A stretch of DNA of 64,000 nt from Monocercomonoides exilis PA203 (GCA_001643675.2 LSRY02000010.1:1364001-1428000); one strand, 5' to 3'. Counted from the stretch's first letter, positions 1 through 64,000 are shown. Notes: generated from the letters alone by a model not told the origin. Numbers and translations: made by a program.

Positions 1-2517
1 TCTTCTCCTTCTGCTTCATTGGATTCTACTTCTGATGCTTCCACACTCACCAGCCAAGATTCCTCATTAACTGAATCTCTCTCTGAAGAAGAAGAAGAGG
101 AAGAGGAAGAAGACGATGATGGCAATACACTCACTGGAGATAATCCTTTTTATAACAACAACAACAACAAGTTCATTAACATCTCCAGAAATGGACAACT
201 TGTGAAAAGAAATGGTAGTAACTCATTCTATACTTCTTCTTCTTCTTCTTCTTCTGGCTTTGTTTCTCCATCTTCAACTTCATCATCATCATCTCCTTCT
301 TCTGCTTCTGCTTCTGCTTCTGCTTCATCTGCATCAGAAATGAACACTTTTGAAGAGAACAAGAACAATCGTCAACTTTCTTCACCAGAAGAAGCACGCT
401 TACGAATGAAAGAGTTACTACGTCCATCTCCTTTGAACATCAAACATCTTTCTTCCTCTTCCTCTTTCTTTTCTTCTTCCTCCTCCTCATCCTCTTCTTC
501 CTTCTCTTCTTCTTCTTCTTCTTCTTCATCTTCATCTTCTCCTCTCCCAAACTCAGCCATTTCTTCTGTCTCTTCTTCTGTTGCTGAAGCCATTCGTCTC
601 ATTCCCACATATGCACTCCAATCAATAGACTCTGCCAGTCCAAACGGAACTTTCATTGAAAAGACTTCTTCAAAGGCATTTGATGAACATCTCATGAATC
701 CGATGGAAGATGTTCCAATTTTGTGTGTGTTTACGCCTTCTCCTTATGCTCAAAATACGTTTTCGCTTCCGCCTCCTCATCTTTCTTCTCGTCCTTCTCA
801 TCCTTCTCATTCTCGTCTGTCTAATTCAAACAGAAAATTTTCTCCAATCGGTCAGCCAATCACAGTTGCACAAGAGGAGGAACTGATGAAATTGAATGGC
901 ATTTCTTCATCAAATGCAAAAGGATCTTATTCTTTCTCTGTTAACACTCAATTCAGATATTGCAAGTCACCTTCTGGTTCTCCTCCTCCTTCCCCTGAAA
1001 CACACAACCTATCTGCTTCTGAGACTGCCTTTCCAGAAAATAAAACAAACAATTTGTTTCCATCATCATCATCTTCTTCTTCATCTTCATCGTCTTCTTT
1101 CTCATCATCTCCATTATCAACCTTATCTTCTCTTTCACCTACACCTTCTCTTTCACCTTCTTCCTCTTCCTCATCCTCTTCCTTTTCTCCTTCATCACCA
1201 TCCGACCGCAAGAAGATCATAGCTCGCTCTCTCAGAACATCTGCCTTTCCAGCCATCCCATCAGTCACCACACACAACTTTCCTGGCTCTTTCACATATT
1301 TTTCATCCGATTCTCATTCTCCTCTTTTGCTTCCTGTTGTTTCCCGCAAACATTCCAAAGGAAATCGAAATCTGCCTTCTCATCTGTCATCACACACTCT
1401 TTCTGATGTGCTCCTTCACAACACACCAACATCAAATGCTTCTTCTCGTTCAACTTCTTTTTCTTTGTCTGATTCTTCCTCTTCCTCTGCCTCTTCCCCT
1501 TCCCCTTCCCCTTCCTCTTCCTCTTCCTCTGCATATGCTTATACTTCTTCTTCCTCTCAATTTGTGAATGACGAGCCATCTTCTCTGCCTCCTTCTCTTC
1601 CTCCTGTTCCCCCATCCTATTTGAAGATTCCTTCCCACTTTCACTTTAGCTCTAACCCTTCCTCTTTTTCTTCCTCTTCTCCTTCTCCTTCTTCATCTAC
1701 ACCTGTTTCTTCTTCCACACCAGCATCTTCTTCTGCTTCTGCTTCAGCTTCTGGCTCTTCTTCTGCAAATGCAACTAATCCAATTGTCAAGCCTTTCTCG
1801 GCATTGATTGCTCAGAACTCTTCCGCACACACTCCACTTCCTCCTCCTCCTCCTCCTCATTCTTCTTCTTCTTTATCCTCTTCTTCTTTATTGTCTTCTC
1901 CACTTTCTTTCCATTCTCTTTCGCCTTCTGTCTCTTCTTCTCCTCAGCTGTCGTCACTTCTTGACTTAAGCTGCTTAGATAACCTGTCCTTCATTGAAGA
2001 AGAACTCGAAGAAAGAAATGACTCAACACCAAATTTGACAGTCGATTCACATCTTCTGCCACTTGTTTCTCAGTCTTCAAAGATTTTGACTTCTTCTAAT
2101 CTTTTATTATCACAATCTGATGTCAGATTACAAAACCCTTCTTCTTCTTCTTCATTATCACCTTCATCATCATCATCATCTTCTTCTTCTTCAACTCTTC
2201 AATATTCAACTGACCGCTCCTCAAATGGTGACCAAGCCAACAACATTTCAGCACAAGAGCAGGAAGGAGCAGCTATTTACAATTTATCCAATGAAATTAG
2301 AGATGAATCACAAAGTCAATTCAACGGAAATGAAACAATCACAGCAAGTGCAGGTGAACATGAGAATGAAGAAAACGGAGCGAGAGTGTATGAAGTTCAT
2401 TATGATAATGTTCCAGATGATAAATATGTGAACGGGAATAAAAGAATGAATGAACAAAAGTCCACACGAAAAGTTGAATCTGTGCGTGAGAATGGATGTG
2501 GATGCACTATTTTGTAG
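1..2517 (+). CDS. Ser/Pro-rich low-complexity protein, 5'-partial, ending in a CaaX prenylation motif (GCGCTIL*)
   Basis: Frame is open from base 1 to TAG at 2515-2517. Poly-Ser tracts dominate. The C-terminus CTIL is preceded by a second Cys and basic residues. No folded domain recognised in the visible part. Confidence 0.8.
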   Translation, partial: SSPSASLDSTSDASTLTSQDSSLTESLSEEEEEEEEEDDDGNTLTGDNPFYNNNNNKFINISRNGQLVKRNGSNSFYTSSSSSSSGFVSPSSTSSSSSPSSASASASASSASEMNTFEENKNNRQLSSPEEARLRMKELLRPSPLNIKHLSSSSSFFSSSSSSSSSSFSSSSSSSSSSSSPLPNSAISSVSSSVAEAIRLIPTYALQSIDSASPNGTFIEKTSSKAFDEHLMNPMEDVPILCVFTPSPYAQNTFSLPPPHLSSRPSHPSHSRLSNSNRKFSPIGQPITVAQEEELMKLNGISSSNAKGSYSFSVNTQFRYCKSPSGSPPPSPETHNLSASETAFPENKTNNLFPSSSSSSSSSSSSFSSSPLSTLSSLSPTPSLSPSSSSSSSSFSPSSPSDRKKIIARSLRTSAFPAIPSVTTHNFPGSFTYFSSDSHSPLLLPVVSRKHSKGNRNLPSHLSSHTLSDVLLHNTPTSNASSRSTSFSLSDSSSSSASSPSPSPSSSSSSAYAYTSSSSQFVNDEPSSLPPSLPPVPPSYLKIPSHFHFSSNPSSFSSSSPSPSSSTPVSSSTPASSSASASASGSSSANATNPIVKPFSALIAQNSSAHTPLPPPPPPHSSSSLSSSSLLSSPLSFHSLSPSVSSSPQLSSLLDLSCLDNLSFIEEELEERNDSTPNLTVDSHLLPLVSQSSKILTSSNLLLSQSDVRLQNPSSSSSLSPSSSSSSSSSSTLQYSTDRSSNGDQANNISAQEQEGAAIYNLSNEIRDESQSQFNGNETITASAGEHENEENGARVYEVHYDNVPDDKYVNGNKRMNEQKSTRKVESVRENGCGCTIL

Positions 2518-3900
2518 TTTTATAAAGAATTTTTATTTATGAAAAACATATTTAAAAAATTTATTGCTTTTTTTTGTTGTTATCAACTGAACCTTTTCAT
2601 TATTATACTTGCATCCTCAAACTATCATAGATTTTTGTGAAATTATTCTGTAAAAGCATACATCGCTTTGATAGGTTTCATATTATATTTTTTTTATCTC
2701 TGCCTTGCTAAATGAATCTTCAAGAGAAGAACATTTCCAAGACTTTGGTATTTTTTCAAAGAACTATTCTTTTTATAAAAAAAATTTTTTTTGATTATTT
2801 CGTTATCATTTGCTGTTCTATTTTTTTTATTATCTAATCTCACTAACACATAATTATATTGAATCATCAATTAGTTTCATTAAATCTGTTTTATGGCGTC
2901 TTTAATAATATTTTTAGATAGGCGTTCTCTTCGTTTCATTCAGTTTTTTATATATTGTCTTTTATTTTCAGAAAAAAGATTGGTATGCATTTTATGATTT
3001 TATTATTCAACAGTTTTGCTGTGTTTTCGGTTGTAATAAATTCGACTTGTTTTTATCAGACTTCGCATCGAACAAACATTCCATTTTTACACAACAGTGA
3101 TCTGTTTTTTCTTTCTGTCAATTTTTTCTCTTATTTTATATGTGATTTGTTTTGATTTTTTAACCCTCTTATTCTATTGAATTCACACTTTTGATAGTTT
3201 TTTTCGTTTAATTTGTTTGTTTTTGCTTTATTTTTTTTCATCTTTCCGTTTATCATTTCTTTCATCCGAGTGTTTGACGCTTTTTGGTTTTGATTTCAAA
3301 GATATTCTACTTTAATTGAAGCAGATATTTAATCTGCTTCATTGTCAGCGTACTTTTCGTAGTTGTTACTCTTATGTCCGTTTATAAAAACGTTTATGTC
3401 TAATCCTTTTTTTTTTTTTACGTTTCCCCACATTTTTTGATCAAACATTTGGATTTTATTTTTGTCTTTTTGAATTCTCCATCTTCGCTTCCATGTTTTT
3501 TTGGTTTCGTCCAATTTAATTTTGTATCCAAATGGAGAAAAATAGAAGATTTGAAAAGAAAATAACTTTCTGTTGAAAGGTTAAATAGAAAAAATGAAAA
3601 ATGTTAAAATTGATAATACTCTACATGATGTGGAAAAAAAAACATTGGAATAAAGATACTTAAAAACACAAAATAGTGTTATCGAGCTTAAAACATTTTA
3701 CAAAAACAAAAATATCTTAACTTCAATTATATAATTAATTCTAACTTCTAATATAAACGTCATTTCCCAACTCAAATATCTAATAACGAGAAGAGTGATA
3801 AGAAGCATTAATAAAACAAAAAATGATTTTTCGAATGTTTGTATTAATAGGAATAAGAAGGTAATCGCAATCTTTGCAAAAGTTGCACTGATAATTTCCA

Positions 3901-5829
3901 TCAAAGCAAAAGCTGCCCGTACTCCGCATAAACAGCTCTTCCATCAGATTCCATAATTGTACTTGTCTTTTTACGCTTGTTTATTTCCTCATATTGCTGC
4001 ATTGCCATCACCTGCATTGCCAAGTCATCTTGAGGATCAATCCGTTCTCTTTCTCTGATGGAACCTGAAGATGCAGTTGATACGCTCCTGCTTTCACTCA
4101 AACCATTGAGACAGCATGCTGCCACCAACAAAAATACTATCAGAACACCAATAAAAACGCAGATAACTCCATCTGCAACGCCCGTTGATTTGAGAACGTT
4201 TTCAAGATAAGCTGTTGTCTGGTTACTTAATGAAGAGAATAGAATATCTGTTGTGATATCAACACAATCACAGCTTGGAAGTTCAATGTAATCAGGAGCA
4301 TCAGATAAAGGTGAATGATTCAAGAAGAGACCGTTGCGAAGATCTGTTTGAGAAGAAAAGCCAATAAAACGAAAATTCAACGGCGGAGGAGACTGAAATG
4401 AATGAGATGATAAGAAATGAAGAAATGAATCTGCTTCAGCATATGTTGAAGGATTAACACTGATTGATGCATCAAACACTTCACTTTTCGGAGAGAAAAT
4501 CGATGAACTATTTGTAGTATTGCAATTACGAATAGCTCCATATTCGCAAAGTTCTTTTTTCATTTCGATGAGTAAATTATTGCAGAATTCTTCTTCTTTT
4601 TTCTCTTTGGCTTGCTTCAAACATAATTCACTTGAAGATTCAACCCATGAATTCCACAATCCGCCTCCAATAAGAAACAAAACAATGACTACCCCAGTGC
4701 ATATCAAAAGTGAAATACATAATGATACACAATATACACTGTCCATGCACGGCTGATTGAAACAACATCCGGAATCTTCTGCGGAGCCTTGACGGTCATT
4801 CTTTCTCCCCTTTTCTTTTCTCATTTCTATCTCACGTCTCTTTCGCGAGCGTTCATATTCTCTGGTGCGATGGCTCCTTCTGTGCTTCACTTTCCTTTTT
4901 TCTGAATTCTCTTTTTCTTCTGTATTTTCTGAGAAGCAACAGCTCGCAATAAGTCCAATTAGTCCAAACAGAATAATGATTGAACCAAATAGAATTCCAA
5001 TTAGAAAAAATTCTGATGGGATAAATAACAACTTATTCATTCCACCAATAATGTACGCATCCACAAAAATTCCAGCAATAACTAAAATTAATGCGCCTAT
5101 TGAGTTTAATGTCTAAAAAACAAAATTTGTAAAAGAAACTATTCATTGATTCAAAAAAAAGGATACAAACAATAACAAAATTTTTCCAGCCCATTAAATT
5201 TCCGGATAGGATGAAGCCAATAGAATATATAACTCCGACCAAAAATATAAAAACTCCAATAATAGTTGCGTTAGAAATAAATAACATCAATGTTTCTCCA
5301 ATAGCCTGTGCATATTTTGGTAATGAATCAATCACATTTAAAAATTGTGCCCAATATCTCCCGATGAAAGTGTAAATAAAGTCTGGGGAAATGAAGCAAA
5401 CAGCTCCAATTATTATTAGCATAACTGTTCCAAGAAAACTAGAAAAGAAAAAAAGTCGAAGGCAAATGAGGCGATCATGTCTTTCTGTTTCATAATATCT
5501 ATGAGAAGATATTTATGGATAAGATTTACCACAAAGTTTAATTTTTAGAAAATATTTTGTTTTCAAACCCTGAGCCAAAGAGACCGAGAAATGAAAAACT
5601 CAATAAAAATAACCCAATAATGAGAACTGCTATCAACATCGAAGTCATTGAATGAACTCCAAGAAGATAGACAAAGGCAATACAAGAAAGTGCCATGCCA
5701 ACAAGAATGTAAAATATGTCGAATATCTTGTGACATGCAGCAAGGCACGGCGATGGATGATTATCCTCTAAATGATATATATAATTATTGGAACATAAAT
5801 TTAGAAAAGAAACCTGCACATAATCCCAT
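3901..5829 (-). CDS. Tandem (2x4TM) tetraspanin-like membrane protein, 4 exons
   Basis: ATG at 5829. Frame-preserving GT-AG introns at 5768-5813, 5499-5568 and 5113-5170 join ORFs 5538-5819, 5033-5422 and 3901-5064. Eight hydrophobic helices, juxtamembrane CC pairs, a large Cys-containing loop before the last TM, and a C-terminal YGQL motif. No canonical CCG. Confidence 0.7.
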
Positions 5830-6045
5830 CTATCGTGTTTGCTCTTTTTTTCTTTAGAAAATGAAAATTAATTTATGGTTAAACTCAAAAAAAAAAAAAA
5901 GTTAACCCTCGAATAAAAACTTCTAAAAAATGTATAAAAGCATATACAAAATTGTATAACTTTATAACAGCAAAAATAGATCTCCACTAAATATATCAAA
6001 AGTTAAAAATAAAAAAAAGTCAATTTAAAAATATAATCTGTTCAC

Positions 6046-9000
6046 TTAAGTTTTACTTAAAATCACGTATGATGAATAATCAAAATATGAAGAATTGTTA
6101 AACAGGTTACTAGAAGAATCTCGATCAATCTCAGTGCTTTGTTGCTGAAAAGGTCTTGTATGATGCCTCCTTGGCTTTTTCCCCCTTTCGTCTTGAATTT
6201 TGAAGATAAGAATAATTATCAATGCAACAGATAAAGAAACAACTCCAACTGAGCCGACTGCAATAAGCGCAATCATTCCAATGTCCAAGCGACTTCCAGG
6301 CTTGTCTGGCCCATCTGTTTTATTTCCAGCTATTATGTGTATTTCTGTTGCATCAGGATTCCATGTATGCCCGCCATCAGTTGTTATAAAAATAAACAAC
6401 CTTGGCGGAGGAGCAGAAGACAAAGGATGGAGATCCAAAGAAGGTGTCTCAAGAATGAAATGATCAGCAGAATTTGGATCTTTTCTGTGTGTCATAGAAA
6501 CAGTAAGGTTGCTAACAGGAGGCGCGGAAAGAATAGAAGACGAAGCTTCCTTAAACAAAGAAGGAAATGAAGAAGAACCTCTGAAAGAATTTGATTGAGA
6601 AGAATGTATACGCTTTGAACGAGAGAAAGATGATTGGTGAATTGAAGGTGAATAAGGGAATGAAGGTGAAGTGCTGTTTGTGTTTGACAAAGCAATCACA
6701 GGTTGAGCAGGACGTGAATTTGATAGAGATACATACATATATGGCGCAAACGGAAAGAGGTTATCTCCAGCGAAAGCGAGAGGAGGAAGATGTGGATATT
6801 TCCTTGTTGAGAATTGTGTTTCATTGGAGCGAATTTGTGTTGGCATTTTAATATGGCAACGAAAAGCTCCTGGCTCAAGTTTTGCGTTCTCAGAGCACAA
6901 ATTATCGCAGAGCATCATAAGTGAAGCAGTGAATGAAGACTTCACCAAAACTTTTGACCGATGGCATACCACATCAAGTGAAGTGCTGATTCCATCAACA
7001 GATTCTGTATTTGAATCCCAAATGAACTCCTCAGCAATAACGTCGACGCCACCATCAACGAAAATTGCAGCACCACGGGAACCATTCATAGTTACATTGC
7101 TCAAACTTAAATAGAATGTTTCTGGTTTTGGCTCATTATCGACGGATTTTTGTTTTTCAGAGGAAGAGAAAGAAATTGACTCGTTTGATTGATTCTTCAT
7201 AGAGACAGAAACCGATCCACCACAAGCTGAATCAATCCAATGAGAAAAATCTGATGTAGAATTATTTTTTGCAGCTGAAATATGACTATTGTGAGTCGAA
7301 AGCGGACTCATGAATTTTCCATTGCCATTCAATGAAATTTGATTTTGAGCATGACAGGCGTTGTTGAGGAAGACAGATATGTTGATGTTGTGTAAAAATT
7401 TGTAGGTTGAAGCGTCTGAGCGTGATGCCAGAAAATCATCAAATGCATCTCTAAAAACTAATTCATTATTGCTCTTTAGATATACGTATGAAATAGCTCC
7501 TCCATGCGCATATGCAAAGTTGTTTCGGAAAGTACAATTTTCAATTTTTACATTAATTGATTGCCAATCTAGTTTATCGATTATTTCGGTCTCAAGATAG
7601 ATAGCTCCACCTTCTTGAGAAATGCAATCTGAAAAAGTGCATTTTTCAAAAGAAACGACTTTTGTACTCAAATTATCTGAGTTAAGATTTGACAAAAATG
7701 CGAATGCTCCTCCATATTTTTGCGCTGAACATGACGAAAATGAACAGTCAGAGAAACTTGAGCTCTCAATCGATGCTCCACCGCACAAAACCCCGCCTGA
7801 TTCTGCCTTAACATCATCGACAATAACATTACTCATTTCAAGTTTATCTGTATTTCTGATGTTTATCACACCGCAATTTTGTGAAGTTAAATGAGCCTTG
7901 AAACTTGTCGATGTCGTTTTGATCATTCCAAAAGTTGCCTGCTGAGCTCCATCGATATAAATAAAACTTCCTGTTTGCTCAGGCTCAACATCATCTGAGG
8001 ACAAACGCCCAGAAAATGAGCATCCGCAGACTGTGAGCGTAGATTTATGCTGTTCAGGCTCATTTTTTTGAGTCGAATCGAATTCATCAGAAGCTTCTCT
8101 TGTGTTAATGTGATTTGATGAATCTTCAGAATGAACGAAAATGCATCCTCCCATTTTCCCATGAACTGCCGAAAAAGTGATAGAATGAAGAGAAATATAT
8201 CCCAAGTTTTCTGTATGAATTCCTCCACATGGTGTATTAGAGGAATGCTTTTTAAATACAGTTGGTTCAACAACATCATTAACGTCTTTCGAGTGTATCG
8301 AAAGTCCCATAATTGAATCAACAAAAACAAATTCTCCAACCATCCTTGAATTTGGTTCTCTCATATTTTGAGCAGAATTTTTCCTTATCTGTAAATTGGA
8401 TAAGTCACATTCATTGAATTCATTCTCTTCATTTTCAAGATTTCCAACAAACGACCCTCCACTGATTTCCACCTTCTCTTTTTTATCAGCTCCATTTCCT
8501 CGAACTGCAATTGCGCATCCAACGTCTGCTTCACAGTGAGAGAATGTGTTTGAAATGCAGTCCAAAGAACGCGCAGCCCAAATTCCTCCTCCTTCACTCT
8601 TTGTATTTGTTTCTTTTCCTGTTGTATATATTCCAACTTTTTCATAAACAGTTGATGTTAGTCTTGATTTTTCATTTGGCATGCAAATGCACCTTTCAAA
8701 ATTCATCGTTTTTATTCGACTGCTCAAACTGTGCGTCTCGTCCGAACTTTTTGAAATAAAAACTCCACCTCCGCATCCACCGTTTTCAGTTCCGCAATTG
8801 GTAACAGAACAATCAGTCACACTTCCTTGTTCAATTATAACTGTAGTCACATTTGGACCAATCCAAATTGCTGCTCCTTCTGATGCAGAAAGAGATGAAA
8901 ACTTTGTGCAACTAATGCTGACATAGCTGACATCATTGACACACACGCCAGCACCATTAGTCAGAGTTGCACAATTACTTATTTGACAATATTTGTCCAA

Positions 9001-12000
9001 TTCATTGAATCCAGTTATTTGCAACTTTTTCAAATTTGAAAAATAGAGAAGAGGACCGTCATCAGTAGATTCAGAGCATTGATTAACTGAATTAGTTAAA
9101 GACGATGGGATAGTTGTTCCAGAAAAAGAGGATGAAATAATCTCACAATCATAGCTGAGATCATCATTTTTCTCACTAGCGATCCACACTGCAGCGCCTC
9201 TCTTTGCAACCGAACTCAAAATTTGACAATTTGATATCGTTATTGATCTCTTGCACCAAACTCCTCCTCCTTCACCTTTTATTGCTTTGCAATTTTTAAT
9301 GGATATTTTTTCACAAGCAACACGATCGCACACTTCGCTTGATTTTTCAATGAAAATAGCTCCTCCTCTTGAAGTGTTATCATCCAGTTGATCAATAAGA
9401 GAATTTTTTAATGTTTCGTTTTGATCAGAATGTTTATATAGTTCTTTACTTTCATTTACCGATGTGGGAGATGAAACGGAGCAAGAATCAATTGTTAATG
9501 ATGATAATTTAACATTTGTAACGAAAGATCCAATATATATTCCAGCTCCATTTATTCCCATGATTCCAGTGATAGTTGAGGAAATTACTTCCACCTCATT
9601 GACTTGATCAAAGCTCAGTGCCCCTCCGTATTTCATTTCACATCTGTGTTTCTTAAACTCGCTTTTCTCATTAATTGTGACTTTTTCCATTTGAGTGATT
9701 TGAATAAGAGGCCCAAAACGAACATTATCTTTTGTTGCTGTTGTGCCATCAAAATAAGATTGGCTAATTAGCACAGACTTTCCGTTCTTTGTTAAACCTC
9801 TATCGACATTTGCTTTCCCATTTTCAGAACTTCCAATGAACAAGCAACTTGCCTTCAATCCTCCAAGTGATGAAAATTTTGAATTGATGATTTTTACTTC
9901 ATTTACATCTTCGCATTGTAATCCTGCTGCTACACCAGAAGAAAAATGCGAAATAAAGCTTGTTGACTTTCCGGCAGATGCACTAAGTGACGTTGCGCTA
10001 TTTATTTCTAATTTCGAAGCCCCTCTAACAATAACAAGAGAAGTTGGAGACAGATCATCTTTAATGCATTCATTTTCCTTTAATTGGTTTATTAGCAGCC
10101 TATTTCCAGAGAAACTGCAACCAAGAAGCGCAACAGACAGATCTTGTTCAGCATCGAGAGGACAAATATAAGCAGAAAGAGCTTCATCTGCTTTCCCTCC
10201 ATCGAAGCTGCATTCCGTAAGTGTTGCATATCTCCATAAAAGAAGACCTCCTCCAGCTCCACTTTGCGCATTGCATCTAGTGAAATTCACATTCTTTATG
10301 TTAAGCTGTGCATTTTTTGCAAGTACTGCAGATTCAACGTTCATAATAGCAATTCCTCCTCCTCCTCTTTTATCATGATTTCCAAAAGAAGATTCAGAGG
10401 GGAATTGGCTACATGGATTTGCTTGCAGCCTTTCATCTTGCTTCATTTCTGAAAAAGCTGCAATTGAACATTCAGTTAGTTTCGAATTTGAGATGGTAAT
10501 ATCAACAGCCTTTTGCCCAACATATATTCCTCCTCCCTGATTAGCAGAAAGTGAAGAAAACGTACATTTATCAATATTTAATGTTCGAGGCCCGTCAACA
10601 TACAATCCTCCGCCATCTATGATTGTTATATGCTGCATAAAAGAGCATTCATTCGAAATTTTCAAGTTTGATCCAGAACAGATTTTTACTAAAGACCCAC
10701 AAGAAGTATCTAACAATGACAATGGAACATTGGCAACATTGCCTTTAAACGAGCAAGCTCTCATCTTTATTTCTTCTGTCAAAATTGCAAGTTGTCCATC
10801 ATCTTCAACAAACAAGCAGCATCCCTTTTCGCCACGAAGATGTTCGAATACTGTGGAAGACAGAGAAACAGACTTCACATTTTCAATCCACAAACCTCCA
10901 CAAGGAGATAATGAAAAATGATTCCGAAAAGAAGATGCAACACGAGCAGGTTCATCAGTTGAAATGTTATGAAAATCTTTCAAAGCTAATTCAAATTCTT
11001 TCGGTCCCATGGGACAGTTTGAAATGGTTGCTTGCGAAAATTCTTTTACAATCAGATTATTTAATCCAGAAACAAATACTAAAGACGAACTCATTTGTGT
11101 TTCTTTCCCATCTCCTTCGAAAGTACATCCAAAGATCTTCACATCTATTTTTTTGGTTGCAACAGTATTAATGACGCTCATGGCACATCCTCGCTGAGCT
11201 ACTCCTCCGGAAAATGTGCAGCATTCTAATAGAACTATTCCATTTGCCCATAAACACCCTCCATTTCCATTCAAAGAACGACATTGCACAAATCTGCATT
11301 TTCTTAAAGTTAAGAAGTTATCTGCATCATCATTCAAAATAGGTGATTTTTCTTCAGTTTCAATTGAATCGAAAGAAGATAGAAAGCAAATTCCTCCTCC
11401 GTTTCCTGTGGATGCTGAACATTCGATGAATGAAGAATCTTCTATCAAAATTGACTTGCGCTTATCGTTTATGCTCATAGCACCACCGTTATTTCCAACA
11501 ACATTTTCCATCTTTATTCCATTTATTTGGATGCTTTCAACTCCTTCAAGAAGTAAACCACCACTCGTTTTTGTTCCATAAGTATCTCTAAATTCTGTCT
11601 TTTTCGCAGAAGTGTCGCTATTTTTGATCACGAGACATTTAGCACTAGAAATATCAACGAGTGATCCGAGAACTTGATCATCAGAAATTTTCTTTTTGAT
11701 TTCACAAAGAAATTCTGGAAAATCTTCTATAGAAGTTGAAATCTGCTTTACACTTTTCAATCCAACAAATGAGCATCCTTCAATATGCATTACAGAACCA
11801 TCTTGCTCCGTAAATTCTGCGCACAAATGGGCTCCTTTTGGAGCTTTTCCCCTGAGGAATTCACATTCAACAAAACTTATTGATCGTTGAATGAAACAAC
11901 ATCCGCCCTTTTGCAAAGACGTGCAATCTTGAAATTTTGAATTTCTCAAACAAATTTTAACTTCATTTTCGTTTATCTTTATCGATTCCAAATATATCGC

Positions 12001-14544
12001 GCCTCCTAATTCTTCTGCTTTACAAGATGAAAAACTTGCAGATATCAATTCACACTGATTCACTGTTGATGAAACATATATTGCGCCTCCTTTTTGAGCA
12101 GAACAATCAAAAAAGTTTATTCCATTGAATGCAACAGAAGTGACGCAACCAAGATATATACATCCACCAAAAGCCGAATTCGATGCAATATTACTGAATG
12201 AGCACACTTTGTTATCAATATCTTCATTGGAAGGTATTGGCTTTGTGAAGCTAAATATGCATGATGAACATTCCTTAATAAAAACCATTGCAGTATTGCT
12301 TTCTTGATTTTCTTTTTTCAAAGAGAAGGTTTTTGAAGATGAGAAAGCATTTTCGCCTCCTTTAAATGCACAATTATGTATATTTAATTTTGAATATTCC
12401 TCATTTGTATGAAGATGGACATCAACATAAAGAGCATCTCCATTCATTCCGCTCTGAACATTACATGAAGTAAAATCACAATTATGAATAGTCGAAGAGC
12501 GAAAAATTGCTGCAGCTCCACCAGACGATGATGAAAAACACTTCTCAAAGCTGGAGGACTCGATTGAAACAGTCGACAGCATTTCGTTTGCGGTTGCGAT
12601 AATTGTTAATCCTCCACCGAAAGACTGGCTGTTACTAATTCGAAAGGCTGAAATACCTTCTTTATTGCTTTGTAAATTGTTCGTCGCTGCATACGCTTTG
12701 CACTCCTGAAATACTACATTGCTGATTGTTGCATCAGTAACATCAGAAGGAATAACAAGGGCACTTCCTTCATACGTAATCAACGATTTAAAAAGAACAT
12801 GGTCAATCGAAACTTTTTTGATATGTGAAAGATAAATGCTACTAGAGGCTAAAATGCTTTCAGAAGAGGTGTTCCTTTTACAAGAATGAGAGTTAAACGA
12901 CGAATTGACTTCCACTAAATCAATGCCAGTAAATGAAGCAACTGTCAAAGATTCCAATCCAATAAACGAGGAAAGAGGTCGCTCATTCTCACCATTTGAA
13001 TATGTACTCTTTTTTGAATTTTCATTTACAGAATTATTGTTTAAGCTATTCAAAAGACCTTTAAATGATGTTCCCAGAATGTTGCACTGAACACCTTTGC
13101 TATCACCGTCATTTTGTATGTGAATGCAAAGTCCACATTCCGATGGTTCCAATAAAGATGGCGAACACAGAACTCCAGAAGAATTCAGTGCTTTTTTGTC
13201 TTCATTCACGAGAGAAGTTTTTGTTAACTTACACAGTGAAAATTCGCAATGCTGAATGAGGATGTCTTTAGTGTTGTCACTGTGAGACATTTCGCAATGA
13301 TAGGACTGTGTAGATTCTTTTTCAAATATTGCCATCAATCCAATCTTTGGTTGTGTATCATCTTGAGGCTGATGAACATAAATTCGGCTATTTATGAAAT
13401 AAATTCGAGATGGATTAATCAAATAAAACATTGAATTTAATTCCTCTGCTGACTCTTTGCACAGGTTTTTGGCCGAAATATCTTCATTTTTTCTGTGTTC
13501 AATGCAATTAGCGGACTGATTTGAGAAACTGAAAGAATTATAGTCAGATAAGCCATTGCCATTCGAAAGCATGCTATAATGAGATAAAATATTTGACGGT
13601 TCATTTATTATGCAATTTTCAATCTGAATTATGCTTTGTGACTCGCTCATTAAAATGCATCCAACCATTTTAGTAATTGTGCACGAAGTGATGAAGCATG
13701 AAGAATCTCCGGTATGAATAAAAGCATCTTCACAATCAGAAAAAAGAAGTGAATCCGAAAAGCTTACGGAGCTTTGAGACGCTACGCAAATTAAACCTGA
13801 ATTAACATTATGTTTATTCTCAAATCCAGTAGTCAGTCGATCCAATTTTGAGTTTTGTATCAAATTAATAATATAAAAAGAAGATGCTGTAAAATTCTCA
13901 TTATCTGTCGAAGCACTTAAAAATTTTAGTTCAGGAATTAATGAAAGTTCCGATATTGACGAGTCAGAAGACAAAAATGGATATGATCCATCTTAATTAA
14001 AATTACAAAATCAAACCGAAAAAAATAATTCAACAAACCTTTTGGTGTAAAGTTTTTAATCGCTACGTTTCGCAAGAACACTTCTGTGCAACCTGTAACC
14101 TTCAATATTCCTGCTGCAATATTATCAAATAAAATATCTTTAATCCAAAGCCTAAAAATAGAACATTCATCAAGTTATAAATTCCGAAAAATGAAAATCG
14201 ATTACAAACGTTGACACTGAATGAAAACTGAAAAGATTATCTTTATTCTCAGAATTTGAAGAAATAGTAGATTGATCATTTTCTGGCTTAAAAGTAATTT
14301 TATTCTTATCAGTTAATATAGGTAACGAATTTTGAACAATATGTTGCTCGGTGCTACAAAGATTGATTGTTGTATCATTTTCCAAATTAGGTACAACAAA
14401 AGAAAGAGATCTACAAGGATGCTCGGGATTATCAAGCATGCAATTATCATCGTCATCGCCTTCAGATGGAACAATAGAAATTATTTTTGTAGCCTCAATC
14501 TTATTCCATATTGCCAAGCAACAGAGTAAGAAGAAGGGAATCAT
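6046..14544 (-). CDS. Large type I surface protein with Pmp-like / pectin-lyase-fold beta-helix repeats, 3 exons
   Basis: Signal peptide MIPFFLLCCLAIW. Introns at 14152-14209 and 13992-14038 join it in frame to the 2642-aa ORF. Many FxxC/FxxH/FxxN...GGA(I/V) repeats. Single TM (IGMIALIAVGSVGVVSLSVALIIILIF) followed by a basic stretch and a short Tyr-rich tail. Confidence 0.85.
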
Positions 14545-14708
14545 TGAAATGTGATCAAAATTTCCATAAAGGAATTAAAAATATATCATAAAATAGGATT
14601 TTTGCAAAAATAATAAAACAAAGACAGTACATACATAAAAATAATCACATGAATGATATGCTTTCATGAAATGAAATTTTATGACTATAATAATTTCTTA
14701 TCATTATC

Positions 14709-17700
14709 TCAAGAAGAAATCTTCATTCCAGATGCAATTTGTGCTTTTCGAAGTTGCTCTTCCAGTTTTTGGCGTTCCATCATCTCTTCTCGTTCTCTTT
14801 TAACTCTTTCTTTTTTGGCCTTCTTCATTTGCCTCCGAAATTCTTCGTCTTCAGCTTCCCACTTTCTTTTTCTCCTTTCTATCAATTCATCATCCTCATT
14901 TTCTCCCTCAACTTTTGCCTTTTCCTGTTCTGTCTGTTCAGCTAATCTCTTTCTCTTTCTCTCTTTCTTCTCGTTTTTCTGGTTTTCTTTCATCTGTCTT
15001 GTTTGCTTCTCTCTCTCAGTCAGCTCAGCCAGCGCTGCCTCTATTCTGCGTATTTCCATCGCTGCCTGCTCTTTCTGCTCTTCTGAAATGGATGTCAATT
15101 CATCCTGCGTTTTTGCCATTGAATCTTTTGTTTCATCAGTCATTTGTTCATTTTGTGTTAATTCTTTCCTCTCTTTGTCATTCTCTTTTTGTTCATTCAT
15201 CTCTTTTGCTTTCTTCATTCTCTCTATCTTTTCTCTTAATGCTTCTTCTTCTTCTCTTTTCTTCCTCTTCTCTTCTTCTTCTGCTGGATTGGATGACACT
15301 TGATGAACTAATTCACTGCTCAAAGGCAAAAATGTGTTGTCTTTTGCGGAATTTGTTTTTTTGTCTTTGACACTTTCAACTTTCGTTTTTTCACTTGTCT
15401 TTTCTATTTTTTGGACTTTTTGTGTTTCTTTTTCTTTTTCTTTTTGTTCTTCTTCATTTCTTAAATCGTTCTTCATTTTTCCGTTTTTCTCATTCTTTGC
15501 TGCTTTTCCCTTCACTTGTATATTCTGTCTTTCATTATTTCTTGTTTTTGAATTGTCTTTGACTCCCTCCTTTTTCGTTATTTCTTTTCCTTTTTCTTCT
15601 TTTCGCTTTTCATTTGTATCTTTCTTTGGAGCGTGTTCAACATTATCTTTAATCTCTTCCGATTGTTTGCTTTCTTCCTTTTCATGCTCTTGATTCTCTT
15701 TCTCTTTCTCTTTCTCCTCCTTTTCCTTTTCCATCTCTTTTTCTTTTTCTTTTTCCTTTTCCAATTCTTTCTCTCTTTTCCTCTGCATCAGCAATTCCTT
15801 CAATTTCTGTGTCTTTTCCTTTCTCACCCTCATCCTCTCTTCTTCTGTCATCGAAGAAGTCGGAGAAACAGGAAACGGAGAAACTGGAGGAGCATTCATC
15901 GGAGAATGAGGAAGAGGAGAAAGAGACAATGAAGATGTGGTTGTTTGTGTTGGCGATACAACACTTCCATTTGCTCCTTCGCTGTTGTTTTGTTCTCTTT
16001 CTTTTCTTTCTCTCTCTTTCATCAGTTGAATCAGCCTCAGCTTCATCAGCGCCATCTTTTCGCTTTTCTCTCTCTTCTTCCTCGCTTCCATCTCTTCTTC
16101 TGTCTCTTCTTCTTTTCTCTCTTCTTCTGCTTTGTTTTCATCAACTTTAACATTCGATGGAGTTGTTGGAATTTTCTTTTTCTCTTCTTTCTCTTTCTCT
16201 TCTTCTTCTTCTTCTTCTTCCTTTTTCTTTATCTGTTTTGTGTCTGTTTGTGAAGTGTTGATGACTTTTGACTTTTCAGCTGGCTTTTGTTCATTCTGTT
16301 TCTTTTCTTCTTCTTTCTCTTTTGTTTCTTTTCGTTTTATTGCCTCTTTTGTGTTTTGTGCTTTTTCTTTCTTTTCATTTTCGCTTCTTTCTTTTTTATT
16401 CCTTTCTTTTTCTTTTCTTTCTTTTTCTTCTTTTTCAATCTGTTCTCTTTTTCTTTTCTCTTCCGCTTTTCTTTTCTCCTCTTCTGCTTTTCTTTTTGTC
16501 TCTCTTTCTCTTCTTATTTTCTCCTCGTTTTTCTTCTTCTTTTCTTCCTCTTCCTCTTCCTCTTTCTTCCTTTTTCTTTCTTCTTCTTCCCTCTTCCTTT
16601 GCTCTTCCTCTTCTTTCTTTTTCTTCTCTTCTCTTTCTCTTTTCTTTCTCTCTTTCTCTTCTTCCTTCAATCGTTTTTTCTCCGCCTCTTCTTCTTCTTT
16701 TCTTTTTCTTTCCAATTCTTCCTTTTTGGTTTCTTCTTCTTCGATACGTCTTCTTCTTTCTTCTTCTTCCCTTTTTCTCTTTTCTTCTTCTCTAATTCTT
16801 TTCTCTTCTTCTTCTTTCGCTTTAACTTTTGTTTCTTCTTTTGCTTTTTCTTTAGCTTTTGCTTCTTCTTCCTCTTCCTCATATTCTCTCTGGTTTTCTT
16901 CATTCATTTCGTTCTCATTTATTTCACTTTCCTTTTCTTCTTCTCTTTCTTTCTTTTTCTCATTCACTTCTTCAACAACCACTTCATCTTTAATATTCTC
17001 CATCTTATCATAAAAATAATTCATTTTTTCATCTTCTTCCTTTTTGTCTTCTTTCCTTTTTTCTTCCTTATCCTTTTCTTCTCTTTCTTCAACATTTTGT
17101 GCTTCTGTTTCAGAATGTTCTGGAATTGTTTCTATTTCTCTTTCAATCACTTTTTCTCCTTCGTTTTCTTCCTCTGTTTCTTTTTCCTTCTTATTTTTCA
17201 TCTTTCTTTCTTTCTTTTCTGCCATTTCTTTGTTTGATGATTCAACATTTGTTTTTGCCTTCGCTTTTTCTTTCTTTGCCTTTCTCTTCTTCTTCAACTC
17301 ACTTTCTCTTTCGAGTTCTGTAAAAGCCATCGAATAATCTGAACTTTCATCCATTTCATTCTGTTCTTGCAATCCTCCCTTTTCATCTTTTGCTCCTTGT
17401 CCGTCTTTTTCCTGTGCTTCTTCCATTTCCTTTTCTATCTTCATTTTCTCTCTTTCTGTTCGGTTCAGATCAAATCCATTTTCAATCACAAATCTTTTTA
17501 TTTCTGCTTCTTCTACTCTTTTCCGTTCGTTCTTTTCGACCCTCCTCCTCACCACTCTCAATCTGTGCTCTCTTTCTCTTTCCTTCTTCCGCCTTTCTTC
17601 CTCCATCTTCCTCTTCTCTTCTCTTCCTCTTTCTTCTCTTTCCTTCATCCGCTCCATCTCTATCAGTTTTCTGTTCTCTTCTTCTTCCAACAGCTTCTTC

Positions 17701-20165
17701 CTTCTTTCTTCAATCGCCTTCATCTTCTCTTCTCTTTCTCTTTCTCTTTCTTTCATCTCCCTCATCTTTCTTTCGTGTTCGCTTTGTGCAAACAATTCTC
17801 TCTTCCTTTTAATCTCTTCTGCTCTTTCTAATTCCTCTTTCTCTCTTTTCTCTTTCTCCTCTGCTTCTTTCTGCTGTCTCTCTGCAAACTTCATTCTTTG
17901 CTCGTCTCTGCTTCCTTTTGGTGCTTCATTCAATTCTCTTTGTTTTCTTCTGGAAATACGAACATTCTCCCTCTTTTTTGTTGCATTTTCTTCATTTGAA
18001 ATAAAAACATTAGTTTCGCTTTCTTTTCCTTCTCCTTTCTCTTTTGCTTTCTCTGCTGTCATTTCTCTTTCCTTCTCTTTTTTTGTTCCATTTTCAGACA
18101 ACTTTGGAAGACTTCCTTCTTTTCTCCTTCTCATTCCAGTTCTGTTTGGGCTTCTCTTCTCTTCTCTGGTTGTTTTTGCGTTCTCTTCCTGTTCTGTTAT
18201 TCGAGAGAGAATCCTTTCTAATGCCCTGCTCCACACTTCCTCTTGCACAGAAATGGCACTTTCTAACAATATTATCAAATATCAAATAGGATATTTCCAA
18301 TAAATAAATAAATAAATAAATAAATAAGTAAATAAAAAACATTGACTTTTCAAATAATCAATAAAAAATACAACAAATTTCTCACACTTCCTCTTTTGTG
18401 ATTGTTGTGCTTTTCAAAACTGAATGGCATTCGTCTTTGGAATGGAATTTCTCTTTCTGTTTGAGCATCTCTTCTGAATGCTCTTCTTGTTCCTCTTTCT
18501 CTCGTCCGCCTTCCATTTCTTGTTTCTCTTCCTTCTCTTCCGTCTTCCATCTCAAAATCACTTTCTTTTCCTCTTCTTATTCTTTCTGTTTGCATTCCAC
18601 GAGCTAAATGTGACTGAGATCTGCTTGATGGATATTCATCTCTTTCATGTTTTGAATTACACTCTTCATTCTCTTCTCTTTCTCTGATTCCATTCAATCC
18701 CTGCCTTCTTGTTCCAATCTCACTTCTTGATCTTTTCATTCTCCTTGCTTCTTCCCTTCTTTTTGCTTCTCTCATTCTCAACTCCTCCAATCGGATTTCT
18801 CTCTCCTTCTCTTTTTTTTCTGCCTCTTCTCTTTTCCTCTCCCCTGCCCTTTCTGTCTCCAGCTGCAGATTCCTCTCTCTGAATGCCATTTCTCTCCGAT
18901 AGCGATATTCTCCATCGTCTGGCATGAGCATCTGCTGCTGGTGAATGTAAAGTGAATTGCTTATTCTTCTTCCTTTCCACAACGCTGGCATCACAATTGG
19001 CGCAGGAGAGCTGTAAGGAGTTAAAGAAGCAGAAGATGCTGGGCGAAATGTTGGACGCATCGGAGAAGAAGAAGAAGAAGAAACAGAAGAAGAAGAGGAA
19101 GAAGAAGAAGTGGAAGATGTTGGCTGTGAGAGTTGAGGTGACGATGAAGAAAATGAAGAGGATGGATAAATATTTGACGATGCAGTAGAAGTTGGATAAA
19201 GACGAGGCAATGGTGTTGTGTTTTGCTTGTTAAATCCTCTTTCCTCTTTCCCCTTTTTGCGCAGTCTTGTTGTTGCCATCGTTGTTGACACTCTCCTTCG
19301 AGACGGAGAGAAGAGAAGAGAAGAAGAGCTCTGTTCACGAGTAGTGTTGAAGCCATCATCAGATGGAGAAGGATGAAGTGAATCTCTTGGCGTGTAAAGC
19401 GGGCTGCTTTGCACTGCAGCTGATGACACTTGAATGGAAGGAGCAAGAACTGAAGTGGATTGGGAATGGCTGGATGTAGAGTCAGATGTGTATCTGGACC
19501 TCCTTTGAATTGTAGGCATATTCTCTATAGAATTTTCAGATGGTAATGAAGAGGGAAGCTTTGAATTTTTTGTGCGACGTGAAGAAGTGATGGTGTGACG
19601 TGATGCTCTTGAAGAAGATGTTCCTCTTCTGACACTCTTTGGAGCAGCAGTTTTACCAAATGAATCAATTTCAGATTGATTTTGATCTTCAGTCGAAAAT
19701 TCTCCTTCTGACTCATCGTTTGGAATTCTTGAAGCAGAATTTATTGGTTGCGGCACGATAAGCGGTGTCGGATTATTGACAGAGGATGGAGATAATGAAG
19801 CATTTCGTCCACTTTTTTTTGGCAAAGCCTCTCTTTCTGTTTGATAATTATCGTCATTTGCTTCGCTTGTTTCATTCAGATAATTGTGCTCATAAGCGTT
19901 TTGTTCATTATCTTTTGAATGTCAGTGGAAATTGTTTCAAAGGTTATTTTTAAAATCAATAACAATTTGAAGGTTTTGAAAAAAAGAAGAATCAACAATT
20001 GTTGTAATATCAAAACAAAAATCGAACCTGTTGCTTCCTGCTATTTATTATATTGAATGAGATGAAATATTTTTCAGTTTTATTGAAGAAAGAAACAGAA
20101 ATGAATAAAAATCAAAAATGCATCAAAAGAAATAGAAAAAAAAGATAAATCCAAACAAAATCCAT
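14709..20165 (-). CDS. Hypothetical Ser-rich and E/R/K-rich coiled-coil or single-alpha-helix protein, 4 exons inferred
   Basis: ORFs 18350-19825 and 14709-18278 join across an AT-rich intron (~18263-18387). Proposed 5' end: ATG at 20165, 9-nt exon, intron 20041-20156, 13-nt exon 20028-20040, intron 19912-20027, giving MDFQEATDNEQNAY in frame. Confidence 0.7.
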
Positions 20166-20347
20166 TATTACGCTTTGCAAAATTACCTTCTATGTAAATT
20201 TGACCTTCTGATTATTGGAAAACGTTTCTAAAACAAGCACTTTAAACTTTTTAATTGTTTTGATAACCATAATAACTTAAAATTGATCAGTTGAAAAAGT
20301 GATGATGTGAAAAAATAAAAGCTAAACAAAAAATAATGAAGCGAAGA

Positions 20348-23300
20348 TCATTGAAGTGTTAATGAAGGAGGTAGAGGTGTTGATAGAAAAAGTGGAGATT
20401 GAGCAGTTTGTTGAGAGGATCTTGAAGAAAAAGAGGAATGAAGAATAGAAGAAAGTGATTGGCCATTTGAAATTCCGTTTTGAGGTGAATTTTGTGAAAG
20501 AGAAGTTGCTCTGGGGCTGAATTGAAATGTAGGTTGTGATCTGTTTTGAGGAGGAGGGACATAAGGAAGATAAGCAGACAAAGATAGCTGAGGTTGTGAT
20601 GTTAGTGAAGATGTGTGAGAAAAAGAGGAAGATGTTGCTGTTGGAGAAGTGAAGAAAGAAGGGAGAGGTTTTTCATTCCGATGTCTTGACGGGCGAATAG
20701 GGGATTTTATGTCTGTTTCAACAAAAGATGAGGTGGAAGACAAAGCATTTGTTGAAGAGAGAGAAGAGATTGAGAGAGGGAAAGAACTGTCATCATCATC
20801 TTCTTCATCGTCATTATCATCTTCATTGTCATCAGAATTATCAGAGGTATTTCCCACTTCTGATAGAAACTCCATTGGAAATGGCTGTTTTTGTGCATTT
20901 GGAGGAGAGCTGTTCTTTTGAGCATTGGAGGAAGCAGCAGTGACAGAAAGGTTGAATGCAGTGGATGAATTAGAGAGAGGCCTGGCTAATGTCGAAGAAG
21001 GAGAAAGAGAAGGAGAAGAAGGAGAAGAAGAGGAAGAGGAAGAGGAGGAAGAAGAAGAAGAGCCAGCAAAATCTCTAAAGTTTGTTGATGCCAATGGCTG
21101 TGTTGAAGAAGACTGCTGAAATGTGTCTGTCAGTTTGAGATCATCTGCACCAAAGCTGATGGTGTCTTCATCTTCTCTGCTTTTATCTCCATTCAAATCA
21201 TCTAATTCATCATCATCATCTTCTTCTTCTTTTGCATTGTCTTTCTCTTTCTCTTCTTCATCATTCCCATCTTTGATTTCTGTTCCATTCTTCCCTTTCA
21301 TCACAGAAGGTGGAGAAAGTGATGAATGAGAACGTGTTTCTGAGCTGTTTCGTTTTTCTTCTTGTTTTCTTCCTCTTTTCACTTCCTTTTCTTCATCTTT
21401 GTCTTCTTCTTCTGACTCATTTTCATCTGATGAATCTTTTGGCTTTTCATTCTCTCTCATTTGAGAATGAACAGGAGAAGAAGGCTTTGAAGGCAAAAAG
21501 GAAGAAGAAGTTGTGAATGATGGAGAAAGTGGTTGAGAAGAGGCTGAAGCAGATGAAGAAGAGGGGAAAGAGGAAGAGGAAGAGGAAGAAGAAGAAGGAA
21601 AAGATGATGATGTTTTTGGGGAATCAAAAGTTCTGTTTGCAATAGGAGATGAATAAGGATGAGAAATGAAAGAAGTTTTTGTGGTGAGTTCGAATTGAGA
21701 AGGTTTTTCGTTATCAGGCTGAGAAAGAGGAGGAGGAGGAGGAAGAGGGAAAGGAAGATGGGAAAGACGAGGAGAGAAAGGGGAAGAAGTTGTGGCAGAA
21801 GGCGATTGAGTGGAAGAATATGTCAATGAGGAAGGAGAATAAGAAGAGGAAGAATAACTGTAGTGCTTGTGTTTGCGGGGAAATGGAGTGGAAGATGAAA
21901 TGAATGAAGAAGAAGAAGAAGGGGAAGAAGAAGGAGAAAAAGAAGAAGAGAATGTTGGAGAAGGAGAGAATGTTGAAGAATAAGTGGAACGTGTTTGTGA
22001 AGGTGTATATGAGGATGAATAGGAAGAGGAATAGGAAGAAGAATAAGAAGAGGACAATTGAGAAGAAGGGGTGAAGGAAGAAGAGTCAAATGTTGATGAA
22101 TAAGAGCCTGTTGGTGATGAAAGAGCGGAAGAACTTGATGAAATGAAAGAAGATGTGTTCGAATAAGAAGGTGTTGTGGTTGAAAGAAAACTCGAATAAT
22201 CTTTTCTTCCAGTCCTTCTTTTTCTATCACTGAAACTGGCATCATCATTTTCTCCTTCTCCTTCTCTTTCTCCATCGTTTTCTTCTTCATCATCTTCATC
22301 TTCACTTCCAAAGTCAAACACAGAATCTCCTTCTTTCATCTTACTGCCAATTTTGATGATTGGCAGAGACAGATTGAGAGAAGGCAGTCTTTTTGGCTTC
22401 GATTGAATGTTTTGCTCATTCCACAGCTTATCAGTCACATTTTGTGACTTGCTCTTCTCTTTTTCGTTTTCTCCCTCGTTTTCATTATCTCCCTTTAGCT
22501 CCTCTGGTTTCATTTCATTCGCATCTTCAAAGTCATCTGGATATTCTTCTTCTTCTTCTTTCCCTTTTTCACCATTCTGTTCCTCAAAATTGTGATCTTC
22601 TTCGTCTTCTTCTTTGATCAAGCTCATCTCCTTTATCTTTTTGCCTCCTTTCTTCTTCTTCTTCTTCACAATAATCTTCTTCTTCCTTCTTTGCCTCTTT
22701 CTTCCCATCTCTTTTTCCCTTCTCGCTTCTTCTTCCTCTGCTGCTGCTTTTTGTGAGCCAAATGCTCCTTCACTGAACGATAAACCTGCATTTTCCAGTG
22801 CACTTTTCAACATTTCAGCGAATATTTTTGCCTCCTCTTCTCTCTCTCTCTCTCGTTCTCTCTTCTTCTCTTCTTCTCTTCTTATCCTTTCCAATTCTTC
22901 TCTCCTCACTCGCTCTTTCTCTCTCTCAATCTCTCTCTCTCTTTCTTCTCTCTCATATTGTTCTCTTCTTCTCCTCTCTTCTTCTTCAATTTGTCTTCTT
23001 CTTTCTTCTTCAACTTTCCTCCTCTTTTCTTCTTCTTCTCTTTCTCTTTCTTCTCTTTCCTTCGCTCTCTTTAATGCTACTTTCTCTTCTTCCTCTTTTT
23101 CTTCCATCTTCAAAAACCTCTTTTTCATTTCTTCCAACCTTTTTTCTTCGTTGTGCACAGACAAAAGATGACGAAGATAAGAATTTTGTCCTTCTTTTGT
23201 GGAAAGAAAAGCAGAGATGGCTGAAGAAGGCTGGTTGGACGAATAAAGAGAAGGGAAAAAGCCTTCGTATGGCTCTAATGAAAGGGGAGGGCGTGAAGGC

Positions 23301-26300
23301 AATGCTGATTGAAGGGGAGAAGAAGAAGGAGGAAGAGAAGAAGAAGATGATGATGAAGATGATGATGAAGCAGCAACTGGAATGGAGTGTTTAGCTGGTG
23401 GAGTTCGATGAGGCAACATTGGATCAATGAACTCTATTTCATCATCATCTACATCTTCTTCTTCTTCCTCATCTTCTTCTTTCTTTTTATGTGAATTGCG
23501 GTTTGCATCAGATTTCTTTCTGTTTCCTTTCAGATTTGGCAGAGGAAGAACATGTTTGTTGTATTCCTCTCCTTCTCTCTCTTTTTCTTTCTCTCTCTTT
23601 TTCTCTTTCTTTGGATCTCTCAATGGATTGCCAACTTTTTGCATTTGCTGCATCAGCACTTCAACTCCACCTCCAATCTCATTTGTTCCTTCTTCTTCGA
23701 CTTCTTTGATTTCTTCTTCTTTTGCTTTAGTTTTTGATTTTGATCTTGTTTTTGATTTCTTTTTCATTCCTTCTTTTCCTTCTTCTTTATCCTCTTCTTT
23801 GCCTCCTTCAGATGTTTTTCGCGCTTCTTCTCTTTTCTTCATTCTTTGGAACAAATCATTCATTTTTCGATCAAGCTTATCCAGTTTGATTCTTTCTCCT
23901 TCTTTCTCTCTTTGCCCCGCTTTTTGTTCTGTCTCATTCATTTCTCCTTTCTCTTCCTCAAAAGCAGAACTTTCCTTTTGTTTTTGACTGCCTTTTCTTC
24001 TCTTCATTTTGTATTCATCGTTCAAAAATTCAGATGGAACAACATAAATTGGAGTTGTATTCAGATAGTCAAAATTGCCTTGACTTTCTTTCTTATCAGC
24101 TTTTTCTGGACTTTTCTTTCGTTCTTCCTCTTTTTTCATCTCTTCTTCTTCATTTCTCTTTCTTTCTCTTTCTCTCTTTCTCATCTTTCTTCTTCTCTCT
24201 CTTTCTTTTCTTTCTTCTTCTTCTTCTTTTTCTCTTCTCTTTCTTTCTTTCTCTCTTCTTCTTTCTTCCTCCTCTTCCTCCTCTTCCCTTCTCTTCCTCT
24301 CCCTTCTTCTCCTCTCTCTCTCTCTTTCCTCTTCCTCTTCAATTTGTCGTCTTCTTCTTTTCTCTTCTTCTCTCTCTCTTTCTCTTCTTTTCCTTTCCTC
24401 TTCCCATTCCAATCGATCAATTTCATTTCGATTTGCAAGCAATTTTTTAGCTTCGTCTTCTGCTTTCTTTTGCATTTCTCTTTCTCTTTCTTCTTCGTCA
24501 AGAATTCTTTTAAGCTCCTTCTTTCTCTCTTCTTCTCTTCTTCTCCATTTCTCCTCCTCTTCTTCTTTCTCTTTCCTTTTCTCTTCTTCAATCATCGTCC
24601 TCATCAATGCACGATTCATTTCTCTCTCTTTTTCTCTTTCTTTCTCTCTCTCTCTTTCTCTCCTTCGATTTTCTATCAAAGCATTCAATCTTTCCTTCTC
24701 AATGCTGATTTCCCTTTCTCTTTCAGCTTCTCTCTTTTTCATCTCTTCCATCTCTTTTTGCGTTTTTCTTTCTCTTTCTCTCTCCTTCTCTAATTCTCTT
24801 TCTTTCTCCAATTCTTCTTCTTTCTCCTCAATTCTTCTTCTTGCCTCTTCAATTTCTTTTCTCCTTTCTCTTTCTCTCTTTTCCTCTTCTTCAATTTCAA
24901 TTCTTCTTTTCTCCAACTCCATCAGTTCCATCTGATGCTCCTTTTCTCTTCTCTCTCTCCTTCTTTGCTCAGCCTCTCTTTCCATTTCTTCCTCTTTCTC
25001 TCTTTCTCTCTTTCTCAACTGATCAATTTTCTCTTCTTCTCTCTTCTTTCTCTCTTCCTCTTCTTCCTCTTCTCTCTTCCTTCGCTCTCTTTCCCACTCT
25101 TTCGCCTTCTTTCTTTCTTCTTCTCTCTTTCTTTCCAGTCTTATCTCTTCTTCAAGATTATTCAGCTCTTCCTCAATCCTCTTCCTTTCCATCATCAGCA
25201 TCTCATTTTCTTCTTTTTTCCTTCTGATTTCTTCTTCAAATCTTTCTTTATCAGCTTTGCGTTGTCTCTCATTTTTCATCTTTTCCCACTCTTTCCTTCT
25301 TTCTTCCTCTTCCTCTTTTGTCTTTCTTTCCTTCTCTCTCTCTTTCTCAAGAAGAGCTTTTATTCTGTCTCTTTCTCTTTCGTTTTTCTCCCTCTCTCTC
25401 TCTTCTTCCCATTGTCTTTTCTCTTCTTCTTGTGCTTCTCGTTCTCTTCTCTTCCTTTCTTCTTCTCTTCTCCTCTCTTCCTCTTCTTTCCTCTCTTCCT
25501 CTCGAATTCTTGCTTCAATCTCTTTTTGCTGTTTTATCTGCATTTTCCTTTCATATTCCCATTCTTTTTCTCTGATTTTTTCTCTTTCAAGACTCAGCTC
25601 TCTTCTTCTTATCCTCTCAATTTCCATCACACGCTTTCTCTCTCTCTCTTCTTCTTCTTCTTCCATCGCTTTCCTCTCTTCTTCTCTTCTTCTTCTCTCT
25701 TCTTCTTTTTCTTTTATTTGCTGTATTCTTTTTCTTTCCAGCATCTCCTTTTTCCATTCTTCTTCTTCTCTTTCTTTCTTTTCGAATTCTTCTCTTTCCT
25801 TTTTCCTCTTTTCCAGAATCATACGAAATTCTTCCTCCCTCTCGTGCTCCCTTTCTTCTCTCTCTCTCTCTCTCTCCTTTCTCTCTCTCTCTCTCCTTTC
25901 TCTTTCTAACTTCCTTTTTTTCTCTTCAATCTCAATTTCTTTTTCCATTCGTTCAACTTCAAGTTGCATTCGCTTTATTTTCATATCTTCTTCTGCAACC
26001 TCTTCATTGAACCTCATCTCTCTTGCCCTTCTTATTCTTTCCTTCTCGTGCTCAATCGCCATTTCTTTGAATTTCATTTCTTCTTCGTCTCTCTTCATAA
26101 GGAATTCGAGTTGTTTCATTTCCCTTTCTCTTTCTTTTTCTTCTCTTTCTTCCTTTATTTTTTCTTCTTCATCTTCTCTTTCTCTTTGCCTTCTCATTTC
26201 TTTTATTCTCCTTTCTTCTTCTCTCTCTCTTTTCTCTTCGTCGTTTTCATCTTCTTCCTTTGTTCTTTGTAATTCTTTTTTTTTAATTCTCCGTTTTCCA

Positions 26301-27054
26301 GTTTTGATTTCTTCTTTTGATTTTGCTTCGAAATCATCGTTTCTATCATTGCATTTGCTGCAAATATTGCTATGTGATTGATTTTCTCTCCCCCTTTCTA
26401 CATTTTTTTTTGAAAATCTAAAATTATCGATGTTTTCTGTGCTTTTGTCAACCATTATTTCATTTGAAACAATATTGCCTGGTTCGCACATTTTCTCTTT
26501 CAAAGGGGGTCCAATTTGAGAATTTGTGTTTCCTTTTATTGGTCCTGGTAGTAGCAATGGAAAGGGTGTTAGTAATTCTTTCACGAACGGAGAAAGAGAA
26601 CTCTTTTCAACAGATGAATAAATACGAGTTTTTTTCTCGTAATCGTCATCAATATTCGCTGTAAACCGTTGAATTGGAACTAAAACTCCTGGCGGTAAGA
26701 CAGTAACAGATTGTTGTTTTTGAATATCCTCTTCTTCAGGTGATTTTTGGTCTGAAGAAGATTTCTCTTTATTTCCTTCTTTTCTGTCTGTACTTTTTTT
26801 CTGAACTTTGTTAAATTCTTTACCTATGCATTTCTCTATAAATATACAAATATTGAATCTTCCTTTTTTACTAAAATGTACAAACTGTCTTGTTTTTCGA
26901 ATTTTCTGTTTTCGGAAGAAAGCGAAGCCAAATGGGAATTTTTTGATTCTTCTTTCTTAATATCGTCATAAACCTTTTGCTCCACTTTATCCCATAAAGA
27001 TTCTACAGCAGCTTCAACGCTGTAAGTAGATGGAAAAAAATTGAATTGTGACAT
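20348..27054 (-). CDS. Hypothetical trichohyalin-like E/R/K-rich protein with Ser-rich C-terminus, 2 exons
   Basis: ORF 26836-27054 splices through GTTTG..AG intron 26824-26885 in frame into the 2078-aa ORF. Roughly 700 residues of alternating E and R/K runs. Confidence 0.78.
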
Positions 27055-27168
27055 GAAACTTTTTTATGGTAAATTTGATATAAAAAACAAACATTTCTCA
27101 GAATCAGAATCTATTTAGATTTTTTTATTTTTTTTGGAAAAAAAAAATCAAATAGTTTCATAAATTTT

Positions 27169-27969
27169 CTATAAACGTTTTTTGTGTTCTTTCTTTTTAT
27201 GCTTTGAATCTTTTTCAGATTTATCTGAGTGTTTCTTTTTTTTATGATCACTTTTCTTTGAATGATGACTCTTCTTCTTTTTTATCTTTTCAACCTCTGA
27301 AAGCTGTTGAGATGAAGATGAAGGGGAATCAGAGGATAAAGCAGAAGAATCATTTTGGATCAAATCATCATCTTTTTGATTTGAGGATGTTTTAATCTTG
27401 ACCATTTCATTATCCTTATCTTCGCTCTCACTCTTCAATGTTGCATGTGCTTTTTCTTCATAACTCTCGTTAAATACAATTCTTGATCCGAAGGTTGAAG
27501 AAGAAACAGAATCTTTTGAGTCTTCCACATTAGAATTACCTAAAACGAGAAAATGAATCGAACAAAAAATTAACAATTGATTTAAATATATGAAATACAA
27601 CTTTTCGATAAATCAGATGGCTTTGATGAAGACCCTGCAGGGGTAAATTGCTTTCTGAAAGCTGCTCTCATGGATTCCAACTTCGAGTTTTGCGGAGGTG
27701 CAGCATCTAAAAAATCAAGGAAAAAAAGTGAAATGAACTTTTGCATTCTTTGAAAAGCATTTCTAAAACCTTTTGTTGCTTCTGGTGCTCGAAATGTTCC
27801 AGAAGTTGCAAATCCAAGACCAAGACGTCCAACATTTTTCTTTTCTTGAACCTCGGGAAATTTTGGATAAAACATTCATTTTTAATGAAAATATATTGAA
27901 AAAGTACTATACTTGAAGAAAAATTTGCTCTTGTTGTTCTTCAGTAAATCCTAATGAAGATGTACTCAT
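27169..27969 (-). CDS. Small multi-exon protein with GFTEEQQEQIFLQVQEKKNVGRLGLGF motif and Lys/His-rich tail; possibly nucleolar, PINX1/G-patch-family related
   Basis: ATG at 27969. Introns near 27853-27912 and 27540-27601 link ORFs 27582-27875 and 27169-27600. KKE/D-like tail. The family assignment rests on a remembered motif and is weak. Confidence 0.55.
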
Positions 27970-28717
27970 GAAAATTAACTTCAATCAAAAAAAAAAAAAA
28001 ATCAAAATAATTTCATAATATCATTCCAAAAAAAACAGTAATATTAGCAATATATTGCAAATATTGAATGATAAAAAATTTATCTCAAACGTTCAAATAA
28101 AAGATGTCTTTTTGGGATTTGACAATATTCAAAATATTAGTTATGGACCAAATTTTTTTTTAAAAATTGTTTTTTCATTTTGAATGATGAAAATAGAAAT
28201 AAGGTATTTTGTTCATATAATTTTGAAAGCTTAGTGACTTGGATTTTATCTTATGAAAAACATTTTTTGACCGACCTGAAAAAATGTCTTTTGCAAAAAA
28301 ATGTTTTTTTCAAAGTTCAACAGAAATAATCGTAAATTTCATTTCTCTAAATATATTTAATAATATATAAATATAACTTTTTTTAATAATGTTTCAAACA
28401 AATCTTTAATGAAAAGAATAAATAAATGTTTGCATTGAATGTGCAAAGAATTCATGTAATATTGTCAGGTTCAAAACCAGGGACAAGGACAAGACGTGGG
28501 ATATTCCATTCAGTTTTTTTGAACACAATTCAACACTTTTTTATGGAAAAATCAAATGACTTTCGAGCTATTCGTGTATTTTGGTAGATCGAGCAAGTTA
28601 AATGAAAATATCTGAATTGAATTTGAACAAAAAATTGCTGTCAAAAAAGATTGGCACTTTAAAAGCAACCGAAAACAAAGAACTGTTGAATAACGTTGAA
28701 TCATGTTTCAATATGGG

Positions 28718-28978
28718 GAAAAATACGGACTTTCAAGCTTTTCATGCACAAAGCATGAAAAAACTGTCTCACAGTCAACATTTTTGAACTAAGCCAGATT
28801 TCAAAATAAATATGATTTTCTCAACTGAAAACAAACATCATTGATATAGTAACAAAATATTTTGTGAACTCACACGTAATTCATAAGTTGTTCTCATTTT
28901 CAATATAATTTTGGTATCACAAAAATTCATCAAAGGTGCATATTTATTCAATGATAATGCCTGAAGTCAAATATTTTG
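28718..28978 (+). repeat. Diverged copy of repeat A (same orientation as 30120-30367)
   Basis: Colinear blocks shared with 30120-30380: aaaatacg.actttcaagc, cagatt.caaaataaat.tgatttt, catcattga and tgaagtcaaatattttg. Confidence 0.8.
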
Positions 28979-29214
28979 AAACATGTGCAATGAACAAATA
29001 ATTTGTAACTTACATTAATTATTTTTAACTGTAATTGAAGATGGATCCCCATTTGCTTTCTGAAGTTAGCTTTCTTTTCCTTATTTCACGAAGGAATATA
29101 ATCTCTTCTTTTGATGTATCTGGTTGCTCATATCGATCCTTTGAATTGACATGTTATTCGTTGAAACATCATCGCGCATTATTGTTTTCCTGACGTGGTT
29201 TTAAAAGTTGATGT

Positions 29215-29470
29215 GGGTGATTATTTTTGAAATCTTTTTTTTTCTAACAAAATTTTTGGTTCAAAACTTTCTCTTGAATATTAACAAATGAACAGTGAAA
29301 AGTGAAAAAGCTGATAAAAAACATTTTCATCTTTTATTCGGAAAAATCATTTCTTTTTGTAACAGTTGTGGTGATTGTGGCATTTGTATTTGAAATTTCT
29401 ACACAAAGGAAAACAATCTTTTAAAAAAAACAACACCCCGAAAAAAGTTAACATTTCAAAAATAATCACT
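29215..29470 (-). mobile_element. MITE-like ~255-bp unit with ~18-bp terminal inverted repeats (copy 1)
   Basis: Starts gggtgattatttttgaaat and ends atttcaaaaataatcact. The interior (aagtgaaaa, caatcttt, caacaccccgaa) matches the reverse complement of 30425-30680. Confidence 0.75.
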
Positions 29471-29747
29471 TATGTTTTCAACATGTGCAGAAATAATGGA
29501 GCTTTTGTCCTTGACTTAAGATGATTCCTTCACCTCTGAAATTGCAACATCCTGCTTTGTAACTGAGCTGTTTGGCTAACTTTTCTTTTTTTTTTATCTT
29601 ATTGCATGGAAAAGCAAACAAAAAAAATTATCTCCTGTTATTAATTTCATGCTGATACTGCTTGAAAGTGAAGAATTGTTTGCAGCTTTTTCAGTCGTCA
29701 AAGAGGCTTCAATGAACTGCGGAAGACACTATTATACATCAGAAGGT

Positions 29748-30080
29748 TCAGATTGGAATACTCAACATGCTTTGAATAACTTTTTCACAATTCTTGGAGA
29801 GAGAGAGAGAGAGATAAACTGTTTTTGAAACAACTGGTATTAATGATTTTATGTTAGAAGAAATTGAAGAATCAGAAGGAACTGAGAATGCACTTTTAAA
29901 GCTGTTTTTGAAATGAACGAATACAAACCTGTCCAGCGGCTGAGTAAGATGTGTTGTTTGTGATGGAAGAATCATCAAATGGATTAATTGATCCCTTAAC
30001 CATGACATTTCAGGAAAACTCAAGCAAGAGGAATGCCTTTCAAATACAAACAAATCGAAGGAAAACCGTCCATGAAGCTA
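29748..30080 (-). pseudogene. Pogo-like DDE_1 transposase remnant
   Basis: ERHSS...ILPSQTTHLTQPLDRFVFVHFK matches the DDE_1 motif P.(H/N)TTH.LQPLD..VF..FK and the copy at 41.1 kb. Fragmentary and frameshifted. Confidence 0.8.
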
Positions 30081-30119
30081 CACTCTTATCTCATCAATTT
30101 TTGGAAATATATTTTGGAG

Positions 30120-30367
30120 GAAAATACGAACTTTCAAGCATTTTTTGCACAAGGCATTGAGAAATTGTTTCGCTCATAAATTTATTTCTCTATATCAGAT
30201 TACAAAATAAATTTGATTTTCATATCTGTAAACAGGCATCATTGAAATCAAAACAAAAAATGTTGTGACATTTCACGAATGTCAATAAATGAATACATTT
30301 TTATTGTGTTTTTTGATCAAAAAAAGTCAATGAAAAGTGTATAATTTTTCATAGAAAATGCTTGAAG
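30120..30367 (+). repeat. Repeat A, left arm of a perfect 248-bp inverted repeat
   Basis: Base-for-base reverse complement of 36155-36402, checked by eye. Confidence 0.95.
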
Positions 30368-30424
30368 TCAAATATTTTGTCCCATTTGAACAAAATAAGC
30401 TATTTTTTTATGTTTTTTTCAAAG

Positions 30425-30680
30425 TCGGTGATTATTTTTGAAATCATATCTATCTTCGGGGTGTTGATTATTCAAAGATTGTAAGTTTTTGAAAGATAAT
30501 TCTTATTTAAAAAAGAAAATGCATGATAATTGTTTTTAAAAACAAATTGTTTTTCCAAATCAATAATTAAAATATATTGAACAAGCCTTTTCACTTTTTA
30601 TTTTTATTTATTGATATTCAAATAATATTTTTTCACCGAATTTTTGGTATAAAAATATGATTTCAAAAATTATCACCCGA
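30425..30680 (+). mobile_element. MITE-like ~255-bp unit with ~25-bp terminal inverted repeats (copy 2)
   Basis: tcggtgattatttttgaaatcatat ... atatgatttcaaaaattatcacccga. Homologous to 29215-29470 in the opposite orientation. Confidence 0.75.
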
Positions 30681-31092
30681 ATAATTAATTTTTTTGTCTT
30701 ATTGCACAAACATCACTTTTCACAAAACATTCCACGGTGAGCATTGAAGCTAACAACAATTTTCATTAAGTTGCAGTTATCGAGTAAATTTTCGTGCAAA
30801 TTTTATAATTGAATTTAAAAAAAAAAAAAAAAAAAAAAATCAGAAAATAGAAATCACAAGTTTTTCGTTTGAGAAAAATATTGAAATAAATTTAAAAAAA
30901 GTGGAGAATGCTTATTTAAAAAAAATAATTTTTTTGTATTTTTTTTTCAAACAAATAAAAACAATTTTTATAGAGAATATTGTTATTTAAATGAAATTCG
31001 CTCATATAATGAAAGAATACAAACCAAAATCAAAACTTAAATTATGATTGAAATATCGTTTCAATCAAAGCGCAAGCACTTTGATTTTGGAG

Positions 31093-31132
31093 AAAACATA
31101 CTTTTATTTCCTTCTCTTCTATTCACGAGAGA
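31093..31132 (+). repeat. Left inverted terminal repeat of the DIRS element
   Basis: 33/40 identical to the reverse complement of 35408-35447 (core tccttctcttctatt..cgagaga). Lies 11 bp before the ORF1 ATG. Confidence 0.75.
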
Positions 31133-31143
31133 TCATCACTTAA

Positions 31144-32019
31144 ATGTCAGTCACGACCGCTGACGTTAAAATGATGATTCTGAACAATCCTCTGGGAACA
31201 GGACTTGCGTCCGAACCTAGCGCAGCTGCGCTGCCTGGTGGTCCAACAAGTGGGTTTTCGATATTTTCCGGACCCTTTCCCCATTCCCAACCTTCTTTTT
31301 TGTCCTCCCTCTCCCCACCTTCTACCACACTTGGCGAAGAAAAAGAAGAAGAAAATTTACTGGAAAATTCGTTTCTTAAAATTTTTGGTGGAAACCCGGA
31401 ATTATCGTTATATGATCTTCCATTACCGGAACATGAGATAAATGACTTGGTTGCTTCATTGCAGACAGAGGATTTATCCCCTTTCCTCCCTAATGCACCT
31501 CCACCTTTTGTGAGGACTGCAAGTCCTTTCAAGGATGCATTTGACCAAGCAGGCGAAAGATGCGAAACGTTTTTATTCCCAGTTATGAAATTACTATTAT
31601 TTGCTCATTCAAAGACTCAAAAGGATGATGCAGCTCATGAACCAATATCTCAACCTTGTTTTCTTCTCGCTCAAGCCCTGAAGGAGGCCAGAAACGCTAG
31701 TATCCAAGCGAGATTCGGTTTTTCCGAGTCAGCGAAAATTATGGAAGATACAGCATTTGTACTTCTAACCAAAAGACAAAGGGATCTGGTATAAGAATCC
31801 AGGAAAACAATGGAGTCAACTTTCAAAAGATGGACACATACATCTTTAAATACTATTGTCTTTGGCAAGAGATATTATGGGAAAGACAGAACCAGTCTGA
31901 GAGATCAGCATACACAGTTTTTTCGTTCTGGCCCCCTGTCGGATGTGTGGAGATAAACCTCAAGCGCATACAGCAGAAGTCCTTCGCAGCCGCGATCCAG
32001 GGGAATGAGAACCAACTAA
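31144..32019 (+). pseudogene. DIRS ORF1 (gag-like), interrupted by in-frame stops
   Basis: 216-aa ORF whose frame continues past TAA 31792 (ESRKTMESTF...FFRSGP...SRSPSQPRSRG) and overlaps the start of pol. Called by position. Confidence 0.6.
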
Positions 32020-33930
32020 GCCAGTCACCTTCAATTGTTGGAGGAAGAACGGAATATTTTGGAGAAGCGTGGAGAATGATAGATGGAGAAAAGTTGACAA
32101 AAAGAGGCGTCATTCCGATTTGGAAAAACAGAAAAGCCAGGGAGAAATTATTAAACTCAAAAATGGAAACTTATAGCCACCATCAATCAGGGAAAGCTAC
32201 CAAAGCGATGACAAAGCTGATCCAGAATCAGCTCGAAACGAACATAAAACAAAAAATACAGAAAAGAAAGGTGAAACATATAAATCCAGTGTTTGTGATA
32301 AAGAAAAAAACAAGGGGAATGGAGACAAATTATCGATTGCAGAGCGTTGAACAATGCAACGAAGTCTTTTCATTTCAAATTGGAGGATTACAGGGCAGTG
32401 GAACGAATTATTGCAAAAGGAGATTATGCGACAACCATCGATCTTAGCCAAGCCTATAACTTGATAAAGGTGGACGACAAATACAAGCCGTTTCTAACAT
32501 TCGAATTCAACAAAAATTGCTGCTGTTTCAACGGAATGCCATTTGGATATAAAGATTCTCAAAGAGTCTATACAAAAATCATGAAGAAGGTGATACAATT
32601 CATCCGGGTACAATGGAACGAAAGAGCAATCGCCAACCTGAACGGCATTATTCTTCTTCACCAAGACCAAAAGTAATTAAAATGGATAACTCAGAAAGTC
32701 GTTTCTCTTTTCGAAAGCCTTGGTCTAACGGTGAACAGAGAAAAGAGTCAATTGATTTCTTCGCAAACTTTCACCAATTTGGGTTTCGATTGGGACAAGT
32801 TCCATTTCAATATTGCTCTGGAAGTGAGAAGAACAAAAGAATTCATAAAAAAATAAATCAGATGGAGGAGGATGTTTTTCAGATCGTATGAAGTGAGAGT
32901 TGGAGATCCAGCAGCGTTCATTGGAAAGCTGAACACCACAAAATTCGTGATTCGAGAAGCTTCTCTTTTACTCTCAGCTCTTTATCGCACTCTGAACAAA
33001 ATTATATTGATGGTGGGATGGAGATGGAAGATGAGGATCAACACTTCAGTACTCCCCAGCTTAGCCAAATAGATATCGAGGTGGAAAATAAACACGCCAA
33101 GACAACGGTGCACACTCTTTCTTCCAGATACAACACTTTCAACGGATACCTTCATAAATGCTGTTGGATTATATATTTTAATCTGAAACAAAATCTTCTT
33201 CTTTCATCGCACACTCCCCTATTGGTTACGTAACCAAAGTTCAAACGATCGGGATATGAAGACAATTTTGTCATCTCTAGCTCATTTCTCCCCAATTCTG
33301 TTATCAAATCGCATCCACAAACTTATTATCTGATCGGACAACTCAACATCCGTGTTCAACTTAAACAGGTTGTAGGCAGAAGCGAATTTGAGAAGACACC
33401 TATTGAAGATTTGGTAACAAACGCACACAATGCAGATTCAAGAAAAAGCTCAACACATCCCCGGTCAAAGAAACGAAAGGGCCGGCTCTCTTTCAAGGCT
33501 AGAAAGGGGAGGCGACTGCAGCATTAAGCAATAATCCTTCCAGGAGCTTGTTACGAAGATGAGATTGAACATGACGTGGGAAGCTTTCCTCACATGTTAA
33601 AAATAGAAAGTGAGATGATGGTACTGGCCAGAAAGCCCGATTAACGAAGATGTTCTACAGCAGCCTTGACAAAAAAAGACAGTTCTTGCTAATCCTTCAA
33701 TTCCTCTCATTCTTCCGACAATCAAGAAAATGATTCTCGAACAAGCTCGAGTTCTTTTCCGACTTCTTGATTGGAAGGGCCAAATATGGGAGGTGCTGTT
33801 GAAAAGAACTACACATATCTAATGGACGTTGAAGAGCAAGTGCGACCTGCTCATTCCGGGAACATGGATGAAGAGGATGGATGCTTACCTGCAACCAGAG
33901 AATCTTCGTGCGATCTTGACAAATCCTTAG
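31830..33930 (+). pseudogene. DIRS pol: reverse transcriptase, RNase H and N6-adenine methyltransferase-like domain, inactivated
   Basis: RT: VGGRTEYF.EAW, INPVFVIKKK, HFKLED, TIDLSQAY, GMPFG, with YxDD decayed to NLNG at ~32635. RNase H: STDT, SDNSTSV, HIPGQRNERAGSLSR. MTase: QP*..TVLANPSIPLI...DWKGQIW. Confidence 0.9.
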
Positions 33931-33936
33931 CGATCA

Positions 33937-35357
33937 ATGGAGAACACTGGTTCAAATGAGTTTTTCAAACAAGGTGATTTCTTATGGAAATATGTGACAT
34001 GTGAAAATTCAGTATTTCGCCTTCGACATGGCATGGGTACTAACTTAGCCATGCTCATTTTGGAGACCGGTGGGAAAACTGCGGTGATAGTCTTGCTGTT
34101 GGAGATTGGTTTTATTGGATCGTTAGATGTGCTAATGTATTTCTTAAGCTTTTCAACAAGGGGCTGAAGGAGCCATCCCTTTGCAAAATACGATCTGCCA
34201 TTTCTTTAATTTCTTTATAATTATTCGAGAGAAGTTTGTAAGATTACCCGCTTATGAAGCTTCTCTTCCGATCATTTTAAAGATTAGAAAGGAGGAGGAA
34301 GAAAAATAAGCTCAACATATGAGACCTAAAAATTCTTCTCGAACATGAAATAGGGTTAGGCGAGAACGTGAGCTTGTCTTTTTCTTCTCTCACGAAGAAA
34401 ACAATTTGTCATTTAATGCCATTCTCTGCTTGCCGTTTCACCGAGCTCGAGCGGATTAGTCTAACGCATTTTGCAGTGAGAGAAGATTCAATTGCATTGG
34501 ACATTTTGCTGAAAACAGAGCCAGAAAGAACAAATATAATAATTCCCTTTCTCTCAGACACTCTTTCAATATGTTCTGCCTCTGCAGTGAGTGAATTGTG
34601 GACCAGAATTAGCAAACTTCCAAACAACACCGATCACTTGATTATTAACGATCGCAGAAAAATGCCACTTTCTACAAGAGCACTGAAAAAGATTGATGCA
34701 AATCTCCTTCACGAGAAAGTTATACCGAATTGTTTCGGTCCTTTCTCGAAAAAGCATGCTTCAATATCTGCATTGACAATAGCAGGACTTTCAATAGCGC
34801 AAGCGGTAAAGTTTGAAAGGCTGTCTTCACGAAGTGATACCAATACAAACTGCAATTTTCAAATAGATGGAGCCACCTCCCGTGAGAAAGTGGTTGCAGA
34901 TCAAGCGTCTTTTAATACAACTTCCGCCCAGACTCAGTCATCACATTTAAGTCTGCAACACTTTCACAAGCCAAGAATTGCATTTGATTACGATTCAAGT
35001 TCACAAGATGTGGGAAACTTTTCTTCAGCTGACGAAGAGCAAGACGAGGAGGATCACAGTCTGAACTCAATGCCGGACAACATCGAGAGCTGAAAAGGAA
35101 GGATGATCAGTTGGAGAATACTAGATCGACAATATGACAACAGAAACCAAACGATCTGCAATGAAGAAGAACAATCAAAACCAAGCTTCATGGAGGATCC
35201 TGAGGAGTTCAGAAACGAAGAGGATGAAAAATGGAATTTTTGTGAGAAAAGAGTTGAAAGAGAAGTTTTCCAGAAGAAATCAATTGAGAGAATAATTACA
35301 ACAAGAGCGCAAGCCATACGAGTGCAGCTCGAACAATTGTTGAGGGATGACAAATGA
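33937..35357 (+). pseudogene. DIRS tyrosine recombinase with acidic tail, inactivated
   Basis: LTKKTICHLMPFSACRFTEL (catalytic Arg box), LKT, SICSASAV, and a degenerate HxxR box (GPFSKKHASIS). Catalytic Tyr not evident. ORF 35103-35357 is the same frame after a single TGA. Confidence 0.82.
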
Positions 35358-35407
35358 GATGTCTATCATATCATAACAAGAGCAGAGTTTTCTCACGATT
35401 ATAGAAC

Positions 35408-35447
35408 TCTCTCGAAAATAGAAGAGAAGGATGTGAGAGAATGTTTT
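35408..35447 (-). repeat. Right inverted terminal repeat of the DIRS element
   Basis: Reverse complement matches 31093-31132 at 33/40. Lies 50 bp after the YR stop. Confidence 0.75.
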
Positions 35448-36154
35448 ATTATTCAAGAACATGTTAAACATTTTTTCTTGACAAAAATAAAATTTGTTCA
35501 CAGAAAAAAAATAGTGTTTTCAAATATTAAAACTTTCTTCAGAAAAATGGAATAATAAAAATTTGTTTTATATTTTTTTCTGACTATCTTTATTATTCAT
35601 TTTAAACGTGAGCTTTATTATGAATAGATAATTTGAAATACCAGTTCAAAAAATATTCATTTCTATTATTGAATTATTTGCAAACTTAAAAATAATGGAT
35701 GATTGCATTTTTATATAAAGCTTGTTTCAAATGAGAAAAAAAATAAACGAAACAATTTTTTTAAATAATTCTGTACACATAAATACAATAATGAAAAATT
35801 GTGCTCGTTGGTAATGTGATTGGAATTGAAAATGATTATATTTCCTTCATGTGTTTTGTAGTCGTGGAGAAAGTGGATTATATCGTCATCTCTCCTTCTT
35901 TTCTCATTATTTGTTCATTAATACACTCTTTGATCCATAAAATATTCTTTTTTATTTTTCAAACCAAACACTTCTATTCAATGGTTTATTTTGATTTATT
36001 TTGTTGAACACATTTGTTTCAAACAATTTCTTTTAGTGGTTTATTAATTGTGACAAATGTTTTGTTGCCAAATTGTTTGTGTGTTCATCTTTATCTCTGT
36101 CAATTGAATATTCATCAACTACATTCTCTTCTTATATGGGGCAAAATTTTTTTG

Positions 36155-36402
36155 CTTCAAGCATTTTCTATGAAAAATTATACACTTTTCATTGACTTTT
36201 TTTGATCAAAAAACACAATAAAAATGTATTCATTTATTGACATTCGTGAAATGTCACAACATTTTTTGTTTTGATTTCAATGATGCCTGTTTACAGATAT
36301 GAAAATCAAATTTATTTTGTAATCTGATATAGAGAAATAAATTTATGAGCGAAACAATTTCTCAATGCCTTGTGCAAAAAATGCTTGAAAGTTCGTATTT
36401 TC
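36155..36402 (-). repeat. Repeat A, right arm of the perfect 248-bp inverted repeat
   Basis: Exact reverse complement of 30120-30367. Confidence 0.95.
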
Positions 36403-38323
36403 TACCAAATGTTTAACAATTTTGCTTCTTTTTTCAACACAAACTTGCAGCTTTCCTGAGCGAGCTCTATCAGCTATCATTCTCTTTAAAAAATAAAAAA
36501 AAAGGTTAATCTTATTGGTTTATAAAGAAACGAGATTCTTAGGCAAATTGAACAAATGCTTTTTATTTACTTATTTTTTTTTTAAATTTTTGGAATAAAA
36601 GGTTTTGATGAAAAAAAATTAAAACATGAAATTTCCCAATCAAATTTTCAGATTTTTTAAATTGATAAATTGTTCAATCCCATCTTGCTGAAATGAAATC
36701 GCAAATATCAACATGAAAAAAAGTTTTCAAAAACGGCACTTCATTTATTATTATCAGTTTTATCAAAATATCCATCGAAAAATAAAGTTTAATTATATTT
36801 ATCTTTGAATATTACAGCAAGTTCTTATTGAGAAATTGCTATATGAAAAAGTGATCAAAGTCCTTTTTTTATTTATCTTCGAATGTTTCAAAAAAATTTT
36901 CAATGAATTCTCCTAATAATTCGTCAACAAAAATAATTCTTCCTTTTTAAAAATCCTTTTTATTATAATACTCTTTCACATAAACTTTCATGAGACTTCA
37001 TAAAATTAACTTTTAAATCTGGATCAAAAACTTTTTGCATGATTTATTTATCCAATGAAAACAAATTGTTTCAATAAAAATTTCATCAAAAAATAAAAAA
37101 ATCTATAACCACAAATAAATTTCTCAAAAGACTTTATTATTCAGAATAAAAATTCAAAACAAATAACACATAAAAAAAACATCATTCCCTTTCTCAAAAA
37201 ATTTTAATGAAATTTATCACATAATATAAACAAACATAACACGCTTCTGATTAACTTATTTCAATTTAAAAATAAAATTTTTTGATAATTCATATTGAAA
37301 CATAATTTTTAAAAACAAAAAACTTTTCATCAATAATTTGAAGAGAAAAAAACAACTTGAAATCATAAATTCTAGATATAATATTATGACTGTTTTGAAC
37401 ATCAGTTATTCAAAAAGTCTTTTTTATTGTTTTAATTTGTGCACATTTCTTTAATTCCAAATTTTTTTCGATAGATCTAACTTATCATTTGTTAAAGTTA
37501 TGAACGAAAAGCAAAGTTTGAGACAAGAGAGATATTGAAAAGAATTTTATTTGAAGTTGCTATTTGTTAAAAGAAATTTTTTTCGCTTTTTTTAATAATA
37601 ATTTTTTGTTGACTTTTTTAATTTTTTATTTGAATATTTATGAGATTCTTTTGAATATTGAAATTATTGTTTGTCAAATATTTATTTATAAAAAGAAGTT
37701 ATGAATGAAACATAAAAATAATGAATATCAAAAAAGAAAGGATTATTCATAATTATGAAATGGAGGAGATGATATCAAATATATTTAATGAGGAAGTTTG
37801 TTTGTTGTTTATAAGAATTTTGTTTGATGAACAAGATCTTTGTTATGTTTGAATTAAAATTAGTTTTTTTAAGTTTTATTTCTAAAGTTCCATTAGTTTT
37901 CATTTCAAGTGAATTGAAAAATTCAATGTTTTATTCAAAATTTCATTCCATTTCATTTATATTAACTTGTATTAAAATTAGTGATTGACAATGTTGTTAT
38001 TTCAAGGAAGGTGAAATTTGGTAAATTGGTTTGAAATTATCACAACCATATTTTATTTCTTTTTCATCTGATATTTTTTTAGTTTTCTTGACAAAAAGTT
38101 TATTTAATTCGACATTAAATAAGTTATTACAGATCTTTTTTGAAATAAATCACTGTTTAGAACGTATGGTATTGTTTTCAAAGTTTTAAATGAAAATTAA
38201 CTGTGAATGAAAATGAAGAATATAATGCTTTAACAAATGAAAAGGTTTAAAAATAAATCACATACTTTCTGGAACCATAAAGGATCGAAAAAAATTCTCT
38301 TTGAGAGCTCATTTTTCAGAAAC

Positions 38324-38354
<31 letters not shown>

Positions 38355-38449
38355 GTAGAAGCCTTCAAAGGAAAAACACGAAGAGATGAAAAGACAAGCT
38401 GTGCATCGCAGAGAGTGGTTAGACAGATGAAAGCTACAGGAGTTAGGAG

Positions 38450-39070
38450 AAGGAAATTGTTAGTGGACGGACATAGCTTGGAGTCGAAGAGTGGGATTTC
38501 CTTGTGGTACGCATTATCATGCAATAGGAAATCTTGCCAATTTGGAGGGGGAAGAGCGTAAGAGTGCACTTTATGAAGGAGGTGGAGGCTGGGAGATGCT
38601 TTTTTGGATCCAAGAAGGAAGAGGAAGAATGCGCGAAGTGGGTGCAGGAAGGACTAGCGATGAGAGTTTTGGTTCAACTTCCTCAAGTGACAGCGAAATA
38701 CCTCAACACGTTGTTTTTTGTGAAAAAGAAGAACGGTAAATACAGGCAGATCCTAGACTGCGGGCCTCTCAACAATGAGGTGAAAGGTATCCATTTCAAG
38801 ATGGAAGATCACAGGACTCTGGAGAGGATAATTCAAAAGGAGGACTACGCAACAACAATAGATTTGTCTCAAGCGTATTTTCTAATTCCCGTTCACACTT
38901 CTTTCGTTCCCTTTCTTGCTTTCACCTTCAGAGATTAGATATTAACCTTCAGCGGGATGCCCCTCGGATACAAGGTTACACCCTGTATTTTCACGAGCGT
39001 TATGAGGAATATGACAAGAGAAATACGAATGCATGTGGAACCTTCACTTCGTCACATATCTGGACGAAGT
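38450..39070 (+). pseudogene. Second DIRS-like reverse transcriptase fragment
   Basis: LNTLFFVKKKNGKYRQILDCGPLN, HFKMED, TIDLSQAY, then GMPLG after a TAG and a frameshifted TYLDE. Truncated on both sides. Confidence 0.88.
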
Positions 39071-39665
39071 TATTTTTTCTTCTAAAGATATTAAAAGAAA
39101 GATAGAAAAAAAGGAAAGAAAAATGAAAAACAAATGAAATAAAAAAAAAAAAAATGAAAATAATAGAATAAAGAAAATTTTTTTATGAAGTGATCGAAAA
39201 TTTTCAATTGACATTTTTTCAAAATAAACAATTCGTTACTCAGACTCAATGAAAATGATGTTTGCATTACGCCTTTTGCGATTCTTGCAATCAATAACTT
39301 TTTGTGATTAACCATAGATCAGATAATATATTTTTTTTTCTTATTTTTTTTCTCATTCATTTAGTTGTGAATTTGCAACAACAAAATATTTTCCCAAATT
39401 TGGGAATATTCAGAGGAAAACACTTAAACTGCTTTATTTCTTGATTATTATTTTTTAATTTAATTTAATTTTTTTCTATTTTATTTTATTTTATTTTATT
39501 TTATTTTATTTTTTTTATTTTTAAATATTTTATTTTTTTTTTTTTTTGCCTCCGAAACTGTGAATTCCGGATCCTTCATCTCGCTTCATGATTCACTCAA
39601 AGTTTCGTCTAAGACAATTAGGACTCTTTGATAATGAGCAAAATTTTTAGGAAAAACAATCTTTC

Positions 39666-39668
<3 letters not shown>

Positions 39669-39724
<56 letters not shown>
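39669..39724 (+). repeat. Poly(A) tract, about 56 nt
   Basis: Uninterrupted A run. Confidence 0.9.
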
Positions 39725-39729
<5 letters not shown>

Positions 39730-40199
39730 CCATAACAAGATGGGTCTTTCAAGTTCTGTTTGATTCTCTTCCCTCAAAAGTCAAGTTCACTTTGTCTAGT
39801 CATGTGTGGGGTTTTTATTCTGTCTTGACATCTTTTTCATATCAAGAACTTTTATTTTTTTGAATCAGTTTTTTCCCACAATTTCATATATTTAAAATAC
39901 ATTTTTCGTTCATAAATGACTATTAATGTAAAAATAAATTCATTTTGAAACAAACCAGATTTCGCATGGAGAGAGAAAAGTGGGTTCAGCCATTCATTGA
40001 ACTCCTGTGTGAAATTGGATGGAAACATAAGAATAAAACCTTCAATTTGTTTAAAATGTTATTTTTTGTATTTTTTCATTTCATTTCAAAAAAATAAATA
40101 AATAAATAAATTATTATGATCATAAAAATATAATAAAAAATAACAAAATTTTTAAAAGAAATCAAATTTAAAGAAGGACTGAAAAAATTACAGAGAGCA

Positions 40200-41787
40200 A
40201 TGTCTTCGCGCAAGCGAAGAATATACAACAGTCGGTCGGAGCGAATGTCTCACATCGTTGTTGATGGAGTTGTTCGAATTGCAGATGCTATGAATTGCAA
40301 GAAATTCAGCCATACAGGAATAATGAACGCAGTTTGAGTACTGAGAAAAGGAAGGCTGGTTTGAAAAGTTGGAAGATCTGCTGCAGTAGTGGGTGAAAAA
40401 GAGCAAAGGGTTTTGGATATTATTCACATAAAGGCGAAGTCTTTCAAAGTTTAACTTTAAAAAAAAAGAGAGAGAATTGGTTTGCTTTATTTTTATTAAT
40501 ATGTTTTAATAGTTTGTTTTTCAGATGGAAAATGTTTTTAACGATAGCAATGAAGAAGATACACAATTTTTTGAAGATTCAATGTCCGCCACGGATAACC
40601 ATGTGAAGCTTCATCCGGAGCTGAAGACTGAAACTCCGAAGAATTTGGATATCAACCGACTGGATGTTTCGTGCAGAAGTGTTTGAAAACCATGGTTTAA
40701 AACATTCGATGAGCTGCATGAAAAGTTCCATTACAATCAAGCTTTGATTGTAAATATCGACGAATCTTCAACGCGCGTTCCTTCAGACACAAAACAGCTT
40801 GTTGTTCACACTTCAGATTCGAAAGCAGGTTTTACGAAAGAACCACCAAGAATGATTAATTCCACATTCGTGGCAGCTGTTGCAGCGGGCGTATATGCTT
40901 TTCCTTCAGTCATTTTGTGGCCAAGCGTCAACCTGCCAGATGAGCTGAAATGCCTATTATCTCCAACGCTTGAGATATGGGCAAATGAAAGCAGCTGGAT
41001 GGACAACGTGTGCCTTAAAAGGGATGCTCTCACAGTTCTTCTTCTTTCTGTCATCGAAAGAAGAAAGCGCATGTCACTTGAAAACGAACACATTCTTCTC
41101 CTTCTTGACTCTCATTCATCTCGCGCAGATCCATCGATCTGGCAAGAATTCCAAAAACAACAAGTCGACGTTTTAACCTTCGTGCCACACAGCACACACC
41201 TCTGTCAACCACTGGACAGAGGAGTGTTTGCTGTGTTCAAATCTGAACTGACAAACAGATTTGAGGCTCCCTCTTCTTCTTCATCTTCCTCCAAACGAGC
41301 AGCAATTTCCGACGTTCTGCCTCAAGCTATCCACACTGCATTATCACCTTCTGTAATTCAGAAAGCTTTCGTCTGCAGTGGTGTTCTGTACAATTCTTCT
41401 GGGCCAGTTCTTTTGAAACTGCCCGAATCTTCAATTTACCCTCTTCCATCACGAAGAAATAGATTCAACTTTTATGGAAAAGTGATAACCGACGAAAATC
41501 TTTTAGAGAAATGGGAAAATCATTTGAAAATGAATATTGAAAGGAAAAATGAAATGGATGAAAAGGAGAAAGATGAAGTGAAGACGGTTGTGGATGAAAA
41601 GAAAAAAATAAAAAGAAGATTTCTTCATGTGAAAAACGATGATTCTGATGAAGAAAAGAAAGATAATGCATTAAATCGAGCTGAAGGAAAAAGGAAAGTT
41701 ATCAGAAGAATTAATTCTGATTTTGTTTTCTTCAAATTGTGTTGTTTTTTGAGCTTTTTGCACTTCATTTTTTTTTATTCGGAATAA
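40200..41787 (+). mobile_element. Pogo-like DD35D transposase gene, intron-containing, probably pseudogenised
   Basis: IVNIDES, LLLLDSHSS and HLCQPLDRGVF, with 35 residues between the 2nd and 3rd Asp. Upstream HTH-like remnant contains stops. In-frame TGA at 40684. Likely GTTTG..CAG intron at 40480-40524. Confidence 0.88.
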
Positions 41788-41942
41788 AGAAAAAGGGTCA
41801 AGATTAAATAATAACCCTAATTCACACAAAAAAATGAAGATTTATTTGGATTAGCGATCTTGTTCTTTTTGATTATGAAATGATACAAAAAAAGTGGATT
41901 CAATGAAATTATCATATTTGAACTTTGATGCATTTGTGTATT

Positions 41943-43327
41943 CTATGCAATCAAATCAAACTGAAATCCTTTATATTTTGGATCTCCATAAAATGAACGG
42001 ATAATATCTTCCAAGCCTCCTTCTTCCAGTTTATCTAATATATCATTTTTCATATTCTTTCTAACTGCTTCGTTGTTTTCATCTTCATTCTTCCAATTCA
42101 ACTTTTCAATTAGACATGAAAAAAAATTAAACATTCAATTAAAATTTCATAATTCATTGTTGATTGACTCATTTTTTCAGCCATCATGTCAATCGCTCCA
42201 CATGCCATCAAATCACGAATATTTTCTGAATTTCTCATCATCAATCTGAAAAGAGCGATGCATTCAACAACAACTTTTTGATAATTCTTTTCTGAGATTT
42301 TAAACAGTCTCATCGCGCATGTTATCAATTCTGAATTATCATTTCCGAATAGGATATTATTTTCTATAAATATATTCCAAATTGAGTTGAACCATCCTCT
42401 TACAATGAAAACCTCATTATTTCTTTCATTTCTCTTCCAATCAACAATCTTTGACAGTTCTTCAAGTTCTCTTAATGCCTCTCTTGTAAAATTCAGTTCT
42501 TTCACTATCACTCCTTCTAAGCTTCTTTCATTATTAAATCGACTTATCAAGAATCCCCAAGCTGATTGATATGCAAGTCGCGTAAGATTGCGGTGCTCTT
42601 GATGATATTTGATGATTTCTGATATTTCCTTCAAATACATTTCTTTTTCTATTGCCTTTTCATTTTTATTAAAAAAATCGTCAAATTAAACAAAACAATT
42701 TTTCATATTAAATAAAAGAAAATGCGAACATCCCAGTTCTTTAAGTTTCCCAAAGTCAACAAAGCAATTTCTACTTCTTTTTGTGTATCTGCGCTCTCAT
42801 CTTTCTTCAAAGCAGCTTTCAGCAGACAAGGCACACAAATCGATAGTAATTTTGTCGAAGGTTCGTTGATGAGTAAAAGAGAGCATTCGCAAACATCAAT
42901 CAACAGCTTTTCATTTTTTCCTTCTTTTTTCTTTTCTTCATCCACAATAATCTTTTCCAGTCTTTTAGGTAATGGAGTGTATTCAAACCTCGTACCAAAA
43001 TTTGTTATCAAAGATTTGTTAATACCCATATACTTTAGTAAATGAATTATATTATCTTGAGACAATTTCTTTTCTTCAAACATATTATTCACTTTGAAGA
43101 ACGTTTCTTCACTCACCAAGTACTCCACTTCTTTCTCGTCCATCTCATTCATCCATTTAACGAATTCACAAACTTTTGATTCTCGCTCATCAGAAGAACA
43201 ATTTTCAAGATCGGAAAACATTTCTGTGAATTGAACATTTCTTTATGACAGAAAATTCTTTTAATAGAAAAACAAACTTGAAAAGGTTTCCATGGATGAA
43301 GCTTTCTGTTCGTGCAATTTCACGCAT
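41943..43327 (-). CDS. Member of an expanded Monocercomonoides-type hypothetical helical protein family, with a frameshift near the 3' end
   Basis: ATG at 43327, introns at 43241-43277 and 42656-42729. Hallmarks EKKKEGKNEKLLIDVCEC, ICVPCLLKAALKKDES..TQKEVEIALL and EIIKYHQEHRNLTRLAYQSAW (family recognised from memory). Frame changes near the homopolymer at ~42120-42135. Confidence 0.75.
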
Positions 43328-43833
43328 TTATAAAATATTCAAGATTTTCGGGATAATTATCCATTAAAAAGATGTGAAATAAATGTTGATTATCAAATGG
43401 TTAAAACACATATTAAAAAGTTCAAAACTGGCGAATAAGCTATCATTGCTGTTTGGTTTCTTTCCTTTATCTTTTCCGTTAAACGGTTTTGAGTTATGAA
43501 AGTGCAATAATGGTAATTATCTTGATGGTAATGGGAGTGTTTTTCTTTTTTGATTAAAAATAGAAAATAATTCAAGTGTTAATGAAAGTACTTTAACTGT
43601 TTTGTAAATGAGTGACAGAAATTTTCAGAAAAAAATTTTAATTCTGAGTTGTTCTTTTACAAAAAAATAACTATCAAAATGAAAATACGAAGTGAGAAAG
43701 TTTTGCTGCATTCGGGAAAAATATCAAATATTTGTGGAAAAGATATAAAAAATTAGATGCGAGCAAAGTTAATTTAAAAACAACAATAAGTTTTTCTTCA
43801 TTTTTTTGATACAATTTATTTTTGAAAGCTGTT

Positions 43834-46800
43834 TTATTTTGATGAAGCTTCAATCACAATTCCTGCAATTCTCATAACATTAATTGCAGATAACACAATA
43901 CTTTTAGGAGATGAAAACGAAGACAAAGGAATGAATTGGGAGATGGCTTTAAACAGTGGATGGATCCTGTCAGAATCAAGAATGCATTGACGAACATATG
44001 ATGAACGTATGAATGAAGGATGGAGTTCAACAAGAAAACGAATAAGATTGCATAAAGCAAAAAAGAAAGAAGAAGACGCTAAAGGAATTCTATTCCAACG
44101 AGTTATAACTCTTTCGTTTCCGGTTGATGGCGCATCGGTAAGAGCCAATATGCATTCTGCTATTGGAGATGCAAACACAAGAAGACTAATCAGATTCTTC
44201 AGATAGCTGTTCCATTTTGCATATCTTTCTGATTCGCTTTTTTTGATCTTATTTTGTTCTTCAAAATCATTCGAACTATTTTCGCTTGTATTTTGTGTTG
44301 TCTCATTTGAAGTTATTGAGAGAGAAGACGAACTTTCTGCTTCTCTGAAACTTTCATCTTTTTCATTGCAACTTCCCATCTCTCCAACAAACAAGTGAGC
44401 CATTCTGTCCAAGTTGCTTTCAATTATTGAATAATCTTCTCTGACAGCCAGGAACGAATGGATAAAGAACGGAGAAGATATCAGCTTGAGATAAGAGAAT
44501 GAAAAGCCAGGCGTCACAAGAGGAGAAATAACACCAAGAACAGACGAAAACATTTCTGTGTACACATTCATCAATTCGAAAGCACTTATTCTGCTTTGCC
44601 CAGTACGGACATTTGAAACATTGGAATTTATTGAAGTTGCTGGAGTCAATTGAGCTGATGATGAAGATGATGCAGTTTCTGCCTGTGGATTGACGCTGAG
44701 CAAAGGAAGAGTGGAAACAAGAGCTTTCTCACTTTCACCTTCAAGTGACGATGTTGGTATTTGTGATGCAGATGAGGTTCTCGAATGCTGACCTTGGGCT
44801 TTTGGTTGATTCTTCTCAGAACTATTTTCTCTTTGTTTTTGCTTGGCTCCTCCAACTGCAGCGCTTGAGAATTGTTCTTTAGCCTTTGTTTTTTCATCAG
44901 CCGACTTTTCGTCACTTCTCTGAACTGTTTTAGCATTCAGTAATGGAGCAAACGATGATGCATACTTTTGTAAATCAGGAGAAGGAATGGACGAACGAAG
45001 AGTGCGAGAAGGAGCAGGCATTCGTGAAAGAACAAATCCGAAAAGATGAACCAGAATTCGCAAAAATGGAGATTGGAGAATTGAAATGTGGCTGTCCAAC
45101 GAATAGTGAAGAATTGATTCAGAGATGATAATAAGCGTTTGACGGAAAAGTGATATGAACTCAGAAGATGAAAAGAAAGGAATGAAGAAGAAAGATGAAG
45201 GTGCAGTGATCGATGAATGAGAAGAAAATGGAGACAGAGGATTGTGTGGATCAGTTACAAAAAGAGATGTTGAAGATATTCTCATCCCATTTGACAGCGA
45301 TGAAGAAGAAGACGAAGAGCAGAGATTGAATCCCAAAAGAAGAACAAAGTGACAAAATGCATCTGCCATCTCATAGTCGAAATGGCAACTTCGAAACGGT
45401 TGTAATTTTGGTTGAAACTGCTTTGTGCTTTTTCCATCTCCAACTGTAGGCTTTTGTGCTTCCACACCAGTTGCATTCGTGGAAGAAGAAGAAAAAGAAT
45501 CAACATCTGCTTTTTTCTCAATGCCTTCTGTAGAGAGCAACTGTTGGCTTTTGTTTGTTCCCTTTCCATAATCCACATAACCCAATTTGATCGTGTTTGA
45601 ATGAGCAGTTATCGGATTTGAAAGCGATCTCTTCAGTGCAAAGTTCAAAAATAGTCGTAGGAATGGCACAATGAACATAATCTGAAGTGAATCGTTATTC
45701 GATTCAGAAGCTGTTGATGCAGCTTGAGTTAATGGATGTGATGAAGCATGTTCTTCATTCTCGGTATGAACAGAATCTTCTGTTGAAACTTGAGTTTGTG
45801 AATCAACTATCTGTTCATCTCTAGATGACTCTGCTGCAAAAGCTGCTGTTGATACTTCCGCTGAGGCAGATGCCCTTGCTTTAGCTGCCTGAATTTCCTG
45901 TTGTTTCCTTTTCCATCCTGCCATAAACTGCTTCATCTGATAAACGATGCAGAGGAACACTCCATCAACGTGGCGCTGCAGTTTTGTGAACGAAGCGAGA
46001 GTTGCAATTGTCAAAGGCTGATCTTCCATCTTTTTCCAGACAGACTCTAATTGTGAAATAGATGCTGAGAATGAAAGGAACAGATGAAGCGTAGTTTGTA
46101 TCATCTCAAGCGGAATGCTCACCATTCGTCTGGCATTGTCTTCTTGTGTTGTCAGATGCACAAGCATGTGAAGAGGGATCGGCCTTTCTAAAATGAATGT
46201 GTCTGAAGGCTGCTTGCTTTTAACAGCAATTGTTCTGAATCCAACATATGGACGATTGGATCCAAAGTACAACGAAGGTGTGCCAGGATGATTTGGTTGA
46301 TTTCTCAGTGCCTCATCCATCGTAATTGGGGCAACGATAACAATTTTGAGCTCAGAAGAAAGAACTGGATTGACAACTTCGTATGATGCTTCAATTTGAT
46401 TGCTATCGATACGTCGCATTATCTCATCGAATTTGCTGCATTCGCAATGCATTCGGTAAAACATTGTATCAACGCTGTTGAAAACCGTGTCAATAATACC
46501 AACACTTGTTTGACTCTCCATAAACCTGTGTGGTTCTTGTGATATCTCTTGTGCAAGTTCTTCAGCACCAATAGAAGAAGAAGAAGATGATGATGATGGA
46601 GATGATGCAGAAGTTGACTGAGAAGGAAGCGACTGCAAATCAAACTGCCTTGACTCTGAAGCGCTCATCACATATGTGCCATCGTGCAGAGCTGTGCAAC
46701 AGATCCTCTGAAGATGTGTTATCAGATCGTTGTTCTCCTTTAACTGCTCCCAAAACAAGATCCAATACTCAACAGCAGCCACAAGCGGACGCAAAGACAA

Positions 46801-49800
46801 AATGGCTGGTGAAAACTTGAGTTTGTCTGATGATGTTGGATCAGACAAAGGCGATGAAGAAATCATGCTTTGAATATCCTCCATGCTTTCTGCTCTGTCT
46901 ATGTTGACAGCGTTGAGTGGAGTGAGAAACAGTTCGAGCAAAGTGCAGACAAACGACATCGCGCAAAGTGCATTGGGAACAGTTGAAATGTCGATCGCAA
47001 TATCATTCCATTCAGACAGGAGAAGGGCATTTCCACCTCTGTTCGTTCTTTTGAGAATATGTACTTCTTTCTCTGCTTCTTCAACTTTTTCTGTAACAGA
47101 TGTTGTTAAATGAGTTGAAGGATAATTTTCATCTGATCCTTTTCTATTTTTGTTTGCGTATGTATTCTTTTTGAACAAAGCAAGCATTGTGTTGCTGAGA
47201 GCAGTCGAATAGAATTCAAACAGCTCTTCAGAAGACAGCAGACAGCTGCGAAGCAAATAAGACAAACTTGCAATGTGCTGCAGCTGCATAAGCACACACC
47301 AATGTGCCCTTTCCTTGTGACCGAGTCTGCTTGTCAGCAAATACAGCTTCATTGAATCTGTTGGACCTAGCACAATCTCATTAATTCTTGCAATGGCAGA
47401 ATCAGATAAGGAAGAAGAAGAAGCAGAAACAGAAGCAGACGACGCAACTGATTGAGATCGTTTTGACGATATGGAAGAATGTTCAACTTCTTCATCTGCT
47501 ATCTTTGAATCTGTTGTTGTTTTGCTTGCTTCTTCTTTCGATTGAGTTTTTCTCTCTGTTTCTTGTTTTGATTCTGTTTTTGAATCGTTATTTGTTCTTG
47601 ATTCTGAACTTGCATCCTTTTTCGATTCTGTTGAAGTCTTTTTCTCTTTCTCTTTCCCCTTTTCCTTCTCTTTTCGTTTCTCTGCTTCTCCTTTTTGTGC
47701 TTTTGATGAATTTGTGGTATTTGCTGCTTTCTCTGTTTGTGAAGCAGGTGAAGATGAAGGTGATGGCGAATCGATTTGAGTTGCATTATCACCTTTTGAT
47801 GCTTCATTACTCTTTGTTTTTTCAGATGACTGAACTTTGTCTGCACTTTCTCTCTGAGCTTGATCAGAAGATGGTCTCGTTGAATTGTCTGCTTCGGAAT
47901 GTTTATGTGATGTGCGAATCTCATCTCCACGACAAATGATTCTATTGTTCATGAGAAGTCCAGATTTCAGTTCTTCAAAGCAGAATGTTGTGTTAATTGT
48001 GTTGTTTCGAGAGATAACAAGACAGTTGATAAATTGTGGAGGAACACATGTTGGTAGTGCTATTGGTGTGAATGGATTCAAATTCGGATGAACGATTGAC
48101 TCTGAAAATTGAGAATTCGCAACCTCGTCTTTTTGAGATACTTCAGTTTTCCCTTGTTTTTGGTTATAGTTTGGAGATGAAGGGCTTGCTTCACTGGAAG
48201 CAGAAGAAGAAACAGAATTATCAACTGAAGATTCATTGTTTTTGTTGGGGTTGCACCATCTTTGTCTAACACGTGTTGCAATGCCCAATCCTTCATCAGC
48301 AACAGCTCCCATAATTCCAACCAGCACAGCCTTTGGTGAGCGAGAGAACAACATCTCCAGCAGCTTCCCATTGGTTTCAATGAAATTGTCTCTGAATTCT
48401 GTTGGAAGGAATTCGACGCGAGGGAATGCAGAGTGATTGTAAAGATAAATGTGCTCTGCATTCGAAGGCAGAAGAAGCGATTCCTGTTCCAATTGATCAG
48501 ATTTTGGCAGAGGACGATAATTGGGATATGTTCTACACACACAAAGAATACACCATTGTCTGGATGCATCGCCCATCCCGCTTCTTACTCTCTCTTTGAG
48601 CATATTGTCAGTCAGCGTCATCGGATGCTGTGTGGAAACCTTGTTTCCTTCTTGTTCTGGATGTGTGTGTGAATTTGATGGTAGATTGGCGCTATCATTT
48701 TTCTTATTCGCTCCAACTGCATTCGAATTCTGTGTTTCTTTTTTCACCACTTTTTGCACTTCAGCTGCGTCATTTGCAGACAAAACGTAAACTCTGCCTG
48801 TCTTTGCGCACATTGCAGGGTGTGTGGAAGGAACAACACAGACAAATGGAGGATAGCCCTGCATCATCTGCCGAGCAACCAGCCTGGAGAAGTTAGACAG
48901 CAGCTCGTGGTAGAACATGTGGAACAGATACAGCATCTCATTGGAAAGGGCTGTTGAGTAACGATAGCCCGCTCGTATAACTTGGGCTTCTGTTGTGTTC
49001 TGTTTGTCATCGTTAGAAGAAGAACGACTAATCAGCTTAAGCAAAAGCTCTTTTTTGCGTTCAGCTAAAAGTTCAGTAGAGGATGTGGAAGAAGAAGAAG
49101 ATGATGATGCATTTCCAGTTTCTTCTTGAACTTTCTTCCCTTCTGTCACATTCAGCTTTGAAGGAACCTTACCTGTCGATCCATTGTTACTGTTATTACT
49201 CTCACCAGAGCCAACTTCTTGCTCTCTTTTAACTTTGCTCCAGCAATATTCACCAAACCCAATGGCTTTCTGATGAATGAAGTTTCTGCACTCGTTTTCA
49301 GTTCCGCGAATCAATCTGTTCAATTTGCTGAATGATCGTGAAATCATCTGGCTTTGTTCAGATTGGATGAACAAGAGTTCCACTTGAAGATGAGTGAGAC
49401 CATCAGTCAATGGTTGCAAGATGTGCTTTTCAATCAGATTGAGACGCTGTTGTGAAAGAGAATCTTCACACTGAGAGGAAGAAGAAGAGGAGGAAGAAGA
49501 ATCTGATTGCTGTTTTGAACAGGTGATGCAATCGGAAAGAGGAGAGAACAAATAACTTTCCAAAAGTCTCTGCAGATCTGAATGAGGAATGAACGGGCAC
49601 TTCTGTGAATAGGATATGTTCTCATCTTCTTCTCTTCGTTCTCCTTTTTCTCCTTTTGCTTCTTCTATTTCAGTTTTGGATTCTGCCTCTCCTTCTGCCT
49701 CCACTTTAACCTTACTCCCAGTATTTCCAACTTCTTCGTCTTGCTGTTCTGAACTTTCAGAATTCAATGTCTTTCTCTTGCTTTTCCATATTTTTTCCTT

Positions 49801-52800
49801 CTCTTGTCTTTCTCTGATCAAAGAGCGCATTGCGTTCAAGTCAAAACTCCACAGTTTTATTTGCATTTCAGACAGAATTCGCCTCTGCATCTGGTTCATC
49901 ATCTCCATCCATGTTCCTTTGCACTCTTCAAATGTGCTTCCCATCACTCTCTCGAACCAACGGCATATCATCCTCTGCTCTTCCGTCTGAAGCAGAGAAA
50001 GCGTCGGAAACTGCGAGGCAGAGAAAATGCTGTGCTGATACGCCTGGATGATCTGCCTCTCGCGCTGACCGAAACGGTATAAGTCAGTCAATTCTTGTGA
50101 GTGGCTTGAGTAGAAAGGGAAAAGTGATCGCAGGTTGGCAAGATCGCGATAGAGAGGAGAACATGATTGGAGCAGGCGGTTGAGTGTGGGCACTGAAAAG
50201 TTGAGTATTTCATGATGAGACATTTCGCGCACACGAGGCTTGAGGTTGTCCAGGAATATTCCAAATGCTTCGGCTGGCTCGCCATTATGATCCAAATACA
50301 ATGACAATGAAGAAGAAGAATGAGACACTCTTTCAGATTTCTCCTTTGCTTCTTCTTTCATCGTATTCTTCTTCTCGATGGCATTCTGTTCTGCTGCTTT
50401 GACTAAAGAAGAATGTCCATTCAACGAAATTGGTGTGAATTCAAATGGATCGTTCATCTGAGAAGATTTTGGTGAAGCAGCTGTATTTTGTGCTTTCTCT
50501 TTTTTGTTGTTCTTCTTCTGAACTTCCTTCGTTTTCTCTGTTGACGCTCCATTCAACAGAAGTGTTATCAGTGACATTAGTGAGTCTACACTTGGGATGG
50601 ACACTTTGCCTTCTTCAGATGTGTTTGAAGAGTTGTTAACTTGAAAAGAAGATGATGAAGAAGAGGAAGAGTTGGAAGAAGATCCTGATGTTGTCTTCAA
50701 TCCTGTTGTCTGTTTATTTTTATTAGTCATCACAGCTGAGCCAGAAGATTCTTGTACCATCTTCTTCATTGCCTTTTCCCTCTCCTCTTTGATAAGCTCA
50801 GGCAAATGTGACATCTCCTTCACTGCTGAGTCAACATACATCGCACATTTCCTTTGTGTTGCGCTGAACTGACTGTAGCTGTGGTTCACTCTTTCTCTCA
50901 CAACAGCATTTGTGATGTCTGCACTGCTGCTGATGTTATTACTGTGATTGGGTGAGGATCTGCTGATCACAGACAGCCATGGAAGAGATAGTAATGATGA
51001 GTCGAAATAGAAAAACAATGGAGAAAAGGCAAAACGAAGTGCTAATTTGTCTAGCAATTCCTGATGACGAGATAAATTGCTTGATGATGATCCTGTTTCA
51101 TTCTTCCTCTCTTTCTCTTTCTCTTTCTCTTTCCCACCTTTCTTTTTCTCTTCCTCCTTCTCCCCCTTCATCTCTTTTCCAACAAGATTGTTCTTTCCCA
51201 CATTCTCCCCTGACCTTGCAGCCAGCACCATCTCCATCTTCTCCACCGTATTTACAATCTTCTTCCAATCCATCGCATTCATCGCTTGTCTCGCTGCTGT
51301 CCGGAAACTCAGCAGATTCTGCACAAAAGACGGCAGCCGCTGCAGAAACTGCCTCAAAACATCGTCTGCAACTGCGTGGCTGAGCTGGCTGCTCATCCAA
51401 ATGGAGATCTTTTGAGCAATTTCTTCTCTTTCTGAAGGAGGAAGGCTGGTGGCATTGACAGAGAAGGAAGGGGCTGACTGCAAAGAGGACTCGATGGGAG
51501 AGTCGAGGAGTTCGGGATATGAAGAAGGGGATGAATAAGAGGAAGAGGATGTGGTTGATGGCAAAGAAGGAACATATGAAGAAGAAGAAGAGGAGGAGGA
51601 GGAAGAATAAGTTGAAGAAGAAGAAGAAGACAATGACGACGAAGGTCGATAAATTCTCTTTTTGCTCAGAGCAGCAGAAGCAGCATCGGAAGAATAAGGC
51701 TTTGCAATAGGCACAAAAGGAGGAATAGCAGCTGGCTGTGGAAGTCTTGTTTGTGATAACAAGACAGAAGAAGGAGAAGATGAAGATGAGGAAGAGGAAG
51801 CAGAAGAAGAATTAGGAGAAGACGTAGGAAGATGTTGTGCAGGTGCTTTTGAGAACTGTTGAAAAGCAGGAGGAAACATCATCATCTGCTGGGGTGTTAT
51901 TTGAGGAGATTGGTGAAGATTGGAAGATGGAAGAGGAACAGAAACAAGAGAGTGAGATTGAGATTGAGATTGAGGCTGAAGTTGAAGCTGCATCGGAAGC
52001 TGTGATTGAGATTGCAACTGAGGTTGAATCATTCCTTGTGAGGAAGATAATGAAGAAGAAGAAGAAGATGAAGAAGAAGAAGAAGATGATGATGATGAAA
52101 GAGGAGAAAGAGAAGGAGAAAGAGCAGAACTCGTTCCATGTTTAAGAAAGTGATTCTGTTGAGCTTGCCTTTGTTGTTGTGCTTGTTGCATCATCATCAT
52201 CGCCATCGCCATTTCTTTTGTGTTTTTCTTCTTTTCTGTTTGATTAGTTGAAGGAGAAGGAGGAGAAGAAGAAGAAGATGATGATGATGATGATGAAGAC
52301 GATGATGAAGATGCAACTTCTTTGTCTAATGCTCTGCTTATAAGCATCATTGTGAATTCTTTCCCTTCTCTTTGGAGGCAGTTGAGTGACATGAAGAGTG
52401 CAACAGAAGACACAAATGAACGGCCGACGGTGGCGATGGCATCGACAATGGGCTGATCAGCACATTTGGTTGTCATTGGGAAGAGAGGGTTCTCAAGAAG
52501 AGAAGAAGAAGAAGAAGAAGAAGAAGAAGATGATGATGATGATGATGATGAATTTTGTTGTTTCTCTTTTTTCTCTGTTTGTTTTCCTTTTCTGTCAGCA
52601 AATGGCACAAATGACATTGTACGAGAAGAGGCAACAGGAAGGAAAAAGAAGTCTTTGAAGAGAACGTTTTTGACAAAGGCAAAGCCGATTGAAAGAGTTT
52701 GTTTGGCAATCTGTCCAATCAGCTTGCGGGCGAGGCAGATGAAGCCGTGACGGAGAGAGAGAAGGAAGTCTGAAAAGAGAAGGAGATGGCGAGGGATGGA

Positions 52801-55800
52801 AGTGACTGAGGAAGGAGAGGAAGAAGAAGGAGAAGAGGAGGAAGAAGAAGTTGAAGAAGAAGAAGATGATGATGATGAAACTGTTGATGTTGTTGGTGGT
52901 GCTGATACAAGAGGAGGCTTTTGGTGTGGAACAAACGAAGCAGAAAGAGAAGAAAACGTATCTTCATGTGAAGCAGAAGCAGAAGAAGAAGAAGAGAAAG
53001 AAGATGGAACAGTTGCTGTCAGCTTTTGTGGAGCATTAGCATTAGCACCTCCATTCATATTCATGTTATTCATGTTAACATTGCCAATGATGTTGAGAGG
53101 TGTGGCTGGTCTGGCAGACAGAGGAGGTTGCATCGAAGGCACAAAAGGTGCAGAAGAAGTGGAAAGACCAGCAGAAAGATGAAAATTGGGAGGTCTTTGA
53201 GAAGAAGAGGAAGAAGAAGATATTGATGACAATGATAATGATGATGGTTTTAGAGAAGGTGAGGTTGAAGAAGAAGAAGAAATAGAAGATGGAGTGTATT
53301 CAGGTGCCAGTAAAGAAAGTTGTTTTGAAGATGACGAAGACAATGAAGAAGAAGAAGAAGAAGATATTGAGGAAGAGGAAGAGGAAGAGGAAGAGGATGA
53401 TGATGATGATGATGATGGAAAAGAAGAAGGAGAAGGAGATAATCCAGGAACATTCATATGAGGAGCAGGTGTTTCAATCAAAGGCCCTCTCTTTCTGTAT
53501 CCAAACATATTCAGTGCCAGCTGCCTCACAAATGGATCATATTTCACAAATTGTTGTTGTTGTTGCTGCTGCTGTTGCAATGACATTTGCTGAGCAGACT
53601 GCAATGAATGCGAAACAGACTGAAGAAGCATCGAAACAGCCTCTGGGTTGAAGTCGTCGTTGTTCAATGGCTCCATCCGCAATGAATGTGAACTGAGCAG
53701 TTTCTGAGCATCGTAAGTGCGGCGGATGAGGAGGTGTGCGAAAACAGCTGGGCAAGTGATGCAAGGCGGAGAGCTGATGACAGCAGCACCGGGAGTGAGA
53801 GGATGAGAAGAGGAGGATGAAACAAGGGGCTGAGAAGAAGAAGAAGAAGTTGAAGTGGAAGAAGAGGAAGAAGAAGAAGGGGGAAGGTTGGGCTGGATGA
53901 CTGGGCCGAGGGAAAGAGGGCTGGAAGGAAGAGTTGGAGGGAGAGAAGTAAAGAGAGGAGGATGGGGTGAAGGATGATAAGGGGGCATGAGAGAGAGAGA
54001 AGAAGAAGAAGAAGAGGAAGGGAAAGATGAACAAGCAGATGAAGATGATGATTGTGATTGAGCCAATGAAGCCTGTGCTGCTTTAAATGCAGCCATGTCT
54101 TCGTGTAAAGGAAATAGCGATTCTTGAGACAGCTGCAGGGCATGGAACATCATCTGTATCTCAAATTTGACATACATCCGAAGGGGAAGCAAGCTTATCT
54201 GGTTGAGCAGAGCGAATATAGACATCACCCAAGGTTGGCTGGGGGTGAAGACAGCTGAGTTTTTGATAGCGTAGAAGATGCGGCAGACAAAAGCGAGCAC
54301 AAGAGACAACCTTCCTTCTGTGTAGCCAAACATGATCAGCTGTTGGATGTCTAGTTGTTTGGCGAGGATGGGCTTGTTGTGCTTGAGAGTAAGCAGACCG
54401 ACGAATGTGCCGATGAGACGGAGGTGCTGCTTGACATTGGTGACATTGTCGGAAATGGAATTGAGAGAATGAGAAGGAAGAGTGGAATGAGAAGAGAGAG
54501 AAGAGGAGAGAGAAGAAGAAGGATTGAGAGAAGGGGTGAATGTGTGGATGGAGGAAGAGGAAGAGGAAGAGGAGGAAGAAGAAGAAGATGATGATGATGA
54601 TGATGATGTGATGGAAGAAGAAGGAGGAGAAGGAGAAGGAGAAAAAGAAGGTGAAAGTGATTGAGTGTTGGCACTGTTATTGTTGTTTCCTGATGAAGAA
54701 GCAGAATTATGTGGAGTGAGGATGGAAGACAAGTTGATTGGATTTTGTGGCTGTGGCATTGTGAATGTGACTGCAGTTGAACCAGATGAAGATGAAGAAG
54801 AGGAAGAAGAGGAAGAAGAGGAAGAAGAGGAAGAAGAGGAAGAAGAGGAAGAAGAAGAGGAAGAGGAAGAAGAAGCTGAAGAAGAAGCCGATGATGTATT
54901 ATTATTACTCACTCCCTGTGGATGCAGTGGAGTTGAATGCATCAGCACAATAGCTGTCTTTATGCATTGAGTGAGCACTTGTCTCTGTAGCACTTTGTCG
55001 TGTGTGTTGCAGATGAAGTCAGCATAACTCTGCAGATGCTGCTCTTCCTGTGACACCCTCACAAACAGAATGTATTTGGCGATGAATTGCACAAAAGATG
55101 GAGAGGAAGGCGGGGGAGGAGGAGGCATGTTTGCCAAGTCAACCAATCCATCTTGTCTTTTTGCAATTTCTTTCTTCAGCATCGATGCATATGTGTCAAC
55201 ATGGCTCTGATAGGACTTTCTGTGTTTGTCTGTCTCCTTCTGCAGCTTCTGAGCGAAGGCAATTGCATCGTCTTCGGTTGTGGCTGGGGAGATGTTGTTC
55301 CAGCAGCGTGTGATGTATGCTTGCAGCTGATGAGGAGGAATGTCAATTACATCGTTCTCTTCACTCACTGCTTGATTCATTGAAGCAGGCACCATCAGAG
55401 AGAACGAGGAGACGACTGAGGAGAAAGTGCCACGGCGGTAGGAAAGAGGAGGAAGAGAAGAAGATTGCTGCTGCTGCTGCTGCTGCTGCTGTTGTTGTTG
55501 TGTTGATTGTGACTGAGACTGTTGAGACTGTTGTTGCTGAGTGGTTGTATAGAGAGAAGGAGAAAATGTGGGGATGGGTGAAGGGAAGGAGGATAAAGAG
55601 GGGAATGATGGAGTGGCAGCGAAGGGATGCTGGTGAGAGAAGAAAGAAGAAGATGTGGATGATGATGAAGAGGAAGAGGATGAAGAAGAAGAATTCGTTG
55701 GAGTATAATATTGATTTCCCATTGGATTGGATGGGTATGTATCGTTAGATGCAGTCAAACCAGGTGGAAGTTGAGTGATTAAAGAAGAAGAAGACGACGA

Positions 55801-58800
55801 TGATTGCTTTAAAGATTTGTTTGAAGGAAGAACAAATGCAGGGGCAGAAGCAGACAATGAAGATGTGGAAGAAGAAGAAGAAGAAGCATTTTGTTTCGAA
55901 ATTGACAGAAAAGAGGGAGAATTTGAAGGAGTGAATGGAGCAATGGATGCACTGAGTGAAGGAGAAGGTGTGTTTGAGGGAGAAATATTTGAATCTTTCA
56001 GCTGTTTCGCCTGTTGTTTACTCAAACCTCCTCCTTGTGCTTCAGAAAGCTTTCCTAATTTCTCCTGTTTCTGTTTATTTTCTTTATCTTTCTCTTCTTT
56101 CTCTCTCCTTTCTCTCTCCTCCTTTTCTCTTTCTCTTTCTCTTTCCTTCTCTTTCTCTCTTTCCATTTCCATCTCTCTCTCCAACTCTATCTTCGCTCTT
56201 TTGTCTTCCTCATCCATCTCCTCCCTTGCCATCCTCGCCTTCTCCATCTCAAACGCTGCTCTTGTTCTTTCCTCCTCCATTCGCATTGTCTCTCTCATCT
56301 GATACTCCCTCTTCCTCTCCTGCTCACTCTCTCCTTCTCTCAACAGCTGCACATCTTCTTCTCTGCTCACACGCACTTCCAGCTCCCACATCATCCTTCT
56401 TGCCTCTCTCTCTGCTTCTTCTCTCCCTTTCCTTCTCCTTCCTTCTCCTTCCCCTCCTTCTCCTCCTTCCTCTTCTCCTCCTTCTCTCTCCTCCTCCCTC
56501 CTCCTCAGCACCTCCTCCACCTCCCTCACAAACACCTGCTGCTCCTTCCTCATGGCTGGCATTGCGATTATCTCCCTCGCCATTTCTTCGTTCTCTTTGT
56601 AGTCAAATGCAGCCCTCATCTGGATGATCAGATAGATTGCTGTGCCAAACTCCATCGACTGCGGAGGAAAGGCCAGCCAGCTGCAGAGACAAGAGCAGAC
56701 ATCTTTTCTCTGCTCTTCTGACACCATCCGCCTCACAAACATCTGCCCCACCACAGCTGACACTCTTTCAATCACTTCTTTCATCTGAGATGGGAGAAAG
56801 AGAAGAAGAGACAAGATGATCTGTACAGTTGGCACGACACTTAATGCTTCCACTTGAAAGCTTGGAGAAATCTGAGGAAAGGGAGGAAGAGGAGGAAGTT
56901 GGGAGGTTTGTGTTTGTAATTGAGAATTTCCTTGTTGTTGTTGTGATGATATCATTTTAGCTCTGTTTTCTTGCTCTTCCCTTGTCTGCTGATACGTATT
57001 GATGTCTTCCTCTCTCTTCTGTGTGATGATCAGATACCTTCTGAACTGCTCAGCCGATTGCTCAATCTTTTCAATCAGCTCTTCCACTCTTGTCTTTCCC
57101 AGCACAAGCTCAGCAACCCTCTTCCTTGCCAGCTGTCTGCCTTCTTCGAGTGGAGAAGGAGGGTTGGATGGATCAGGAGGAGGAGGCATCTGCAGAAGCT
57201 GTTGGAGCTGTGGATCCAAATTGTGCAAGGAAAGAACTTGAGATGGAGGTTGGACTTGTTGTGACAGTGACTGAAACTGCAAGTGATATTGTTGTTGTTC
57301 CAGTTGTTGTTGTTGATGATGATGGTGTTGTGTTTGAGATTGAAGTTGTGATTGAAGTTGTTGTGCTGACTGTAACTGCAGCTGTATCTGCATCTGCATC
57401 TGTTGTTGTGTCTGAGACTGAACAGATTGTTCAGTCTGTTGCAATTGCTGTGACTGCAGATATTGCAACTGCTGCTGCAGACTCTGCTGATTTGGCTGCA
57501 CTGTGTCTGCAATCTGATACAATGGCTGTACAATCATCGGCTGGAATGATTGCTCTTGTGGTTCTTCTGTTGCTGTTGAGACTTCTGTTGATGCAGATGA
57601 AGATGAAGATGAAGAAGAAGAAGAAGATGATGATGATGATAATGATGAAGATATTGTTATATTTGTTGAAGAGACAGGGGGTGTGGCTGTCACATCCATC
57701 GAAGGAATCTCATATGTCATTGATGTCATTTCTCGTGTGCCAGAAAAGTCAACGTGAGTAGCAGTGCTGTTTTCTGGTTGAGAAGCAGTTAAATTCTCTT
57801 CTGGTGCAAACAACACAAGTTTTGGTTGGATTATCCCGATGTTTGGATGATATTGAATGGTTTGGCTTTTCTCTTCTTTGCTTTCTTCATTTTCTTCTTC
57901 TTCATTATCTTCTTCTTCCTCCTCCTCCTCCTCCATATCTTCTTCTTCTTCTTCTTTTGCTTCTTTCCTTTCATTTTCTCCCTCTTCAACATGTTTATTA
58001 TCATTGGAATAAAGTTCTTCTGGTGCTTGCTGTTGCTTTGCCATTTTAATTGAAAGTGTTTCATCTTCTTGTTGTGTTTCATTCTCTTCTTTCTTTTTCT
58101 TTTTGCCTTTGTTGTTCTCTTTCCCTTTGGATGTTTCGTTCTTTTTCTTTTTCATTTTCTCTTTCTCTTCTTTCTCTTTCTCTTTCCTTTCTCTCTCTTC
58201 TTTCTCTCTTCTTTCTCTTTCTTCTTTCTCTTTCTTTTCCTTCTCCTCTTTCATCTTTCTCTCTCTTTCTTCCTTTTCCTTCCTTTCTCTTTCCTCTCTC
58301 TCTCTCCTTTCTCTCTTCTTCTTCTCTTTCTTCTCCCTTCTCTCTTTCTCTTCCCTTTCTCTTCTTTCTCTCTCTTCTTTCTCTTTCCTTTCTTTCTCTC
58401 TTTCTCTCTCCTTCTGCTTCTCCCTTTCAAGTTCCCTCTTCCTCTCTCTCTCTTTCTCTCTCTCTCTTTGCTTTTCCTTCTCAAGTTCTCTTTGTCTCAA
58501 CCTTTCCCTCTCTCTTTCTCTGTCTCTTTCTCTTTCTCTCTCTTTCTCTCTTTCTCTTTCCAGTTTTCTTTCGATTTCTCGCTGCTTTTCTCTCTCTCTT
58601 TCTGCTTCTCTTTCTTTTTCTTTCTTCAATTTCTCTTCTTCTTTCTGTTTTTGTTCCAATTCTTGTTGTTGAGCTTGGATTTTATCTTTCTCGTTCTCTT
58701 CCTCTTTCTCCTCCTCTTTATTTTCTGTACTCTTTTCCTTTCCTTCTTTATCTTTCTTCTGAATCTGTTGATCTTTCTTTCCTAATTGAACAATCTCTTC

Positions 58801-61800
58801 ATCTGCTTCTTCTCCTTTTTCCTTCTCTTCTCCTTCTCTTCCTTCTCCTTCTCCTTCTGCCTCCATCTCCACCTCCCCCACAATCATCGTATCGTCTGCG
58901 GATGCTGTCGAAGCAGGAGTCTGAGCAGGCAAAGGAGATGGGCTGTCCATTTGTGCTGTTGGAGTGACGGAGAGAGAAGACAAAGGAATCAGCAGAGAAT
59001 CATCTGTGTGTGTCATAAACGTGGACGCTGCTTCGGAAATCTCAGAATTTTTGCTTTTTAAAAATTCAGATTGTGATTTTGATTCTTTTTGGGATGAAGA
59101 ATTGTCTTTTTCTTGTTTTGTTTCTTGTTTATTTTGAGAAGATGTCTTTGAATTTTGACTTTGTTTTTGCTTTTCTTCCTTTTGTTCTTTCGCTTTTTGT
59201 TCCTTCGCTTGTTTGCTGTTGTTCTGCTTCTGATTCTGAGTCTGAGGCTGTTGTGTTGAATTCTGTGAATCTTTCTTCGCTTTCTGATTCTTCTCCTTTT
59301 CTTTTTCTTTCTCCTTCTCCTTTTTATTCTCTTGTTTCTGGTGTTGATTATCTTGTTGTGTCTTCTCATTCTTCTTCTGTTGTTGTTGTTGTTGTCTTTC
59401 GAGTCTTTCCTGTTTTTCCTTCGCTTTCTGCTCTTGTTTCTGCTTCTTTTTGCTCAAAACTTGTGGCTGTTGATTCTGTTGCTGTGTTTGCGATTGAGAT
59501 TGCGATTGTTGTTGCTGCTGCTTCTGCTTTCCTTTGCTTGTCATTTGTGTTTGTGTTTGTTGTTGGCTCTGTTTCGTCTGTGTTTGAATCACTTCTTTTC
59601 CTCCTTTCTCTGCTTTAGTCGCAGAAGAAGAAGAAGCAGAAGCAGAATCAGAAGCAGCAGCAGAAGAAGCTGAAGAAGCATCCATCGCCTCCTTCTCCTT
59701 CTCCTTCATCATCTCGTGCTGTCTGCTTATTTCTCTGCTCACTTGTGCCTGTGGATTGCACAAATGCTGAGCATACTGAGGAAACTGCGCTGCATCGCAC
59801 AGAGCAGAATACAGACGAGACGAGGAATGGAGCAGCGTAACATACGAAAGAGCATCAGGATGGTGTCGGTACAAATGTGTGTTGTGCATGAAGAACGAGA
59901 AAAGAGTGACGGTATTCCGAGCTGGAATCTGATAAGTCGAGATGCCAAAGGTGTCCATCCTTTCTTTCCCGTCTCTGTCCACCAGCTTCTCCTGCATCCT
60001 CCCTCTGAAGATGGAATTTCGCACTGAGTTGATCTCCTCTGGCTCTGAATACATTGTTGTCCATTGGATCTTCGTCCCTGCTGAGCCCAGGCCGAGTGCA
60101 GTGAGGTCGACAAACGATGCCAATTGCTGATTCTCCTTCACCAGCTCCAGCAGCGTCTGGCAGAACGACGCCAGCTTCGAGGAAATGCGGTGGCTCAGAA
60201 GAGAAACAGAGAGAAGTGGGCAGCTGAGCGGGGCAATCATGAAGGGAAAGAGAGAGATGGCCAGGTTTGTGGGCGTGGGAGACGAAAAAGGAGAAACTGG
60301 CTTTGTGTTCGGCTGGAAGATGACTGTGCGGAAATGAGCAGCAATCTCAAAAATTCTTCTCTCCACTGAATGTGTGCACGCTATCCAGATCGGCGCCGTT
60401 GCCTCTCTCGCTCTCTCTCCTTTGTCTGTGCGCTCTTCTTCGTCGTCTTCCATCCCGTCGATCTCTGCCTCTTCCTCCAACTTCCACTTCTGCTGCACAA
60501 ACTCCTCCAGCCACTCTTCCACATCCAGCTGCTTTTGAGAGGCACAATACAACACACAGTCAATCACAAGGCCATAAGACAGACAGCGGAAAGGGAAGGA
60601 GAAGTAGATGGGGATGATATCCTTGTCGGTTCGAGGGAGCGTCATTGGCTGGGGAGAGGAAGAGGAAGATGAAGATGATGATGACGATGACGATGACGAT
60701 GAATCCTTTGCACTGCCACTTCCTCTGAGTCTTCGCATCTTCCTCTGCTTGGAAAACATTGTGAACACACTCAGCAGGTCCTCAGCAACATCTGGGCAGA
60801 TCGCATAGAGCCATCTTCTGTCTATTGAATGGATGACAGAAAGTGTATAATAAGCAGAAGCAGCATAAGACATCAGCTCAAGCGATGAAAAGGGGTCAAT
60901 TTCTTGTTTGAATGCCAGTTCTGGCAGAAGAGTGAGGGTGGATGGCTGAACAAACAGCTGCAGCACCAGAGTGACTGCAGGAGAAGAAGGACACTTTGAA
61001 AATAAACGTGACAGGCACATTGCTTCTACAGCTGAGACAAAGTGAGGAGGGAGCAAGAAAAGGCGGAGGAGAGCGAGAGGAAGGAGAGAGACATCACGCG
61101 AGGCATAAGCTTTGTTGATGGTGGCCATTGTGCGCAGAAGAGGAGGGATTTGATAGTCCTGCATGCCATTGATTGATGACGTGGGAAGAGGGAAAGCAGT
61201 TTTGTTTCGGGCAGATGAGAGCAGAGACAGAGGGATGGGGGGAACAGGTGTGTCTTCATTGGCAAGGAGTCTTGAGAGTGCATAGAAATAACAGTTGATG
61301 TCGCTGACTGAAGAGGAAGAGAGTATCAGAAGCGAGCAGAGCAAAGTGTCAGGCACAAGCGTGGCCACCAGAGTGAAGATGGAGAACGCTGCCTGGAGGA
61401 CAGCCGCGACGTCGAGTGAGTCTTTGCCCTCAGAATAGCACAAGTTGATGATCGGGGGAAAGCTGTACGCCTTCAGCCACTTCGTGATGACTGCCATGCT
61501 CTGCGCTTTCCATCCGTTTGGCGGGAGAGGAGGGACAGGGCCAGCTAAGTTCTCTGAGATGTGCTTTTCGAAAGGAAGGAAGGAGAAGAGGATGTTTGGA
61601 TTGAGTCTCGCAATAGCAACGCCAGCGATGGTGGTGAGGGTGAGGGTGATGTCGAAGACGGAGAAAGCAGAAGAGATGTTGTACAAGTCAGACAGCACGA
61701 GAGAAGAGGGAAGATGAGGATATTCCCAGTCGGCTAGTGAAAACGTGTTTTGGGGAATGGATTTGTCGGGGGAGGGAGAAGAGGAAGAGGAAGATGATGA

Positions 61801-64000
61801 TGTAGATGATGTTGTTGAAGGAGAGGAGGAAGAAGAAGCAGAAACTGATGCTGATGATGCTGATGATGTTGATTGTGATGCACTTTTCGCTTTACTTGCC
61901 TCGTTCATTGCTTGTCTCTCCTTCACTCTGATTTGAATCAATCTTTCTGTCACTCTTCTTTCCATCTGCGGCGGAAGACACGCAAAGAAAAGATCATCCG
62001 GCGAAGAAGAAGGAATCATACTTTCTCCACCTTTTTCTTTGGATTTGGATGGAATTTCTTCGCTTGCTGTGCTATTTGTGCTTTGTATGTCTGTTTTGTT
62101 GGATTCTTTGCCTTTTCCTTTCTTTTTCTCTTTCTCGTTGTCTTCTTTTTCTCTTTCTTCCTCCTCCTTCTCTTCATCCTCATTCCCTCCATCCTCTTCA
62201 TCCTCTTTCTTCTCCTTCCTTTCTCCTTCTGTTCTGATCTCTCCCCATCCACTCCACATGCTTGTCTCTTCGTCTGCATCTCTTCTCTTCATCTTCTTCA
62301 TCTCTGCAAATGACACATGGCTGTCTGTCAGCCTCAAAAACGTCATGAAATACTTCAGCTGCACCGAAATGTCCTGCCAAAGCAAGTGCGACACACACAT
62401 CTGCGTCTTGTCGGAGAAGCTGTTGAAGCGGAACCGCTCCAGCATAGCCAGCTCCTCCCTCCTGTTTGCCTCTCCCTTCGAGCGATGCTTCGGAATGGGC
62501 GTTTGCTCTGTGATGGATGCCACCACTGCTGCCAGCGTCGATGCATTCACCGTCACCAGCTGGTGGAACGGGAACGGCTTGAGCTTGGCCTTCTTGCTGA
62601 TGGCTTCGGCAGTCAGCCCTTCCTTCATCTCTGGCTGCAGTGCAGACGCAGACGCCCTCACAGAGTTCTCTATGCGCTTCATGAACACTGTTGTCCGCTC
62701 CATCTCGCCGTTCAGCAGAGGAAGCGGCAGAGTGCTCAGCTGAAAAACAGAATTCTGCACATCGCTGGACATCGCTTCAAAGGCAGCATCGGAGAAAAAA
62801 GGCTGCTGGAAAAACTGTTTCGCGTCGGGTGAGACAAACAAGAAGATGAAATATTCGAGTAATCCGATGCTCTTCAGAGAAGAAAGGTAAGACCAGCCGA
62901 ACGGCTGCTCCCGCTGCTTGTACATGTTCAGCTCTTCTTCGGGGCTGTCCACGATTATCTGCTCAATCAGCTCGCCGCTGTCGAGATGGATTCCGCCTTC
63001 GATTGGAGTGTCCAGACAGTCAACCACGTCTTTCACATCGGCTGTGACATCGCCCATCAGCCGCAGCTTCATCTCGTTCTGGCGATGCTTTGGATCGCGC
63101 CTGTGCTGCTCGAAATACACGGCTAGCATTGATACCCCGCAGACTTTGCAGTATACATTTGGCTGAGAAAATGTAGCTTGAAGTTGTTTGGAATTTATTG
63201 GATCGTTTTGCAAAGAAACATTGGCATTTGGCTGATATATCACATAGATCATCTTTGGAAGTGTAAATTTTGTCGATTCCCAGCCTTTCCACTTCCCAAT
63301 GTTCCACACAACATCAAAGCTTTTTATTACAAATTGCTCAAACATATGATAATCCATTTGAGGATGGTTTCTTAAATATGAATGTCTTAAAACTGCTATA
63401 AGCGCATGTAAAAACTGTTCATATTCTTTTGATGCTTTAGCCTCTCGAGGAATTAAATGTAGCTGTCTGACCGCATGCGAAAATGTTTCAAAGTTTGTGT
63501 TATACTGAAGTTGTGAAACAAATGCAAGATTTGAAAAAAGTGAATGTGCAGCATTCAAATCAAGTACCACTCCTCGAGTTTGTTCTCCATAAAAGTTAAC
63601 AAGCACTAAAATTTTATAGAATTTAATATTTATCGAAAAAATTAAAAAAATTATCTTGCAAACATGACAATTCCCCACATTCCAAGTATGATGACATAAG
63701 TGAAGCAGCAGTTCGCAAAATTTGATCATATATTCTTATTTCTTCCAGTTGTTCCATATAGCCATAAACAACAGATGAAGATATAGCTTGCAATCCTGAA
63801 TTCAAAAAATATGGTGCATTTTTCTGCTGCAGCTCAATAACGCGTTCGTTTATATTTTTAATATTCTCTATATAGCGATTTATTTTTTCTTGTTGGTGAA
63901 GAAACTCCGATTGCTATGAATATGGAAAAAAATGAAGCATAAAAATTAAAATATTAAAAAGCAAGGCAAACAGATTTTGAATTTAATCGTAAAAGTTCTA
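43834..64000 (-). CDS. CNOT1: Giant CCR4-NOT scaffold subunit 1 (CNOT1/Not1) homologue, >6,600 aa, 5' end beyond the window
   Basis: Domains in canonical order: TTP-binding HEAT (~57150-56560), CAF1-binding MIF4G (~55350-54120; FIAKYILFVRVSQE, IGTFVGLLTLKHNKPILAKQLD, VFTPSQPWVMSI, KFEIQ), CN9BD/DUF3819 (~52790-51280; VKNVLFKDF), NOT1 C-terminal domain (~45380-43890; QSPFLRIL, SPLVTPGFSFSYLKLISSPFF, HPSFI). Upstream exons 63664-63913 and 63972 onward splice in frame via GTTTG introns 63606-63663 and 63914-63971. Confidence 0.88.

Follow-up and report, generated by a model that had tools for sequence, protein, structure and literature searches.

It is still described as ambiguous how CCR4-NOT engages tails coated with PABP, and whether PABP acts there as a shield or as a promoter of shortening (PMC12746107, a 2025 review in which neither PAM2 nor MLLE occurs), and CAF1 alone has been reported, in the available text of PMC6024076, to be blocked by Pab1. 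Among the closest described systems, Tob2 brings Caf1 to PABP by means of a pair of cooperating PAM2 motifs together with a Ser4 phosphosite (accessible part of PMC7430666), and fission-yeast Ccr4 binds Pab1 directly (accessible part of PMC6024076). An earlier note on the DNA described here had taken as its premise that CCR4-NOT normally reaches PABP through separate adaptors, which, because fission-yeast Ccr4 makes that contact itself (again on the available text of PMC6024076), is too strong if read as "only". The PAM2 peptide has been described as having a hydrophobic residue at position 3 (Leu, sometimes Pro or Phe), Asn or Ser at position 4, Pro, Val or Thr at position 5 (with Ala5 5-fold weaker in Paip2) and invariant Ala at position 7 (PMC2854688), where a bulkier side chain is not tolerated (PMC2854688, PMC7356810), and a Phe at position 10 that is called invariant (PMC2854688), though Trp is tolerated there (PMC7356810).

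We analysed a window of 64,000 nucleotides from Monocercomonoides exilis PA203 (GCA_001643675.2, LSRY02000010.1:1364001-1428000), in which the earlier note had recognized a Not1 gene with PAM2-like motifs and had interpreted its product as docking directly on PABP, an interpretation that our analysis partly supports. The gene has the following features.

43834 to 63735, minus strand: open frame of 6,633 codons (standard code), an expanded Not1/CNOT1 by its domain matches
61642 to 61671, minus strand: short conserved block, probably from the N-terminal HEAT region, common to P0075 (blastp E 1.6e-4) and P0026 (E 1.0)
56047 to 56091, minus strand: last part of a charged, coiled-coil-like stretch located ahead of motifs M1 and M2
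54130 to 55095, minus strand: CAF1-binding MIF4G domain, with conserved halves at 54931-55095 and 54130-54432 (Pfam PF16415, E 3.5e-35)
53491 to 53754, minus strand: small helical module ending N-x-F-G-Y, from the alignment and from model helices H237-257, H272-302 and H309-318
52765 to 52794, minus strand: start of a long helix that closes the linker (H557-603 in the model)
44434 to 44568, minus strand: partial match to the Not1 C-terminal domain, near its beginning (PF04054, positions 18-62 of 372; E 2e-5, 24.1 bits)

The assignment to Not1 was borne out by Pfam, by sequence matches in the PDB and by the structure model: the 6,633-codon ORF of this gut protist is an expanded oxymonad Not1, the scaffold of the mRNA tail-trimming machine, at ~6,600 aa versus roughly 2,000-2,600 for typical full-length Not1 matches. 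Its true 5' end is probably further upstream, because an AT-rich, intron-like stretch was read by eye near 63607-63663. Searches of the window for HEAT, TTP-binding and DUF3819 domains gave no Pfam match; short blocks match P0075, itself with a weak HEAT match, and the long helix is probably the CAF40-binding (DUF3819) domain, judging from its position and from the domain order in P0049 and P0088. The PF04054 match is above its cut-off (22.7 bits), yet it extends over just 45 of the 372 positions, and the remainder of the C-terminal domain past it is divergent or truncated.

The MIF4G domain is split by a Ser-rich insert of ~165 aa, has PDB sequence matches to 4b89 and 4gmj (E 4e-15) and, as a model, superposes on human NOT1 MIF4G (4gmj) with an rmsd of 1.1 A over 109 columns (Foldseek). 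Comparison with the CAF1-interface residues listed in PMC3510486 revealed that the core is kept completely (5/5: equivalents of P1209, V1251, F1252, P1257 and W1258), as are peripheral K1208 and the equivalents of N1207 and S1249, with changes at peripheral H1212 (to Ala) and K1218 (to Gln). The helical module that follows is present in the oxymonad homologues, only partly in P0020, and its F-G-Y end served as the anchor that set the downstream motifs in register across homologues.

All five 12-mers with PAM2-like spacing that the earlier note had picked out lie in frame in this one ORF, two before the MIF4G domain and three after it, and we add a sixth, weaker candidate.

55927 to 55962, minus strand: M1, PSLSASIAPFTP; L3, S4, F10 and P12 fit PAM2, Ile7 does not
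55825 to 55863, minus strand: M2, the 12-mer SSLSASAPAFVL at 55828-55863 within the 13-mer SSLSASAPAFVLP; L3, S4, A7 and F10 fit, with Leu12
53413 to 53448, minus strand: sixth candidate, PGLSPSPSSFPS; L3, S4, P5 and F10, with Pro7 and no Pro12
53290 to 53325, minus strand: M3, KQLSLLAPEYTP; L3, S4, A7, E9 and P12 fit, with Tyr10 as in Streblomastix
53137 to 53172, minus strand: M4, AGLSTSSAPFVP; L3, S4, T5, F10 and P12 fit, with Ser7
52927 to 52962, minus strand: M5, DTFSSLSASFVP; F3, S4, F10 and P12, with Ser5 and Ser7

Details of the first description needed adjusting. The M1 peptide was present as described, with coordinates one base off; the small residue at position 7 and the Pro at position 12 that had been ascribed to all five fail in M1 (Ile7) and M2 (Leu12, with Pro at 13), respectively; and M3 to M5, placed "just" C-terminal to the domain, start ~270 residues past the MIF4G end, behind the helical module. 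The disordered linkers held for M3 to M5 (pLDDT <50 and no secondary structure, in a model that rests there on a shallow alignment), with M1 and M2 judged from composition only. RNA-library contigs X3 and X4 span M1 and M2 with no gap or change, which is not proof of transcription; the contig pieces listed miss M3 and M5 and reach M4 only in a DNA run, and have no bearing on splicing there.

Measured against the consensus, position 3 is hydrophobic in all five motifs (L, L, L, L, F) and position 4 is always Ser and never Asn, with position 5 being Ala in M1 and M2, Leu in M3, Thr in M4, Ser in M5 and Pro or Val in none. Position 10 is Phe in four of the five and Tyr in M3 and in the Streblomastix copy, and the ELM PAM2 pattern accepts Tyr at this position. 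The invariant Ala7 occurs in M2 and M3 only; M1 (Ile), M4 (Ser) and M5 (Ser) are accordingly classed as PAM2-like, not PAM2, and because three of five are without Ala7, the multivalent docking proposed earlier is not supported as docking by five equivalent sites. M3 has the highest rule score in the protein (9.9) and M5 the lowest of the five (7.2). None reached the Pfam PAM2 (PF07145) gathering cut-off of 20 bits, with M2 at 15.1 bits and M1, M3, M4 and M5 not reported.

That failure at Pfam, together with the cheapness of Ser at positions 4-7 where Ser+Thr content is 30-71% around the motifs, is what speaks for reading the matches as chance products of low-complexity sequence rich in Ser, Pro, Leu and Phe. 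The comparison with shuffles and with other Ser-rich sequence that had been proposed alongside the motifs put their frequency above that in shuffles: the ELM-type pattern (one of several patterns tried) matched twice in 6,633 aa, where shuffles gave 0.09-0.16 (P 0.003-0.011) and shuffles with Ser/Gln runs preserved gave 0.18 (P 0.018), and a relaxed pattern matched 4 times versus 0.50 (P 0.002). Because the linkers were picked after the motifs had been seen, these whole-protein P values, only 0.002-0.02 and with several patterns tried, are the fair ones. Against chance stands the specificity of the spacing, since, over the 471 aa of the two linkers, [LF][SN]x(n)[FY]x[PL] had 6 matches with n=5 and 0-1 with any one of 11 other spacings, and the remaining 6,100 aa held no n=5 match. 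Likewise, [LF][SN] stood 7 and 6 places upstream of 8/25 aromatics in the two linkers versus 0/20 in the other Ser-rich stretches of the same protein (Fisher P 0.006), no reversed decoy appeared, seven other ORFs of the window (8,170 aa) held no ELM-type match, and Streblomastix has an independent copy. When each motif was left out in turn, it ranked 5th to 11th among 6,624 positions, in competition with the four motifs used for training. The data thus support five non-random, PAM2-spaced motifs; chance is already largely refuted and we regard it as very improbable. Recent DNA duplication was rejected as their origin, because the amino acids common to the copies are mostly encoded by different codons (same codon in 16/45 identical-residue pairs; 10-22 of 36 nt identical). 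Two further matches were not accepted as PAM2: the one at aa 2769, GTFSSVVSSFSL, looks like a conserved stretch that lies ahead of the domain in P0075, and the one at aa 6253, DLQKYASSFAP, is isolated.

Conservation in relatives proved patchy. In the Not1 of Streblomastix (P0048) the same linker holds LNVEAAPYQP, a near-canonical PAM2 that likewise follows the F-G-Y anchor, so that the motif is present in a relative; 0/5,000 shuffles of this linker attained its score, a profile built from the window alone ranks it first in P0048, and MAFFT aligned it with M4. The part of the upstream Streblomastix linker covered by the partial record has no motif. P0026, a probable Blattamonas paralogue, has LSASTAGF upstream of the domain where M1 and M2 lie (23/20,000 shuffles; 6/8 identical to M1), although the window-built profile ranked it only 4th there; a charged stretch similar to that before M1 and M2 precedes it. 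Downstream, none of the three Blattamonas-type paralogues has more than a weak or decayed motif: INPSALNY of P0075 is borderline (P 0.051) and separated from the folded module by just 4 residues, FPISRLDY of P0026 and LNPIITKH of P0020 both fail as PAM2 after the anchor, and the post-anchor motifs of P0075 and P0020 fell outside their top five with the window-built profile. Across four oxymonad homologues, a strict pattern gave 2 matches versus 0.08 expected (P 0.003), one of them (P0026 residue 1264) outside the linkers, and 1 versus 0.94 expected in 146 other Not1 proteins. We rejected PAM2 as a general Not1 feature, since 150 Not1 representatives showed no enrichment (7 vs 5.7); their upstream linkers gave 9 vs 4.7 (P 0.04), with several matches in folded sequence, and their downstream linkers 3 vs 2.5.

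A word-index search with the window domain matched 0/469 candidates, a three-oxymonad profile matched 6 of 7,997 (proteins <=2,000 aa), only P0048 being oxymonad, a metagenome scan yielded 138 pattern matches with none confirmed, and the M3-M5 stretch gave no usable ESM Atlas match. An MLLE search with a giant-virus protein query matched 8/49 candidates, none identified as oxymonad. The main text of PMC6759080 does not mention PABP; its supplement may list host PABP and CCR4-NOT genes.

The Blattamonas-type sequences bear on whether the peptides could instead be structural, with the downstream element packing on the F-G-Y module or on MIF4G and its PAM2 likeness incidental. The [FI]xxxxLxY of P0026 and P0075 lies only 4 residues past the folded module, and its Tyr10 persists even in the absence of Ala7, which speaks for such packing, but in the window and in Streblomastix 20-60 or more residues of low complexity separate the element from the module, it occurs repeatedly, the model gives that stretch no structure, and M1 and M2 are left unexplained. 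We consider this very improbable.

A selected role in binding is also conceivable for a purpose other than tail shortening, with the motifs occupying an MLLE-type or similar pocket of another partner or MLLE protein, or placing the protein in mRNP granules, and being dispensable for deadenylation. Non-canonical residues at positions 5 and 7 are seen again in another genus (LSASIAPF, LSASTAGF), which suggests a different pocket; MLLE is also found in UBR5 (PMC2854688); and the four PAM2 motifs of Upa2 bind Pab1 yet are dispensable, according to the available part of 10.1101/455378. Their confinement to the two linkers that flank the CAF1 site, and the near-canonical Streblomastix copy, speak against such a role, and we judge it unlikely.

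Five PAM2-spaced peptides and a near-canonical copy at the same place in a relative suggest that this Not1 likely grips mRNA tails directly, without a separate adaptor. We somewhat favor a reading in which Not1 has a Tob-like tether to PABP built into it, with between one and three of the sites working. M2 and M3, perhaps with M4, would be those sites, with M1 and M5 being weak or dependent on a tolerant host MLLE; several weak sites may provide avidity on a tail with several PABP molecules, with CAF1 presumably seated on the MIF4G domain between the motifs. Phospho-gating, in which the Ser4 of all five motifs and the flanking Ser/Thr might act as a switch, is speculative and an analogy with Tob2. 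The fullest version, in which oxymonads moved Tob-like docking into Not1, five motifs bind several PABPs, a Ser4 switch tunes them with no separate adaptor, and the arrangement arose independently in the Not1 linkers of other protists (P0049, and the green alga Dolichomastix with its sister sequence P0130), appears doubtful to us.

If the tether is real, PABP-docking sites within Not1 itself would be a third solution, next to adaptors and to the contact between Ccr4 and Pab1, in a lineage distant from both animals and yeast, and would predict that a Not1 linker-MIF4G fragment activates CAF1 on PABP-bound poly(A). The idea is cheaply testable with short peptides and an MLLE domain.

The literature searched contained no PAM2-bearing Not1. 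The protein is like yeast and human Not1 (4b89, 4gmj; PF16415, PF04054) in its MIF4G fold and most interface residues and, more tentatively, in an upstream HEAT block and a C-terminal Not1 domain, but differs in its length, Ser-rich MIF4G insert, extra F-G-Y module and PAM2-like motifs. With the PAM2 family (eRF3, Paip2, ataxin-2, PAN3; PF07145) the motifs share the hydrophobic residue at 3, a polar 4, an aromatic 10, mostly Pro at 12 and a disordered context, whereas Ser4 throughout, Ala, Leu, Thr or Ser at 5, Ala7 in two of five, Tyr10 in M3 and scores below the Pfam cut-off set them apart. The fission-yeast Ccr4-Not reaches PABP without a separate adaptor, as this Not1 would, but there the nuclease Ccr4 weakly binds the C-terminal region of Pab1, and the available text of PMC6024076 does not mention PAM2 or MLLE. 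Upa2 of Ustilago maydis is likewise a large scaffold with a PAM2 array, of four, but it is an mRNA-transport factor and not a deadenylase subunit, with all four motifs dispensable (10.1101/455378, available part). There is likeness, too, to Tob1 and Tob2, the animal BTG/Tob adaptors between Caf1 and PABP, which have several PAM2 motifs in a Ser/Thr-rich disordered region beside a Caf1-binding domain (accessible parts of PMC7430666 and PMC10157403) and, in the second Tob motif, Ser at position 4 (accessible part of PMC7430666). Tob, however, is a separate small protein whose BTG domain binds Caf1, whereas here the motifs, five of them with three deviating at position 7, lie within the Not1 scaffold itself.

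The candidate motifs lie in one long reading frame, and all five peptides claimed in the earlier note (M1-M5, 12-mers) were found at their noted positions to within one base:

43834-63735, minus strand: Not1 reading frame, 6,633 codons without a stop (standard code)
55927-55962, minus strand: M1, N-terminal to the CAF1-binding MIF4G domain
55828-55863, minus strand: M2, N-terminal to the domain
53491-53754, minus strand: helical module ending N-x-F-G-Y, behind the CAF1-binding domain of oxymonad homologues; no Pfam match
53290-53325, minus strand: M3, behind the module
53137-53172, minus strand: M4, behind the module
52927-52962, minus strand: M5, behind the module

Pfam identified the CAF1-binding domain (E 3.5e-35) and, for the C-terminal Not1 domain, a match to its beginning (E 2e-5, 45 of 372 positions covered). 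Yeast and human NOT1 MIF4G structures were sequence matches of the domain's C-terminal half, and an AlphaFold2 model of that half shared the fold of 4gmj (rmsd 1.1 Å over 109 columns). PMC3510486 names CAF1 interface residues, and this protein retains the counterparts of K1208, P1209, V1251, F1252, P1257 and W1258; at H1212 and K1218 it differs. Domain matches, fold and retained residues therefore identify the protein as Not1, and predict that CAF1 binding is likely still in place. Close to the window end, upstream in the frame, is a stretch judged by eye to be intron-like, beyond which the 5' end probably lies. The frame is about 2.5-3 times as long as a typical full-length homologue. Inserts rich in Ser, Gln and charged residues make up the extra length; among them are one of about 165 aa within the MIF4G domain and a charged stretch of 1,100 aa in the aa 1330-2200 region. 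The stretch of DNA is present in eight runs from two studies, with contigs of two RNA libraries covering 55511-56062 (M1 and M2) without gap or change; among the matches listed, such contig pieces leave M3 and M5 uncovered, and transcription is unprovable from them.

Compared with the PAM2 definition in PMC2854688, where Ala7 is described as invariant, all five peptides have a hydrophobic position 3 and Ser4, with Phe10 and Pro12 each in four of five. Ala7 occurs only in M2 and M3; position 7 is Ser in M4 and M5 and Ile in M1, a residue that would clash there according to a passage in PMC7356810. The Pfam PAM2 scan proposed earlier went against the motifs, scoring M2 at 15.1 bits (cut-off 20) and leaving M1, M3, M4 and M5 unreported. 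From definition and scores together, the claim of five PAM2 motifs therefore reduces to two fair candidates (M2, M3) and three PAM2-like peptides. Their supposed disorder was borne out for M3-M5 (pLDDT <50, no secondary structure, over a shallow alignment), and a structural role for the peptides is very unlikely.

Scanning with what we take to be the ELM-type pattern, we found 2 matches in the whole protein versus 0.09-0.16 in shuffles (2,000 per setting; P 0.003-0.011), or versus 0.18 when Ser and Gln runs were kept (P 0.018), while a relaxed pattern gave 4 versus 0.50 (P 0.002), so that both patterns are commoner than in shuffled sequence, contrary to one outcome that the earlier note had named as refuting. 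In the two Ser-rich linkers carrying M1-M5, [LF][SN]x(n)[FY]x[PL] has six matches at PAM2 spacing, none of 11 other spacings gives more than one, and the rest of the protein has no match at PAM2 spacing. Its upstream pair precedes 8 of 25 linker aromatic residues; of 20 aromatic residues in the protein's remaining Ser-rich sequence, 0 have it. Because linkers were chosen after the motifs were known and several patterns were tried, we trust the whole-protein P values. Seven other window ORFs (8,170 aa) yielded no ELM-type and one relaxed match. The peptides are thus non-random, and chance matching is a very unlikely explanation. A recent DNA repeat was rejected as the origin of the copies, since they are alike in residues and mostly not in codons (identical at just 16 of 45 shared residues). 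A sixth linker match at PAM2 spacing, GTFSSVVSSFSL, was left out of the motif count.

Elsewhere in the window lie:

6046-13992, 14709-18281 and 20348-26956, minus strand: long ORFs (2,648, 1,190 and 2,202 aa), nothing significant in Pfam, the latter two within strongly skewed, charge-rich sequence
40687-41787, plus strand: DDE_1 transposase-like ORF (E 1.7e-11)
42110-43242, minus strand: two neighbouring short ORFs downstream of Not1, nothing significant in Pfam, apparently exons of a single unrelated helical protein

Searching 1.84 billion representatives returned 842 matches, the best 150 of which were used for comparison. A tree was built from the window and the 130 of these 150 whose domain spans 190 aa or more. 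In it, the window clustered with P0048 (partial, from the oxymonad Streblomastix strix), P0075 (Not1 of the oxymonad Blattamonas nauphoetae), P0026 and P0020, a grouping with support of 0.93 (0.62-0.67 at its inner nodes) to which long branches may contribute. Going by accession series, P0026 and P0020 are apparently Blattamonas paralogues, making three divergent Not1 paralogues with P0075; the P0026 record also has an N-terminal WD40 propeller, either a true fusion or a gene-model join. The helical module is common to the window, P0048, P0026 and P0075, and partly to P0020. Conservation of the motif held for part of this group. Behind the module, Streblomastix carries LNVEAAPYQP (Leu3, Asn4, Val5, Ala7, Tyr10, Pro12), whose score was attained by 0 of 5,000 shuffles of its 106-aa linker; P0075 has INPSALNYRS (P 0.051), and FPISRLDYKL of P0026 and LNPIITKHVP of P0020 fail the PAM2 test. 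Upstream of its domain, behind a similar charged stretch, P0026 has LSASTAGF, identical to the M1 core at 6 of 8 residues (23 of 20,000 shuffles), and a similar 8-mer occurs in one of the 146 non-oxymonad proteins among the best 150. For the strict pattern, the four oxymonad homologues gave two matches against 0.08 expected, one of them outside linkers, and the 146 other proteins gave one against an expectation of 0.94. The motif might be real and serve another partner or role, which we regard as unlikely, though more than one genus has the unusual position 7, and Upa2 is described as able to dispense with its four PAM2 motifs (10.1101/455378).

Across the best 150 of the 842 search hits, PAM2 matches were not enriched (7 versus 5.7). 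Scattered good matches in linkers of P0088 (Dolichomastix; PSPHAAPFQP), its sister P0130 (LEAGATPFTP), P0049 and P0023 are leads only; P0138 likewise has a single PAM2-like motif, and over 146 proteins such linker motifs of other protist Not1 proteins showed no significant enrichment.

We somewhat favor, as the simplest reading, a Tob-like function built into the Not1 scaffold. With M1-M5 on both sides of the CAF1 site, CAF1 would be kept close to its substrate if these peptides engaged the MLLE domains of PABP on the tail; such binding, the choice of working sites and any avidity are predictions. Phospho-gating is speculative, because a Ser at position 4 of every peptide also comes cheaply where Ser is so abundant. 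A host PABP with MLLE is plausible, since a broad survey describes representative PABPs across eukaryotes as keeping the C-terminal domain (PMC5862402). Our MLLE search returned 8 proteins of 49 candidates, none an identified oxymonad PABP. Of the 14 MLLE-signature matches on viral contigs, many belong to giant-virus proteins other than PABP that carry an MLLE domain (in L010, 1784-2704, minus strand, PF00658, E 1e-20).

No PAM2-bearing Not1 appeared in the literature searched, where the PAM2 surveys by Albrecht and Lengauer (2004) and by Xie (2014) figured as cited references; a 2025 CCR4-NOT review (PMC12746107) contains neither PAM2 nor MLLE, and the PAM2 passages located in a 2023 review (PMC10157403) concern Tob. 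Not1 and PAM2 are each already known, and their combination appears new. Separate adaptors had been taken as the usual route from CCR4-NOT to PABP, and the earlier note proposed that the window Not1 may do without them; direct contact is not unprecedented, because fission-yeast Ccr4 is reported to bind Pab1 (PMC6024076). True Ccr4 is described as absent from trypanosomes and Giardia and present in Trichomonas (PMC2425496). Tob2, as described in PMC7430666, brings Caf1 to PABP via two cooperating PAM2 motifs, weakened by flank phosphorylation and strengthened by Ser4 phosphorylation in the second; whereas Tob2 thus provides a PAM2 route from Caf1 to PABP, the window Not1 carries candidate PAM2-like peptides in the scaffold itself.
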